A DNA stretch of 63,041 bases, the filler included, from Folioceros fuciformis (Eukaryota), in assembly GCA_049999805.1 (NCBI GenBank). It is 32 parts of 32 records of this genome, joined end to end, with 100 filler letters (N's around TTAATTAATTAA, not from the genome) between each part and the next. Parts side by side here need not be neighbours in the genome. Positions count along the whole stretch, not along the records: positions 54,821 to 56,971 come from JBNGIO010003794.1; 31 more parts are not named here. One strand, 5' to 3'. Positions 1 to 63,041 of the stretch are shown piece by piece. The translations under genes and the position numbers were made by a program. The notes beneath the pieces were generated by a model. The model searched no databases. It was not told the DNA's origin and saw only the letters and a program-made list of their open reading frames with translations. Each line of letters begins with the position of its first letter. Within the stretch, counting starts at the first letter, position 1.

Positions 1-766
1 GAGTCTTTGGATCTAAACAGCGCACCATATGATCCAGAGGATCCATTGTCGGATCCTCAAAATCACTCTAATTCGTTGGAAATGCAGGTAGAAGAGCTAC
101 AACAGTCCATGCGAAGCTTAACATTATTAACATATGAGGATATGAGAGGAATTGCTGATGTTGGATATCCAACGATGATAGCTGAAGAGTATCTGAACTT
201 TGGGGAGGATGAAGGATTGGAGACTACGTATATTTCTACAGAGGACGAAATATGGCAAGCATTAATCCCTGCACTTGTCAATGAGGAGGGTGAGGAGAAT
301 GATACAACGTCAGTGGAGACCATACAGCCAAGACCGTGTAAGACAAATGATGCTGTAGATAATGCTATGAGGATAATGAAGATGTTTTCGGAAAAGATGC
401 CACATAACACTTTTGATGCTTTGAAGTTGCATTCTCACTTGGAAAAACATATTGCTAGTCATTGGATGAAAGCAACTCAGCATCAATCCTTGAAAACATA
501 TTGCTAATCATTGAATGAAAGCAACTCAGCATCAATCAAGGATTGATGATTATTTTAACCAGGCAAAGTAGAATTAGGTTCGCAGCTACGTTGTATAAGG
601 GAGCATTTTGGATTTTATGGATTTTTTTGGAAGCTCTTAAGTTCTTTCAAAATTTTGATTTAAAAGTTTTTTTAAATATTTTTTATTTTTAATGAAAAAT
701 GCACGAACCCTCTATGGGACGATTTTTCTACTCCCAATTGTTGCCAATTAGAGGGGTCTGACTTTA
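1..766 (+). mobile_element. 3' end of a pogo/Tigger-like (Tc1/mariner superfamily) DNA transposon: acidic transposase C-terminus and right TIR
   Basis: Acidic ORF 7-507; PIP-box-like QSRIDDYF encoded just downstream (~532-556). The end ...CCAATTAGAGGGGTCTGACT(T) followed by TA (765-766) is shared with a second copy at 28526-28908, and the flanks differ. Confidence 0.6.
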
Positions 767-936
767 CTCGGCATGCACTTAACGTTGACAAGCCTTAACT
801 AAAATACCTTTTTCTTATGGCGGCTGACAAACAATTNNNNNNNNNNNNNNNNNNNNNNNNNNNNNNNNNNNNNNNNNNNNNNNNNNNNNNNNNNNNNNNN
901 NNNNNNNNNNNNNNNNNNNNNNNNNNNNNNNNNNNN

Positions 937-1082
937 CAGGACGGCTCACGGTTCACCCCTTCAGGCAGGACGGCTCACGGTTCACCCCTTCAGGCAGGAC
1001 GGCTCACGGTTCACCCCTTCAGGCAGAACGGTTCACGGTTCACCCCTTCAGGCTGGACGGCTCACGGTTCACCCCTTCAGGC
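937..1082 (+). repeat. 29-bp tandem minisatellite, ~5 copies (CAGGACGGCTCACGGTTCACCCCTTCAGG)
   Basis: Head-to-tail copies with no spacers; the array runs out of a gap. Confidence 0.95.
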
Positions 1083-1191
1083 TGCTGTGGCCATACATAC
1101 GTATGTACAGGGTACCCAGCCGGGGATCTGCCTAGACGAGAGTTTTGTTAGAGTCATCTTCCGACAGCGGTCCCTGAACGATGGCCACAGT

Positions 1192-1291
1192 NNNNNNNNN
1201 NNNNNNNNNNNNNNNNNNNNNNNNNNNNNNNNNNNTTAATTAATTAANNNNNNNNNNNNNNNNNNNNNNNNNNNNNNNNNNNNNNNNNNNN
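1192..1291. other. Artificial scaffold spacer N44-TTAATTAATTAA-N44 (first of 31; last centred at 61624)
   Basis: Identical 100-nt structure each time; stop codons in all six frames. Confidence 0.98.
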
Positions 1292-1598
1292 GTTACCGAC
1301 ACCAAATTCTTCATCATTCTAGGGACATGAAGGGTGTCGGGTAACACAATTTCATTGCCAGATGGCAGCCTAAGAGGAACTGACCCTACTCCAAGGATGG
1401 GCAGAGCTCTATCATCCCCTACACGAATTGTCTGTCCATTTAGAACAGGTTTATATTGAGTGAAAGCCTCATGCTGATTGCAAACATGATGTGAAGCACC
1501 GGAATCTATAAACCAGCATCTCTTGTCCTCGTTTGAGGATACTAAACAAGTTGCTAGGATAGTACCGGTTTTCTTGACTGTAACAGTGTGTGACTCGG
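1292..1598 (-). mobile_element. Second Ty1/Copia protease fragment (paralogue of 1871-2177)
   Basis: WFIDSGASHHV motif; near-identical to the adjacent copy with scattered substitutions. Confidence 0.9.
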
Positions 1599-1698
1599 NN
1601 NNNNNNNNNNNNNNNNNNNNNNNNNNNNNNNNNNNNNNNNNNNNNNNNNNNNNNNNNNNNNNNNNNNNNNNNNNNNNNNNNNNNNNNNNNNNNNNNNN

Positions 1699-3234
1699 AG
1701 AGTGTGTGAGGTGTGCAGCTGCATGTATTCGTGAAGGTGTACACTCCAACTTATAAAGATCATTTGAAGGATAATCAATAGCCAGTAGCTGTCCATCTTG
1801 CTCGATGTGACATTCATCAGGTTTGGATTCAAACAGAATACGAACCCTAGGTAATGTAACCTTCATTTTGGTTACCGACACCAAATTCTTCATCATTCTA
1901 GGGACATGAAGGGTGTCTGGTAACACAATTTCATTGCCAGACGGCAATCTAAGAGGGACTGACCCTATTCCAAGAATGGGCAGAGCTCTATCATCCCCTA
2001 CACGTATAGTCTGTCCGTTTAGGCCAGGTTTATACTCAGTGAAAGCCTCATGTTGATTGCAGACATGATGTGAAGCACCTGAATCTATGAACCAGCATCT
2101 CTTGTCCTCGTTTGAGGATACAAGACAAGTTGCTAGGATAGTACCAGTTTTCTTGACTGTAACCGTGTGTGACTCGGCATTGGATCCTTCCCGCTTGGGT
2201 TCTCCGGCTGCCTTCTTACGACAGTCACGCTCAAAGTGACCTGGAATCTTGCACCAATTACAAGTTCCCTTTTTCTTCACACTGGATGACTTGGATTCTG
2301 AGATTCGCTTCCCTCCAGTCCTGCCGCTGGTCATGCGAGATCCCTTTCCTTTGAATGCATAAAGGGCTTGACTAGAGCTCCCCTCGTGTTTGCCTTCATG
2401 CCTACTACCATGTCGGGTGGCCTCTTCTTCTAATAGTGCACCAATAACCTCCGTGAGATTGCCTCCTCCGGTTGCTCGCATATTGTTGTTTTGCGAAGAT
2501 ACAAAGGTTCGATAACTGGAGGGCAGAGACATGAGTAGGGCTGTTGCAGCCTGTGTCTCATCCAGCTTGGTGCCGCATGCTGCCAAGTGTGCTCTAAGAG
2601 CTCGAAACTTATTTAGGTGAGCTTCAATTGGCTCATGTTCCTTCATCTTGAGATGCCAGAATGCCCTGGTTGAATTGACCATAGAAGCAGAGTTATTGAT
2701 TTGGAACATCTGATCAAAAGTCGACCACATTTCTGCAGCCGTGTCAAGCCCTTGCACGTGGTGCAACATATTCTTATCAAGACCTGCAACCAAGATGCTC
2801 CGAGCCCAGCGATCAGCCTTGGCCCAAGCCTCGATGTCAGCAGGTGGGGAACCAACTTGTGGTTTCACATTTGTTCCCAAGACTATATCCAGCAGATCCT
2901 GCTCTTCCAAAATGGTACGCAAGCGAATTGTCCAAACTTCATACTCGCTGCCATTGAAACAATCTCGATCCTTGAACTCGACCTTGAAATGTGTAACGGT
3001 TGTGTGTGCAGGTACCTGAGGTGCCTGACCACCACCACCACCGCCTCCTCCTCCTCCACCACCACTACCACCACTGCCTCCTCCTCCCCCTGGGGCTCCA
3101 GACATGCTTGATGCTGACTGAGACTTAGGGGTTGTTCTCAACGGAATCCTGAGGAGCTTTGATCTTTGTGGAGGTGTATGTGGTGTAGACGAGGACGTAG
3201 ACCCTCCTTCAGATGAGGGTGGTTGAGAGACCAT
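1699..3234 (-). CDS. gag-pol: Ty1/Copia gag-protease, 5' part of gag-pol, runs into gap
   Basis: ATG at 3234; poly-Gly N-terminus; Copia gag (FNGSEYEVWTIRL..., LLMSLPSSY); zinc knuckle CNWCKIPGHFERDC; protease WFIDSGASHH...LHVPRMMKNLVSV. Confidence 0.95.
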
Positions 3235-3247
3235 AACCTAAATGCAT

Positions 3248-3790
3248 CTACAGATCATAGGGAGACCCATTTGCAGATGCAGGTTCTGTCTTCCTAAGAA
3301 ACAGGTCTAATGCGATGAGGACATCTAGCAGACACTGTACCCTTCTATCCAGAAGATCTATCCTGCGGGAAATTGTGACCAACAGGTTTGTTGTATCTCT
3401 CCCCCGGTCTGCAGAAATACTTTCTGACCTTTGCTGTAATTTTGTGTGTACTTTTCCTTGCCAACTAAGCGACTGTAAGATGGCTAAGAGTTGAGACTGA
3501 TTGTGTCTGTAGGAACGCCTAGTTAAGTTCTGGCTGTGTTTAAAGCCCGGATAGCTACCGACAAATGTTTGATTCGGTGAACAGTGCAAGTGAGCACAAA
3601 GGTCACTTGTGCAGGCTGAGCACAACCTTGCTTGAGCGTTCCAACCAGCAATGTCTTCCACGATACTCCTCTGGTGAGAGCTCAAATTCTCCTCAACAGA
3701 TTGTAAGTCAACAGCAGGTGATGACTGGAAATTCGACTGTTTCCAGAAACGCTGATTCTGGCGTTGTCGATTCCAGCCTCGTCGAGGCAT
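3248..3790 (-). CDS. Extra ORF (180 aa) between PBS and gag of the Copia element, function unknown
   Basis: True ATG at 3790, uninterrupted, stop 13 nt before the gag ATG in a different frame. N-terminus MPRRxxxxQRQN is conserved at 53186-53221. Confidence 0.7.
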   Translation of the reverse strand: MPRRGWNRQRQNQRFWKQSNFQSSPAVDLQSVEENLSSHQRSIVEDIAGWNAQARLCSACTSDLCAHLHCSPNQTFVGSYPGFKHSQNLTRRSYRHNQSQLLAILQSLSWQGKVHTKLQQRSESISADRGRDTTNLLVTISRRIDLLDRRVQCLLDVLIALDLFLRKTEPASANGSPYDL

Positions 3791-3931
3791 GTTGAGGCTC
3801 TCCAGAAACGAGGTCCTCTATCCTAGGCGCCAGCTTCCTGATTTACACTTTCTGAAGACATGTAGCAAAACGTGGTGCATTCTCCAAGACTAAAAACAGG
3901 CATGTAGTGCAATTTTAGGAAGTTGCGACGT

Positions 3932-3943
3932 GCTCTGATACCA
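3932..3943 (-). promoter_or_regulatory. Primer-binding site, tRNA-iMet (TGGTATCAGAGC)
   Basis: Exact canonical plant PBS directly after the LTR. Confidence 0.95.
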
Positions 3944-4182
3944 TATCGCGGTACGGCTCGTAGGAGATTGAGGAACTAAGAGCATACGAGAGCAGAAAGA
4001 AAAGATTACATTAAGCTCATGCAAGCGGGGTATACAAAGCCAGCAGATTTGTCTACGAGAGGTCGCGACTACTACCCTAACCAACACGACCTGTGCCGAT
4101 TCGGTAATGACGATTAGCTAGGTCTTTAGCATGCGGCTATTTAAATATTTATTAAGGGGATAAACCCTATATGCCCGCGACA
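3944..4182 (-). mobile_element. Copia LTR, 239 bp, TGTCGCGG...CCGCGATA
   Basis: Terminal inverted motif; preceded on the minus strand by PPT AAGAGGGAG (4183-4191) and followed by the PBS. Confidence 0.9.
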
Positions 4183-4698
4183 CTCCCTCTTAGACGCTTG
4201 TGATTGACCTAGCCTGCACTTTCCGCCCGCCATCGTCAAATGTGTGAAATCACAGCGATGTTGCTCTTGATTCTGTGCTTGGCATTGAGCCTTGCATTTA
4301 GGAAACTCCTCGAACTCAGATGGCTGGCTTCCATTCAAACTGTAGACGCTGCAGTCCAAACCTCCTTTCCTTCAGATGTGAAGAATGAGAGTTACCTCAG
4401 CCGTGTTGACGGTGGAGATTGGAAGCCTACACAGGTAGACCCTGCAGCACAATATCTTGATAAGGAAACCTTGAATCTGAAAACACCCAGTATCTGAAGA
4501 TTACGCAGTTGCTGTACCTGGCAATTTCTGACCAAGCGCAGGTGTTCACAGAGCTACAGACTCTGACTGTGAATGCTCACAATAGGGACCTAAATCTCCC
4601 TCTAAATCTAGGATGTATGCTAGATGGTCAGACACAGAATGGGACACTGAGGGAAGAGCACATGCGTCAAGATAGACCTATGAGCCTCTCTAGTGTGG

Positions 4699-7542
4699 CT
4701 ACTGGAAGACATGGGGCAGAAATGGTGTGATGTCAACCATGCCTAGACTCTGAACATGTGACTCGTGCCTCTCCCTGCTTAGAGGTTTTGTGAGAAGATC
4801 AACATAGTTAGCATTTGTGGGAACATATGTGAGTGCCACTTCTTTGCGAGTGATGGCCTGTCTAACAAAGTGAAGATGCAAATCTATGTGCTTGGTTCGG
4901 GCATGATAGACAAGATTATTGGCCAACAGAAGTGCTGATTGATTATCACAGAACACTGGAGTGGGTTCTGTTTGCTCCTGGGATATGTCCGCCAGAAGCC
5001 TGCAATTAGAAACTGCTTCCTTACAGCTTTCAGCAGCTGCTCCATACTCAGCCTCAGTTGTGGAAGTACTCACAAATGTCTGTTTCTTCGATTGCCATGA
5101 GATGGCAGCTCTAGCAAGCAGAAAATAGTAAGCTGACACTGACCGTCTTGTATCTGGGTCCCCACCCAGTCTGCATCAGTGTATCCCTGTAGGAAAAGCT
5201 TCTTCATAGTATTGTCTTTACGGTAGCATAATCCTAGATTTCTGGTGCCCTTGAGATAACGCATAACTCGTTTTCCGGCAGTCCAGTGAGGTGTACCAGG
5301 ATTTTCGACAAACTGAGAAAGAGAACCACAGGCTTGGCTAAGGTCAAACCGTGTTCTAGTGGACAGATACAATGCAAACCCGACAAACTTCCGGTAAGGA
5401 ACAACTTGCATTGCAGCCTTCTCTTCATCAGTATTCGGACTGTCTAGCTTAGACAGGCGAGCACCAGCAGCCATAGGGGTACTCACAGATTTGGCATCCT
5501 CCATATTAAAGATCTTGAGCATCAAGTCAATGTAGTGTGCCTGATGTAGGAGAACCACCCCTTTGGCAGGTACAAGGTGAATTTGAACTCCTAGGAAGAA
5601 CCTAAGGATACCAAGATCTGTCATTTCGAAATGCTTTCGTAATAGACCTTTGACTTTCACAAGCAGCTCACTAGGGCTATTAGTGATCAGTAAAGCATCA
5701 TCAACATAGAGAGCTATAATGACAAAATTGTCACCGTTTGTGCAGAGATACACATTTGTATCTGCATCACTCTCCTTGAAACCCAAGGACTTAAGAAAGG
5801 TACTAAACTTCTGGAACCAAGCCCTAGGTGCTTGCTTTAGTCCATAGATGGTTTTGATAAGTTTGCATACATGATTTGGAAACTTTTTATCAACATATCC
5901 TTCAGGTTGCTGCATGTAGACATCTTCTTCTAATTCTCCATGCAGAAAAGCTGTTTTCACATCCATGTGATGCACAATCAGATCATTCTGAGCTACAAAG
6001 GCCATGAGCACACGAACTGAGGTAAACCTGACTACAAGAGAGAATGTTTCCTGGTAGTCCAGTCCTGGTCGCTGAGTGAAGCCTCGAGCTACCAGTCTAG
6101 CCTTCTTGCACGTGACAGCTTTTCTTCCAGCTGGTAAAGGCTCCAACTTCCATGTTCCATTTTGAACAAGACTATCATACTCTGATTTGATTGCTGCTTG
6201 CGAGTCTACTGCATGAGGTCCTAACAGGGCTTCTGACATTGTGGCAGGTTCTCCAACAAGCTCAGCAACAGAGAGTGCCTCAGCAATTAAAGATTGGATC
6301 GTAACAATCTGTGACTGTCCAGAGTCTTCATGGCTAACTCCCTTTGTAGATAACTCCACTGGCCTATACACAGCAGCTCCCTCTGAAGATGAGGGTTCAT
6401 CAACAGTAGGTATTGTCCCAAACTGTATAGGTTGATCAGGGACCTGTGTAGAATTATGTGCTGACGCACGAGTTGACCGCCTGAGAGCACGTAGGGAGTT
6501 GCTGGGTGGTGAATATGGACAGACTGTCCAGTTGTCTCTAGAAGGATGAGGTCTAGACGCCTGACGAGGTGCAGCCGGTGGCTCCTCATCACTAGATGAT
6601 TCCTCAGCAATATTCTGTGCGACTCCAGATTCTGATTGAGTCAGATGTGAAATAATTGATTGTGTCAGGGGTATACATCTCATCATCCTGATCTGATGAT
6701 GTTACAACCTGTGTGTCTGATTGCTGTATAGGTTTTGAGGTCATCTCAGTCACTTCGTTGCCCAAACTAGAAAGGTGATCATCATCTGGTTGTGACAGGC
6801 CTGAATCATCTGAGTCTGAATTTGTAGCTGCTTCGGGTGTAACTGAAGGAGTTGTTGACTGTTTTCCAGGAAGTGAAGTGGGAGCACGATTCAAAATCGC
6901 GTCTTCATTGAAGACAACACTCCTAGCATAAATTATCTTCCGATTTCTAGGATTGAACAATTTATATCCTTTTATCCCCTCAGAATAACCGACAAAGATA
7001 AATTTTTCAGCATTTGGTTGTAGCTTGCGTCTCTTCGCTTTTGGTATGAAAACATAGGGCGGACTACCAAACACCCGAAGGTGCAAGATTCTGGGTTTAT
7101 GTCCAGTCCACCTCTCAAACGGAGTGCTTCCAGGCACAGATACAATAGGCAATCTGTTTTTCACGTAGACTGCAGCTGCAACGGCCTCAGCCCAATATCC
7201 TAAGGACAGGCCTGCTTGAGCTAAGAAAGCCTTAGCCTGTTCCTAGAGTATGCCGTTACTTCTCTCAGCTATGGGATTCTGCTTCGACGTATAAGAAATG
7301 GTAAGTTGTCTAGAAATACCCAATTCTCTACACAGCTGCATGAAAGCGTTTGATCCATACTCACCTCCACCATCTGTCCTGAGTATTTTCAGTAGATGGG
7401 AAGTTTGACGTTGTGCATTTGCTAAGTAGTCCTTAAAATACCCTAATGTTTGTGATTTCTTGGATAGGAAATACACTATCGTGAATCTACTCCAGTTATC
7501 AATGAAGGAGAGGATATACTTAGCACCGCCAAAGGAGCGCTT
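4699..7542 (-). mobile_element. pol: Degenerate Ty1/Copia pol: integrase - RT - RNase H
   Basis: [81 protein letters not shown]. Has a stop and frameshifts, plus a deletion after AVTCK. Confidence 0.95.
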
Positions 7543-8043
7543 NNNNNNNNNNNNNNNNNNNNNNNNNNNNNNNNNNNNNNNNNNNNTTAATTAATTAANN
7601 NNNNNNNNNNNNNNNNNNNNNNNNNNNNNNNNNNNNNNNNNNCTCCATTAAAGTATAGACAGCTCTTGGTCTCCATCCTTTAGAAGAAAAAAAGTTATTT
7701 ATGTCTTTGGAAAATAGTGAATTTGCATGTTTTAATAAATTAGTAAGGAAAATGAGACATGCCAATATAGTCATTATATTAAAAAAGTGAAAACATACTA
7801 AATAGTGAAAAATGAGACATAAATGTGTGGTCAAATGATATAAAAAATAGAAAGTTTGGCTTAATGTATTTTATTAGAATTAGGCACTTGAAGTACATGT
7901 GACTAATCTTTGCTCGGTGATGTTGTAAGAACAATTTCAGTAGACCAACCGTAGAACAGAGGAAAAGGACGGAGAGGAGGTAGAGGTAGGGATGAGGTGA
8001 TGGTATGTCAAGGTGAAGGAGGTTGGCATTCAGGAGTCTGATG

Positions 8044-8349
8044 TGTAGGGTTATTAAAGCCCAATGTACTTATACTAATGTGTTTAGTCTAAGATTAGTG
8101 TCTAATTAAGTACCATTAGTTTAGATTAACTTAAGCTAATATGTAGGAAGCTTCTTACGCAGCTTCTTGTGCGCTTCTTGTGAAGCTTCCTAGGGAGCTC
8201 TTCTAGAAGGTATAAATACCCCTTTGAGCTCCCTTGCTATTGAGACTCATTGTGAGAGTGTGACCTCTCTTTCTCCTCTGCTCCTTGCCTCCTCTTCTCC
8301 TCCTTCACCATGTAGCTCCTTCTAGCGATCCTTCAAGTAGTATCAGAGC
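8044..8349 (+). mobile_element. Copia 5' LTR (8044-8335, TGTAGGG...CCTTCA) plus variant PBS-Met TAGTATCAGAGC (8338-8349)
   Basis: TG...CA ends, TATAAATA box; the same LTR follows PPT/RNase H at 18990 and 19427. Confidence 0.85.
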
Positions 8350-9234
8350 CTGGTTGTGGAGCTCAAGTTGTGCAGCGCGATGCTCATGTCTATAGGTGCC
8401 ACGGACAAAGGCCCGTGAGAAAGGGCATCTAGGAGGAGCACAGAGCTCCGAGAGCGAGGGAGCCGGGAGCGCGGGGCACCGGGAGGGTGCTACCACGCCG
8501 CAAGGGGCATCTGCCCTGGGGCGCCATTGGCACCGGAGGTGCCGATGCCGCGGGGGCACCAGGCCGCAGCGGCTAGGCCCCCAACGCGGGTGGGCAGGCA
8601 AGCCTNNNNNNNNNNNNNNNNNNNNNNNNNNNNNNNNNNNNNNNNNNNNNNNNNNNNNNNNNNNNNNNNNNNNNNNNNNNNNNNNNNNNNNNNNNNNNNN
8701 NNNNNAGGCTTCGGTCAGGGCCGCCGCCGAGCGCGGCGGGTGCCAGCCCGGGGGCACCATCGGACGTGGGCCGCGGAGCGCGTCGAGGCTGCGGATGCCA
8801 GAGCGCAGCGAGACTGCGGGCGTCGGAGTGAGATCAGGCCGCGGGCGCTACGGGTGCCGAAACGAGGGCGTAGTGAGCACCGACGCCAAGAGCGAAAGCA
8901 CAGGCTCCGAACCGTCCCGGCCATGAGGCGTCGAGATCTCTGAATTGGACGACAGGATTGCAGTCGTGAGCGAAGCTGAATTGAGGACAGCCAATGCGGA
9001 ACAAATTGTGAGGGTAACAAACTCTACATTACATTTCGACTGTTTTCTAACTAGCCTTTTGCTTGATTTGCATCGATTTTTGAATCATGACGTCCTCAGA
9101 AAACGTCATGTTCAATATCGAGAAGTTAGATGGTNNNNNNNNNNNNNNNNNNNNNNNNNNNNNNNNNNNNNNNNNNNNTTAATTAATTAANNNNNNNNNN
9201 NNNNNNNNNNNNNNNNNNNNNNNNNNNNNNNNNN

Positions 9235-12200
9235 TATATAAATCTTATAATTTAATATTACTAGAATATTATAATTAATTCTTAGTTATCTAACTTAGAT
9301 ACTATACTTAAGACTACTTAGTTATCTTAACTTAGTTTATTAAACTTACTCTATCTATAAAACTTAACCTAAGTACTACTATACTTAATACCTATATCTA
9401 TTATATATCTTAAGTACTTTATATACTCTTAGGTATAGTTTATAATACTTTAATTACTCTTAAGATAAGTAACGCTAAAATAGATATACCTCTAGCTACT
9501 ATTACTAGTAATACTAGATATCTATCTAAACTAGTAAAGAAACTCGATAAGTATTATAGTAACTATTAGAAGTTAAAATAATAGATTATCTAGTAAGATA
9601 CTTACTTCTACTTTAACTCTAATATTAATACTAATAATTAAGTTATCTTAGTTACTATCNNNNNNNNNNNNNNNNNNNNNNNNNNNNNNNNNNNNNNNNN
9701 NNNNNNNNNNNNNNNNNNNNNNNNNNNNNNNNNNNNNNNNNNNNNNNNNNNNNNNNNNNGTATATAGATAATAATATTACTAATACTAATAATATAAAGA
9801 TATTTAAAGACTAGTTAGTTTTTAAAAACTACTTTAGAACTATCTTTAAAGTCTAAAAGAAAGAAGCTTAGATAGAATAATAAATCTAATATTTATAGTA
9901 GACTAAATTAGTTACTAAGTATACTACCTAATTCTAATAGATTTCTAATAGAATAAATTAGGATAATAATACTTTTAAAAGAATATTCTACTAAGAACTT
10001 AAGCTATAGATATATACTAAACTTATACGTAGTAGATTAAGTCTTAATATACTTAAAAAACTTCTTAATAAAAATATCTATATTAATAATAAGCTATATA
10101 AATTAGAGCTTAAGAAATAAAGCTTTTATTAATAAGATAACTTAGCTAATATAGAAAAAAGAAGATATACCTACTTCTAAGATACCTATAGAATATAGAC
10201 TATAGAATATTATATCTCTAGCTAACCTAAAGTAATATACTTAGATAATATTAATAAAGAAGATAAGAAATAAAAAAAATCTATAAAAAAGAGAGATAAA
10301 AATAATAAAAAGATATACTATAACTATAGTAAACTAGAGTACNNNNNNNNNNNNNNNNNNNNNNNNNNNNNNNNNNNNNNNNNNNNTTAATTAATTAANN
10401 NNNNNNNNNNNNNNNNNNNNNNNNNNNNNNNNNNNNNNNNNNCTATAATAAAGTTATTAGAATTATCTCTTAGTACTTTCTTTTCTTTCTCTAAAAAATA
10501 TATAGAGTCTATTATTAATTTTAATAGCTAGTTTAATAAGGCTAGTTAAGTTATTTAAATCTTCTAGCTAAAGTAGTTTATACTTAACTTAGTCTTTAAG
10601 TTTCTTATAGTATTATAATATTAAGGCTTTAGAGTCTTAGAATTAATTAGTTTTAAATTAATATTTATATTATAAATTATATTCGTAATAGTATAATCTT
10701 AAACTAAAATAATATAATATAATAAATATATTTATATATATAACTATAGACTAAGAAGTATATATAAAGATACTATATAGATATTATAAGAAAAGTATAA
10801 TTCTTTAAGTATAGAAAGTATTATATAGATTCTAAATATTACTTTTACTAAAGTAAAGAAAGTTTATAATAACTCTTAAAGCTCTAGAATTTATAGAAGT
10901 ACTATAAGAGCTATACTATATATTATAAGCTATACTTAAGAGTATACGAAGTACTTAAAATATACAATAAATATAGGTATTAGATATAGTAGTACTTAGG
11001 TTAAGTTTCGTAGATAAAGTAAATTTAATAGATAGAGTTAAAATAACTAAGTAGTTTTAAGTATAGTATTTAAGTTAGATAAATAAGTTAATTATAATAT
11101 TCTAATAATATTAAATTATAAGATCTATATANNNNNNNNNNNNNNNNNNNNNNNNNNNNNNNNNNNNNNNNNNNNNNNNNNNNNNNNNNNNNNNNNNNNN
11201 NNNNNNNNNNNNNNNNNNNNNNNNNNNNNNNATATATATACTACTTAGTCTAATTAGTATACTTAGTAGTACTAAGTACTACTAATTATTAAGTACTTAG
11301 TATTATATACTATATAGAGCTACTTTACTTAATTCTCTACTAATTATATACTTACTAAGTATATTACGTAATTATCTATACTATTTCTCTATAGCGTATA
11401 AGTATAAAGACTATAAGCCTTATATATAAGTTATTATTATACTAAGAGTTAGCTATAAGTAATTAGACTATATATACTAAAGTTTTAGTAGAGTACATTA
11501 TAAGTATATAGAGATTAAGTAAGTTAATAGTTAAAACTAAGTAGATAAGTAAGATAGTACGTAGAATATAATATTATNNNNNNNNNNNNNNNNNNNNNNN
11601 NNNNNNNNNNNNNNNNNNNNNTTAATTAATTAANNNNNNNNNNNNNNNNNNNNNNNNNNNNNNNNNNNNNNNNNNNNTAGATAAAACTCTATATAACCTA
11701 TTATATAAATAATAATATTACTAATTCTATAAATAATAAGATAATTAATAAATAGAGTATCTTTAAGAAGTAACTTAGAAAGGTATTTAAACTTTAGAAG
11801 AAAGAAGTAGTAGCTAAATAAGATATCTAATAACTTTAATAAACTACTTCTATCTTAGACTACGCTACTAAGTTCGAATTACTTAAAGTACAACTAAACT
11901 AGAATAATAACTCTCTTAAGAGAATATTTAAATAAGAGCTAAAAAACTAAGTATATAAGAAACTTATATACTTAAGAGCTATCTANNNNNNNNNNNNNNN
12001 NNNNNNNNNNNNNNNNNNNNNNNNNNNNNNNNNNNNNNNNNNNNNNNNNNNNNNNNNNNNNNNNNNNNNNNNNNNNNNNNNNNNNGTCTAGAGTAACTTA
12101 TAGAAAAAAGTATTTAAATTAATAATAAGCTCTATAAGTTATATCTTAAAAAATAAAGCTTCTATTAAAAAAAAGATATAGATAAGAAAAGAAACTACTT

Positions 12201-15200
12201 TATAAAGCTTATATAAGATTATACTATAAGATATTATATATCTAACTAATCTAAAGCTATATATATTAATAAGGACCTTTATAATATTAACTATAAAAAA
12301 AAAAAATAGAGAAAGCTTATAAATAAAGAGAATAAAGATAATACTAAGATATACTATAACTATAGTAAACCTAGATACTTTACTAGAAACTATAAATCTA
12401 AGAATAAAGTAATATATTATATTAGTAGTATAATAGGTAGAGAAGGCTATAATATCTTTAACTAAATACTTAACGTTCTCTTCTATATAGAGAATAAGAA
12501 TAAGAAAAATTACTAAACTATTATAATACTACCTACGTCTAAACTAGATAGAAACTCTATACTAGATAGTATATTAGAACTAAATAGAAACTCTATTATA
12601 GAGATAACCTAAGAATTATATAGTAATATAGAAATACTTAGTAATTAAGTTAACTAGGTAAGAATCTAGAATAGTAATAGATAGTATACTAAAGAAAATA
12701 AAGAAAATATTTTACTAGATATAAATAAATAAAATACTTCTAAAGATACTATAAACTACTAGAACTTTATATAGTAGTACTAATAAGAAGATATNNNNNN
12801 NNNNNNNNNNNNNNNNNNNNNNNNNNNNNNNNNNNNNNTTAATTAATTAANNNNNNNNNNNNNNNNNNNNNNNNNNNNNNNNNNNNNNNNNNNNATCTAC
12901 GAGTAATAAGATTATAGATATAGTTAACGATTTATACGTAGAGCTAAGTAAGATATAGCTAGAGTATAATTAGCTAAATACATAACTAGTTAGTAATTAG
13001 TAATTAGCTATAGTTAGTTTTTTACTAACTATAGATTACTTAAAACCTATATAGCTATAATTACCTAGATAGAACTCTATAGTTAAGATACTTAGTTTCT
13101 TAGAAGTATCTCTAAATATACTATTATAATATTATATTCTACGTACTATCTTACCTATCTACCTAGTTCTAACTATTTACTTACTTAACCTCTATATACT
13201 TATAATATTTCTACTAAGACTCTAGTATATATAGTCTAATTACTTAGAACTAACTCTTAGTATAATAATATAAAGAGTAAATATTAACTAATAATATATA
13301 ATAGTAGGTACTCTACTATTAATATACTAGTACTAAAATAAAATATCTTTTATTCTAAGAAACTAAAGAAAAGAAGTAGTATTATAAATATAATTTATAA
13401 TATAAATATTAACTTAAAATTAATAGACTCTAAAATATCTAACTATAAATCTATAAAAGATAAAATTATAAATATAGTTAATAACCTATATATAAAGCTA
13501 AGTAAAGTATAGCTAGAGTATAATTAGCTAGATATATAACTAATTTATAATTTATACTTTATAATAATTTATAANNNNNNNNNNNNNNNNNNNNNNNNNN
13601 NNNNNNNNNNNNNNNNNNNNNNNNNNNNNNNNNNNNNNNNNNNNNNNNNNNNNNNNNNNNNNNNNNNNNNNNNNGTTATAATTATCTAGATAGAACTTTA
13701 TAGTTAAAATATTTAGTTCTTTAGAAATATCTATAAATATCCTTTTATAATATTATATTCTATATACTATTTTATCTATTTTTCTTTAGTTTTAGCTATT
13801 AATTTACTTAATCTTTATATACTTATTATATACTTTACTAAAACTCTAGTAAGTATAGCCTAATTTTCTATAGTTAACTATTAGTATAATACTTTACTTC
13901 TAATATTATAGAGTCTTTAAGTACTAAAGTATAGTTTTCTAGGTTTTTTAGTTTACTATTAGTTTCTAGTCTTATAAAGCTTATTTATTAAACTATATAA
14001 TTTATTCTAAAAAGGTCTTATTATTAAATTTATTCTTAACTTTCTAGTTTAGGTATTTTATATATAGCTAGTATATATATACTTACTAATTAAAGTTCTA
14101 GTAGTTTCTATTAACTATAATATACTAATATATGTTTTATTTAGATTTTTATTTTAGAAAGAAGTTTATACTTCTCTTATTCTATAGATACTATCTATAT
14201 CTATTATTATAATAATTATACTATTACTATTTATACTTTTCTTTAAATATTAGAAAGTAGCTACTATTCTACTTAGTCTAGTAGTAGATTTTTTAAGTAT
14301 TATAGTAATAAAACTTATAGTTTAGAGAATTATAAGTTAGATTTTAATAGTTATTATTATAGTAAGAATATTCTATATAGTAAGTTAGTTTATATATTAT
14401 AGAGATAGTAAGTCTATTTTNNNNNNNNNNNNNNNNNNNNNNNNNNNNNNNNNNNNNNNNNNNNTTAATTAATTAANNNNNNNNNNNNNNNNNNNNNNNN
14501 NNNNNNNNNNNNNNNNNNNNGTATATAATCTAGTCTAAGAGATAGAAGAGTAGAAATATTAAAATTTTAAGTTTTAAGAGTATATAGAGTATAATTTTAA
14601 TCTTAATACTATATTAAAATTAAGTAGAAGAGAAATTAAAAAAGAGAACTTTTTACTAGAAGTAAATAGTTATTACTTTTTAAACTCTCTTTCTTTTTTT
14701 TTTTTTCTTTTTCTACTTTTTTTTTTTCTCTATCTTTCTTATTCTCTTTATCTATCTCTAATTCGTTCTTTTTTTTATATTATTAAAGTATAATTAGCTC
14801 TCTTATACTTTATATCTACTACTAGATTTAGCTTTATTTACTACTTAGTAGGTATCTTTCTTTATAGTAATATTACTAGGTAAAGTATTAAAACTAATAA
14901 ATTATATTTAATACTTTCTAGTTTAGTATTTACTTACTTATTAAAGAGTATAATTATATATTTCTTCTAAGTATTATTAATCTACTCTAAAAATAGAAAC
15001 TCTATTAGTNNNNNNNNNNNNNNNNNNNNNNNNNNNNNNNNNNNNNNNNNNNNNNNNNNNNNNNNNNNNNNNNNNNNNNNNNNNNNNNNNNNNNNNNNNN
15101 NNNNNNNNNTCTTCTAAGTATTATTAATCTACTCTAAAAATAGAAACTCTATTAGTAGTTTATACTTCTCTATTAAAGCTAAGAATAATAGCTTAATTTT

Positions 15201-15709
15201 CTATACTATATCTACTATATTAGAATTATACTTAGTAATTATTTTAATCTACTATTCTACTCTTATCTATATTATATTTTTCTTAATCTACTAATTTATA
15301 ATTATACTCTTTAGTAGTAAACTAAAAATCTCTATACTATTAAAGTACTCTTTTAAAAGATTCTATCTCTTACTTTAATCTAGAAAATTTCTAAATATTT
15401 TCTATAAGTCTATATTACTAGCCTTATTAGGTATTTAGCTATTATTAAACTTAAATATAATCTAGAAGAGATAATCTTTTATAAGATTCTTATATCTATA
15501 TTCTCTAGTACTAGTTTTTTAATCTACTTTATAAATTTTATTTTCTAGCTTCTTATACTCTATATATAGAGTATTAAATTTCTAGTACTAATATATCTTC
15601 TTTTATATACTATCTACTTTACTTTTCTATATATTTATAAACTTATACTTAAATCTCTTACGCTATAAAATAGTAAGGCCTATACTATTAATATTATTTT
15701 AGTTTTACT
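9235..15709. mobile_element. Five scaffolds of RIP-degraded fungal repeats, including Ty3/Gypsy gag remnants (non-host DNA)
   Basis: Very AT-rich, TpA-saturated, CpA/TpG almost absent. Copies differ mostly by transitions. Gag and zinc-knuckle motifs are recovered on reversing C>T/G>A. Confidence 0.85.
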
Positions 15710-15809
15710 NNNNNNNNNNNNNNNNNNNNNNNNNNNNNNNNNNNNNNNNNNNNTTAATTAATTAANNNNNNNNNNNNNNNNNNNNNNNNNNNNNNNNNNN
15801 NNNNNNNNN

Positions 15810-15857
15810 CCTTTTTCAACCAAAACAAACTACTACCCCAAACTTTGGAGGTTCACA
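15810..15857. mobile_element. Element terminus ...ACCCCAAACTTTGGAGGTTCACA (also at 27007-27233)
   Basis: Two copies end at the same GTTCACA with different flanks. Confidence 0.7.
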
Positions 15858-16327
15858 GCTGGAGACAGCGCATGCTCGATGGAGGCGGCTGTAGGGTTTT
15901 TCCTTGCCTAGTACCAGATGTGCCATTCAGAAGGCTTCCAAATTGCATGGACAGATTCTTGTACGTCGGGTCTGAGTTCACAGAAGAAGGGCGGCTCATC
16001 ATTCGCTATGGTGAGGCCACAGGCTCCGTGAGATTACGCCTCACTACTGTCTTTCCATTCTCTTTGCTGACCCGCTCCTGCCTTGCGTAGAACCCTGGTA
16101 CAGGTGCTCCACTGTGATGCTTACTCGTCGCTTCAAGAGCAGCTAATCTTGGAAGTCTAAAGGCCTGCATGAAGCTTGTGCAAGTGCTGACCTTTGTGGG
16201 AGTGCTTTCCGACACTACTGTCCCTCTACCAGACCCACAGCCCTTCAGAATTTGTCATGCTTGTCCTTAGCTAGGGCTTTGGTTAGTAGGTCCGACACAT
16301 TGTCATTAGTTGGCACATATTGCAAGG

Positions 16328-17275
16328 CTGAGCCAGCCTCCAAGGGAGGAGTATGAGTAGTGGGAAAGATAGAGAGAAGGTAAGAAGCAATGGGAACAGC
16401 AGCCAGAACCTGGCCTGAAAACGGTAGTTTATTCAGCGGAATCAGCTTCCAGCCGAAATGGTTCCTCGGCCATGGAAGACTAACCCTGGGGTGTTGGAAT
16501 AGGCCCCGAACTAGAAGGAGAAGGAAGCAGGTGAAACAGAGTTGAATTGGAATTTATGGAATTAAATCCAGAAAAATAGGGGTGAAAATAGAAAAGGGGA
16601 AATTAGGAAAATAAAAAGAAAAGAAATATGGGGATACGCATACNNNNNNNNNNNNNNNNNNNNNNNNNNNNNNNNNNNNNNNNNNNNNNNNNNNNNNNNN
16701 NNNNNNNNNNNNNNNNNNNNNNNNNNNNNNNNNNNNNNNNNNNCTAGCCGGCTATCACCAGCCACTTATTTAGACTTCTAGCACATCCTGCCACCAATGA
16801 GCTCCTGGCCCTACCACCACAATGATGTACCACCTCTTAGACTATCCTGAGACTTCGGAGGATGTCTGATCTTCAAAGATATGCGGACGCCGCCTCTTCC
16901 TTGCTAGATGGCCGCCCGCTAAGTCTTCCCCTTCAACTGTTCACCCTTGGTGGCTAAGCCATCCTCCAGGGGAGGAGCATGAGCAATGGGAAAGATAGAG
17001 AAGAGGTGGGAAGGAGTGGGATCAGCAGTCGGAACCTGGCCTGAAAATGGTAACTTATTCAGCGGGATCAGCTATCAGCCGAAATGGTTCCTCAGCCATG
17101 GAAGACTGACCCTAGGGTGCTGGGGGAGGCCCTAAACTAAGAGGAAAAGAAAGCAGGTGAAACGGAGTTAAATTAGAATTTCTGGAATTAAATCCAGAAA
17201 AATAGGGATGAAAATAGAAAACGGGAAATTAGGAAAATAAAAAGAAAAGAAATATGGGGATACGTATACGGTATA
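16328..17275 (+). repeat. Dispersed repeat family, two copies (16328-16643, 16744-17275); third copy inverted at 50216-50590
   Basis: Shared blocks such as CCGAAATGGTTCCTC(G/A)GCCA; probably retroelement-derived. Confidence 0.8.
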
Positions 17276-17375
17276 NNNNNNNNNNNNNNNNNNNNNNNNN
17301 NNNNNNNNNNNNNNNNNNNTTAATTAATTAANNNNNNNNNNNNNNNNNNNNNNNNNNNNNNNNNNNNNNNNNNNN

Positions 17376-18562
17376 TGTAGCTTGTATAGGTGTACTTGTC
17401 AATGGGTTTCCTAACCCTCTCAGATCTCCTTGGTCTTGGTTCATTTTGAACCTACCTTGCATATTGTTGCTCCTTAGCACCTGGCGTTTCCACAGACGGA
17501 ATGCCAAACTCACTGTCAATGCTCTCACTACTTGAGGATTCATACCCCTCATTTCCAGTTTTGCTGCTTTCTACTCTCCCCCTCACTGACACATCCAGGT
17601 TAGTGGTCTTTGGTTTACCATTCCGCAGTCTTCCAGACCATGGATTCATCATTGGTCACATCCTCACTCTTTGCTGAAGTACTCTTAACAGTACTCTCCC
17701 CTGTGGGTTCGTCATAGGGTAGTGCAACTGAGTTGCTACACCAGGAGGGTAACTCATCAAATACCACATTCCTGCTTATCAGGATCTCATGTGTGGATGG
17801 CACATAACACTCATATGCCTTCCTATTTCGTGCATACCCCAGAAAAATACTCTTCACTGCTTTAGGATCGAGCTTCTTACGCTTCTCATCAGGTACATGC
17901 ACATATGCAATGCACCCAAACACTTTCAAGTGCCTAATATCCGGCTTATAGCCATACAGTCTCTCAATTGGTGTAGCATCATGAATTCCTGCCGTAGGAG
18001 TTCGATTCAGTACATACACTGTTGTCATCACTGCTTCTGCCCAATAATNNNNNNNNNNNNNNNNNNNNNNNNNNNNNNNNNNNNNNNNNNNNNNNNNNNN
18101 NNNNNNNNNNNNNNNNNNNNNNNNNNNNNNNNNNNNNNNNNNNNNNNNCACAGATCTCCTTGGTCTTGGTTCATTTTGAACCTGCCTTGCATATTGTTGC
18201 TCCTTAGCACCTGGCGTTTCCATAGACAGAATTCGAAACTCACTGTCAATGCTCTCACTACTTGAGGATTCATATTCCTCATTTCCAGTTTTACTGCTTT
18301 CTACTCTCCCCCTCACTGACGTATTCGGGTCAGTGGTCTTTGGTTTACCATTCCGCAGTCTTCTAGACCATGGATCCACCGTTGGTGATCCACCATTGGT
18401 CACATCCTCACTCTTTGCTGGAGTACTCTTAATAGTACTCTCCCCTGTGGGTTCGTCATAGGGTAGTGCAACTGAGTTGCTATACCAGGAGGCTAACTCA
18501 TCAAATACCACATCTCTGCTTATCAGGATCTCATGTGTGGATGGCACATAACACTTATATGC
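17376..18562 (-). mobile_element. pol: Ty1/Copia integrase C-terminus and linker, two overlapping paralogous copies
   Basis: YWAEAVMTTVYVLNRTP, HLKVFGCIAYVHVP, KLDPKAVKSIFLGY, ISRNVVFDE. Confidence 0.9.
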
Positions 18563-18662
18563 NNNNNNNNNNNNNNNNNNNNNNNNNNNNNNNNNNNNNN
18601 NNNNNNTTAATTAATTAANNNNNNNNNNNNNNNNNNNNNNNNNNNNNNNNNNNNNNNNNNNN

Positions 18663-19697
18663 GAAGCCATGTGGCTTGCTCGTTTAGTGGGAGATTTGGG
18701 GATCAAGGTTGAGCTGCCAGTGTTGCATTGTGATAGCCAGAGTGCTATTCAATTGCCAAAGAATCCAGTGTTTCATGCGTAGACCAAACATGTGGAAGTG
18801 AAGTATCACTTCATTCGAGAGGTGTTGGAAGACAAGAGGGTACAACTTGTCAAAGTTCACACCAGTCAGAACCCTGCAAATGTTCTTACCAAGGGCCTTT
18901 CTTCGGAACAATTCGCACAAGCTCGGACACTCATGGGCATAAGGTAGATCACTCCCCTATGGAGGTAAATTGGCCTTTAAGGGGGCGGTTGTAGGGTTCT
19001 TAAAGCCCAATGTGCTTAGACTAATGTGTTTAGTCTAAGATTAGTGNNNNNNNNNNNNNNNNNNNNNNNNNNNNNNNNNNNNNNNNNNNNNNNNNNNNNN
19101 NNNNNNNNNNNNNNNNNNNNNNNNNNNNNNNNNNNNNNNNNNNNNNTGAGCTGCCAGTGTTGCATTGTGATAGCCAGAGTGCTATTCAATTGGTGAAGAA
19201 TCCAGTGTTTTATGCGAAGACCAAACATGTGGAAGTGAAGTATCACTTCATTTGAGAGGTGTTGGAAGACAAGAGGGTACAACTTGTCAAAGTTCACACC
19301 AATCAGAACCCTGCACATATTCTTACCAAGGGGCTCTCCATGGAGCAATTCGTACAAGCTCGGACACTCATGGGCATAAGGTAGACCACTGTCCTATGAA
19401 GGTAAACTGGCCTTTAACTAGCAGGTTATAAGGTTATTAAAGCCCAGTGTGCTTAGACTAATGTGTTTAGTCTAAGATTAGTGTCTAGTTAAGTATCATT
19501 TATTTAGATTAGCTTAAGCTAATATATAGGAAGCTTCTTATGCAACTTCCTGTGTGCTTCTTGTGAAGCTTCCTTGGGAGCTCTTCTAGAGGGTATAAAT
19601 ACCCTCTTGAGCTCCCTTGCAATATTGAGAGACAGAGAGTGAGACCTTTCTTTCTCCTCTCCTCCTTCATCATGTGGCTCCCCTAAGCGATCCTTCA
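18663..19697 (+). mobile_element. Two Copia 3' ends: RNase H - PPT - LTR (LTR starts 18990 and 19427; second ends 19697)
   Basis: CDSQSAIQL.KNPVF.A.TKHVEVKYHFI; PPT AAGGGGGCGG before TGTAGGG; LTR matches 8044-8335. Confidence 0.9.
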
Positions 19698-20162
19698 CTT
19701 AGAACTTCTTGACCTGAACTGCCTCTTGCTCCCATACCCTATAAGTGACCAAGCCCCAAAGGTGGAGGAAGAACAGGCATCCCACAAATGTGAGTTACAG
19801 TATTCTTCAACCACTCTAAGACAAGGTCAATGATCTCCTTGAGCTGCTCCAACTCAATAGCTTGCTCCTATTATTGTTGGAGAAGCTGAGCCTTGGTAAG
19901 CCTGCGCATTGACGGAACCTCGAAGCTATCTTCGACGCGCCCACCAGCTTGAGCCCTAGAAGACCCTGTAGAACTTGCCTTGTCTTTCCTCTTGCNNNNN
20001 NNNNNNNNNNNNNNNNNNNNNNNNNNNNNNNNNNNNNNNTTAATTAATTAANNNNNNNNNNNNNNNNNNNNNNNNNNNNNNNNNNNNNNNNNNNNAGGAC
20101 ACTAGGCAACCACAGGTGCAGGAGTGCAGTGACATTTGGAGCATGAGAAGAGATAAGGCAGG

Positions 20163-21272
20163 ATGAGGTCGTGTCCTGAGCTGCTGCCAAGAGTACTGGT
20201 GACTAAACAGGAGGAAGGGCCTCTTGTCCTGAAAATTGACGTGCTCCTGTGGTCTAATATGGAGCACTGGAGGGTCAGAGCCAAAGGGCTGGTCGGAGAA
20301 CTAGGCCTCGGGTTCATGACCCAGAGGTGGAACCATGCAACGCCGCAACTGGTCAGGGAGTGCGCCCTGAAGCTGAGATAGCCAGTTCGAGAGGAGGGAA
20401 TCTGTGGCAGACCCCAGGACTGGAACCTGGAGCTGGTGAGGCGGGTGTATGGCCGCGATCAGCAGGAGGAGGGAGGACTAGTGCTGGAGTCCATGAAGAA
20501 GCGTGGCAGCACAGTGGTCGCCGAGGTGCTGTTCAAACCGGGCACCAAAAAGGAAGCCAATGGGTGGCTGATCCATGACATGGCCAACCCCCAGCTGATG
20601 GGTCTGGCCAGATGGTTCCTTAGCTTCGTACAGGTTCGCAAGTAGGATTATCCGTCTGATCAGATGCTCTTGTTCGTGCACGAGGTTGTCAAAGGGAGCA
20701 AGGTGGATTGGGGGAAAATCTTGTACGCCAAGATGGACGAGGAGAGGCAGAATCTGACCCTACCTTCTCCTCGGCCTTCGATGATCTCCCCCTTCTTAGT
20801 CCATATTTACTGCTATGCTAACCTTGTGTCTGAACTGGAGGTACTCGCCTCGCTGCATATGTGGAGACCGATAAGGGATATGAAGTGGAAGACGCCGGGC
20901 CAGTGAGAGCCGACTCCAGCAGCTGGGAGTCGGGCATCGCGGACAGCTCGGAGGAGGAGAGACCCCCACCAAGCAGAAGAGGAAGGTGGGGGCAGGGAAG
21001 AAGACTCTTGCCAAGAAGAGACGGGCCAGCGGGCAGATCGCCAAGAGAGGAAGCGAGCCAGCGCCAGAGGAGCCAGCCCCGGAACAGGCTGAACAGGAAC
21101 CAATAGGAACCTGCTGGACNNNNNNNNNNNNNNNNNNNNNNNNNNNNNNNNNNNNNNNNNNNNNNNNNNNNNNNNNNNNNNNNNNNNNNNNNNNNNNNNN
21201 NNNNNNNNNNNNNNNNNNNTGGCTGAGCATGCAGGCGAAGAGGGAGGCTGAGGCCCGGAGCAAGGAGGCAGA
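20163..21272 (+). pseudogene. Diverged copy of the multi-copy retroelement accessory ORF (MRS.PEL... family)
   Basis: WNHATPQLVRECAL, RRVYGRDQQEEGGLVLES, KVDWGKILYAKMDEERQNL; frameshifts and a stop. Confidence 0.8.
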
Positions 21273-21849
21273 TGGTCACAACATTAAAGCAGAAAATTGT
21301 GGTATTTTTTATTTGTTAGGTTATAATACATTATCTTAGTATTGTATAAGTATGGTGATAGCATTTAATGAACCTGATATAAGCTAGAGGAGACTTTGTT
21401 GTAAATAGGACTTGTAAATAGGACTTTGGAATGTGTGTTGGATCTTTTTTATGCTGGTATTATACTATTATATAAATCATAAATATGACACTATGGACTC
21501 TGAAACGAACAAAGTGTCATATCCTTCATAGATAACCTTTTTATGTGATAACTTGACTTTGTTGGACATAGGACTTGACTCATATCCTCTATAGATAATT
21601 TTAGTATGTTATAACTTGAATTTGTTGGACATGGGACTTGATTGGGATCTGTTTTCTTTTTCTACTGATTGGGATCTTTTTATTGTTTGTATTGACTGGG
21701 ATTTATTTTTTGGTTTGTATTGTATGATTATATACAACCATAAATGTGGNNNNNNNNNNNNNNNNNNNNNNNNNNNNNNNNNNNNNNNNNNNNTTAATTA
21801 ATTAANNNNNNNNNNNNNNNNNNNNNNNNNNNNNNNNNNNNNNNNNNNN

Positions 21850-22360
21850 TTGATGTAGTCGTTTCCGTCATTGCCGTAGAAGCTGTCCGCATAATCTCCA
21901 CCAACGAACCGATCCGCAAATTCTGTACCGTTGGCGTTCAGCCGCTCGATTCCCTTGACGCTGCCGGCGAGAGCGCCGCCGAGCACAATGGACCCGTCGT
22001 CGTGCATGATTGCTATTCTGGGCTGATCATCCTGTTCGGAAGGCCAGATAAGGAGAAAGACGACACCGCTTCCCCCGTCTATATCCAATACACCACCGGT
22101 TTCGAAGATGGTATCGTCACCCCCCTTCCCACGCACGACATCGTTGCCGGTACCAAGCTCAAGATAGTCGGCTCGGCTTCCGCCAGTGATCACATCGCCT
22201 GCATCCGTACCTTTATAGTTCAGCTTTTCGGCGCGGGTCAGAACATCCCAGTCTCGACCACCGGCCTTGACGGTAAAGTTTCCATCGCCGAAATCCAGCG
22301 AGACGGACGCGACATTCCCATTCGCAAGCCTGTTGCGCCAGACGATGAAAACGGTGTCAG
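21850..22360 (-). CDS. Internal fragment of a bacterial RTX/haemolysin-type calcium-binding repeat protein
   Basis: One frame open across all 511 bp: GTDAGDVITGGSRADYLELGTGNDVVRGKGGDDTI...GIERLNANGTEFADRFVGGDYADSFYGNDGNDYI (GGxGxD-type nonapeptides); no introns; CpG-rich. Confidence 0.85.
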
Positions 22361-22370
22361 NNNNNNNNNN

Positions 22371-22881
22371 TTGATGTAGTCGTTTCCGTCATTGCCGTAG
22401 AAGCTGTCCGCATAATCTCCACCAACGAACCGATCCGCAAATTCTGTACCGTTGGCGTTCAGCCGCTCGATTCCCTTGACGCTGCCGGCGAGAGCGCCGC
22501 CGAGCACAATGGACCCGTCGTCGTGCATGATTGCTATTCTGGGCTGATCATCCTGTTCGGAAGGCCAGATAAGGAGAAAGACGACACCGCTTCCCCCGTC
22601 TATATCCAATACACCACCGGTTTCGAAGATGGTATCGTCACCCCCCTTCCCACGCACGACATCGTTGCCGGTACCAAGCTCAAGATAGTCGGCTCGGCTT
22701 CCGCCAGTGATCACATCGCCTGCATCCGTACCTTTATAGTTCAGCTTTTCGGCGCGGGTCAGAACATCCCAGTCTCGACCACCGGCCTTGACGGTAAAGT
22801 TTCCATCGCCGAAATCCAGCGAGACGGACGCGACATTCCCATTCGCAAGCCTGTTGCGCCAGACGATGAAAACGGTGTCAG
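22371..22881 (-). other. Exact duplicate of 21850-22360 across a 10-N gap (assembly artefact)
   Basis: Same length and ends, and no difference seen. Confidence 0.85.
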
Positions 22882-23036
22882 NNNNNNNNNNNNNNNNNNN
22901 NNNNNNNNNNNNNNNNNNNNNNNNNTTAATTAATTAANNNNNNNNNNNNNNNNNNNNNNNNNNNNNNNNNNNNNNNNNNNNCCTCTGTACTTAAAATTTT
23001 ATTTTGAAAGATCCTCAACTCTTCAGAAGGAAAAAA

Positions 23037-23143
23037 AACCTCATGCTAAGGTGTTTCCTAAGCTCAAGAACCTCATGGCTAAGTTTTTCCTAAGCTCAAG
23101 AATCTCATAGCTAAGTTGTTTCCTATGCTCAAGAACCTCATGC
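23037..23143 (+). repeat. ~32-33-bp imperfect tandem repeat, ~3 copies
   Basis: AACCTCAT(G)GCTAAGT..TTTCCTAAGCTCAAG repeated. Confidence 0.8.
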
Positions 23144-23370
23144 ACATCTTTGATGCATCAAGGAGGTCGATTTATTTTAAAAAGACAATATGAAAAAACC
23201 AATATGAAAAATCCATCCATCCATAATGAGGGAGATAAATCTTGATTACACACTAGGGCTACCCCTGACCTAGTTTCACTACCACTAGAGTCCTAGGTCC
23301 TCCAAGCTAGTAAGGAGAAAGAGTCTTCACTACCACTAGAGTCATAGGAAGCTTCCAATCTTAGGACCTA

Positions 23371-23780
23371 GGAAGCGGCGCAAGAAGCGCGTGGGAAGCT
23401 GCGCAAGAAGCGCGTGGGAAGCTGCGCAAGAAGCGCGTGGGAAGCTGCGCAAGAAGCGCGTGGGAAGCTGCGCAAGAAGCGCGTGGGAAGCTGCGCAAGA
23501 AGCGCGTGGGAAGCTGCGCAAGAAGCGCGTGGGAAGCTGCGCAAGAAGCGCGTGGGAAGCTGNNNNNNNNNNNNNNNNNNNNNNNNNNNNNNNNNNNNNN
23601 NNNNNNNNNNNNNNNNNNNNNNNNNNNNNNNNNNNNNNNNNNNNNNNNNNNNNNNNNNNNNNGCATCGGAAGCTGCGCAAGAAGCGCATCGGAAGCTGCG
23701 CAAGAAGCGCATCGGAAGCTGCGCAAGAAGCGCATCGGAAGCTGCGCAAGAAGCGCATCGGAAGCTGCGCAAGAAGCTTC
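23371..23780 (+). repeat. 23-bp tandem array (GAAGCTGCGCAAGAAGCGCGTGG / ...GCATCG), at least 13 copies spanning a gap, inside an inverted Copia LTR
   Basis: ~8 copies left and ~5 right of the gap; 23781-23880 is the reverse complement of the LTR 5' part at 8047-8145. Confidence 0.95.
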
Positions 23781-24205
23781 CAACTGATTAGCTTAAGCTA
23801 ATCTAAACTAATGGTACTTAACTAGACACTAATCTTACACTAAACACGTTAGTCTAAGCACATTGGACTTTATTAACCCTTTTAAAAGTCCAAAACATAG
23901 GACATCATGCTTGACCATGGAGAAAAGTCTAAAACATGGGACACAATGCTTGACCATGGAGAAAAATCTAAAACGTCATGTTGGAGTGACTTCGTTTATG
24001 TAGAACCAGCCAACTGGGCAAGTGGATGGATGGGTGCATGAGTTACAATGCTTGAGCATGGAGAAAAGTCTAAAATGTTAGGCTAGAGTGATTTCTTCTA
24101 TGAAGNNNNNNNNNNNNNNNNNNNNNNNNNNNNNNNNNNNNNNNNNNNNTTAATTAATTAANNNNNNNNNNNNNNNNNNNNNNNNNNNNNNNNNNNNNNN
24201 NNNNN

Positions 24206-24720
24206 GCGGAATTTACGACAGGAGTAAACCATGCCGAGTGCCTCCCTCTCAGGTGTGGTGTACTTGTGTTCAGCCTCTGTAAGTTGTCGTCCAGCATAGT
24301 AGATTGGGTAGTCCCTCCCCTTCTCATCCCGCTGGCTAAGGACTGTCCCAATGGCAAAGGCTGAAACATCCACGTACACATGGAATTTCCTGTCCCAATT
24401 AGGCCCCTTGAGTGTTGGTGCTGTCACAAGAGTGGTCCTCAAGTCCTGAAACGCAGCTTCCCTCGCTGCTGTCCACTCCCAAGATTGCTCCTCCTCAATA
24501 GGCCCGTCAAAGGGGCCGCCCGTCTAGCAAAATTGGGCACAAACCGGCGGTAGTATCCCACCATTCCGAGGAACCCACGCAACTCCTTGAGTGCGGTTGG
24601 GGCCCTCAAAGCAGCAATCACCTTCACCTTATCCGGGTCCACCTCAATGCCCCGTGCTGAAATTCTGTGACCTAGCAGGATCCCCTCAGCCATGCCAAAA
24701 TAGCATTTCTGTGAGCTCTC
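24206..24720 (-). mobile_element. pol: Athila-like Ty3/Gypsy RT C-terminus and RNase H fragment
   Basis: GILLGHRISARGIEVDPDK, LRGFLGMVGYYRRFV, VYVDVSAFAIGTVLSQ, YTTPEREALGMVY; frameshifted. Confidence 0.9.
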
Positions 24721-25271
24721 GATCTTTGGGGACCAGGGTGGTCTATGGAGGCGGTTGTTGTGGAGACGGTGATGAAGGTTAGGAAAAGGCNNNNNNNNNN
24801 NNNNNNNNNNNNNNNNNNNNNNNNNNNNNNNNNNNNNNNNNNNNNNNNNNNNNNNNNNNNNNNNNNNNNNNNNNNNNNNNNNNNNNNNNNGCTGAGGTGG
24901 ATTGAGCCATAGTGGTGGAAGATGGGATCTGAGGTTTGGCAGGATAGCGTTTTTGGAAGCCCGTAGTGTGGCTCAGCACTGCGGTTGCGGATTACGTTTG
25001 CGAGATGTGGTGTCATGGAATGCCGTAATTGGAGAATCCCGCTCTCGCCCTCCTGGCGTGGCGCCATCATGTCGTAGGCTGCTGGGCCGAGAGGTCGACG
25101 AGAGGCAGCACGGCGACCCCAGAATGCAGCCAGCGGCGGCTCCTGGAACTCGGGAGGGCTTGGTGGTGGGGACACCGCGCACAGTAGCATTTTGTCCTGA
25201 TGGCGGAAGGGCCGCATCAGGCCTCTTCTTGGAGCGGGTGTAGAAGGCCCTTTCTTTGCGGTTTTCTGGAG

Positions 25272-25547
25272 ATGGAGGAGAGGCTTCTTCCAGGAAGGTT
25301 CTGGAAGCCCGTTCTTGCAGGCAGCGCAAGCAAGGAGAAGTATGGAACGCAGCTGCTAGGCCTGCGCGATGGATGGGGAGCTCGGCGATAGCCGGCTCCA
25401 GCAGCCGGAGTCGGAGCGGGTCGTGCAAGGTGGCGGATCGGACGCTGCGGCTGACGGTGGTGGATGAGGACGGGTCGCGGCAGGCAATGCAGGGACTTAC
25501 GGGCCAGACGGTGCTGAAGACGCTGGTGAGTAGCAGGCTGGCTGATT
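25272..25547 (+). pseudogene. C1-FDX: 5' fragment resembling the mitochondrial complex I bridge ferredoxin-like subunit (At3g07480 type), apparently frameshifted and cut by the scaffold end
   Basis: KVADRTLRLTVVDEDGSRQAMQGLTGQTVLKTL (from 25427) resembles the C1-FDX N-terminus as I recall it (KVSDRIVKL...GLSGQTLLRAL). The upstream ATG at 25272 is out of frame. Confidence 0.6.
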
Positions 25548-25739
25548 NNNNNNNNNNNNNNNNNNNNNNNNNNNNNNNNNNNNNNNNNNNNTTAATTAAT
25601 TAANNNNNNNNNNNNNNNNNNNNNNNNNNNNNNNNNNNNNNNNNNNNATCCTAAGTTCACTAATAACTAGAACTAGTCTAGTATGAACCCAACTGGGATA
25701 ACTAACACCACATGAGTTTAGCTCATATAGAGCTCGATA

Positions 25740-26906
25740 ACTCAACATTCCCTACCTTCTCGATTTTGTGGTCATTCAGCACAAGGCACCAGGCTACGAC
25801 ATCTTGCTAAGCAGGACTTGGCTGTATGGATCGAGGTGGAGGTTGTCATGGGGGAGGAAGGAGGTGGCTTTCAAACCACCTGTATGGGACCCCAAGACAA
25901 AGGAGGGTAGGATTTGTTTGAGCTGGAGCCGGGATGTCTACCTCGGTGAGACCCCAACGAACACGGAGGGGTACACGTCCGTGGGGGACACAANNNNNNN
26001 NNNNNNNNNNNNNNNNNNNNNNNNNNNNNNNNNNNNNNNNNNNNNNNNNNNNNNNNNNNNNNNNNNNNNNNNNNNNNNNNNNNNNNNNNNNNNATCATGG
26101 ACAGATGAAGAGGAGGACTACCGGAGGGATATTCCTTATACCCTGAACCGGGTCGAGTGTGTTGGGATCACCTTGGACTGCAACATGGTAGGGGCTGAAG
26201 TAGCAAACATGGAAGGACAGGCTGCTAGAGTTGCTGAAGGGAAGGGCCAGGAAAAAGCCTCCCATGCCAAGAGGGGTGTGAAGGAAGGTGAGATGAGGGA
26301 AGGGGGCTGTGACCAAAGGTCTGAAGGGCCTGCTGGTGAGGATACAGAGGTCACTAGATTCACCTCCGAAGACCTATTCAAGGAATGGGGAATGAGGGAG
26401 GAAGATCCCCGAGAGCCGGAAGAAGGGTTTGGAGTCAGCTCTCCACCCGTGCAACGTGAATGGGTGCAGGCTGATGAAATTAAGGATGTGGAGGTGTTGC
26501 CAGGCAAGGTGCTGAAGTTTTCCAAACAGCTGAATGCCAAATTGGAGGAGGGAATGAAGCAACTCCTGGCTGAGTTCATCTATGTGTTTGCCTTTGAGGT
26601 GACGGACATGAAGGGAATTCCCAAAGAGTGGGGGGAGCACAAGATCGACTTGGAGCCAGGCGCTGTTCCCGTTTGAATTCCACAGTACAAGCTGAATCCA
26701 TGAAGGTAAAGGAACAACTGAAGCAGTACTTGAAGGCAGATGTGATTTTTCCAATTGTGAACTCAAATTGGGTGGCCCCAATCGTGGTGGTGCCCAAGAA
26801 ACAGCCAGGGAAGCTCCGGGTGTGCCAAGACTGGAGAAGGCTGAACAAAGCCACCAAGAAGGATCATTTCCCCTTGCCATTCATTGACAACATTCTGGAT
26901 TTGGTG
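25740..26906 (+). mobile_element. pol: Athila-like Ty3/Gypsy protease end - linker - RT start
   Basis: GYDILLSRTWL; EHKIDLEPGAVPV; SNWVAPIVVVPKK, RVCQDWRRLNKATKKDHFPLPFID. Confidence 0.9.
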
Positions 26907-28525
26907 NNNNNNNNNNNNNNNNNNNNNNNNNNNNNNNNNNNNNNNNNNNNTTAATTAATTAANNNNNNNNNNNNNNNNNNNNNNNNNNNNNNNNNNNNNN
27001 NNNNNNGTACCGAACCTAAACCTTCCCAGGTCCGGGACCAAACCTATACCCACTCTTATAACCAAACCAACTTTTTCCTGGTCAATTAACCTAATTAGCA
27101 CAAAGAAAAATAGGAAAAATGACCAGAAAATAAAGGAAAATTAGGGAAAATAAGTTGAAAAAGAACAAACCATACCACTATTAACCCTTTTTCAACCAAA
27201 ACAAACTACTACCCCAAACTATGGAGGTTCACAAGAGACCTTCCATCATTGTGTTCACTTTAGCTTCCAGCATTGTCATAAGAGCCTTCACTATGGGTAT
27301 GCAGAGGGCCAAACTTTGCCCGTAAGAGTCCTGCTTGTTTTGTCGGTCCTTCCAGCTTGATCCAGCTGCTGCCTCCTTTTATGCAGGGATCGTTGGAATC
27401 ATCAGGAACGTGCAAAGGTTTCAAGCAGGAGAATACATGGGCTTCAAGAGCCTCTGCACAGCATAGTAGNNNNNNNNNNNNNNNNNNNNNNNNNNNNNNN
27501 NNNNNNNNNNNNNNNNNNNNNNNNNNNNNNNNNNNNNNNNNNNNNNNNNNNNNNNNNNNNNNNNNNNNNCTACAAATTTCTGGGCAGCCTCGAATAGTTT
27601 TCCTGTCACCCATCCTCGTAGTGTGCAATGCACCTTTTTGCCCTCGAGCTCATCCCGTCAAAAGGATCTCCAAAGTGGAAATCTACTACCATGAGACTGC
27701 ATAATCCACTGATTATGAACACTTGAGGAACAAAGGTGTTGATCTAGAGACCATACAAGCGCAGAGACCGTAACGGATTCCCTATAAGAACTAGCTTCCG
27801 TAAGTTTGTCATGTTCCCAAGTGCTGCCGGCAAACCTGCCAAGTTATTGTTGGACAAGTCCAGAACTGAGAGACGCAAGGAGCAAGCCTCCATGGGAAAC
27901 ATTGTGAGCTGGTTTAGGGTTGCAAGTCAAGAGTGGCCAGCGCTTTCAGACAACCCATCTCCGGCGGGAGAGACAAGATGCGATTTAGGCCAAGGGTTTG
28001 TTCAGCAAGAGAAAAGCAAGAGGGGGAATCAGGCCAATGTCTGGCTGCAAAGAAGGGTTAGTCGGGGACTAGGAATTCGGTACCCGCTAGTGCATTCCAA
28101 TACATGAAGCAAGGTGGTTGGGACAGTGCTGCGGGGGCCGGGTCGGTGAGAAAGCAGGGGAGGATGAAGCGAAGGATTTGTTGCCGTTGGTGTACTAGCG
28201 CAAGAGACGAAGGGCAACTGGCGCGATTGCAAGTGCGTCTCCTCTTGCAAGCCGCCTAGAGGCTCCAGTAGACTCTAGATTTGCAGGTGCCACAATGCCG
28301 GGCAACCTGCTGTACTGCCCCCACTACTGCAAATAGGAAGCACACACAGATTTTGGGTGCAGGCTTCTGGCCCTTATCTACGTACATAGTGGTTCACACA
28401 CAATCTGACACACTTGCCACTATCCNNNNNNNNNNNNNNNNNNNNNNNNNNNNNNNNNNNNNNNNNNNNTTAATTAATTAANNNNNNNNNNNNNNNNNNN
28501 NNNNNNNNNNNNNNNNNNNNNNNNN

Positions 28526-28908
28526 TACGACAAAGGATGCTGTAGATAATGCTATGAGGATAGCGAAGATGTTTTTGGAAGAGATGCCATATAATGCTTT
28601 GAAGTTGCATTCTCAGTTGGAAAAACATATTGCTAATCATTAGATGAAAGCAACTCGTCATCAATCAAGGATTGATGGTTATTTTAGCCCGGCAAACTAG
28701 AATTAGGTTGGCAGCTATGTAGTATGAGGGAGCATTTTGGATTTTTTGGAAACTTTTAAGCTCTTTCAAATTTTAGATTAAAATAATGTTTTTATTTTTT
28801 AAATATTTTTATTTTCAAAAAAAGATGAAAATGCCTAAACGGGAATCCCTCTAAATGAGAGGATTTTTGCTACTCCCAATTGTTCCCAATTAGAGGGGTC
28901 TGACTGTA
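28526..28908 (+). mobile_element. Second pogo/Tigger-like 3' end with TIR ending ...GGGGTCTGACTG + TA
   Basis: Aligns by eye to ~341-766; ends CTG-TA as expected for TA-targeting elements. Confidence 0.65.
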
Positions 28909-29010
28909 NNNNNNNNNNNNNNNNNNNNNNNNNNNNNNNNNNNNNNNNNNNNNNNNNNNNNNNNNNNNNNNNNNNNNNNNNNNNNNNNNNNNNNNNNNNN
29001 NNNNNNNNCT

Positions 29011-29088
29011 GTAGTCATGGCCCTTAGGAACTTAAAGCAAAGATGACCCTAGGAATCTTTGCACTAAGTTCCTAAGGGCCACGTCTAC
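29011..29088. repeat. 78-bp near-perfect inverted repeat (hairpin or micro-MITE)
   Basis: Left arm GTAGTCATGGCCCTTAGGAACTTAAAGCAAAGAT; reverse complement of right arm GTAGACGTGGCCCTTAGGAACTTAGTGCAAAGAT. Confidence 0.85.
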
Positions 29089-29623
29089 TTTAAGTGCTAG
29101 GATATAAAAAAGAAAAGAAAAGAAAAAAATCTTCTGAAGTGTACATACAAACAAAGTTGCAAAAAGGCAAGTCAAATGAAGGATGAAACTCAGTCCAATA
29201 CAATACCTCAAGCCCTTCTAAAAGAAAAAGTTCAGAAGATAAAGTTAATCATTGAGACCTTGCCTTGTGAGAGATAAAATACAAAATTAAATAAAATGAT
29301 AAAATGAAAAAGTGGGAAAGTACGCATTCCAAAAGATCTATTAATAAGATCTATTAATAGGACCCTTATTGGAGGCAACCTGGGCCATTGAGTAGCCCCG
29401 TCATATTCACCTTGTAAAGTTAATGAAACAGGATAAAATTATGCAACGAGAAAAAATTGGCCTCCTTAGATTACAATATCCATACAGACACCGGACAACG
29501 GCTAGATTAATCTTTTTTAAGACATAACCTACAACCTAATTCGACCGGGCACCCACAGCACCTAGGCTCCTAGCAACTTGCGAGTTTCACTAACTTCCCA
29601 ATTTGATCTGACTTGGATCGCGG

Positions 29624-30568
29624 TTAGTTATCATCCTCTAACCTGTCAATATATTTGTCGTAGAACTTGGCTGCTGTTTCTAAGTCTCCTAGTTCCGTGT
29701 AGCAATCTGCAATAGCGCCATAAGCTTCCGTGTCTCCTGAATGTTCTCCAGTGCTATTCGAGACATCAAGGACAATAGAATGGTATTTGATCGCTTCTCG
29801 ATACTTACTTTGCCTTTGGCAGGATGCCCCCATTCCCCTGGCGGCCTTCTTTTCCTCCACAGGGTCTCCTAATTTTCTGGCAAGAGCCAATCCTTGCTCG
29901 AACTCCGCGAACGCTAATTCTGGCTTCTGCTCCCGTAGCCATTTCTTGCCTGCTCTCAGCTTCTGCATCAGCTCGTCGTTCGGACCATCTCCGATCCTGG
30001 GAGAGTCCAGGCGGCCCGCTCCAATTCCCACCGGAGCGTACTTCAGCCCCGGAGCATACGATTCCACCCGCACCTGTCTCCTCAGGTTGACGTTGATCTG
30101 CCGCAGCTGTGAATTGATGCGTTCAAGCTCCACCTTTCTCTGCCGCGCCAGAGTTCCCCCCACGGCCGCTCCTACCAGCGCAACGGCCTCTACCACGCAC
30201 GCCACCGCGATGACGAAGTCCATGTCCCAGCTGCTTGTGCTCTGAGCCACCACCTCAGCTCCCGAGGCATATCCTGCTGTACGAGCTGCTGTCAGAAGCC
30301 CCAGGCCGGCTCCCGCAACAATGACCTTTGCGGCAGCACCTGCCCGCCGTCCTGGCTCGAGAGCGCAGCATCGTACACTCGCTTGCCTCCGCAACCACCG
30401 CACACCGTTTGAACCATCCACCGCGCCGTGGAAGCATCTCCTGTTCCGATGGAGGTTCCAAGCACCCTGTGTTACCAACGACTGTCCAACATTTCTCACC
30501 TTCCCACTGTAAAGCTCCACCTGCAGATGGACCGAGCAGCAGGAGCATAGGGCAGCGGCCTCCGCCAT
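29624..30568 (-). CDS. FLU: FLUORESCENT IN BLUE LIGHT, chloroplast TPR repressor of ALA synthesis, 314 aa, single coding exon
   Basis: ATG at 30568; transit-peptide-like N-terminus; TM VEAVALVGAAVGGTLARQRK; coiled coil LRQINVNLRRQ..ESYAPGL.YAPVG; TPRs EEKKAARGMGASCQRQ.KYREAIKYH, SGDTEAYGAIADCYTELGDLE.A.KFYDKYI. Confidence 0.93.
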   Translation of the reverse strand: MAEAAALCSCCSVHLQVELYSGKVRNVGQSLVTQGAWNLHRNRRCFHGAVDGSNGVRWLRRQASVRCCALEPGRRAGAAAKVIVAGAGLGLLTAARTAGYASGAEVVAQSTSSWDMDFVIAVACVVEAVALVGAAVGGTLARQRKVELERINSQLRQINVNLRRQVRVESYAPGLKYAPVGIGAGRLDSPRIGDGPNDELMQKLRAGKKWLREQKPELAFAEFEQGLALARKLGDPVEEKKAARGMGASCQRQSKYREAIKYHSIVLDVSNSTGEHSGDTEAYGAIADCYTELGDLETAAKFYDKYIDRLEDDN

Positions 30569-31069
30569 AGCCCTAGCCAAACCACCTGCAGACTGCTGTT
30601 CTGCTACACAACGGAAACAGCTTTCCTGCCACGCAATTTTACGTGAGAAAAACTTCTAACATCTGGTGTCCTATGATTCTCAGTCACTGGCCCCATCAAG
30701 AGGAAGCTGCTGAAAACCTACCACCGAAGATGAAGCTGCTAACCTACCCGCCGAACGTGGATTCGATCCGCTGTGGCAAACTGTGAGAGGCTAGGACGAT
30801 TGTGTTCCTGACGCAAGTGCTAAACGTGTGCACTGCACACAGCAGTCTAAGCTTGAGGAGGAAGGGAGTGTGTCCATTCCAATCCTACATGTTCTGAATT
30901 GTGGGAACAGCACCCGGCCAACTGTTGTTAATTACACTTAAGATTGTCAATAACTGTCTTCCATGACAGAACTAGGCCACGAGAAGCGGAACAAATCGAA
31001 GAGTCTTAGGAAGAGAATTCTCGCATGGATATGAAGGCCCCATGTTTGGACAGGTCAGGATATGGATTC

Positions 31070-32166
31070 TTATTCAAGACCTTGGAACGTACTGGGATCG
31101 AACAAAAAGAGAGGAAGATGTCCGACTTGCCTCTGACCGATCTGCAACAGCGTTTCCCACAAAGTGATCAGCATCTCTCCAACGTGAAGTTGTTTGGCGA
31201 AGATGGTTTTCAAGGTCACAGGATGGAATCGGCACCTGGATAATGACGCCTCGGAAGGACCCTTGATATGGAGTCAACGTGCACAGCTGCACACGCTCTT
31301 CTGTGAGGACAACAACAAGCAACAGGGAAGAGTACAGACTTTGGGTAGAAGCTCACCTTCGTCTTGGCGTTGTACTTCACATAGACAGGCCCAAGGAGCA
31401 AATCAACCGGCTTGCCTTCTTCATCATCGAGCATCTGCAAAGGTGTGATGTAGCAAGGTATGATCACCTGTGATGGAACTCAGCCACTGACAAATCCTAA
31501 ATGACAGTGGACAGACAGGCCACACCCGAGGAGAGACCATCTCGCATCCGAGGGCTTGAGTCCATTGTTGCAGCGACTTGACAGCCTCCGCCGGGTCCCC
31601 GGCACAGATCCCCAGCAACGGTTGCGTCCCATCGGCCTTCAGTGCAGCCTCAGCGGCTACAAGGATAGATGCTGCCAGCGCATTGATCCCATCTTCGGTC
31701 CGAAGCGAAGGCTGCGGGGTTCGCCGGATATCATTTCGGTTGAAAGTGTCCAGGATTTCCCAGGCAGCTGCAACCACGTCTGCCTCTGCATTCAAAGCAC
31801 CACTATTGGCACAACGCCCCGCCCTTCAGGCTTCGGCTATCCTTTCATCCAGCTCTAATCGCCAATGCGCCTGCTGTGCTTAGTCCTAGGTGCGATCGTA
31901 CCTTGGAAAACGTGATCAGCGGGTTCAGAAACTCTGCAAGCCACCGGTGCTCGTCGTCTGCGCCAGCCATCCTGCAAGTGGCAAGTGATATCTCCTCCAG
32001 ACGGCACAGCTCCCACCACCGCCATCTGTGTGACGCAAAGACTCGAATGAGGCCATCGCAAATGCGTGGGGCAATCAGCTGCGCCGCCTAGCCTGGTGGA
32101 CACTGGAACCACGCTGCTGCAGCTGGTATCCAGTATGGCGATGGCCTTCAGCACCCTTGCCTCCAT
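31070..32166 (-). CDS. DUF1824-like protein with N-terminal transit peptide, 241 aa; exons 32166-31902, 31785-31526, 31434-31357, 31286-31236, 31141-31070
   Basis: Four GT-AG introns (116, 91, 70, 94 nt) join in frame. Motifs LGICA...AVKSLQQWTQALG, GPVYVKYN, YQGSFRGVIIQ, GHLPLFLF match the cyanobacterial DUF1824 pattern as I recall it. Confidence 0.8.
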
Positions 32167-32464
32167 CCGCAAAATATTGGGTGGGTGGAGTGTGCATCCA
32201 CCGATTGTCTGACCATCCGTTTACTCATATCCTCTCCTTGAGTCTATGTACTTCGGCATACAATCATGCTGCAAGTTGTAGCTGTCGGGCAGTTTCTCTT
32301 CAATGCAAGAATACTTCCTGTGGTATATTTCCAAAGATGAAACACGTTCTTGCAGCGAGACGGACTCTTGCTCACAAGATGTACCACAGTAAGAATAAGC
32401 CCCGGCAACATGAGAAATCGATGGTAGCGTTATCAACGCAATTGATTCAGGGAACGCGTGTTAT

Positions 32465-34498
32465 TTAATCTACAGTGTTTAGATTTCTGATTTGACCAAA
32501 TACTGTTGCCAGCATGGAGTAAATCTGCTTGCGTTCGGGATGGTCTTGATCTTCTACCACAAAAGTATGGACCTGACTTTCTAGCTCAAGCCAAGTGCGA
32601 CCTGGTTCTTTCCTCACACCTGACATGAGCATCTGGTTTCTGATATCCGCTTTGGCTTCCAGCTGGCCAGCACCATGGAAGATGTTTGCCATCATAACGT
32701 AAGCGGCACTGTTGGTTGGATCAGCCTCGACGATAGACCTGAAAGCCCGCTTTCCAAGCTCCACGTTCACATGGGTTTGGCATGCAGCAAGTAGCGACAA
32801 CCACACCACTCCATCGGGTTCTGATGGGAGTTGTTTTATCAGACCTTCTGCTTCTGAAAGATACCCAGCTCGGCAAATGAGGTCAACAAAGCAAGCGAAG
32901 TGCTCCTTTCCTGGAGTCAGTCCAAAATCTTCGGACATGGACTGGAAGAGGGAATAAGCCTCGTCAAGTAGACCTGCTCGGCTGCAGGCAGACAGCAATG
33001 ATACAAATGTTATGGTACTTGGCTCAATGCCTTCAGTTTTCATTCTCTGAAAGAGCTGAATTGCCTGGTGCACACCACCATGCTGAGCATATGCAGCGAT
33101 CATTGCTGTCCAGATGACGGTGTCCCTTGTCAGCAGCCTGTCAAACACCCTCTCTGCTTCCTCAAGGCTACCGCATTTGGCATACATGTCGATGAGGGTG
33201 CTAGAGATGTAGGGGTCAGATTCACAACCCGTGAGAATGGTCTTCACGTGTACAGCCCGTCCTTCTTGGAGGGCTGCAACAGTGGCACATGCCCTAAGGG
33301 TGCTGGAGAGAGTGATCACATCTGGCTGGACACCTTCTTGCTCCATCTGCTTAAATAGTTGGAGAGCGTCTTGACCATTGCCATGCTGCACATATCCTGT
33401 GATCATCGCATTCCAGGACACTAGGTTTCTGATCGACATGTCAAAGACTTTGCGAGCATCCTCAAGGCTCCCACACCTTGCATACATGCCAATAAGTGCA
33501 CTGCTGAGGAAGACGTCCGATTCCAGCTTAGCTCCCACAATGTCAGTGTGGATCAGTTTGCCCTGATCAAGAGCCATCACAGTGGAACACGCTTTCAGCA
33601 CACTAGAAAGTATGATGGCGTCCGGATGCATGCCCTGCCTTCGCAGGTCATGAAATAGTTGGATAGCCTCGTCTCCATCTCCTTGCTGAACATAACCTAC
33701 AACCATAGCAGTCCATGACACAAGGTTCTTGGTCGACAACCTGTCAAACAGTTGACGTGCCTCTTTTAGGCTGCCACATTTGGCATACATGTCAATGAGG
33801 GCACTGGCAACGAACACGTTGAGCTCCAACCCACCTTCCCTGGCGTGGCCGTGAATCAACCTGCCCTCTGCCAATGCTGCAGCAGTTGTACAAGCTTGAA
33901 TAACAGCCACAAAGACGTATTCATTGGGCTCCACATTAGACTGTTGCATGCAGCGATACAATTTGAGGGCATCCTCACTCCGTCCATACTTTGCATTTGC
34001 AGAGACAATTGAAGCCCACGCAAAGACGTCAGGAGCAGGTAGTTTCACAAAAGCCTGGTTTGCCTCGGTCAAACTCCCACATGCAGCAAACATACGCATC
34101 ACGTGGGCTCCCAAGAAGTTGCTGGACTCAAATCCTCTCCTAATGATAAGCCTGTGCACTCGCCTGCCAAATGCCAGGTGCTTATGCTTGATGCACGCCT
34201 CCAGAAGTCGGTACAACCTGTATGTAGTGTAGGCACCGATGCCTTGCCGATCCACAAGCTCCACGGCCTGCAACACCTCGTCCAGATGGCCATCCTCGCA
34301 TAGGCTAACCAGACCTCCAACTGAAAGTCTGCCCACTCTGCCAGACAGGGTAGCAAAATCGGGCCCTTGCCCAAGGCTTCTGGGAACACGACAAGGATCT
34401 GAAGCTGCCGACCGGTCACTCACAGTGCTGTAATGATGTGCTGGAACAATCCAATGGATCAGGAGACGAGCAGAGGATGCACATCGAGCCAGGCACAT
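32465..34498 (-). CDS. PLS-class PPR protein, E+ subclass (organellar RNA-editing factor type), 677 aa, intronless
   Basis: First ATG at 34498 (the track start 34522 is GTG). About five P-L-S triplets ending P2-L2-S2, then E1, E2, PG box KEPGRTW and HPE; stops before the DYW deaminase core. Confidence 0.95.
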   Translation of the reverse strand: MCLARCASSARLLIHWIVPAHHYSTVSDRSAASDPCRVPRSLGQGPDFATLSGRVGRLSVGGLVSLCEDGHLDEVLQAVELVDRQGIGAYTTYRLYRLLEACIKHKHLAFGRRVHRLIIRRGFESSNFLGAHVMRMFAACGSLTEANQAFVKLPAPDVFAWASIVSANAKYGRSEDALKLYRCMQQSNVEPNEYVFVAVIQACTTAAALAEGRLIHGHAREGGLELNVFVASALIDMYAKCGSLKEARQLFDRLSTKNLVSWTAMVVGYVQQGDGDEAIQLFHDLRRQGMHPDAIILSSVLKACSTVMALDQGKLIHTDIVGAKLESDVFLSSALIGMYARCGSLEDARKVFDMSIRNLVSWNAMITGYVQHGNGQDALQLFKQMEQEGVQPDVITLSSTLRACATVAALQEGRAVHVKTILTGCESDPYISSTLIDMYAKCGSLEEAERVFDRLLTRDTVIWTAMIAAYAQHGGVHQAIQLFQRMKTEGIEPSTITFVSLLSACSRAGLLDEAYSLFQSMSEDFGLTPGKEHFACFVDLICRAGYLSEAEGLIKQLPSEPDGVVWLSLLAACQTHVNVELGKRAFRSIVEADPTNSAAYVMMANIFHGAGQLEAKADIRNQMLMSGVRKEPGRTWLELESQVHTFVVEDQDHPERKQIYSMLATVFGQIRNLNTVD

Positions 34499-34954
34499 GT
34501 GTGTATGGTCATTCCCTTCCACGGACCACGCCGGACAGTGTTCCAGCCACTCTACAACCGTCCTTCACCCGACAACGATCAGTGCGGGGGGCACCGTTCA
34601 GCATCCGATTCCCCTCCGCCATGACCAGCCTCCCAACCTCAACCTGGGAACAAATCCCACAATCAACCCTTCGAAGCAAATACAGAGACAGTCCGTACAG
34701 TAACTCCGAGATTCTCCAGTTGTAAACCCTGCTTACTCGGGGCGACCGAGGTTGCTGGATGCTACATATAACGAGCACCGGGGAAGTCAGGTCTGCAATG
34801 CTTTTACAATACTGGCCGTACTGTTGCGAGAGGCTGGTGCCAGCGCACCGTTGCGGAGCGGCGGATCAGAAGAATTTGAAGGGCAGGACGGATCTGAAAT
34901 TTGTGAATTTGGTTTGAGCACAATCGGCACGGGGTAGGGTTGCGGACGGGCGAG
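34499..34954. promoter_or_regulatory. Probable bidirectional promoter and 5' UTRs (456 bp between divergent ATGs)
   Basis: Head-to-head gene arrangement; CpG-rich; no specific elements identified. Confidence 0.5.
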
Positions 34955-35791
34955 ATGGTGGCTCCATGGATTCCCATCAGAGCTGCACAGGGTTTCTTCC
35001 TCTTAGTAATGTTTCAAATTCCACTCTTCAGGTGAGGCCATCTTAAAGCTTGGAGTTTGTTTTCGGAAGTGATGGCGTAGCTGTGCATCCTTTCCTGGAA
35101 TCGTAGGGTAGCTGCGAGGTTTAATTGTCTGGTGGTTTTCAGTGTTCCGTGTCGGACAGGAGTTTGCTACTCTCCGGTGGAGGTTACGGCAGGAACCGTC
35201 GCTGTGTCAAAAGCATTACCTGAGGCTGTGGTCAAGGTGTTGCTGTATCCAGGAGCTGCTTTTCATTCTCTTCTTGGACAAGGGAGTAGTCCAAAGTGGT
35301 CGACCATTCTGGAAGACTACAACATGACCCAGTTCGATACTCCCTCAAAGGCTTACATCTACCGAATCGAGGTTAGGTCTTCATCCTTTTGGCACGGCGT
35401 TAGCCTCAGTTGCACCGGGCCACTTTGAATACATGGTTTGCGGCAGTCAGGACGCTGGATGTCATGGCACTAGTTTGACTTCGTTTGCGATCCTTAGGTG
35501 GTGATTGGGAGCTACTTCGTGGTTGCTGGCGCCCTTGTGGGGCTCTTCAAGTCTGGAAGGATGGGCTTATTCGGCATCCTCTTCATCATATGGGGTCTTC
35601 TGAAGGAGGGGATTTTCGAAAGGCCCGCTGGAGTCGAGAGTGCCTTGACTTCGACCCAGGCATACCCTGGTCTGCTGTTAGCTTTGATATTGGCAGGGTT
35701 GAGCATCAGGTACGACATGAATAAGGTGCAGAAGCTCACAAGGCCATTGGCAAAGCCTCTGAAGAGCTCAACCAAAACAAAATTCAATTGA
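34955..35791 (+). CDS. Conserved plant membrane protein of unknown function (At5g52420/At5g23920-like by recollection), 199 aa; exons 34955-35031, 35143-35371, 35498-35791
   Basis: GT-AG introns of 111 and 126 nt join in frame. FQIPLF.VPCR.G.C, VVKVLLYPGA, GSYF.VAGALVGL.K.GRM.LFG.L.IIWGL.KEG; C-terminal KTKFN fits a KxKxx ER-retrieval motif. Confidence 0.85.
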
Positions 35792-36721
35792 TAGCAGCCG
35801 TGTCGGCCGACACAGCATATTCGTTGATGAGGCTGACTGCAAGCATGTCTGCAAAAGGATTCACACATAGTTTGATTCACAGTTTAGTTCAGTCACAATT
35901 CTCCCTGACATAGTGAGTACTTTTCCTCCTTCACTTGTGTCTGATATTTCAGCCTGTTCGATTGACTGGGTCGACCGCTAAGTATAGTTTTATACCTTTA
36001 CAGGTCCCTTCTCCAGGGGCCAATGAATGCGCAGAATGTTTTCAGACAGGGTGACTGCGACTTTTCATGTCGGTGGCAGGGTCCATGCACTTGGTAAACA
36101 ATTGAGGTTGAGAGAGTTTTCTCTTCCATTCCATGGGAAGGTTTTCTTTTATTTTCAGAGCAGCGCGGCTCGAATGTGATTATACAATCTCAAATATGAC
36201 CTACTCTCGACGCCAGGTAATCAAGGCAAGAATTATCACCTCTTCTCGGATTATGTTCCCGCTAGCCTATTTTGGAATCAGTCCACCTTCGGGCTGCACA
36301 TCGCACAGATCTTTCAGATATCCCCGGGGAGCACCCGGAGATGACAGGTATGTATAATATGAAAGAGTCTGTAGTATCCTTACAATGGACCCAGAGACTG
36401 TATACGATAGGAACACTCAATGTCATCTCTGCTGCTAGCTGACTGCGAAGATAACCATTGGAAATCTACCATTATTGTCCCAAACATGAATAAGAAAGAA
36501 CAATCATAAGTGGTCAATGAGTGGTCTGAATGCCTTGACGAAAGAATGACCGATTTTGAAGCACTATGTCAAGGGTGTAGCGATCCCGTCGTCTAGAAGT
36601 CCTGCGAGTTCCAGTTATCCCTGCCGAGGCCAGATTCAATGGACATCAGGAAACGTTTATTTGATATTCGACATTAAAAATATTGGAGACAATTCACTTG
36701 ACCACTTCAGGCAAAGGGAAC

Positions 36722-37534
36722 TCACAAGAAAAACGAAGAGGGAGCAGGGGCGGGGACATCCGCGTCACTGAAGGTATCGTCCAAGACGGCCAAAGACCTC
36801 CTTCCCTGCTGACTGTTGGAAGCGCAGAGCTGGGGCAGGTAGATACCTGGAAATCCGAGTAAAACAGAGTTAGATGATTTCTCGAATCCAATGGTCTCTT
36901 GCGTATAGCCATGCAGGAAAACCTTCGAGCAGTACCTTCTCCTGCAGCCAACTTGATGTACAGGTCCAAAATGTTGTGGCAAGAGCCCATGCATGCAGAG
37001 GAGCACAGCTTGCTCAATGCATCGACATCCAGAAGCTCATCGGTGGACAGTCCGAAGGTCATGCGGGAAAGGCCGCAAGCTTCAATGCACTCGTCGGTCT
37101 CGATCCATTCCACAGCCTTATCGGCGACGACAACAGACGACTGCAGAAGTGGAAAGATTTAGGAAAAGAACTTGACCGGCGATACATCCGCTCGGCTTGG
37201 CTGGATTTTAACTGAAATGAGCTTCATTGAGGAGGAAAAGTTAGATGAGCACCTGGCACTCCAACCGGGTGACTCCATCAGGGGAGTACACTTTCTCCAG
37301 CACACAGCGAGCACCGCTAGACGAAACCGAGAAGGCGCAGTCCTCAACTAGCAGCTCCTCGCACTGCAGTGCCCCTGCACGTTCCCAGAAACAATGCGTT
37401 AAAAGAAATGAACGGCGGTCCGTTGAAGGTCAAAAATGAACTCGCCAGAGCGAAACGGGAGAAGTCGTACCGTATGAGAAGGAGGCCGACGCCAGGACCA
37501 CAACCAGGAACAGCACGATGCACGAGCGAGCCAT
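36722..37534 (-). CDS. PAR1 (photoassimilate-responsive) family secreted Cys-rich protein, 171 aa; exons 37534-37471, 37374-37253, 37140-36936, 36846-36722
   Basis: Signal peptide MARSCIVLFLVVVLASASFS; CEEL..EDCAFSVSSSGARCVLE; IETDECIEACG; KLCS.AC...C.NILDLY.KLAAGEG.YLP.LC; introns 96, 112, 89 nt. Confidence 0.9.
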
Positions 37535-38576
37535 TTCCTTGAGCTGAAGAAGCACTGCGCACAATAGGAACAAGCTCAAGATCAGTCCTACGAATCATAA
37601 AAATCTTTCAATCTCACATCCTACAGAGATTCAGCGGTGTCTGCTCCAAATATCCCCCTCCCGTTCAAGCTACAAGCCCGGAATCACTCTCCCCCCTCCC
37701 CTCCCCAGACCGCAACCGCCACGTTGCAACACCAGCAGAATCCGAACAGGACAAATCTTGCCGACTGCTACCACCCGCCGATCTAGACTAGAGAGCGACT
37801 AAAGAAGCTCCCGGACCCGAACCCGGTCCTGTCCATCCGCAAAGCAAACAACAGCAGACTTGAATCTATCTAACCAGGCTCTTCTTCCGCATACCACCGG
37901 ACTTTGCCAAGGAGACAAAAGAACTCAGATCTGGAGACCGACAGAGCAGCGCAACCCGATCCAGTCCTCCGTCCCTATGCATCCATAGCTCAGCATTCCT
38001 CCCCCTCTACCCTTCCTTCCTACCCGCGGCCTGCGCTAGCGTGAATGACACCCCTTCGTGTACCTGCTTGGATCAGATCTCCTCTCCGGATTGCAAGCGG
38101 TGCGGAAACGACAGCGAATGGACTCGAGAGAAGACAGCGGCAGAGGGAGTCAGAGCGCAGGGAGGCGGAACGGCAATGCTGCAGCAGGCGTCCAGTCTGC
38201 AATCTCGCTGGGGAGCTGTGAGATGGCAGACGCTGCAGCAGAGCAGCTTGAGAAGACCGGTGATGCGAGGCCGCTTAATAGGAGAAGCGGGCCGGGAAGC
38301 TGCCGCGCCTGCCGCTTCTTCGCTGGCGGACGCGGGAACGTGAGGGCAACACCACGCTTACTTCCCGCCGGGTAAACCAAACCAGCCTGGGTCAAGGAGC
38401 CCGCCGCCGAGCCGCCTGGCGATACTCAGTTTCCCCTTTCGTCCTCTCACACCGCGTGTGCCGGGCCTGGGTCCTGNNNNNNNNNNNNNNNNNNNNNNNN
38501 NNNNNNNNNNNNNNNNNNNNTTAATTAATTAANNNNNNNNNNNNNNNNNNNNNNNNNNNNNNNNNNNNNNNNNNNN

Positions 38577-39049
38577 GGTGCATCCTATTTTGTCACTTTT
38601 ATAGATGATTTCTTACGCAAGGTGTGGGTTTATCTTTTGAGGAAAAAAGGATGATGTTCTCACAGTGTTTCAAAAGTTCGTCACCCTTGTGGAGAATCAA
38701 TCTAGCCTTCAACTGAAGTGTCCAAGAACAGACAATGGGGGAGAGTATGTTTTGAAGGCTTTCCAGTCATTCTGTGAAGGGAATCAAGAGAGAATTGACT
38801 ACGCCGTATACTCCTCCCCAGAATGGTGTGGCTGAACGGATGAACAGGACCATCCAGGAAAGCATGCATAGTTTGTTGTCAAACTCTGGATTGCTTAACG
38901 GATTTTGGGTAGAAGCAGTGGTTACTGCAGTGCATCTTATTGACAGATCTCCTAATAGGGCTGTGGATGAACAGGTTCCAGAGGAGATGTGGTCTGGGAA
39001 GAAGCCGTCTTACAAGCAGCTACGAGTGTTTGGCTGCGAGGCATACTAC
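38577..39049 (+). mobile_element. pol: Ty1/Copia integrase core fragment
   Basis: YFVTFIDD, RTDNGGEY, PYTPPQNGVAERMNRT, LRVFGCEAY. Confidence 0.92.
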
Positions 39050-39063
39050 CATGGTAGTATGCC

Positions 39064-39535
39064 AAACCAACAGTGGTAGCGAGCGTCATCCAACTGCCTT
39101 GTGCGTCATCCAGCATGCTTTTGGTCAACTTCGGAACATGCCTAACATCCTTCAGTACGAATGAAGATCCGTTGTCAAACTTCAGCTGCACATCACCAAC
39201 GCCTGCAATCTCACATGCGTAGTTATTTCCAAGCCTAACACATCCTTTCCTAGTAGCATCATAAGTGCGAAACCACTCCCTATGCGGAGTAACATGGAAA
39301 GATGCTATAGAGTCAATTATCCAATTAGAGAATAAGTGGCTCTCCACGGCTGTCAGTTGTGCAGAATCGAAGGAAGAAGAGATAAGAACATCTCCATCGT
39401 CAACAGAATTCACCTTCTCAAGCTTGCTACTCGAGCTTGCCTTATTGTCGCTCTGCTTCTTCTCCTTTCCTTTGTCCTTCTTGAACTGCTCGCAGTCCTT
39501 CCTGATGTGACCCTTCTTGTGACAATGGTAACACT
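39064..39535 (-). mobile_element. gag-pol: Ty1/Copia zinc knuckle - protease fragment, opposite orientation to the adjacent integrase
   Basis: CYHCHKKGHIRKDC; WIIDSIASFHVTPH; LKDVRHVP. Confidence 0.9.
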
Positions 39536-40159
39536 NNNNNNNNNNNNNNNNNNNNNNNNNNNNNNNNNNNNNNNNNNNNNNNNNNNNNNNNNNNNNNNNN
39601 NNNNNNNNNNNNNNNNNNNNNNNNNNNNNNNNNNNGAGCCTAAATCCTCCGTTGAGATCCGATTCCGCCTTATGGCCTAGATCCCAGCTAGCCTCCGTCT
39701 TTGCCCTCAACGTCGATGCTCCGACAATTGCAATCCAGTGCCCGGCGTTAGCGACTCCCATATACGACGACACCCCGTGATTCGGCATCGTAGCCTCCCT
39801 CGTTCGTGGGACTGGCGTCCGTCAGCCCTGCCGTTCACCGACCGGGAGTGGCACTCGTCGGCCGGCTCGCGCCTTGGCGATGCCCCGTGCCACACNNNNN
39901 NNNNNNNNNNNNNNNNNNNNNNNNNNNNNNNNNNNNNNNTTAATTAATTAANNNNNNNNNNNNNNNNNNNNNNNNNNNNNNNNNNNNNNNNNNNNCCTAT
40001 CTACCACACAACCTACCTACTCTATCGACTCACCATAAATCTAGCTACTATTCTAGCCTAATCTCCCAACCTTTCCTCTACAACACTCACTCACATATCC
40101 AAAAAAAAAAAAGAAAACCTATCATTTTCCAGGGGTTTGTTCAGCATGTGGAGTCCACA

Positions 40160-41342
40160 GATGTCAAGAATGCCTTCTTGAATGGTGAGTTGCAGGAGGA
40201 AGTGTACGTGGAACAGCCTAAAGGCTATGTTCATCCTAAGTTTCCAACATACGTCTGCAAACTGAAGAAGGCATTGTATGGACTCAAACAGGCACCTAGA
40301 GCATGGAATGCTCGTATCACAAGCTATTTGAAGNNNNNNNNNNNNNNNNNNNNNNNNNNNNNNNNNNNNNNNNNNNNNNNNNNNNNNNNNNNNNNNNNNN
40401 NNNNNNNNNNNNNNNNNNNNNNNNNNNNNNNNNCTCAACGACAGTGGGATAAGTGTGGCCACTAAAGGTGGAACCCGTCGGCAATCAGTGCCCAGGGTTT
40501 TGCCTCCACAAGCGGCCCGGCTACGGAGAGCAGGGGTTGCAGAGGAGCGCTTGCAAGGGCTGGGCCAGCAGCACGGACATTCGGCTGCGGGGAGGTAGCC
40601 TAGTCTGGCTGTAGGCAGGCAACCTAGTAGCAGGCGGGTGGGTGACCTAGCAGGCACGGCGTCGGGATCCAGGCGGCCATGGCTGGCTGGCCAGGATCGC
40701 GAGGGGGCTGGCTAGGGGCTACAGCAAGCGGGCCCGCAAGCGGGCTGCTTGGCCAAATCCAGGTGAGACCAAGTTTGCTGAGGCAGTGACAGATGATAAG
40801 TGGTGTCAAGCCATGGATGAAGGATACTCAGCATTAGTTGAGAACGGAATGTGGGATTTGGTTCAATTGCCTGATGGCAAGGTTCCTATTGGTTCTGAGT
40901 GGGTGTACAAGTTGAAGTTCAATTCAAATGGAACGCTGGAGCGTTACAAGGCCAGATTGGTTGCAAAGGGATATGCACAACAGTATGGTCTTGATTATGA
41001 GGAAACCTTTAGTCTAGTAGCCAAGATGACAACTGTAAGGACAGTCATAACATTAGCAGCAGCTAAAGGATGGAAGTTATGACAAATGGATGTCAAGAAT
41101 GCCTTCTTGAATGGTGAGTTGCAGGAGGAAGTGTACGTAGAATAGCCTGAAGGCTATGTTCATCCTAAGTTTCCAACATACGTCTGCAAACTAAAGAAGG
41201 CATTGTATGGACTCAAACAGGCACCTAGAGCATGGAATGCTCGTATCACAAGCTATTTGAAGGAGCGAGGGTTTGTGATTGGAGACGCAGATCACAGTCT
41301 GTTTGTAAAACAGACCAAGGTAGGACAAGTGTGTCTTGTCGT
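40160..41342 (+). mobile_element. pol: Two Copia RT fragments (40160-40333, ~40775-41342) separated by an LTR end (40434-40510) and a GC-rich tract
   Basis: [30 protein letters not shown]; same family as 44067-45715. Confidence 0.9.
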
Positions 41343-41919
41343 NNNNNNNNNNNNNNNNNNNNNNNNNNNNNNNNNNNNNNNNNNNNTTAATTAATTAANN
41401 NNNNNNNNNNNNNNNNNNNNNNNNNNNNNNNNNNNNNNNNNNCTTGTAGAGTGACGGTCCCTTGGGTGTGTGGGCCCATAACCTGTTGAGATGTCACCCC
41501 CGCCATGCTCAAATGAGGTTAAAACAAGTTAGTTGAAGCAAAATGCAGAATCCCAAAAATAAGAGCACTATAACAAGGCTCTTAAACTCAAATAAAAAGG
41601 AGAATTACAAAGACAACACAATACAAGTGAAGAGGGTGTTAGACAACAAATACTAAGTGGGTTCATCCCTTCTTTGATGGACCTATGGGTGGCACTCTCA
41701 TTTCGTGCCCAATATGGGATAAATGACCCCAAACCCTACAATACCTTTTTGCCTAACATAACAAAGTCTAATAAGCTATATATATTAATCATAACCTTAA
41801 TCACTCTTACCACTAATTANNNNNNNNNNNNNNNNNNNNNNNNNNNNNNNNNNNNNNNNNNNNNNNNNNNNNNNNNNNNNNNNNNNNNNNNNNNNNNNNN
41901 NNNNNNNNNNNNNNNNNNN

Positions 41920-42900
41920 TAGCCCATTTGTTGGTGATGAAGCATACTTCTAGCGCACTCCACCAAAGTCCTATCTCTACGTTTTGCAACCCCGTTTTGT
42001 TGAGGGCTATAAGGAGCTGAGAATTGATGCATGATTCTGTGCTCCTTGCAAAAAGCCTCAAAATCCTTAGATATGTATTTCCCACCATTATCACTCCTCA
42101 AAACCTTGATTTGCTTACCAATCTGATTCTCCACAAGTTCCTTGTATTCCTTGAACTTTGACAAACCTGCATCTTCAACATTGAGAAAGTAAACCATGGC
42201 CTTGTATTCCTTGAACTTTGACAAACCTGCATCTTCAACATTGAGAAAGTAAACCATGGTGTACCTAAACTTTTCGTCAATGAAAGTGAGGAAATACTTG
42301 GCTCCTCCTAAAGATGTGGTCTTCATGGGACCACAAATGTCTAAATAGATCAAATCCAACAAATTATTAGCCCTGCTTCCCTCCTTGAAAAAGGAAAGGC
42401 GATGTTGCTTGACCATCGTGCATCCCTTGCAAACACCGATGGTTTCTTCTCCTCCAAGGTCAAGCCCTTGCACCATGCCCTTCTTCTCCATCAGCATGAT
42501 GTTTTGCACTCCAAGGTGGCCCAACCTTTGATGCCACAACAACAACTTGTTTATGTTGTTTTCCACCACGTTGGCCTGCATCCTTAGGTTTGGCATCACA
42601 ATGCTCCCACTCAAACAGTACATCTTTCCAACCTTTAAGCCTTGTGCCTTGACATCACCTTTGTATTGGTCAAGGTCACATTAGCTCCCTCAAACTTCAC
42701 CCTCAATCCTTGAGAAGTAGATGCTCTCACAGACAATAAGTTCTTCCCCAACCCTAGTACATAAAGGACCCTTTTAAACATACCTTGAATAGGTCTTTAG
42801 GAGTGTTCATGCGCAAGAACACAACTCCTTTGCATCTTTGAGCTAAATATCCCCCAAATAAATGCTTGTTGGAGGGATGGTGTGGAGCGATTCTTGCATC
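41920..42900 (-). mobile_element. pol: Copia protease remnant - GAG-pre-integrase - integrase, with in-frame 60-bp tandem duplication (42140-42259)
   Basis: LWHQRLGH, CKGC, DICGP, YFLTFIDE, LRSDNGGKY, PQQNGVA; MVYFLNVEDAGLSKFKEYK occurs twice. Confidence 0.9.
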
Positions 42901-43484
42901 TAAGAACCACCAAAGGGTCCACATTAGCCCTTATTGTCGTTGCAGTGTCCACATTAGCCCNNNNNNNNNNNNNNNNNNNNNNNNNNNNNNNNNNNNNNNN
43001 NNNNTTAATTAATTAANNNNNNNNNNNNNNNNNNNNNNNNNNNNNNNNNNNNNNNNNNNNCATTGAGAGGCGCAGGAGGCGCAGCGGCGTAGGCAGCATA
43101 GGAAGCCACAACAGGCGCCACAAGCGTAAGAGCATGCGAGAGGCACGAGAGGGAGAGAGACTCAGGAGGAGCAGCAACTACTGGAGGCAANNNNNNNNNN
43201 NNNNNNNNNNNNNNNNNNNNNNNNNNNNNNNNNNNNNNNNNNNNNNNNNNNNNNNNNNNNNNNNNNNNNNNNNNNNNNNNNNNNNNNNNNGATTGAGGCT
43301 TGTGGAGTGCTGGAGCTCTACAGCAGTGCAGGGAGTTGCACTCAAGATTGTCAAAAACATTCTTGGAAGACGCATGAAAGTGTTTTGACAATCTGTCCAC
43401 AAGGGACTTGGTGGCACAGCAAGCAAGAGAAGGCAACTGACCTGAGGTGCAGGACAAGTGTTGGTGCGTAAAGGAGCCTGAATC

Positions 43485-45920
43485 ATGGCTAACATGCAGG
43501 GATCAGACAATATCTCTCAGGTTGTGGGAGAGAAGTTGGATAACAAGAATTTTGCTTTGTAGAAGTTCAGTCTGTAGAACTTCTTGGTAGGTAGAGGCTA
43601 TTGAGACCTCTACACAAGTGATAAGAGTGAACCGGAGATAGATCGTACTCCATCACAAGAGCAAAAGACTACTCACAAGCATTGGACTGAGAGAGCATGT
43701 AAACTGTTACACTGGCTCTTCTTAAGTATTTCAGATACTATGGTCATACAGATCACGAGATGTGAGTCTCCGAAGGATGCATGGGACATACTCATGAGGA
43801 ACTATGGGAATGTCACACATGCTAGGAAAATCCAGTTGAAGCAGCAGTTCAACAACTTGTCACGAGGTAGCAGATCCATACTCATGTATACAACAGAGGT
43901 GAAGACCATAGCTGATCAACTTCCTACAATCGGTGCAAGTGTGACGGAAGATGACATGATTGCAGTTACTCTGAACGGACTTGGCAAGGAATACAAGTCT
44001 TTTGACACATCAATCTCTGTGAGAGCTAAGTCCCCAAGTTAGGATGAATTGGTTGCTTTGTTGCAGGTTCAAACTGAACCAAGACCAAGGAGATTTGAGA
44101 GGGTTAGGAAACCCATTGACATGTACACCTATACAAGCTACAATGCGCAACATTATGTGTATATGACAAGGGTCACAGCTTGTAAGGAGCCAACCAATTT
44201 TGCTGAGGTAGTGACAGATAATAAGTGGTGTCAAGCCATGGATGAAGAATACTCAGCATTAGTTGAGAACGGAATGTGGGATTTGGTTCAATTGCCTGAT
44301 GGCAAGGTTCCTATTGGTTATAAGTGGGTGTACAAGCTAAAGTTCAAGTCAGATGGAACGCTCGAGCGTTACAAGGCCAGGTTGGTTGCAAAGGGATATG
44401 CACAACAATATGGTCTTGATTATGAGGAAACCTTTAGTCCAGTAGCCAAGATGAGAAATGTAAAGACAGTTATAGCATTAGCAGCAGCTAAAGGATGGAA
44501 GTTATGGCAAATGGATGTCAAGAATGCTTTCTTGAATGGTGAGTTGCAGGAGGAAGTGTACGTGGAACAGCCTGAAGGCTATATTCATTCTAAGTTTCCA
44601 ACGTATGTATGCAAACTGAAGAAGGCATTGTATGGACTCAAACAGGCACTAGAGCATGGAATGCTCGTATCACAAGCTATTTGAAGGAGCGAGGGTTTGT
44701 GATTGGAGACGCAGATCATAGTCTTTTTGTAAAATAGACCAAGGTAGGACAAGTGTGTCTTGTCGTTTATGTTAACGACCTGATCATCATAGGAAATGAT
44801 GTAGATGGTATTGCAAATGTCAAGGCGAATCTGCAAAAAGAGTTCAAGGTGAAGGATCTTGGTGAACTCAGATACTTCTTAAGAATTGAGGTTGTGTCTA
44901 CACCTCAAGGAATCTGGCTGTTGCAAAAACAATATGCTAAGGATATGCTGCAGAAGTATGGCATGGCAGATTGCAAAGCGATGGAAACACCATTGGAGTA
45001 GAACGTCAAGCTGCAAATGGATGTAGGAACTGAGCTGGAAAATGTGACCATGTATCGACAGATGGTCGAAAGTTTGATCTACGTGACTATCACACGTCCT
45101 GACTTAAGTTATGCAGTAGGACTAATTAGTCACTTCATGTAGAACCCAAGGAAACCGCACTTGGATGCAGTTAGAAGAATCATGAGATATGTAAAAGGAA
45201 CTACTGAGTTTGGATTGCTCTATGAGCATAAGAAGCATCTTGAACTGACAGGATATACAGATGCTGATTGGGTTGGTTGTGCGTATGACAGAAGATCAAC
45301 CAGTGGATATGCATTCAGTCTGGGTAGTAGTATGATCAGCTGGCAAAGCAAGAAACAACCGACAGTTGCTTTGTCAAGCACAGAAGCAAAGTATCGAGGA
45401 GCGGCAATGGCAGTCTGTGAAGTAGCTTGGTTGCAGAAGTTGCTACATGATCTTGAAAATATAGTCAACAGCAAGGTCACAATCTACTGTGACAACATGA
45501 GTAGCATTAGGTTGGCTACTAATCTTGTGTTTCATGCTCGTTTGAAGCACATAGAAGTACATTATCATTTTATCAGGGAAGTGGTATTATTTGAGAAGAT
45601 AGATCTTCGGCACGTGAAGACCGAAAACTAGGTAGCAGATATCTTTACTAAGTCGCTAGGTCGAGATAAGTTCTTATACTTTTGTGAACTACTTGGAGTG
45701 TTACAAATAGTCTGAGCTTGAGGGGGAGTGTTAAAAATCAAGCTCTAACTGAATTGTTATTAAGAGCATACAATACTTAGGATAGTGTAGATTATCCCAT
45801 ATTGAACTCGTAGTTATCTACCACCTAAGTGTTATCACGATATATCACGATATATTAGGATATTGCACCCTCGAGACTAAGGCTTACCTTATCGAGGGTT
45901 GCCCCGCCTGAAGGCTATAT
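43485..45920 (+). mobile_element. gag-pol: Internally deleted Copia element: gag fused to linker-RT-RNase H, PPT (45720-45728), 3' LTR from 45729
   Basis: Gag from ATG 43485 (...TLNGLGKEYKSF); no knuckle, protease or integrase; RT and RNase H motifs; GAGGGGGAG then TGTTAAA; many stops. Confidence 0.9.
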
Positions 45921-46500
45921 NNNNNNNNNNNNNNNNNNNNNNNNNNNNNNNNNNNNNNNNNNNNTTAATTAATTAANNNNNNNNNNNNNNNNNNNNNNNN
46001 NNNNNNNNNNNNNNNNNNNNAGTCAACCTGGGTAGCACCGAATGCCTCGTGAACCATGTATGGCTACTTCTGCAACTAGATTGGGACCAGAGCAACGCAC
46101 CTCCCCTACGGACAGCCAGAGGACATAACTAACATTTGGCTGTCCGCCGACGAGCAACGTTGCTCGCAGGCGGAAGATCTGAATACAGACGTACTACTCA
46201 CAGGTGGAGAGCCAGATGGTGGGAACAAGGCTGCTCCTCAAGGGCATGAGACGGGTAACTGGGCTGGACCATGGGGCCTCCTTGGCCAGCAGGATGGAGT
46301 AGACGATAAGAGGAAGGTGGAGGCTTGAAGGGTTGCAGGATGATTCGAGGGAAAGGGAGGAGAGGAGAGTGTTGAGGAGCACTCCGGATTCTTGCTAGTT
46401 NNNNNNNNNNNNNNNNNNNNNNNNNNNNNNNNNNNNNNNNNNNNNNNNNNNNNNNNNNNNNNNNNNNNNNNNNNNNNNNNNNNNNNNNNNNNNNNNNNNN

Positions 46501-46750
46501 GGTCAGGCCTAGATTAGGTCTAGGTCAGGCCTAGATTAGGTCTAGGTCAGGCCTAGATTAGGTCTAGGTCAGGCCTAGATTAGGTCTAGCTCAGGCCTAG
46601 ATTAGGTCTAGGTCAGGCCTAGATCAGGTCTAGGTCAGGCCTGGATCAGGTCTAGGTCAAGCTTAGATTAGGTTTAGGTCAGACCTAGGTTAGGTCTAGG
46701 TCAGGCTTAGATTAGGGTTAGGTCAGACTTAGATTAGGTTTAGGTTAGAA
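46501..46750 (+). repeat. 22-bp tandem repeat (GGTCAGGCCTAGATTAGGTCTA; two related 11-mers), ~11 copies, degenerating rightwards
   Basis: Direct reading. Confidence 0.93.
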
Positions 46751-47106
46751 CTGGATGTAGGATGGTTTAAGTCAGAGAGAGAGATGAGGGTTAGGAGTAC
46801 AAGAGGAGAGGCCTGCCATTGAGAGAGGGGGGTCTATGGTGTGATATCCCCGGACCTTGTGTGCGGAACTCCTGGCTTAGGGCGTTGAGATCGAACCAAG
46901 GTTCTGATTTCCCTTGCCACTAGGGGAACGTGGAGATCCCAAGACTGTCAAGATTCGTGTGGCCGGATCCGCAAGGGCTCAATGATTTGCAGGCTGGCTG
47001 AAGTGGAGGAACAGGACCGTGAGCTGGAGGGCTATCCAGTCCTAGTGTCCACACTATGCTTGGAGGCTGCAGGGCGTGAAGCCATTGTGTCCCAATTTCC
47101 AAGAAG

Positions 47107-47225
47107 GGACTGAAGTGCGAATCTTGAAGAGTTGAGGTGAAGGAGAAAGGGACTGAAGTGGGAATCTTGAAGAGCTAAGGTGAAGGAGAAAGGGAATGAA
47201 GTGGGAATCATGAAGAGCTAAAGGA
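47107..47225 (+). repeat. 43-bp imperfect tandem repeat, ~2.7 copies
   Basis: GGGACTGAAGTG.GAATCTTGAAGAG.T.AGGTGAAGGAGAAA repeated. Confidence 0.8.
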
Positions 47226-47545
47226 TTGAAGAACATGAGTGAGTTGGGTGAGCTGACTTTGGGGGTAGGCTAGGCTTCTAGCCTTTTTGTTGTGAGTGTA
47301 TGGACAGGCCTATGGACCGGCTGATAGGTAGAAGTGTGATAGGTAGTGTTCCTTGGCACAAGTTCACTCCCTTGGGAGCGAACCATAGGACTGCAGCAAC
47401 AATAGGGGGATGTGTGGCCCTTGGGTGGTTCTTGGGTGCAAGAAANNNNNNNNNNNNNNNNNNNNNNNNNNNNNNNNNNNNNNNNNNNNTTAATTAATTA
47501 ANNNNNNNNNNNNNNNNNNNNNNNNNNNNNNNNNNNNNNNNNNNN

Positions 47546-48687
47546 AGGAGCCATAGGAGGAGGAGGAACACCACCAGTCAGAAAAGTAAAGGGCTGAACA
47601 AAGGGATCAATAGAAGTATCACCAGAAGAGCGAGGAGTGCTCGAGCCAAAGGAAGCACCATCTTGCACGTTAAGAGGAGGCTCAAATGACGTCGCAAGAT
47701 CAAGCACTATCTTAGCTTCATCAAAGGTGACAGTGCGGGCGTAGATAGGAATCCGAGAGTCCAAGTCCACGAGCTTGTAGGCTTTGCGGTCATCGTCATA
47801 ATCGACAAACACCAACTTGCGAGCACGAGCATCAAGCTTGTCGCGAAGCTGTGATGGGACAAGAGCATAGGCAGGGCAACCAAAAACACGAAGATGTGAA
47901 ATTAAAGGGTTGCTCCCATGCCAACACTCATATGGAGTACGGCCAGAAACCAACTTGGTGAGGACTTTGTTCTTAATGTACATTGCAGTAGACATAGCCT
48001 CAGCCCAAAAGGACTTGGGTAGCTAGGACTGTGCCAGCATGGCATGAGCCATGGACATCAAATTGCCATAGGCCTTCTCAGCAACGCCGTTCTGCTCAGA
48101 AGTCTAGGGCANNNNNNNNNNAGGAGCCATAGGAGGAGGAGGAACACCACCAGTCAGAAAAGTAAAGGGCTGAACAAAGGGATCAATAGAAGTATCACCA
48201 GAAGAGCGAGGAGTGCTCGAGCCAAAGGAAGCACCATCTTGCACGTTAAGAGGAGGCTCAAATGACGTCGCAAGATCAAGCACTATCTTAGCTTCATCAA
48301 AGGTGACAGTGCGGGCGTAGATAGGAATCCGAGAGTCCAAGTCCACGAGCTTGTAGGCTTTGCGGTCATCGTCATAATCGACAAACACCAACTTGCGAGC
48401 ACGAGCATCAAGCTTGTCGCGAAGCTGTGATGGGACAAGAGCATAGGCAGGGCAACCAAAAACACGAAGATGTGAAATTAAAGGGTTGCTCCCATGCCAA
48501 CACTCATATGGAGTACGGCCAGAAACCAACTTGGTGAGGACTTTGTTCTTAATGTACATTGCAGTAGACATAGCCTCAGCCCAAAAGGACTTGGGTAGCT
48601 AGGACTGTGCCAGCATGGCATGAGCCATGGACATCAAATTGCCATAGGCCTTCTCAGCAACGCCGTTCTGCTCAGAAGTCTAGGGCA
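47546..48687 (-). mobile_element. pol: Copia integrase fragment, 566 bp, present twice across a 10-N gap (47546-48111 = 48122-48687)
   Basis: QNGVAE, FWAEAMSTAMY, HLRVFGCPAYA, KLDARARK; the exact duplication suggests an artefact. Confidence 0.9.
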
Positions 48688-48787
48688 NNNNNNNNNNNNN
48701 NNNNNNNNNNNNNNNNNNNNNNNNNNNNNNNTTAATTAATTAANNNNNNNNNNNNNNNNNNNNNNNNNNNNNNNNNNNNNNNNNNNN

Positions 48788-49135
48788 AAGGTAGTGGTGT
48801 CATTGTTAGTTGCTGGTGTTGGTGCTGGAGTGAGTGAGGGAAGCCGCAGATCTAAGAGGTTAGGGTCGTTGTAGTGACTGGAGTGAGTGTGTGGGCACCG
48901 AGAGAGGTGCAGCTGACCGCTGGACAGCAAGGCCTGTCCTATGCCTGATCGGAGCTGGAGGGGAGCCCTCGAATCCATCATCGAGTCGATCAAGTCCGAC
49001 CCTCCATCCACAGCAGTAAGGAACCCCATCGCTCCTTCGTGGGAACGAAACCCAATGTCTAAACGATAGTGGGATAAGTGTGGCCACTAAAGGTGGAACC
49101 CGTTGGCAATCAGTGCCCGGGGTTTTGCCTCCACA
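48788..49135 (+). mobile_element. LTR 3' end ...GGTTTTGCCTCCACA; other copies at 40434-40510, ~50970-51401, 52257-52421, ~57190-57377
   Basis: Copies share the terminus and have different flanks. Confidence 0.8.
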
Positions 49136-49204
49136 TACTTATACAATAGACACCACACCTACAGCAATGGAATAGGCTGTCTACCTACGACAATGGGTGG
49201 GAAT

Positions 49205-49595
49205 GGTAGGGAACCTACCTACGAGAGGAGGGGTATGGAACCTACCTACAAGAGGAGGGGTAGGGAACCTACCTACAAGAGGAGGGGTAGGGAACCTACC
49301 TACAAGAGGAGGGGTAGGGAACCTACCTACAAGAGGAGGGGTAGGCAACCTACCTACAAGAGGAGGNNNNNNNNNNNNNNNNNNNNNNNNNNNNNNNNNN
49401 NNNNNNNNNNNNNNNNNNNNNNNNNNNNNNNNNNNNNNNNNNNNNNNNNNNNNNNNNNNNNNNNNNAACCTACCTACAAGAGGAGGGGTAGGCAACCTAC
49501 CTACAAGAGGAGGGGTAGGCAACCTACCTACGAGAGGAGGGGTAGGCAACCTACCTACGAGAGGAGGGGAAGGAATGGTAGGGACCCTACCTACG
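49205..49595 (+). repeat. 27-bp tandem repeat (AACCTACCTACAAGAGGAGGGGTAGG[G/C]), at least 10 copies spanning a gap
   Basis: Direct reading. Confidence 0.93.
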
Positions 49596-52489
49596 AAGGG
49601 AGCAACAGGTGCCCTACCTACGGAGAGAACATTCCAACACTACGTAGGGAAGGAGCTCAAGTTAAGGAACAAGGGGATCCCTTCCCTACCAAACTTGTAG
49701 GTGGTGGTGAAGGGATATCCCAAGAGATCCACACAGAGGAAGGTATGGTGGAAGTTCATGGATCCAAAAGAAGACGAATCCCAATAATGGAGGGGGGCCT
49801 AGTGGCTCAGCCTCCCTTCAGGAGCCCTCCTAGCCACACCTTTTTGAAAAGGGGTCAACAAATCTTCTATGGCGGCACTGATAGTCCTAATCTTCATCGG
49901 CACGCACTGCCCTAGCAATTATTGGTAGGACTTAGCCTCTTGGTAGGTGTGCGCAGTTAAAGTTGGTGGCGCCTAGTGTGAGAGAAGGGTAGCCCACCAC
50001 CTACATGTAGGAGAGGGTTCATATGTCGATCTCTCCTATAAGGAGGGGCTACACAAAGAAATGAACCGCCACATTCTGCACTCTTCTCATGGCGAGTTCT
50101 CATGCTCAGCAGAGCNNNNNNNNNNNNNNNNNNNNNNNNNNNNNNNNNNNNNNNNNNNNTTAATTAATTAANNNNNNNNNNNNNNNNNNNNNNNNNNNNN
50201 NNNNNNNNNNNNNNNTGGCCGAGGAACCATTTCGGCTGGAAGCTTATTCCGCTGAATAAGCTGCCGTTTTCAGGCTAGGTTCCTGCTGCTGATCCCATTG
50301 CTCCCCACCCCCTCTCTATCTTTCCCACTACTCATACTTCTCCCCTGGAGGCTGGCTCAGCCACCAAGGGTGAACAGTTGCAGGGGAAGACTTAGCGAAC
50401 GGCCAACCAGCAAGAAAGAGGCGGCGTCCGTAGATTTTCAAAGATTAGGCATTCTTTAAAGTCTCAGGATAGTTTAAGAGGTGGTAGATACTCGTGGTGG
50501 TAGGGTCAGCAAGTTGTAGGGATAGCTCATTGGTGGTAGGATGTGCTAGGAAAGTCTAAATAAGTGGTTGGTGACAGCCGTCTAGGCTAGTGGTCCTATT
50601 AAAATAATATTTATCAAGATAGAGAGAGGTGAAGTCAGAGAGAGAGAGNNNNNNNNNNNNNNNNNNNNNNNNNNNNNNNNNNNNNNNNNNNNNNNNNNNN
50701 NNNNNNNNNNNNNNNNNNNNNNNNNNNNNNNNNNNNNNNNNNNNNNNNTGTCCCTGCTTGGATACAGCAGTGTGTGTGCCGGCTGTGCATGTGTGCAGCG
50801 TCTGGTAAAGCTTTGAGAAGTGGTGGCCAGAGTTAAGGGCAGGGTCCCTTTTAATTCTTGATCGTGCTCTCCGTGCCGTGTCCCCATGATTTGTCACTTT
50901 CGTTTCCTCGTAGGGCTGGAGTGAGTGCCGACCGTGCTTGCATGGTGTCTGGTAGGATCGTGGGTGGTGGCATGCTTTTCTTCGGGGTTAGTCTAGTGAC
51001 TCTTGCCGGGTAGGGGGAGTCCATAGGGAAGCGTAGAAGGTAGTGGTGTCGTTGTTAGTTGCTGGTATTGGTGCTGGAGTGAGAGAGCGAGTGAAGTGAG
51101 TGAGGGAAGTCGTAGATCTGAGAGGTTAGGGTCGTTGTAGTGACTGGAGTGAGTTTGTGGGCACTGAGAGAGGTGCAGGTGACCATTGGACAGTGAGGCC
51201 TATCCTACGCCTGATCGGAGCTGGAGGGGAGCCCTCGAATCCATCATCAAGTCGATTGAGTCTGACCCTCCTTCCACAGCAGCAAGGAACCCCATCGCTC
51301 CTTCGTGGGAACGAAACCCAATGTCTCAACGACAGTGGGATAATTGTGGCCACTAAAGGTGGAACCCGTTGGCAATTAATGCCTGGGGTTTTGCCTCTAC
51401 AGGCAGCCTGGTTGGTCGGCAGGTAGACCAGCTGCAAGGGAAATTCAGCCAAATAGCCATACCGATCTAGTAGGCTAGCAGGTGAATCCAAGCCCGGCCG
51501 GATCGCTAAGGTTGGACGGGGCCGGGATGGCAGGATCTAGGCAACCATGGCAGGTGGCCTGGCTTGTCGATGAGCAGGTTGGCTGCTGGCAGGTCCGGGA
51601 AGCCTGGCTGATCGGCTAGCTTGGATGATGGTAGCGGATCGTGGCGCTGAATCCTGGTGGGCGTGGATAGGACTGGTGGCTGGACCTAGCGAGCAGACTT
51701 GCCGTGGGGCATAGGAGGACAAGGCGGATCCCGCTAGCCGACTGCAGGCAAGCAACCCAGCCCGGCCTGTAGGCAAGTATCCGGGTGGGCCAGGTGGGTG
51801 GCTGCCAAGGTCGAAGATAGGGCACTCTAGGCTGTAGCAAACGGCGGTGGAGTCTGGGCATGTAGCGGCCTGCTAGGTGGTTGGCTAGAGCTGGTCAGGT
51901 GGGGCTAGGGTGGATCCTGGCGGACTGCTGGTTGGCGGCAAGGGCTAAAGCATGTAGGTGGGCCTGTGGATCCAGGCAGCAAGGCCAACTGGCTGGACCA
52001 TGGCCAGTTGGCAGGTTGGCAAAATCAAGGCCGAAGCCGCCAGGCTGCAGCGGGCGAATCTGGCCGGGATGGTAGGGTGGTCGGAGGTGGCCTTGCAGGC
52101 GCATCTTGCCTACCAAGCAGCCGACAAGCGGGCCAGCAGCGCAGGTAGACCCTAGGCGGCATCGAATCCAGGCTGGGTAGGCTGGCGGGGGGTTGAAGAT
52201 TGGCGGCCTAGCGGCTTGCCCAGTCGGGCCTGACCAAGCGGGCGACTGGGGGAGTCTATTGAGTCTATCATCGAGTCGATTGACTCCGACCCTCCTTCCA
52301 CAATAGCAAGGAACCCCATCGCTCCTTCGTGGGAACGGAACCCAATATCTCAACGATAGTGGGATAAGTGTGGCCATTAAAGGTAGAACCCGTCGGCAAT
52401 CAGTGCCCGGGGTTTTGCCTCGAAAGTTTGACCAACTCATCCCATGCTTCTTTAGGTGACCGTATACGGTCCCTAAAACATTACATTAG

Positions 52490-52779
52490 GGCTCTTCTTT
52501 AACTTGCACACCATATTCTCTTTGCCCTTCTCCATGAAACCCTCTGGTTGCTGCATGTATACCTCTTCTTGGAGATCACCATGCAGAAATGCCGACTTCA
52601 CATCCATCTGGACAAGTTCCATGTCGTGCTTTGCAACCAGACCAAGAACACATCGCAAGGTGGTCATTTTGACAACTGGTGAGAAAATCTCATCAAAGTC
52701 AGTACCTTGCTGTTGCTTAAAACCCTTAGCAACCAATTGCGCCTTATACTTGGGTTTGCCATAATGGGGTATGTCCTTC
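52490..52779 (-). mobile_element. pol: Copia RT fragment, interrupted by the LTR at 52780
   Basis: VAKGFKQQQGTDFDEIFSPVVK, MDVKSAFLHGDL. Confidence 0.9.
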
Positions 52780-53221
52780 TGTCGAGGGCCTAAGTGTTTG
52801 GGCCTTAGGCATTAAGTAGCCGCATATCATAACCTAAACCTAACCGCCACCAGGACCAACCGTTGCCGGGTATGACGGTTGAGTCAAGGGACACGTCCCT
52901 AGACCTGGACGTGTCCGCTGACCCTTATGTATCACGCTGCTCGCGTGAGCTAATCTAATCTTGTCTTTCTGCTAGCATGCATATGATCTCTAGTTTTTTT
53001 GCCTATCTCCTATGTTGCCATAATGCGATATGGTATTAGAGCCATTAATCGCTTTTTTCTTGGCCTGCATCTCGCCTGAGAATGGATTCTTGGAGAATGC
53101 ACAATCTCGTGAGCATTCATCTTAGAAGAGCAGGTCAAGACGTTAGCATCTAGGAGAGATCGCAGCGCCTCTCAAGGCCTGCATCATGCCTCGACGCGAT
53201 CGAAGATCCCAACGCCAGAAT
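52780..53221 (+). mobile_element. Copia 5' LTR (52780-53030, TGTCG...GCGATA), PBS-Met (53031-53042) and start of extra ORF (ATG 53186)
   Basis: Diverged relative of LTR 3944-4182; TGGTATTAGAGC; MPRRDRRSQRQN. Confidence 0.85.
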
Positions 53222-53321
53222 NNNNNNNNNNNNNNNNNNNNNNNNNNNNNNNNNNNNNNNNNNNNTTAATTAATTAANNNNNNNNNNNNNNNNNNNNNNN
53301 NNNNNNNNNNNNNNNNNNNNN

Positions 53322-53530
53322 AACACATAGATATGCTTCTTAAACAATTGAGCAACTTCTAAAGCCTTCACTTGCTTCTTCGTGGGGATAAAGTGTGCTT
53401 GCTTGCTGAACCTATCAGAAATTGTCATGATATATGTGTATCCATTACTGGGTGGCAATGGCATAACAAAATCCATTGATATGCTCTTCGAAGGCCCACT
53501 TGGAATAGGCAGGGGTTGCAACAAACCTCA
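53322..53530 (-). mobile_element. pol: Ty3/Gypsy integrase fragment (chromovirus-like)
   Basis: GLLQPLPIP..P..SISMDFV..LP, DRFSKQAHFIP. Confidence 0.88.
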
Positions 53531-53823
53531 TGGATTTGTCTGCTCTACCTTATCCTGCTCAATAAATTCACATGGTTCTCTTGAATTTGGTGGATTTCAG
53601 GTCAAATCAGCCAAGAATTGCTTCTCATCCTGCAATCTTCCACACCCCTTAGATCCGCCTCAATTCTTGACGGAGTTTGCTCGATTCTGGCATCATTTGG
53701 CAGAAGTTGAGTAATAGGGGGCANNNNNNNNNNNNNNNNNNNNNNNNNNNNNNNNNNNNNNNNNNNNNNNNNNNNNNNNNNNNNNNNNNNNNNNNNNNNN
53801 NNNNNNNNNNNNNNNNNNNNNNN

Positions 53824-54226
53824 TGCAAAGCCCTGTGTCTGAATTTGGTGTATTTCAGGTCAGGATCAGCCTAGAATTGCTTCTCATCCTAAAATCTTCC
53901 ACACCCCCTTAGATCTGCCTCAATTCTCAACGGAGTTTGTTCGATTCTGGCACCATTTGGCAGAAGTTGAGTAATAGGGGGCAGATCCTCTGTGGGAATA
54001 CCTTCTCCCCCTACACGCCTGCAGATTGGGGGAAATTGAGCCAGTTTAGAGATACTAAGATCGACCGAGATCCAATCCCCCTCTTCCCCAATCAGGCTCC
54101 AATCAGCAATTTCTCGTAAGTTGAGGCGCCTAATTCTTGGCAGAGGAAGGGCGCCCTGTAGGCGCGACCAGCCCTGGCTTGAAATCGTTGTGAGTGGGTC
54201 ATCGGCGCCTCCGATCGGTGTGCCCA
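53824..54226 (+). mobile_element. Probable Gypsy 3' region: PPT-like AATAGGGGGCAG then candidate LTR start TGTGGG at 53991
   Basis: Pre-PPT region is duplicated at 53575-53722; TGTGGG complements the CCCACA LTR end at 60725. Confidence 0.45.
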
Positions 54227-54570
54227 AAGATCCTCCTTGGTTTCATTTACGCTTCCAGCGATTCATATGTACAAAAAATATACACCTCAAATTCATCCTC
54301 AAGGAGAGTAGAGAGGGCAGCCCGTGCTCTTTCAAAACTCCAGAGATAAGCATCCTAGGGTTGGATCAGCACTCGGATGGGAGACTTGTTTTGGTGCACT
54401 CATCTTTTTTTCCTCCCTTTTTTCATCCATCAATTTGGATTTGCTCTCTACTGATGGATTGGGTCCATGTTGTCTTCTACAAATCTATGGAGGGGGTCGC
54501 TGAGAGGTCGTACACTACTTGACAATAGATGCCCAACCATAATGCAAAGACATTTATAAAAGAAGTCCAT

Positions 54571-54720
54571 GCTCTGATACCATGTTAAAATCCTAGTAGT
54601 AGGATTGCATCTAATCTAGCATGATTAGGATTGCATCTAGTCTAGAATGATGTTTGTTGTTATGTGTAGATTACTGTTAAGAAAAAGAGCGGAAGCTCTT
54701 GCACACAAAAACCAGAAGTG
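54571..54720 (-). mobile_element. LTR 3' end (...AACA at 54583) plus PBS-Met (54571-54582)
   Basis: GCTCTGATACCA-TG on the plus strand. Confidence 0.85.
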
Positions 54721-55142
54721 NNNNNNNNNNNNNNNNNNNNNNNNNNNNNNNNNNNNNNNNNNNNTTAATTAATTAANNNNNNNNNNNNNNNNNNNNNNNN
54801 NNNNNNNNNNNNNNNNNNNNGAGGGACGACTGGTGGTAGCCCGACGGGCGGTAAGGAGAGAAAGCAGGCAGGGCATAAAAACCCAAGAGAAAGGGGAGCT
54901 TTGTTCAACATCCGAAAGCGCGGGGAGCGGGAGTAACTTGAAGCGTGAAGCGGCTGAAGGAGGAGAAAGGGCCAGGACGACGGGGCAGACGGCGCAGGGC
55001 GTGAGGGTTGAGCAGGCACAGGGGAGTGGGAGACCTCCAAGGCGCGAGCGGTGGAGAGAGCTGGGCGAACAAAGGAAGAGCCAGAGCGTGACCAGGACAG
55101 AAGAGTTCCGAGCCCGAGCGTGAGGGGAGGAGGACAGCTAGG

Positions 55143-55513
55143 ATGAGGTCGCGGCCTGAACTGATCCCTGGAGCAGCAGCCTCTAGACAGGAGGGGGGAC
55201 CTCCTGTCCCCCAAATCGACCTACTCCTGTGGCCCAATATAGAGCACTGGAGGGTCAGGGCAGGAAAGTTGGTGGCAAAGCTGGGTCTGACTTTTATGAC
55301 CCAGAAGTGGAACTATGCAGCACCCCAGTTGGTTAGGGAGTGCGCCTTGAGGCTGATAGAGCCTGTACGCGAGGAGGGGATCAGAGGTACACCCCAGGAA
55401 TGGAACCTGGAGTTGATTAGGAGGGTCTACAAGCGCGACCAACAGGAGGAAGGGGGACTAGTGCTGGAGTCCCTGAAGAGGCGTGGCGGAACGAGAGCCG
55501 CGGAAACGCTGCT
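55143..55513 (+). pseudogene. Accessory ORF copy truncated by insertion of the TGTGAAC terminus at 55514
   Basis: MRSRPELIPG...RAAETLL, then an abrupt switch to sequence nearly identical to 56181 onward. Confidence 0.85.
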
Positions 55514-56180
55514 TGTGAACGAAAAAAACTTTCGGAATCCCCATTTTGAGCGACGGAATGAGCGGGTTGTGATTCTTTTTGTGAAGGGACAGGCGAATCG
55601 GCTTAGTAAGCGAGTNNNNNNNNNNNNNNNNNNNNNNNNNNNNNNNNNNNNNNNNNNNNNNNNNNNNNNNNNNNNNNNNNNNNNNNNNNNNNNNNNNNNN
55701 NNNNNNNNNNNNNNNGGGCAACGGTCGCCTAACGGTCTACCGCTCGTGGGTCCCACTCTCTCTCTCTCTCTCTCTCTCAATTCCCTCTCTCTAGGGTTTT
55801 CTCTCCCACCGGGTCGTTCCTACCCGACAGATTACCTCCTGCCCGCGCATCCCCGTTTGCACTTCCCTTCCTTGGTTCACCACAAAACCGCCTCACTCAG
55901 CTCAGAAACAAGCGCACGCACACATGAACAGCAGTTGGACGCCTTCCACCCGCGTGATCTCACCCTTAGATACACCCCCTGCGGTCTCAATTCAGCTACT
56001 TCACAGCCTCTCCAGTCTCATCATGACCAGTCACACATACACACCACGTCTCGTTGTATCCCACACACATTACTCACCTTGCCTCCAAGGTTTCCCCGGA
56101 TTTATTCTCTCTTACCCCACTCACCAGTTCTCTGTATACATTCTACCCGTCTTAACAGTCGTCGAATCATTTCCACTCCG

Positions 56181-56971
56181 TGTGAACGAAAAAAACTTTC
56201 GGAATCCCCATTTTGAGCGACGGAATGAGCAGATTGTGATTCTTTTTGTGAAGGGACAGGCGAATCGACTTAGTAAGCGAGTAAGACCAGGGTGTTTATA
56301 CCCGAAGTCCACCTTGGGCTTCGAGGTTTGGGGTGTACTGGAGATCGGGACAAGGAGGAAGGAGGAAGCAGCGAGTGCCTCCCTGACCCTCGAGTCCTTG
56401 AGAACATTCAGGTAGGCCAAAGTAAGGGCCGAGACGACGGGGCGACGGTAGCCGGCAGGGCAACCGTCGCCGGAGGAACGACTGGTGGGAGCCCGATGGG
56501 CGGTAAGAAGAGAAAGCAGGTAGGGTATAAGAACCCTAGAGAAAGCGGAGCTTTGTCCAGTATCCGGAAGCGTGGGGAGCGGGAGTAACTTGAAGCGTAA
56601 AGTGGCTGAGGAAGGCGAAAGCGCCAGGACGACGGGACAAACGGCGCAGGGCGTAAGGGATGAGCAGACGCAGGGGAGTGGAAGACCTCCAAGGTGTGAG
56701 CCGTGGAGAGATCTGGGTGAACAGAGGAAGGGCCAGAGCGCAACCAGGACAGAAGAGTTCTGAGTCCAAGCGCGAGAGGAGGGGGACAGGCAGGATGAGG
56801 TCACGGCCTGAACTGATCCCTGGAGCAACAGCCTCTAGACAGGAGAGGGGACCTCCTGTCCCCCAAATCGACCTACTTCTGTGGCCCAACATGGAGCATT
56901 GGAGAGTCAGGGCAGGAAAATTGGTGGCAGAGCTGGGTCTGACTTTTATGACCCAGAAGTGGAACCATGCA
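56181..56971 (+). mobile_element. Element terminus TGTGAACG, leader with TATA-like TATAAG (56526) and start of accessory ORF (ATG 56795)
   Basis: Terminus defined by two copies with different left flanks; continuous gap-free sequence into the ORF. Confidence 0.8.
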
Positions 56972-57633
56972 NNNNNNNNNNNNNNNNNNNNNNNNNNNNN
57001 NNNNNNNNNNNNNNNTTAATTAATTAANNNNNNNNNNNNNNNNNNNNNNNNNNNNNNNNNNNNNNNNNNNNTCTCGACCTGTCCACTCTTGTTCCTTGTT
57101 TGGACAAGTGCTGTAGGCTGGTCATGTCTCATGGCATCTGGTAAGGTTGTGGGGAGGAGATATCCAAGAGGGGGGTGTGTTCCCTTCTTTCTTTTCTTTG
57201 GGGTTAGTCTAGTGACTCTTGCCGGGTAGGAGGAGTCAGCAGGGAAGTGTAGAAGGTAGTGGTGTCATTGTTAGTTGCTGGTGTTGGTGTTGGAGTGAGA
57301 GAGTGAGTGAAGTGAGTGAGAGAAGTCGCAGATCTAAGAGGTTAGGGTCGTTGTAATGACTGGAGTGAGTTTGTGGGCTGGTCAGGAGATAGCGGTGGTG
57401 GAGTTTAGAAAGTGAACAATCGTTTAACTAACTCGTGGCCGTGGAGAGCGTGAAGTAGTGGGTGGGGTGTGTCCGTGGTGCTGCGTGTGTGGAACCCTAA
57501 GTGAGGCGTGTGAGGGCGAGTTGGGGCCTCGGGNNNNNNNNNNNNNNNNNNNNNNNNNNNNNNNNNNNNNNNNNNNNNNNNNNNNNNNNNNNNNNNNNNN
57601 NNNNNNNNNNNNNNNNNNNNNNNNNNNNNNNNN

Positions 57634-57705
57634 GCCAAGATCAAGGCCAGGCTTGGACAGGCCAAGATCAAGGCCAGGCTTGGACAGGCCAAGATCAAGG
57701 CCAGG
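57634..57705 (+). repeat. 27-bp tandem repeat (GCCAAGATCAAGGCCAGGCTTGGACAG), ~2.7 copies, at the start of a GC-rich degenerate tract (to 58287)
   Basis: Direct reading. Confidence 0.8.
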
Positions 57706-58387
57706 CAGGTTGGGTCTCGTGGGAAGGCTGGCTGGGCCGCGGCCAAGCAACAGGCGACCAGCAGGCTGGCTGCCTGGCCGAGGCTTGGAGCCAGCAGCAA
57801 CTGGCTGGGCTGGCCGGCTGGTTAAGGCTGAAGGCTGGAGGCGGAGGCGGGCTGCGAGGGCCTGAGCAGTTTAGCCGGCTGGTTGGACTATGGCCAGTCA
57901 GCGGCCTGTCGACATCATGGGGACCGGCCAGGATGTAGGCAGAAAGGCAGCCAGTGTGCCGGCGGATGGCGGGTGATGGCCGGCTGAGGGATCTCGCCAG
58001 CAGCAGGCAGGCAGCAGCCGGCTAGCTGGGCCGTCTGCCTGGCCAGATCCAGGAGGGCAGGCCAGCATGGCAGGTCTGTTGCTGTAGCCAGCCCGCCGGC
58101 TGGCCACAGTCCAGCCAGTCGGCCGGATTGCTTGGATCCCCGCAGCCCGCCGGCTCCTAGGTCGCCTAGTTGCTGCTTAGCAGCCGGCCTCTGCTGGCTA
58201 GCCCCTGCTAGGCCGATTCACCCCGGCCGCCTACCTGGCCTCCAGTGGCCGGGCCTGCTGGAGGCCAGCTGGATCCAGCTGCTGCTGNNNNNNNNNNNNN
58301 NNNNNNNNNNNNNNNNNNNNNNNNNNNNNNNTTAATTAATTAANNNNNNNNNNNNNNNNNNNNNNNNNNNNNNNNNNNNNNNNNNNN

Positions 58388-60136
58388 TGCCTTAGCCATT
58401 TCCTGTTGCAACTCCAGGTTAGCCTCGTGAGCCTCCCTCACCTGAGCTAGCAGGGCCCCCTGTTGTTCCTTCAGCGCCTGCACTTCAGCCCTCGCCTCGC
58501 GCGCCTCTTCTTCGGCTTGAGCCTTCTCCCTGTCCAGGACCCGTTGCTTCTCCTCCAGCAGTTGCCGCACTGTCTTCGACTCCGCCAGTTGCCTCCTTAC
58601 TTCAACCTCTTGCTCACGAGCCTCCTTCTCCTTTCCTCAAGTCTCGGTTTCTCGCTCCGCTTGTACACTTAACCAGGTCAGGGCCCTAGTAGCCTGATCT
58701 AGGAGGTCTGCTTGGGCTTGCACCATCGCAGCAGTCAGCCCGGGCAGGTCCACNNNNNNNNNNNNNNNNNNNNNNNNNNNNNNNNNNNNNNNNNNNNNNN
58801 NNNNNNNNNNNNNNNNNNNNNNNNNNNNNNNNNNNNNNNNNNNNNNNNNNNNNTCTGCTTGGGCTTGCACCATCGCAGCAGTCAGCCCGGGCAGGTCCAC
58901 CTCCTGCACCCCTCCGGTGCCCATTCCTCTTGCCGTGATTTGTCTGCCCAGGAATTCTCGAAACTTGTCCAGGTCCCCCACCTGCAACCTGTCTCTCTGA
59001 GGCCTGCACCTGAAAATGTCCTCCCACCCTGAGAAACCCTCTTGTGCTGAAACGCGCCCTAACTTATCCTCCTGTCTGGAGGAAACTGTGTCCACTGCCA
59101 TCACCTGATCCTGTGGCCCCTCGGGTCTTGTCTCACCCTGACCTTACTCCTCCAACCTTCGGTCCTCAATTCCCTGGACTGCTGGTTCTCGTCCTCCCTC
59201 CTGCTGGCCCTTCTACTCCAGGGTTGCCCCCTCTTCCTCCTGATCAGCCCCCATGCTCACACTTTGTCCTCTGGCTCTTTTCCTCTTGACAGGAGTCTTC
59301 TTCTGTAGCACCATCCTCTTCCTGGGCTTGACTGGAGTTTCCTCCTGTGAGCTATTTCCACTGTCAGCTTCCCAACTGCTGGAGGCAGCCCTTGCTGGCT
59401 CAGCGGGCTTCCACTTCACATCGCGAACTGGCTTCCACAGGTGCAGCGAGGCCAGCATTTCTAACTCAATGAGTAGGTCAGCGTAACTGTACACATGGAT
59501 TAGGAACGGGGAAATCATAGAAGGTTCAAGATTGGGTCGGATCAGGTTCTGCCTCTCCTCATCCATTCGGACATATAAAATCCGCCCCCAGTCGATCCTG
59601 GTACCCTTCACTACTTCATGCACAAACAGGAGCATCTGGACGGACAGATAATCCTGTTTACGCACCCAGAAGAAGCTCAGGAACCACCTGGCCAATCCCA
59701 ACAACTGGGAACTTGCCATGTCGCGCACCAGCCACCCGTTCGCTTCCTCTTTCATGCCTGCCTTGAGCAACGTTTCCGCGGCTCCCGTCCCGCCACGCTT
59801 CTTCAGGGACTCCAGCACCAGTCCCCCCTCCTCCTGTTGGTCGCGCCCGTATACCTTCCTAATCAACTCTAGGCTCCATTCCTGGGGTCTGCCTCTGATC
59901 CCCTCCTCGCGTACAGGCTCTATCAGCCTCAGGGCGCACTCCCTGACCAGCTGGGGTGCTGCATGGTTCCACTTCTGGGTCATAAAGCTCAGACCCCGCT
60001 CTGCCACCAACTTCCTTGCCATGACCCTCTAGTGCTCCATATTGGGCCACAGGAGTAGGTCAATTCGGGGGACAGGAGGCCCCCCCTCCTGTCCAGAGGC
60101 TGCTGCTCCAAGGATCAGTTCAGGCCGCGCCCTCAT
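58388..60136 (-). pseudogene. Most complete copy of the accessory ORF: globular N-domain, basic/acidic linker, middle domain, coiled coil
   Basis: ATG at 60136; one frameshift and a few stops, mostly explicable as C>T; continues through track ORFs 59213-60022, 58637-59104 and 58340-58570. Confidence 0.8.
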
Positions 60137-60382
60137 CTTGCCTGTCCTCCTCCTCTCACACCTTGCGCCATCTCTCCCATCGTCCTAGCGCTTTCCCCTC
60201 TTTCAGCCGCTTCACGCTTCAAGTTACTCCCGCTTCCCGTACTTTCGGATGCTGGACAGAGCTCCCCTTTCTCTAGGGTTTTNNNNNNNNNNNNNNNNNN
60301 NNNNNNNNNNNNNNNNNNNNNNNNNNTTAATTAATTAANNNNNNNNNNNNNNNNNNNNNNNNNNNNNNNNNNNNNNNNNNNN

Positions 60383-61579
60383 CGGCGCCTGCACCGGAAA
60401 TAATTAGTTAGGGTTTGGGGTGGGACCCACCACGGAGGTAGCTGAAGCGGCTACCAGTAGTTGAAGGGTTGGTAGTTGTAGAGACCCTCACCCCAGTAGC
60501 CGAGTAGGTCTATCAGGTAGTCCAGGGACAGAGGTAGGGGTAGTTGAACCCGTAGGTAGTGGAGCTGGGGTAGTTGAAGTTCAACCTAGGTAGTAACTTA
60601 CTTTTAGAAGAAACCTGTGTTATTTGACACAAATCATTCCCTTGGGATCGAATCCCAGTGCTATAACGACAAAGAGGGTTTGTGTGGACCTCGCAGCACC
60701 CCCGGGTGCAATATTTTCCCCCACATTTTGGCGCCGTTGCCGGGGAATGTATTGCTGTGAAGAACATAGCTAGGAGTAACTAACACCTGAATAGAGAGTC
60801 TAGAGTAGCCTGAATAGAGAGTCTAGGTAGTGATAGGTNNNNNNNNNNNNNNNNNNNNNNNNNNNNNNNNNNNNNNNNNNNNNNNNNNNNNNNNNNNNNN
60901 NNNNNNNNNNNNNNNNNNNNNNNNNNNNNNNNNNNNNNTGCTATAACGACAAAGAGGGTTTGTGTGGACCTCGCAGCACCCCCGGGTGCAATATTTTCCC
61001 CCACATTTTGGCGCCGTTGCCGGGGAATGAACTGCTGTCAAGAACATAGGTAGGAGTGACTACCCTTTGGATAGAGAGCCTAGGTAGTGATAGGTTGATA
61101 GCTGCCTCGCATGAAGACCAGGGACTCTAAGCCTGATCCTACAGAACTACCATTGGTGAACGGCAACACCAAGCAGCGAAGAGGTTGCAGAGGGTCGCCA
61201 GAAGGTCGTAGTGGGAGAGCACACCTGCTGGATGAGGAAGAAGGACAAGGAGTCAGCCTGGAGCTGAAGGTCAGATTTCATTTAAGCCAAATCTGCAACT
61301 TTCGGGTTTGGAGGAGGTATCTGGGCCCGGGTACCCCAATCCAAGCCCGTTGGTTGATCTCCATTCCAGGGTGCCTCGCTCAACTTCAGTCCAGACACAT
61401 TTTGTGGAAGTCAGTTCAGGTGCGGTAGTTGTATCGGCTACCACGGTTGCTGAAAGGACTACCGCGGTAGCTATGACTACTACTGTAACCACTAAGCAGC
61501 CTTACCCACTGTATGGGGATGGGAAGGGTTATGAGGATCCTGACGACTTTGTTGAGCATTTTGAGCAGTTGACCATTGC
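60383..61579 (+). mobile_element. gag: Athila-like element 5' region: LTR end ...TTTTCCCCCACA, tRNA-Asp PBS (60729-60746 and 61009-61026), degenerate gag start
   Basis: TGGCGCCGTTGCCGGGGA is complementary to the plant tRNA-Asp 3' end; YPLYGDGKGYEDPDDFVEHFE is gag-like. Confidence 0.85.
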
Positions 61580-61679
61580 NNNNNNNNNNNNNNNNNNNNN
61601 NNNNNNNNNNNNNNNNNNNNNNNTTAATTAATTAANNNNNNNNNNNNNNNNNNNNNNNNNNNNNNNNNNNNNNNNNNNN

Positions 61680-63041
61680 GGGCAAGTCCACCTCCTGCAC
61701 CCCTCCAGTGCCCATTCCTCTCGCCGTGATTTGTCTACCCAGGAGTTCTCGCAACTTGTCCAGGTCCCCCACCTGCAACCTGTCTCTCTGAGGCCTGCAC
61801 CTGAAAATGTCCTCCCACCCTGAAAAACCCTCCTATGCTGTAACGCGCCCTAACTTATCCTCCTGTTTGGAGGAAACTGTGTCGGCTGTCATCACCTGAT
61901 CCCGGGCTCCTCGAGTCTTGTCTCACCCTGACCTTGTTCCTCCAACCATCGGTCCTCGATTCCCTGGACAGCTGGTTCTCGTTCTTCCTCCTGCTGGCCT
62001 GTCTGCTCCAGGGCTATCCCCCCTTCCTCCTGATCAGCCCCCATGCTCACACTTGGTCCTCTGATCCTTTTCCTCCTCGTGGGAGCCTTCTTTTGTGGGG
62101 CCATCCTCTTCCTGGGCTTGGCTGGGGTTTCCTCCTGCGAGCTATCCCCACTGTCAGCTTCCCAACTGCTAGAGGCAGCCCTTACTNNNNNNNNNNNNNN
62201 NNNNNNNNNNNNNNNNNNNNNNNNNNNNNNNNNNNNNNNNNNNNNNNNNNNNNNNNNNNNNNNNNNNNNNNNNNNNNNNNNNNNNNTGATCAGCCCCCAT
62301 GCTCACACTTGGTCCTCTGATCCTTTTCCTCCTCGTGGGAGCCTTCTTTTGTGGGGCCATCCTCTTCCTGGGCTTGGCTGGGGTTTCCTCCTGCGTGCTA
62401 TCCCCACTGTCAGCTTCCCAACTGCTAGAGGCAGCCCTTACTGTCTCAGCGGGCTTCCACTTCACATCATGAACTGGCTTCCACAGGTGCAGCGAGGCCA
62501 GCCTTTCTAGCTCAGTGACCACGTTAGCATAACTGTACACGTGGATTAGAAACGGGGAAATCATAGAAGGTTCAGGGGTGGGTCGGATCAGGTTCTGCCT
62601 CTCCTCATCCATCCGGGTGTATAAAATCCTTCCCCAGTCGATCTTGGTGCCCTTCACTACTTCATACACAAACAGGAGCATCTGATCGAACAGATAATCC
62701 TGTTTGCGTACCCGGAAGAAGCTCAGGACCCACCTGACCAATCCCAATAGCTGGAGACTTGCCATGTCGCGCACCAGCCACCCGTTCGCTTCCTTTCTCG
62801 TGCCTGCCTTGAGCAGTGTTTCCGCCGCTTCCGTTCCGCCACGCCTCTTTAGGGACTCCAGCACCAGCCCCCCTTCCTCCTGTTGGTCGCGCCCGTACAC
62901 CCTCCTGACCAACTCCAAGTTCCATTCCTGGGGTCTGCCTCTGATCCCCTCCTCGTGTACGGGCTCTATCAGCCTCAGGGCGCACTCCCTGACCAGCTGA
63001 GGTGCTGCATGGTTCCACTTCTGGGTCATAAAAGTCAGACC
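61680..63041 (-). pseudogene. Further accessory ORF copy; 62287-63041 is an uninterrupted frame
   Basis: MTQKWNHAAPQLVRECALRL...KIDWGRILYTRMDEERQNL...PRKRMAPQKKAPTRRKRIR; the two sides of the gap overlap by ~155 bp. Confidence 0.85.

Follow-up and report, generated by a model that had tools for sequence, protein, structure and literature searches.

A possible additional open reading frame between the primer-binding site and gag of a Ty1/copia element in an assembly of Folioceros fuciformis

The DNA analysed here (the window) comprises 63,041 bases of the Folioceros fuciformis assembly GCA_049999805.1 and consists of 32 short scaffolds joined by N44-TTAATTAATTAA-N44, for example at 53222-53321. 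On the minus strand of the scaffold at 1292-7542, a Ty1/copia element is laid out in the order pol pieces, about 0.5 kb without an open frame, purine run, long terminal repeat (LTR), primer-binding site (PBS), leader, an open reading frame designated ORF0, and gag-protease (Table 1). The ATG of ORF0 is located at 3790, 153 nt from the PBS start at 3943. Its stop codon, TAG at 3250-3248, is followed after 13 nt by the gag ATG at 3234, and the gag frame is +1 relative to that of ORF0. ORF0 thereby holds the position of a 5' additional ORF (aORF), being in the sense orientation, between LTR/PBS and gag and outside the polyprotein frame.

Table 1. Positions of the features of the ORF0-bearing element and of the second copy, counted along the window.
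Feature	Position	Strand	Remarks
ORF0 (P0001)	3248..3790	minus	180 codons from ATG, TAG stop
ORF0-gag spacer, 13 nt	3235..3247	minus	ATG in ORF0 frame (3247), TAG in gag frame (3240-3238)
gag-protease ORF	1699..3234	minus	broken off at a scaffold gap of 100 N (1599-1698)
Short upstream ORF, 20 codons and stop	3818..3880	minus	ends 27 nt before ORF0 ATG
PBS, TGGTATCAGAGC	3932..3943	minus	directly adjoins LTR end
Single LTR, 239 nt, TGTCGCGGG...GCGATA	3944..4182	minus	alignment with second copy
Purine run AAGAGGGAG, polypurine-tract-like	4183..4191	minus	abuts LTR start
pol pieces in three different frames, upstream of LTR	4702..7242	minus	Pfam and frame listing
Second copy	52780..53221	plus	LTR 52780-53030, PBS from 53031, scaffold 50216-53221
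Short upstream ORF of second copy, 18 codons	53097-53153	plus	ends 32 nt before ATG

The assignment to Ty1/Copia made in a first-pass annotation of this DNA was confirmed by Pfam. The ORF starting at 3234 matched Retrotran_gag_2 (5.7e-33) and Pol_BBD (7.3e-46), as a Copia-type gag/protease does. The pol pieces comprise the SH3-like part of integrase (SH3_retrovirus, 7242-6607, minus strand), an RVT_2-type reverse transcriptase (3.5e-66; 6686-5073, minus strand) and the RNase H/C-terminal part (5175-4702, minus strand), so that integrase lies ahead of reverse transcriptase; pol is situated beyond the LTR and is assumed to belong to the same copy as ORF0. Relatives of the reverse transcriptase were 31-48% identical among the best 120 matches listed, and came from plants, oomycetes, an arachnid and metagenome contigs. 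The pol frame is broken near 6604-6701 and 5070-5175, which reflects either a decayed copy or assembly errors.

The PBS is TGGTATCAGAGC, which we take to be a match to initiator tRNA-Met. Most Copia elements use tRNA-Met as primer, in the excerpted text of the REXdb survey (PMC6317226). The start of the LTR was placed where similarity to the LTR of the second copy begins. A purine run stands directly before this LTR, and therefore the 3' end of an element, and not host DNA, precedes it. The contig has one LTR in the order polypurine tract-LTR-PBS, where a complete element would have two; this could represent a tandem junction, a circle junction or the collapse of two LTRs during assembly. The ORF0-bearing element cannot be called intact or young. 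Around the 100-N gap in gag-protease, the same protease-region peptide, ESHTVTVKKTGTILATCLVSSNEDKRCWFIDSGASHH..., is encoded on both sides (1292-1598 and 1699-2000, minus strand) with few differences, which suggests that two copies or alleles were joined during scaffolding.

The gag ORF itself is extended at its N-terminus. Its conserved core begins at residue 93, versus residues 15-17 in two related polyproteins, and the residues before the core form a Ser/Pro/Gly-rich extension with a poly-Gly run. The poly-Gly tract is encoded by a (GGT)n/(ACC)n run at 3028-3074, where contigs of the same sample seem to be broken. About 1 kb separates the PBS from the gag core in this element; in Copia elements this distance is usually a few hundred bases.

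The remainder of the window is heterogeneous. Most scaffolds carry an internal 100-N gap, their GC content ranges from 0.18 to 0.62, and the assembly is fragmented and probably mixes organisms. Pfam was run on 24 of the 55 stop-to-stop frames of at least 150 codons in the window, and several Copia fragments, a PPR protein and a PAR1 protein were matched. The longest scaffold encodes a PPR protein of 699 aa, without introns and provided with E and E+ motifs (32468-34564, minus strand), together with a PAR1-family frame (36697-37158, minus strand) and a TPR frame (29627-30655, minus strand). Together these frames, the PPR protein being of the PLS class, presumably point to a land plant. Five consecutive scaffolds at 9235-15709 have 18-20% GC and, read with the standard code, contain no frame of at least 150 codons; they might stem from an organelle, a symbiont or a contaminant. 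A frame with RTX calcium-binding repeats (HemolysinCabind, 8.7e-09) at 22241-22933 (minus strand), on a scaffold of 56% GC, looks bacterial, from contamination or an associated microbe.

The dimensions of ORF0 given by the first-pass annotation, namely a length of 180 aa, distances of 153 nt from PBS to ATG and of 13 nt from stop to gag ATG, and a separate frame, were all reproduced, and the three peptide motifs it had listed are present in the translation. These are an Arg/Gln-rich N-terminus (MPRRGWNRQRQNQR), a Cys/His cluster at residues 57-70 (CSACTSDLCAHLHC) and a Leu-rich C-terminal stretch (LLVTISRRIDLLDRRVQCLLDVL). The product is net basic with 18 Arg, and four of its five Cys fall, with two His, inside 14 residues. 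Part of the DNA encoding this cluster consists of a short direct repeat, TTGTGCTCA, which occurs twice; no tandem repeat was found within ORF0. Counted from stop to stop, the frame has 189 codons (3817-3248, minus strand), and the remaining five frames of the same stretch are open for at most 83 codons. Several AUGs lie ahead of ORF0 and four more ahead of gag; these, like the broken pol nearby, count against ORF0 as a working gene.

At the junction, the ORF0 stop (3250) comes before the stop of the gag frame (3240), and for this reason a single indel cannot fuse ORF0 and gag. A fusion by programmed frameshifting in this copy was rejected as well, since the order of the stops leaves the two frames without overlap. 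No protein in which ORF0 is fused to gag was found among the longer proteins searched or in the scan of representative proteins. Both the order of the stops and this absence count in favour of a separate additional ORF.

Relatives of the ORF0 product were sought in several collections. Pfam gave no family at E ≤ 1, and the Pfam domains of extra ORFs in gypsy elements (PF10536, Transposase_28 PF04195 and Athila ORF-1 PF03078) did not match ORF0. In a word-indexed protein search, none of 47 candidates of near length and none of 605 among longer proteins scored. HMMER, run against 1.84 billion representatives, returned two matches (E 4.6e-6 and 3.5e-5), which were judged spurious: they cover 26-35 residues and fall on repeat units of bacterial-looking proteins of 1448 and 1563 aa. 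PDB sequences contained no relative, and the ESM Atlas gave no usable match, at a recognition value of 1658, under the level reached by most real families. Metagenome, prokaryote-genome and viral contigs searched with the ORF0 protein, and metagenome contigs searched with a two-motif pattern of the leader, yielded nothing, these collections being poor in plant DNA. The blank is not just a matter of coverage, because plant Copia polyproteins are present in the protein libraries; it is tempered by the fact that transposon leaders are rarely annotated as genes. Capture of a host gene as the origin of ORF0 was considered and rejected, as no similar protein appeared in the searches. A scan for bacterial promoters and terminators, which are not relevant to a eukaryote, found nothing.

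AlphaFold2, run on the single sequence, gave an all-helical model of ORF0 with a mean pLDDT of 45.4 and a pTM of 0.28. Helices were predicted at residues 91-125 and 131-168 with pLDDT 50-56, and the model is too weak for a fold search.

A second, diverged copy is found on another scaffold. Its ATG, at 53186, is followed by MPRRDRRSQRQN, 12 codons that run to the scaffold end at 53221. The position of this ATG, 155 nt from the PBS start, and the divergence of the relative had both been reported from the first reading of the sequence and were reproduced. The two copies align end to end, with 139/254 identical positions in the LTR, 74/141 in the leader and 260/468 overall; LTRs and leaders of the two scaffolds are thus 52-55% identical. 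No purine tract is found ahead of the second copy's LTR, which therefore resembles a genuine 5' LTR located where the element inserted. The sequence before it (50216-52779) is unrelated and includes a 196-codon frame on the opposite strand (51898-52485) without a Pfam match.

The two LTR-PBS-leader stretches share six blocks in which 11 or more of 12 positions match. Those in the LTR and PBS are a TATA-adjacent block, one further LTR block and the LTR end with the PBS; those in the leader are the start of a short upstream ORF, the ORF0 ATG with codons 1-4, and codons 9-12. The upstream ORFs of both copies begin in an identical 15-nt block and their peptides are not conserved. Within the conserved ORF0 blocks 8 of 8 third positions agree between the copies, and the four codons between the blocks are all replaced (G/D, W/R, N/R, R/S). 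Judged from two sequences, the blocks at the ORF0 start look as much like nucleotide motifs as like protein constraint. The 12-codon match is by itself not significant (tblastn E = 8.3) and counts only through its aligned position; tblastn and blastn searches within the window returned only ORF0 itself, this 12-codon fragment and a 116-nt LTR/PBS match. Taken together, the aligned ATG, the blocks and the upstream ORF are the best evidence that initiation at the ORF0 ATG matters. ORF0 had initially been called a conserved gene; conservation is shown for the start region only, the second copy comprising 12 codons. RNA structure as the cause of the conserved blocks was considered and not supported: the RNAalifold consensus of the two leaders was weak (-13.65 kcal/mol over 192 columns), and Rfam gave no match at E ≤ 0.1 for the leader.

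Two readings of ORF0 deserve most attention. The one tentatively preferred here, with confidence somewhat short of even, is that ORF0 is a real, fast-evolving, family-specific 5' additional ORF of a land-plant Ty1/copia element. The other, held at almost the same confidence, is that the leader of this family is expanded, measuring about 0.7 kb to the gag ATG or about 1 kb to the gag core, and that ORF0 is an unselected frame within it, either open by chance or coding until recently (captured or arisen de novo, and now drifting). Under the latter reading the conserved blocks at the ATG would be cis-acting RNA or DNA signals of the leader and not traces of a protein. That these blocks are nucleotide-perfect while all codons between them are replaced agrees with this, as does the fact that ORF0 is without relative, domain or confident fold; the weak consensus RNA fold and the empty Rfam result give no structure that would explain the blocks, which argues against it.

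The length of the frame speaks to both readings. When the mononucleotides of the 709-nt leader were shuffled 20,000 times, a frame of 189 codons was attained in 0.0001 of the shuffles. At one predefined place, in sense between PBS and gag, a frame of the length of ORF0 is surprising, and this probability of about 1e-4 counts against an unselected frame. Anywhere in the window it is not very surprising. By a rough, uncomputed estimate, a few tenths of a chance frame of at least 189 codons would be expected per 57-kb window, and the many unannotated frames of at least 150 codons that exist in the window also favour an unselected origin. The body of ORF0 contains three ATGs in any frame versus 7.1 expected (P(≤3) = 0.034). 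The ORF0 ATG is followed by a run of 466 nt without ATG (P = 0.0012 in 5000 dinucleotide shuffles), a feature spotted post hoc; this run and the conserved position of the ATG are unlike drifting DNA.

Codon usage was scored with a table built from the Copia and host ORFs of the window. ORF0 scored 0.038-0.055 bits/codon when read in its own frame, and both other frames gave negative values. The coding controls, 540-nt windows of Copia ORFs scored by leave-one-out, beat ORF0 in 12 of 12 cases (0.124-0.283), which favours an unselected frame. The ORF0 value of 0.055 is nevertheless above the composition-matched stop-free null of -0.040 +/- 0.045 (P = 0.019, 3000 shuffles). The signal is intermediate: a gene that is young or evolves fast would fit it, and so would DNA that was coding until recently.

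Further evidence came from contigs of the same sample. The ORF0 stretch is present in two DNA runs of one sample, at 0.96 and 0.70 of sampled words, and these runs may be the assembly's own source. Run contigs match the window with 0 differences over 3092-3616, 3213-3777 and 3779-4190. At least two other versions of the ORF0 stretch occur in the sample contigs. One differs at 59 letters and by 2 gaps in 361 nt (3417-3777), and a further version aligns in blocks only, with joints at 3330>3432, 3495>3554 and 3772>3917; that other versions are gapped and can be aligned only piecewise favours an unselected frame. A loose contig end at 3222 belongs to another copy, in which the TAG, the gag ATG and the 13 nt of spacing between them are the same; at 3240, its gag frame has TGG in place of TAG.

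Of the 40 differences listed of 1017, gag accounts for 18, ORF0 for 3, and the LTR together with the 3' part for 19; two of the gag rows were dropped as they occur only in the bisulfite-like run X3. The three best-supported ORF0 differences in this set, F15S, D28A and V44G, are all second-position and non-synonymous. Synonymous changes make up 14 of 16 in gag versus 0 of 3 in ORF0 (Fisher P = 0.010, from the same 40 listed of 1017), which again favours an unselected frame. Gag is visibly under purifying selection among the sample copies, and ORF0, on three sites only, shows no such sign. Run X3, a third run of the same sample, has C>T at 212 and G>A at 205 positions over 1699-5070, as in a bisulfite or enzymatic-conversion library, and could reveal the methylation state of the element. 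The one run presumed to be RNA, X4, contributed 0 contigs, a result without bearing on expression.

If ORF0 is an additional 5' ORF, as is tentatively preferred, the genomic RNA would be bicistronic. Ribosomes would first pass the short conserved upstream ORF and then arrive at the ORF0 AUG, 27 nt beyond its end. Gag could be reached by ribosomes that skip the ORF0 AUG and then meet no AUG for 466 nt; reinitiation, or a spliced or shorter transcript, would be alternative routes. The encoded protein would be small and basic, mostly helical or disordered, and quick to evolve, and its Arg-rich N-terminus might, as a guess, act on nucleic acid or in the nucleus to the benefit of the element. It is rather unlikely that ORF0 is, beyond this, a genuine pre-gag cistron for a small Arg-rich Cys/His protein, retained in two families despite near-saturated divergence of their LTRs and leaders, and translated from a bicistronic RNA by way of the conserved upstream ORF and the AUG-free body. 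Were that true, Copia would have its first characterised pre-gag gene, and the protein could be considered a candidate for regulating element RNA or host silencing.

A further explanation, which we consider improbable, is that ORF0 is a detached N-terminal extension of Gag. The ATG at 153 or 155 nt from the PBS would then be the ancestral gag start, and ORF0 and the first 92 gag residues (Ser/Pro/Gly-rich) would once have been a single extension, later split by mutations at the junction in this copy or its subfamily. A PBS-to-gag distance of 153-155 nt is ordinary, which suits this idea. From the start of the gag core at residue 93, versus 15-17 in the related polyproteins, it follows that about 1 kb was added between leader and gag core, a point in favour of this explanation. 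The breaks in the neighbouring pol frame, by which the contig is not pristine, and the TGG in place of TAG at 3240 in another copy, which opens the gag frame further upstream, point the same way. It is opposed by the junction, where each frame has a stop and the order of the two stops precludes fusion by a single indel, and by the recurrence of the ORF0 stop and spacing in another copy. Neither the search of longer proteins nor the representative scan revealed a protein that joins an ORF0-like part to gag.

The zinc-binding, silencing-suppressor reading first suggested for ORF0, a special case of the additional ORF in which the product is a small Cys-rich, basic, coiled-coil RNA-binding protein resembling the silencing suppressors of plant viruses, is very improbable: it draws on composition (net basic, 18 Arg, clustered Cys/His), on the low-confidence helices predicted at 91-125 and 131-168 and on similar ideas floated for Tekay 5' aORF proteins in the excerpted text of PMC11728184, and it meets with no Pfam similarity, including zinc knuckles and viral proteins, no PDB chain, a low-confidence AlphaFold model and a Cys/His cluster part of which sits on the direct repeat TTGTGCTCA.

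The choice between the two leading readings has consequences beyond this element. Extra ORFs are common in plant Ty3/gypsy elements, and almost none has a known function. If ORF0 is selected, 5' accessory genes arose independently in both superfamilies, and the element offers a compact 180-aa case for gag translation behind another ORF and for the roles of such proteins. If it is unselected, the element has an ordinary long leader, and serves as a warning that the long ORF of one copy is no gene.

Extra ORFs have been described on either side of gag-pol, with the stretch from pol to the 3' LTR as the commonest site, and an aORF is expected in all or most copies of its family (excerpted text of PMC7264820). 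ORF0 is represented by one full copy, one 12-codon start and two further versions in the sample contigs. With 180 codons (189 stop to stop), it falls below the 250-codon minimum of the REXdb survey, although it is free of tandem repeats, as that survey also requires. The survey scored 5' forward eORFs as a class in both superfamilies and counted 582 Copia elements with an eORF of this minimum length or more, falling into 45 similarity groups; the 3' forward eORF of SIRE is the only one it calls characteristic of a Copia lineage (PMC6317226). A full-text literature search, supplements of PMC6317226 aside, returned no characterised pre-gag gene in Copia. The 5' ORFs of Ogre, Retrosat-2 and Tekay, as far as described in the excerpted sources, are all of Ty3/gypsy elements (PMC2533021, PMC4093653, PMC11728184, PMC12786077). 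The literature statement of the first-pass annotation, which placed 5' ORFs in the gypsy lineage Ogre and env-like 3' ORFs in SIRE, was broadly right, with Tekay to be added.

The env-like eORF-3'F of SIRE resembles ORF0 in being an extra Copia ORF of obscure function, and is described as highly heterogeneous (PMC6317226, in part). Unlike ORF0, it follows pol and precedes the 3' LTR; its length is much greater, and predictions often make its product a transmembrane protein. The leaders of plant pararetroviruses are long and AUG-laden, contain only short ORFs and are passed by shunting or reinitiation. A possible likeness in translation lies in a short conserved upstream ORF followed by putative downstream initiation. 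ORF1 of Ogre (Ty3/gypsy Tat) is, like ORF0, an extra sense ORF upstream of gag, and is a feature of the Ogre lineage in the text available from PMC2533021 and PMC6317226. It differs from ORF0 in its length of about 1.5 kb, in often containing PF10536, whereas ORF0 is without a Pfam match, and in belonging to giant gypsy elements.

A close parallel is found in the Tekay chromoviruses (rice Retrosat-2 ORF0, RIRE3/8 and sunflower Tekay group 2), in which a sense ORF likewise lies between the 5' LTR/PBS and gag. The sunflower Tekay aORF is reported in 500 of 523 family members, whereas ORF0 is known from one full copy. The Tekay elements are Ty3/gypsy and their proteins have about 400 aa, as against Copia and 180 aa here, and the two were compared by description only. 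In the excerpted accounts, the Tekay aORF proteins are, like the ORF0 product, orphan, biased in composition, provided with a basic (NLS-like) stretch and mostly disordered with few helices (PMC11728184, PMC4093653). With the same tentative confidence as attaches to an additional ORF in general, ORF0 may correspond, within Copia, to the orphan 5' aORFs known from the Tekay and Ogre elements of Ty3/gypsy.

What the first reader, a model, noticed from the sequence alone, without database searches (positions are those of the whole stretch)
56181..56971. Large multi-copy accessory gene starting ~0.6 kb inside a TGTGAAC element terminus (possible gene inside a giant LTR)
Seen: five copies of one ORF (20163, 55143, 56795, 60136-, 63041-), four showing the ATG-AGG start. 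Differences between diverged copies are conservative (KGSKVDWGKILYAKMDEERQNL vs KGTKIDWGRILYTRMDEERQNL). The reconstructed protein is roughly 550-600+ aa: ~240-aa globular domain, NLS-like PRKRMAPQKKAPTRRKR, acidic linker, middle domain, long coiled coil. It has no gag, RT, IN or DDE motif. The terminus TGTGAACG (55514, 56181) runs gap-free through a TATA-like box to the ATG 614 nt later, and I see no LTR end, PBS or PPT in between. A complementary GTTCACA terminus occurs at 15857 and 27233. The reverse complement ...GTTTTTTTCGTTCACA resembles the T-rich U5 ends of other LTRs here (TTTTCCCCCACA, TTTTGCCTCCACA). Inference: an antisense gene embedded in a multi-kb LTR of an Athila/Tat-related element, so solo LTRs would disperse a complete expression unit. 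It may be analogous to the antisense accessory ORFs of Retand/Tat elements or to TE-encoded anti-silencing factors.
Basis: partly seen in the sequence, partly recalled or inferred. Interest (0 to 1): 0.72.

Follow-up and report, generated by a model that had tools for sequence, protein, structure and literature searches.

The report
Retrotransposon accessory gene near element end
A plant jumping-gene family carries an extra gene for a probable nuclear protein close to one of its ends; extra genes of this kind are already known, and the idea that this one lies inside a giant terminal repeat is not shown.

Summary
Five decayed copies of one ORF are present. TGTGAACG is a true mobile-element end, seen against different flanks. 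In contig 55716-56971 it runs without a gap to the ATG 614 nt later.

The window is a chain of 32 tiny two-contig scaffolds joined by artificial linkers, so only sequence within one contig is physically linked.

The protein has a roughly 200-aa Trp-rich N-domain, an NLS-like basic stretch and a coiled-coil-like tail. It evolved under purifying selection (dN/dS 0.11-0.39). It is very isolated: 9 weak hits among 1.84 billion representatives. Its nearest Pfam family is Transposase_32, below cut-off.

A profile link (hhalign 97.6%, E 3.6e-12) ties it to an ORF that lies 800 nt downstream of a Ty3/gypsy integrase on a metagenome contig. So it belongs to the known kind called extra ORFs of plant Ty3/gypsy retrotransposons.

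The "giant LTR" reading is neither proved nor excluded. Read depth is about twice as high over the first ~170 nt, and TG..CA candidates for a ~170-190-bp repeat exist. These favour a short terminal repeat with the ORF internal, either Retand-like antisense or in a gag-pol-less derivative. The GTTCACA "partner" end rests on a 7-mer only.

The parts
54821..55142 (+). Upstream (promoter and leader) region of ORF copy A. It is homologous to 56473-56794.
   Evidence: blastn gives 89% over 499 nt together with the ORF start. The upstream part alone is 86.3% identical (278/322), against 93.8% (166/177) for the coding part.
55143..55513 (+). ORF copy A, codons 1-123, broken off by the inserted terminus.
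   Evidence: Translation. The other copies continue ...AAETLLKAG... where this one switches to the terminus sequence.
55514..55615 (+). Left terminus (TGTGAACG...) of a second, nested copy of the unit. It runs to the contig end.
   Evidence: 97% identical to 56181-56282 over 102 nt, while the host copy is only 89% identical to contig B.
55716..56180 (.). Unrelated repeat X, interrupted by the element.
   Evidence: Logan contigs of 3 of the 4 runs laid continue past 56180 with one common sequence that is not in the window (table 7). Depth here is 5-20 times lower than in the element in runs X1 and X2 (table 2).
56181..56370 (.). Terminal ~170-190 nt of the unit, a candidate short terminal repeat (inference). 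On the + strand it reads TG...CA over 56181-56352. On the - strand it reads TG...CA over 56370-56181. A TATA-like motif on the - strand lies at 56289-56303.
   Evidence: The end is seen with different flanks. Depth is 1.5-3 times that of the ORF over 56178-56345 (table 2). Motifs were read. The inverted TATA pair is I3.
56371..56794 (+). Leader and promoter region. It holds a polypyrimidine stretch at 56378-56391 (a PPT-like run on the - strand), a 13-nt hairpin at 56441-56471, and a TATA-like box at 56519-56532, about 270 nt before the ATG.
   Evidence: Sequence. Repeats I3 and I4. TATA-like boxes lie 215 and 310 nt before the first ATG of the related ORFs in L001 and L002.
56795..56971 (+). 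ORF copy B, codons 1-59, running to the contig end.
58388..60136 (-). Longest ORF copy: N-domain, NLS-like stretch, acidic linker, middle part and coiled-coil-like tail. It has 4 in-frame stops and is still open at the contig end. The two contigs overlap across the N gap.
   Evidence: Translation. Pfam Transposase_32 gives E 0.005.
60137..60282 (-). Upstream region of that copy, with a ~120-nt deletion relative to contig B.
   Evidence: The same deletion form (skip 56651-56774) is seen in Logan contigs (table 5).
61680..63041 (-). ORF copy cut by the window end, carrying a frameshift and stops. The two contigs overlap.
   Evidence: 62031-62186 = 62287-62442, 99.4%.
20163..21285 (+). Diverged subfamily copy (72-76% DNA identity) with stops and a frameshift. 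It leaves homology at about 21285 and enters AT-rich DNA.
   Evidence: dN/dS against the other copies is 0.11-0.24.

Best explanation
These are decayed copies of the accessory (extra) ORF of a high-copy Ty3/gypsy-type LTR-retrotransposon family in a land plant, probably not a flowering plant.

The ORF encodes a protein of at least 630 aa. It has a Trp-rich N-terminal domain of the Transposase_32 / ATHILA ORF-1 kind, a basic NLS-like stretch, an acidic linker and a coiled-coil-like tail. It appears to have its own TATA-type promoter about 270 nt upstream of the ATG.

The unit that carries it has a real, precise end (TGTGAACG...) 614 nt upstream of the ATG. That end has inserted into other repeats, including an older copy of the same ORF.

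Most likely (inferred) only the outermost ~170-190 nt are a short terminal repeat, and the ORF lies in the internal region reading away from that end. Two layouts fit this. One is an antisense ORF next to a short 3' LTR, as in Retand elements. The other is a sense ORF in a derivative that has lost gag-pol.

Inferred function: a nuclear, oligomeric, chromatin- or nucleic-acid-binding factor made by the element for its own benefit. It would regulate the element's transcription or protect it from silencing, or help nuclear steps of retrotransposition.

Shown: copies, terminus, selection, homology, and a gypsy context in a relative. Inferred: LTR length, orientation, promoter use and function.

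The confidence given is for the whole statement. That it is a retrotransposon accessory ORF I hold at about 0.9. That it is internal rather than LTR-borne I hold at about 0.6.
For: Copies and terminus.

True insertion boundary at 56180/56181:
- Repeat X continues with one common sequence in 3 of the 4 runs laid.
- Other contigs show other flanks before 56181.
- Depth jumps from 112-208 to 2636-3969 in X1 and X2.

Nested insertion at 55514: the 102 nt after it are 97% identical to contig B, while the host copy is 89% identical.

Selection:
- dN/dS is 0.11-0.24 between subfamilies and 0.15-0.39 among young copies (9 of the 10 pairs had enough codons to compute a ratio).
- Coding sequence is 93.8% identical between A and B, against 86.3% for the upstream region.

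Family:
- Pfam Transposase_32 gives E 0.005 and 0.064, covering model positions 2-150 and 15-169 of 177.
- Atlas neighbours of homologue P0008 are ATHILA ORF-1 (0.90) and Transposase_32 (0.90, 0.89). Those of P0005 are Transposase_28 (0.82-0.83). All are leads only.

Gypsy context:
- L002 carries RVT_1, RT_RNaseH, Integrase_H2C2 and rve.
- The related 620-aa ORF follows 800 nt downstream on the same strand.

Link to the window ORF:
- hhalign gives 97.6%, E 3.6e-12, over 177 columns.
- tblastn of the L001 ORF against the window gives E 1.5e-7.

Shared anatomy:
- The domain, acidic/basic linker and coiled-coil layout recurs in relatives.
- TATA-like boxes lie 215-310 nt before the ATG in L001, L002 and the window.

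Short terminal repeat:
- Depth over 56178-56345 averages 2403, 2721 and 1800 in X1, X2 and X4.
- Depth over the ORF averages 1296, 1765 and 582 (table 2).
- TG..CA candidates of 172 and 190 nt are present.

Precedent from papers:
- Retand antisense Transposase_28 ORFs lie between pol and the 3' LTR, some with Smc- or Mis12-type coiled-coil hits (PMC11963269, passages).
- Sunflower Athila 14 has a 3' ORF with Transposase_32 and an NLS (PMC11728184, passages).
Against: - No tRNA-like PBS follows either candidate repeat end on the + strand (read). The window has no tRNA gene to compare with.
- On the - strand the PPT-like run is 7 nt away from the candidate LTR start rather than adjacent.
- LTRs of Athila/Tat-type elements are usually long, up to ~5 kb (PMC6317226, passages).
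- The depth figure is a sum of contig mean depths at 85% likeness and is noisy. Bins 56346-56429 drop to 437-698.
- In L002 the related ORF is sense and reads toward the element's 3' end. The window ORF reads away from the nearby end, so the layout differs from that of the only relative with context.
- ORF pieces outnumber gypsy pol pieces in the window: 5 against 1. The 1 is at 24206-24708. Pfam was run on 44 of the 73 ORFs of 110 aa or more and on 75 of the 157 ORFs of 70-109 aa. This also fits an LTR-borne gene.
- Pfam membership is not met (17.2 and 13.6 bits against a cut-off of 45). None of the 9 distant homologues hits Transposase_32, Transposase_28, PMD or ATHILA at E up to 10.
Confidence: 0.55

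Rival explanations
1. The promoter-ORF unit lies inside a multi-kb LTR of an Athila/Tat-type element, so each element carries two copies and solo LTRs spread complete expression units.
For: - There is a gap-free run from the TG terminus to the ATG, with no canonical LTR end plus PBS in between.
- ORF pieces outnumber gypsy pol pieces 5 to 1 in the window.
- Elements of this clade can have LTRs up to ~5 kb (PMC6317226, passages).
- The ORF seems to have its own TATA box.
Against: - Depth over the first ~170 nt is 1.5-3 times that over the ORF in 3 runs. A single LTR should be even.
- In run X3, 2 of the 17 contigs laid enter the promoter-ORF block from other upstream sequence, at 56513 and 56671 (table 7).
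- In the only relative with context, the ORF is internal and lies after the integrase.
- The proposed partner end GTTCACA shares only 7 nt, and that 7-mer is common.
- No second LTR copy has been seen.
Confidence: 0.17
2. The unit is not an LTR element in its present form. The promoter-ORF module could have been captured by another transposon class. It could also be an ORF transcript copied and spread by another element's machinery. In either case TGTGAACG would be that carrier's end or the transcript start.
For: - No PBS, PPT or second LTR can be demonstrated.
- Distant homologues occur on 2-5.4 kb contigs that hold little else (L001).
Against: - TG at the end, and precise identical ends at different sites, are typical of LTR elements.
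- No transposase, LINE RT or endonuclease domain turned up in the ORFs scanned.
- The relative L002 is inside a gypsy element.
Confidence: 0.15
3. The link between the terminus part (56181 to about 56470) and the promoter-ORF part is a short-read assembly chimera of two abundant repeats, so the 614-nt distance is not real.
For: - Only contig 55716-56971 spans it. Contig A starts at the position equivalent to 56473.
- Run X3, from a different study, has depth 0 over 56430-56471 and 1.4 over 56472-56513. One of its contigs enters at 56513 from unrelated sequence.
- The assembly has artefacts, namely identical contigs placed twice in one scaffold.
Against: - Runs X1, X2 and X4 cover 56430-56513 at depth 782-4176, and a 110-nt contig bridges 56330-56439. 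However, these three runs are one sample and may be the window's own data.
- The hairpin arms at 56441-56471 are only 13 nt long, too short to confuse a k-mer graph.
Confidence: 0.1

Closest known systems
Antisense Transposase_28 (TRP28) ORFs of Retand elements (PMC11963269; PMC7264820)
   Same: An extra ORF of a non-chromovirus gypsy element that starts near one element end and reads inward. It has an N-terminal domain of unknown function followed by coiled-coil-type sequence. A nuclear role has been proposed. Some family members lack gag or pol domains.
   Different: There is no Pfam PF04195 hit. Retand and TRP28 are reported only from flowering plants. Antisense orientation and position relative to pol cannot be seen in this window. 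The distance to the element end here (614 nt) would require a very short LTR.
Sense 3' extra ORF of Athila elements with Transposase_32 / ATHILA ORF-1 (sunflower Athila 14, PMC11728184)
   Same: This is the nearest Pfam family (weak, full-length match). An NLS is present. The related ORF in L002 sits after the integrase on the same strand.
   Different: The window ORF reads away from the nearby terminus, not toward it. It scores 17 bits against a cut-off of 45. Its long coiled-coil tail is not described for Athila 14.
Ogre ORF1 with plant mobile domain (PMD-A), upstream of gag (PMC6317226; PMC5418596)
   Same: An extra ORF shortly after the left end of the element in sense orientation. One distant homologue (P0005) is labelled a PMD protein by UniRef.
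   Different: There is no PF10536 hit. No PBS lies between the terminus and the ORF. Ogre LTRs are kilobases long.
Host PMD-C proteins MAIN and MAIL1 (PMC5418596; bioRxiv 10.1101/2024.09.27.615353, abstract)
   Same: They may belong to the same broad group of transposon-related domains. They act on chromatin at specific DNA motifs, which is the basis for the function proposed here.
   Different: They are single-copy host genes. Homology to the window protein was not tested directly.
ORF carried in a retroviral LTR (MMTV sag; recalled, not from a call)
   Same: It would be the analogue if the giant-LTR reading were true.
   Different: It is an animal retrovirus, the protein is unrelated, and LTR residence is not shown here.

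Membership tests
Extra ORFs (eORF/aORF) of plant Ty3/gypsy LTR retrotransposons | A homologous ORF lies inside a gypsy element next to gag-pol but is not part of the polyprotein. | tested here: met
   In L002 the pol domains occupy 1-2313 and the related ORF occupies 3116-4978 on the same strand. The profile link to the window ORF is 97.6%, E 3.6e-12. This is met in a relative, not within the window itself.
Extra ORFs (eORF/aORF) of plant Ty3/gypsy LTR retrotransposons | The ORF is multi-copy and conserved by selection across diverged element copies. | tested here: met
   5 copies. dN/dS is 0.11-0.39.
Pfam Transposase_32 (PF20167) | Score at or above the gathering cut-off of 45 bits. | tested here: not met
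   17.2 and 13.6 bits (E 0.005 and 0.064), although the alignment covers 2-150 and 15-169 of 177 model positions.
Pfam Transposase_28 (PF04195), PMD (PF10536), ATHILA ORF-1 (PF03078) | Any HMM match. | tested here: not met
   No match at E up to 10 for 2 window copies and 9 homologues. There are only embedding and structure leads for two homologues.
LTR retrotransposon terminus | A precise end beginning with TG, found against different flanking DNA. | tested here: met
   55514 and 56181 have different left flanks. Further flanks appear in Logan contigs.
LTR retrotransposon terminus | The same sequence occurs as a direct repeat at the other end, with a 4-6 bp target-site duplication. | not testable with these tools
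   No contig reaches the other end and no whole genome is held. No further copy of 56181-56480 is in the window.
LTR retrotransposon terminus | A PBS lies next to the 5' LTR, or a PPT lies next to the 3' LTR. | tested here: inconclusive
   No tRNA-like PBS was seen by eye. A polypurine run at 56352-56368 (+) and a PPT-like run at 56378-56391 (-) exist, but neither sits in canonical register. The window has no tRNA genes to match against.
Gene embedded in an LTR | The ORF lies between the two ends of the LTR and is present in both LTRs. | not testable with these tools
   Only the left end is seen. The depth ratio argues weakly against this.
Retand-type antisense aORF | The ORF is antisense to gag-pol and lies between pol and the 3' LTR. 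| not testable with these tools
   No window contig joins the ORF to pol. The single gypsy pol piece (24206-24708) is on another scaffold.

The most novel reading that the evidence does not exclude
A complete promoter-plus-ORF unit for a nuclear PMD/Transposase_32-like coiled-coil protein is carried inside the long terminal repeat of a plant retrotransposon. Both LTRs and every solo LTR would then be potential expression units for an element-encoded chromatin or anti-silencing factor. My phrase search of the paper library found no plant report of this layout.
Probability: 0.15. Interest if true: 0.7.

Novelty: new member of a known kind. Interest (0 to 1): 0.36.

Why it matters
Extra ORFs of plant Ty3/gypsy elements are widespread, but their function is unknown. 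The Retand paper I read reports the Transposase_28 domain and the Retand lineage only from flowering plants. Ikeda et al. trace gypsy-encoded PMD to the common ancestor of angiosperms.

The family found here has the same build: a domain, an NLS-like stretch and a coiled coil. It is under purifying selection. Its relatives are in liverworts and on unnamed metagenome contigs, one of them inside a gypsy element.

This suggests the type of accessory protein may be older than flowering plants, and it offers diverged sequences for defining the conserved core (three Trp, one Gly and one His are invariant).

If the LTR-borne reading were true, it would be a new way for a plant retrotransposon to multiply an expression unit.

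Tried and rejected
Tools that gave nothing:
- No whole genome is held for this window.
- Structure prediction was not accepting jobs, so there is no fold and no fold search.
- The Atlas does not hold the window protein or the P0004 part. Stored homologues were used instead, and their hits are leads only.

Searches that found nothing useful:
- The representative search found no close relative: 9 hits, the best at E 1.7e-7.
- The profile search of the 5.8-billion collection returned only 8 Riccia proteins without Pfam labels, so it gave no bridge to Pfam families.
- The PDB profile search gave only weak coiled-coil-type hits, E 0.003-0.9.
- The scan of viral contigs found no relative.
A 4-sequence alignment then found 2 loci.
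- L001 and L002 have no long direct repeats, so they show no LTRs.
- A relaxed blastn of 56181-56480 and of repeat X against the window found no further copies.
- ARAGORN found 0 tRNA genes, so no PBS match could be computed.
- No RNA holder was listed among the sequencing runs.

Parts without cover in run X3 (56430-56513) are noted only as a caveat.

Ideas rejected:
- The junction at 55514 is not an intron boundary. The same sequence begins at 56181 after an unrelated flank.
- X is not the end of an element inserted into this unit. X continues consistently past the junction in other copies.

Taxon: the PPR gene at 32468-34564 gave best matches of only 32-46% identity, to lycophyte, Ginkgo, conifer, fern, liverwort and moss proteins. 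It therefore gives only a rough placement.

Full report
What the window is. The 63,041 bases hold 95 runs of real sequence. Of these, 31 are 12-nt TTAATTAATTAA linkers flanked by N. The remaining 64 are contigs, paired into 32 small scaffolds by gaps of 100 N or 10 N. Adjacency between scaffolds is therefore artificial. Contigs of one scaffold can overlap across the gap: 58707-58753 equals 58854-58900, and 62031-62186 equals 62287-62442. Domains found in longer ORFs show a land plant: a PPR-E gene, PAR1, and many Ty1/copia pieces. The PPR protein is at best 46% identical to database proteins, among them lycophyte, Ginkgo, conifer, fern, liverwort and moss entries. The plant itself is probably not in the protein collection.

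The observation. The finding's scaffold consists of contig A (54821-55615) and contig B (55716-56971). Five copies of one ORF exist as stated. The four at 55143(+), 56795(+), 60136(-) and 63041(-) are 88-91% identical in DNA. The copy at 20163(+) is 72-76% identical to them. Four begin ATG-AGG, and the fifth is cut by the window end. All copies long enough to judge carry in-frame stops or frameshifts. Contig B differs from Logan contigs mostly where B has A or T and they have G or C: A>G 24-28 and T>C 11-17 places per run. These are therefore old, decayed copies. TGTGAACG occurs only at 55514 and 56181, and in B it runs without an N to the ATG 614 nt later.

The terminus is real. I laid Logan contigs of four runs (two studies; three of the runs are one sample) on contig B.
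- The sequence left of 56181, repeat X, goes on past 56180 with one common sequence in three of the four runs.
- Other contigs bring other flanks up to 56181.
- Depth rises from 112-208 to 2636-3969 at that point in X1 and X2.

So a high-copy unit starts exactly at 56181 and has interrupted X. In contig A the same terminus follows codon 123 of an ORF copy that continues normally in the other copies. The 102 nt after that junction are 97% identical to B, while A's own ORF and leader are 89% identical to B. The simplest reading is that a younger copy of the unit inserted into an older copy.

The protein. The longest copy gives an N-terminal domain of about 200 residues and a basic stretch (KPRKRM..KK..KRKR). 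An acidic linker, a middle part and a charged heptad-like tail follow, and the tail is still open at the contig end. I ran no coiled-coil predictor. The only support for a coiled coil is composition, weak PDB hits to coiled-coil proteins and weak Pfam coiled-coil hits in homologue P0005.

Selection is clear. Nei-Gojobori dN/dS is 0.11-0.24 between the diverged copy and the others (dS 0.8-1.4), and 0.15-0.39 among the younger copies. A and B are 93.8% identical in coding sequence but 86.3% identical upstream.

The family is poorly represented. HMMER against 1.84 billion representatives found 9 proteins, with E from 1.7e-7 to 4.8e-4 and 22-31% identity. Three are from the liverworts Riccia and Marchantia, and one of these is labelled a plant-mobile-domain protein by UniRef. 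The rest are unnamed. The alignment shows a shared build and five invariant residues, three Trp, one Gly and one His. That looks like a binding domain rather than an enzyme.

Pfam gives only Transposase_32, at 17.2 and 13.6 bits against a cut-off of 45. The alignment nevertheless spans almost the whole model. None of the nine homologues hits any related Pfam family. Atlas neighbours are ATHILA ORF-1 and Transposase_32 clusters (0.89-0.90) for P0008, and Transposase_28 clusters (0.82-0.83) for P0005. These are leads, not tests.

Context in a relative. A scan of metagenome contigs with four of the homologues found two loci. L002 (5193 nt) encodes part of a Ty3/gypsy pol at 1-2313: RVT_1, RT_RNaseH, Integrase_H2C2 and rve. 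After 800 nt, on the same strand, comes a 620-aa member of this family. A profile of the two window copies matches a profile of L002, L001 and four homologues with probability 97.6%, E 3.6e-12, over 177 columns. The L001 ORF finds the window copies by tblastn at E 1.5e-7. The direct pairwise match of the window ORF to L002 is weak, at E 0.002.

The family is therefore an extra ORF of gypsy retrotransposons, a known kind. [quoted passage not shown] Transposase_32 with an NLS occurs in a sunflower Athila 3' ORF (PMC11728184, passages). Antisense Transposase_28 ORFs lie between pol and the 3' LTR in Retand (PMC11963269, passages). In L001, L002 and the window, a TATA-like box lies 215-310 nt before the first ATG. 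This suggests, as inference, that the ORF is transcribed from its own promoter.

Is the gene inside a giant LTR? The window cannot settle this. No contig reaches the other end, no genome is held, and no other copy of 56181-56480 is present.

Points for a long LTR:
- No canonical LTR end followed by a tRNA-like PBS lies between terminus and ATG. By contrast, an Athila-like LTR end with an obvious PBS sits at 60713-60743.
- ORF pieces outnumber gypsy pol pieces 5 to 1. The one pol piece is at 24206-24708. Pfam was run on 44 of 73 longer ORFs and 75 of 157 shorter ORFs.
- LTRs of this clade can reach 5 kb.

Points against a long LTR:
- Summed contig depth over 56178-56345 is 1.9, 1.5 and 3.1 times that over the ORF in X1, X2 and X4. 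This fits a short repeat present twice per element, although the measure is crude.
- The first 172 nt read TG...CA on the + strand, and 56370-56181 read TG...CA on the - strand. The - strand reading has a TATA-like motif and a purine-rich run 7 nt before its start.
- In the small independent run X3, 2 of 17 laid contigs enter the promoter-ORF block from other sequence, at 56513 and 56671.
- In L002 the ORF is internal.

I therefore favour a short terminal repeat with an internal ORF that reads away from it. That means either a Retand-like antisense layout or a derivative lacking gag-pol. I put the giant-LTR reading at about one in six. A chimeric contig B remains possible, because only that contig joins 56181 to about 56473.

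The GTTCACA ends. 15810-15857 and 27186-27233 are one AT-rich repeat (37% G+C, against 48-61% for the element). It ends in GTTCACA against two different flanks. It shares nothing with the element apart from the 7-nt complement. That 7-mer occurs 12 times in the window against 6.2 expected. There is no evidence that it bounds the same unit.

How it probably works (inference). The element makes a nuclear protein that oligomerises through its coiled-coil tail and uses its Trp-rich domain to bind chromatin or nucleic acid. Host PMD-C proteins associate with specific DNA motifs and oppose Polycomb silencing (bioRxiv 10.1101/2024.09.27.615353, abstract). The protein encoded by the maize Grande antisense ORF is nuclear (PMC11963269, passages). 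A regulatory role in retrotransposition has been proposed for antisense extra ORFs (PMC7264820 and PMC11963269, passages). A role in keeping the element's own promoter active, or in nuclear steps of retrotransposition, fits the purifying selection. None of this was tested here.

Verdict. The object is a new, very diverged member of a known kind. The striking part of the interpretation, a gene inside a giant LTR, is unproven and somewhat disfavoured.

Noticed in passing
window 21850-22881 and 47546-48687: Two scaffolds each consist of the same contig placed twice, 100% identical and separated by 10 N. This is an assembly artefact. The first contig encodes RTX calcium-binding repeats (HemolysinCabind, E 3.6e-9), which is odd for a plant and may be bacterial contamination.
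   Followed up: partly
window 60659-60743 and 60939-61579: An Athila-like LTR end (...TTTTCCCCCACA) is followed after 3 nt by a clear primer-binding site beginning TGGCGCC. The tRNA-Asp type is recalled, not tested. A leader and what looks like the start of a gag ORF follow. This canonical LTR/PBS contrasts with the finding's terminus.
   Followed up: partly
window 29009-38476: The one long contig holds ordinary genes: a 699-aa PPR protein with E and E+ motifs (32468-34564, -), a PAR1-domain ORF (36697-37158, -) and a TPR ORF (29627-30655, -).
   Followed up: partly
window 56181-56794 versus the ORF copies: CpG observed/expected is 0.92 in the terminus-leader region but 0.45-0.52 in three ORF copies. 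So the promoter-side region has kept its CpGs while the coding parts have lost them.
   Followed up: no
window 56289-56303 and 56523-56537: Two similar TATA-like motifs (GGGTATAA.A.CCC) face away from each other, 219 nt apart (I3). They may be divergent promoters or a chance match.
   Followed up: no
window 21286-21749: The diverged ORF copy leaves homology inside the coiled-coil region and enters 29% G+C DNA that matches nothing else in the window. This could be an insertion or that subfamily's natural end.
   Followed up: no
L002 2667-2834 and L001 200-370: Short tandem motifs (ACGGAACGCG-like in L002, CCGGA-rich in L001) lie just upstream of the TATA-like box of the related ORFs. They look like promoter-proximal repeats.
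   Followed up: no
window 1699-7542: A 5.8-kb contig carries a nearly complete Ty1/copia gag-pol on the minus strand: Retrotran_gag_2, Pol_BBD, rve, SH3_retrovirus and RVT_2.
   Followed up: no
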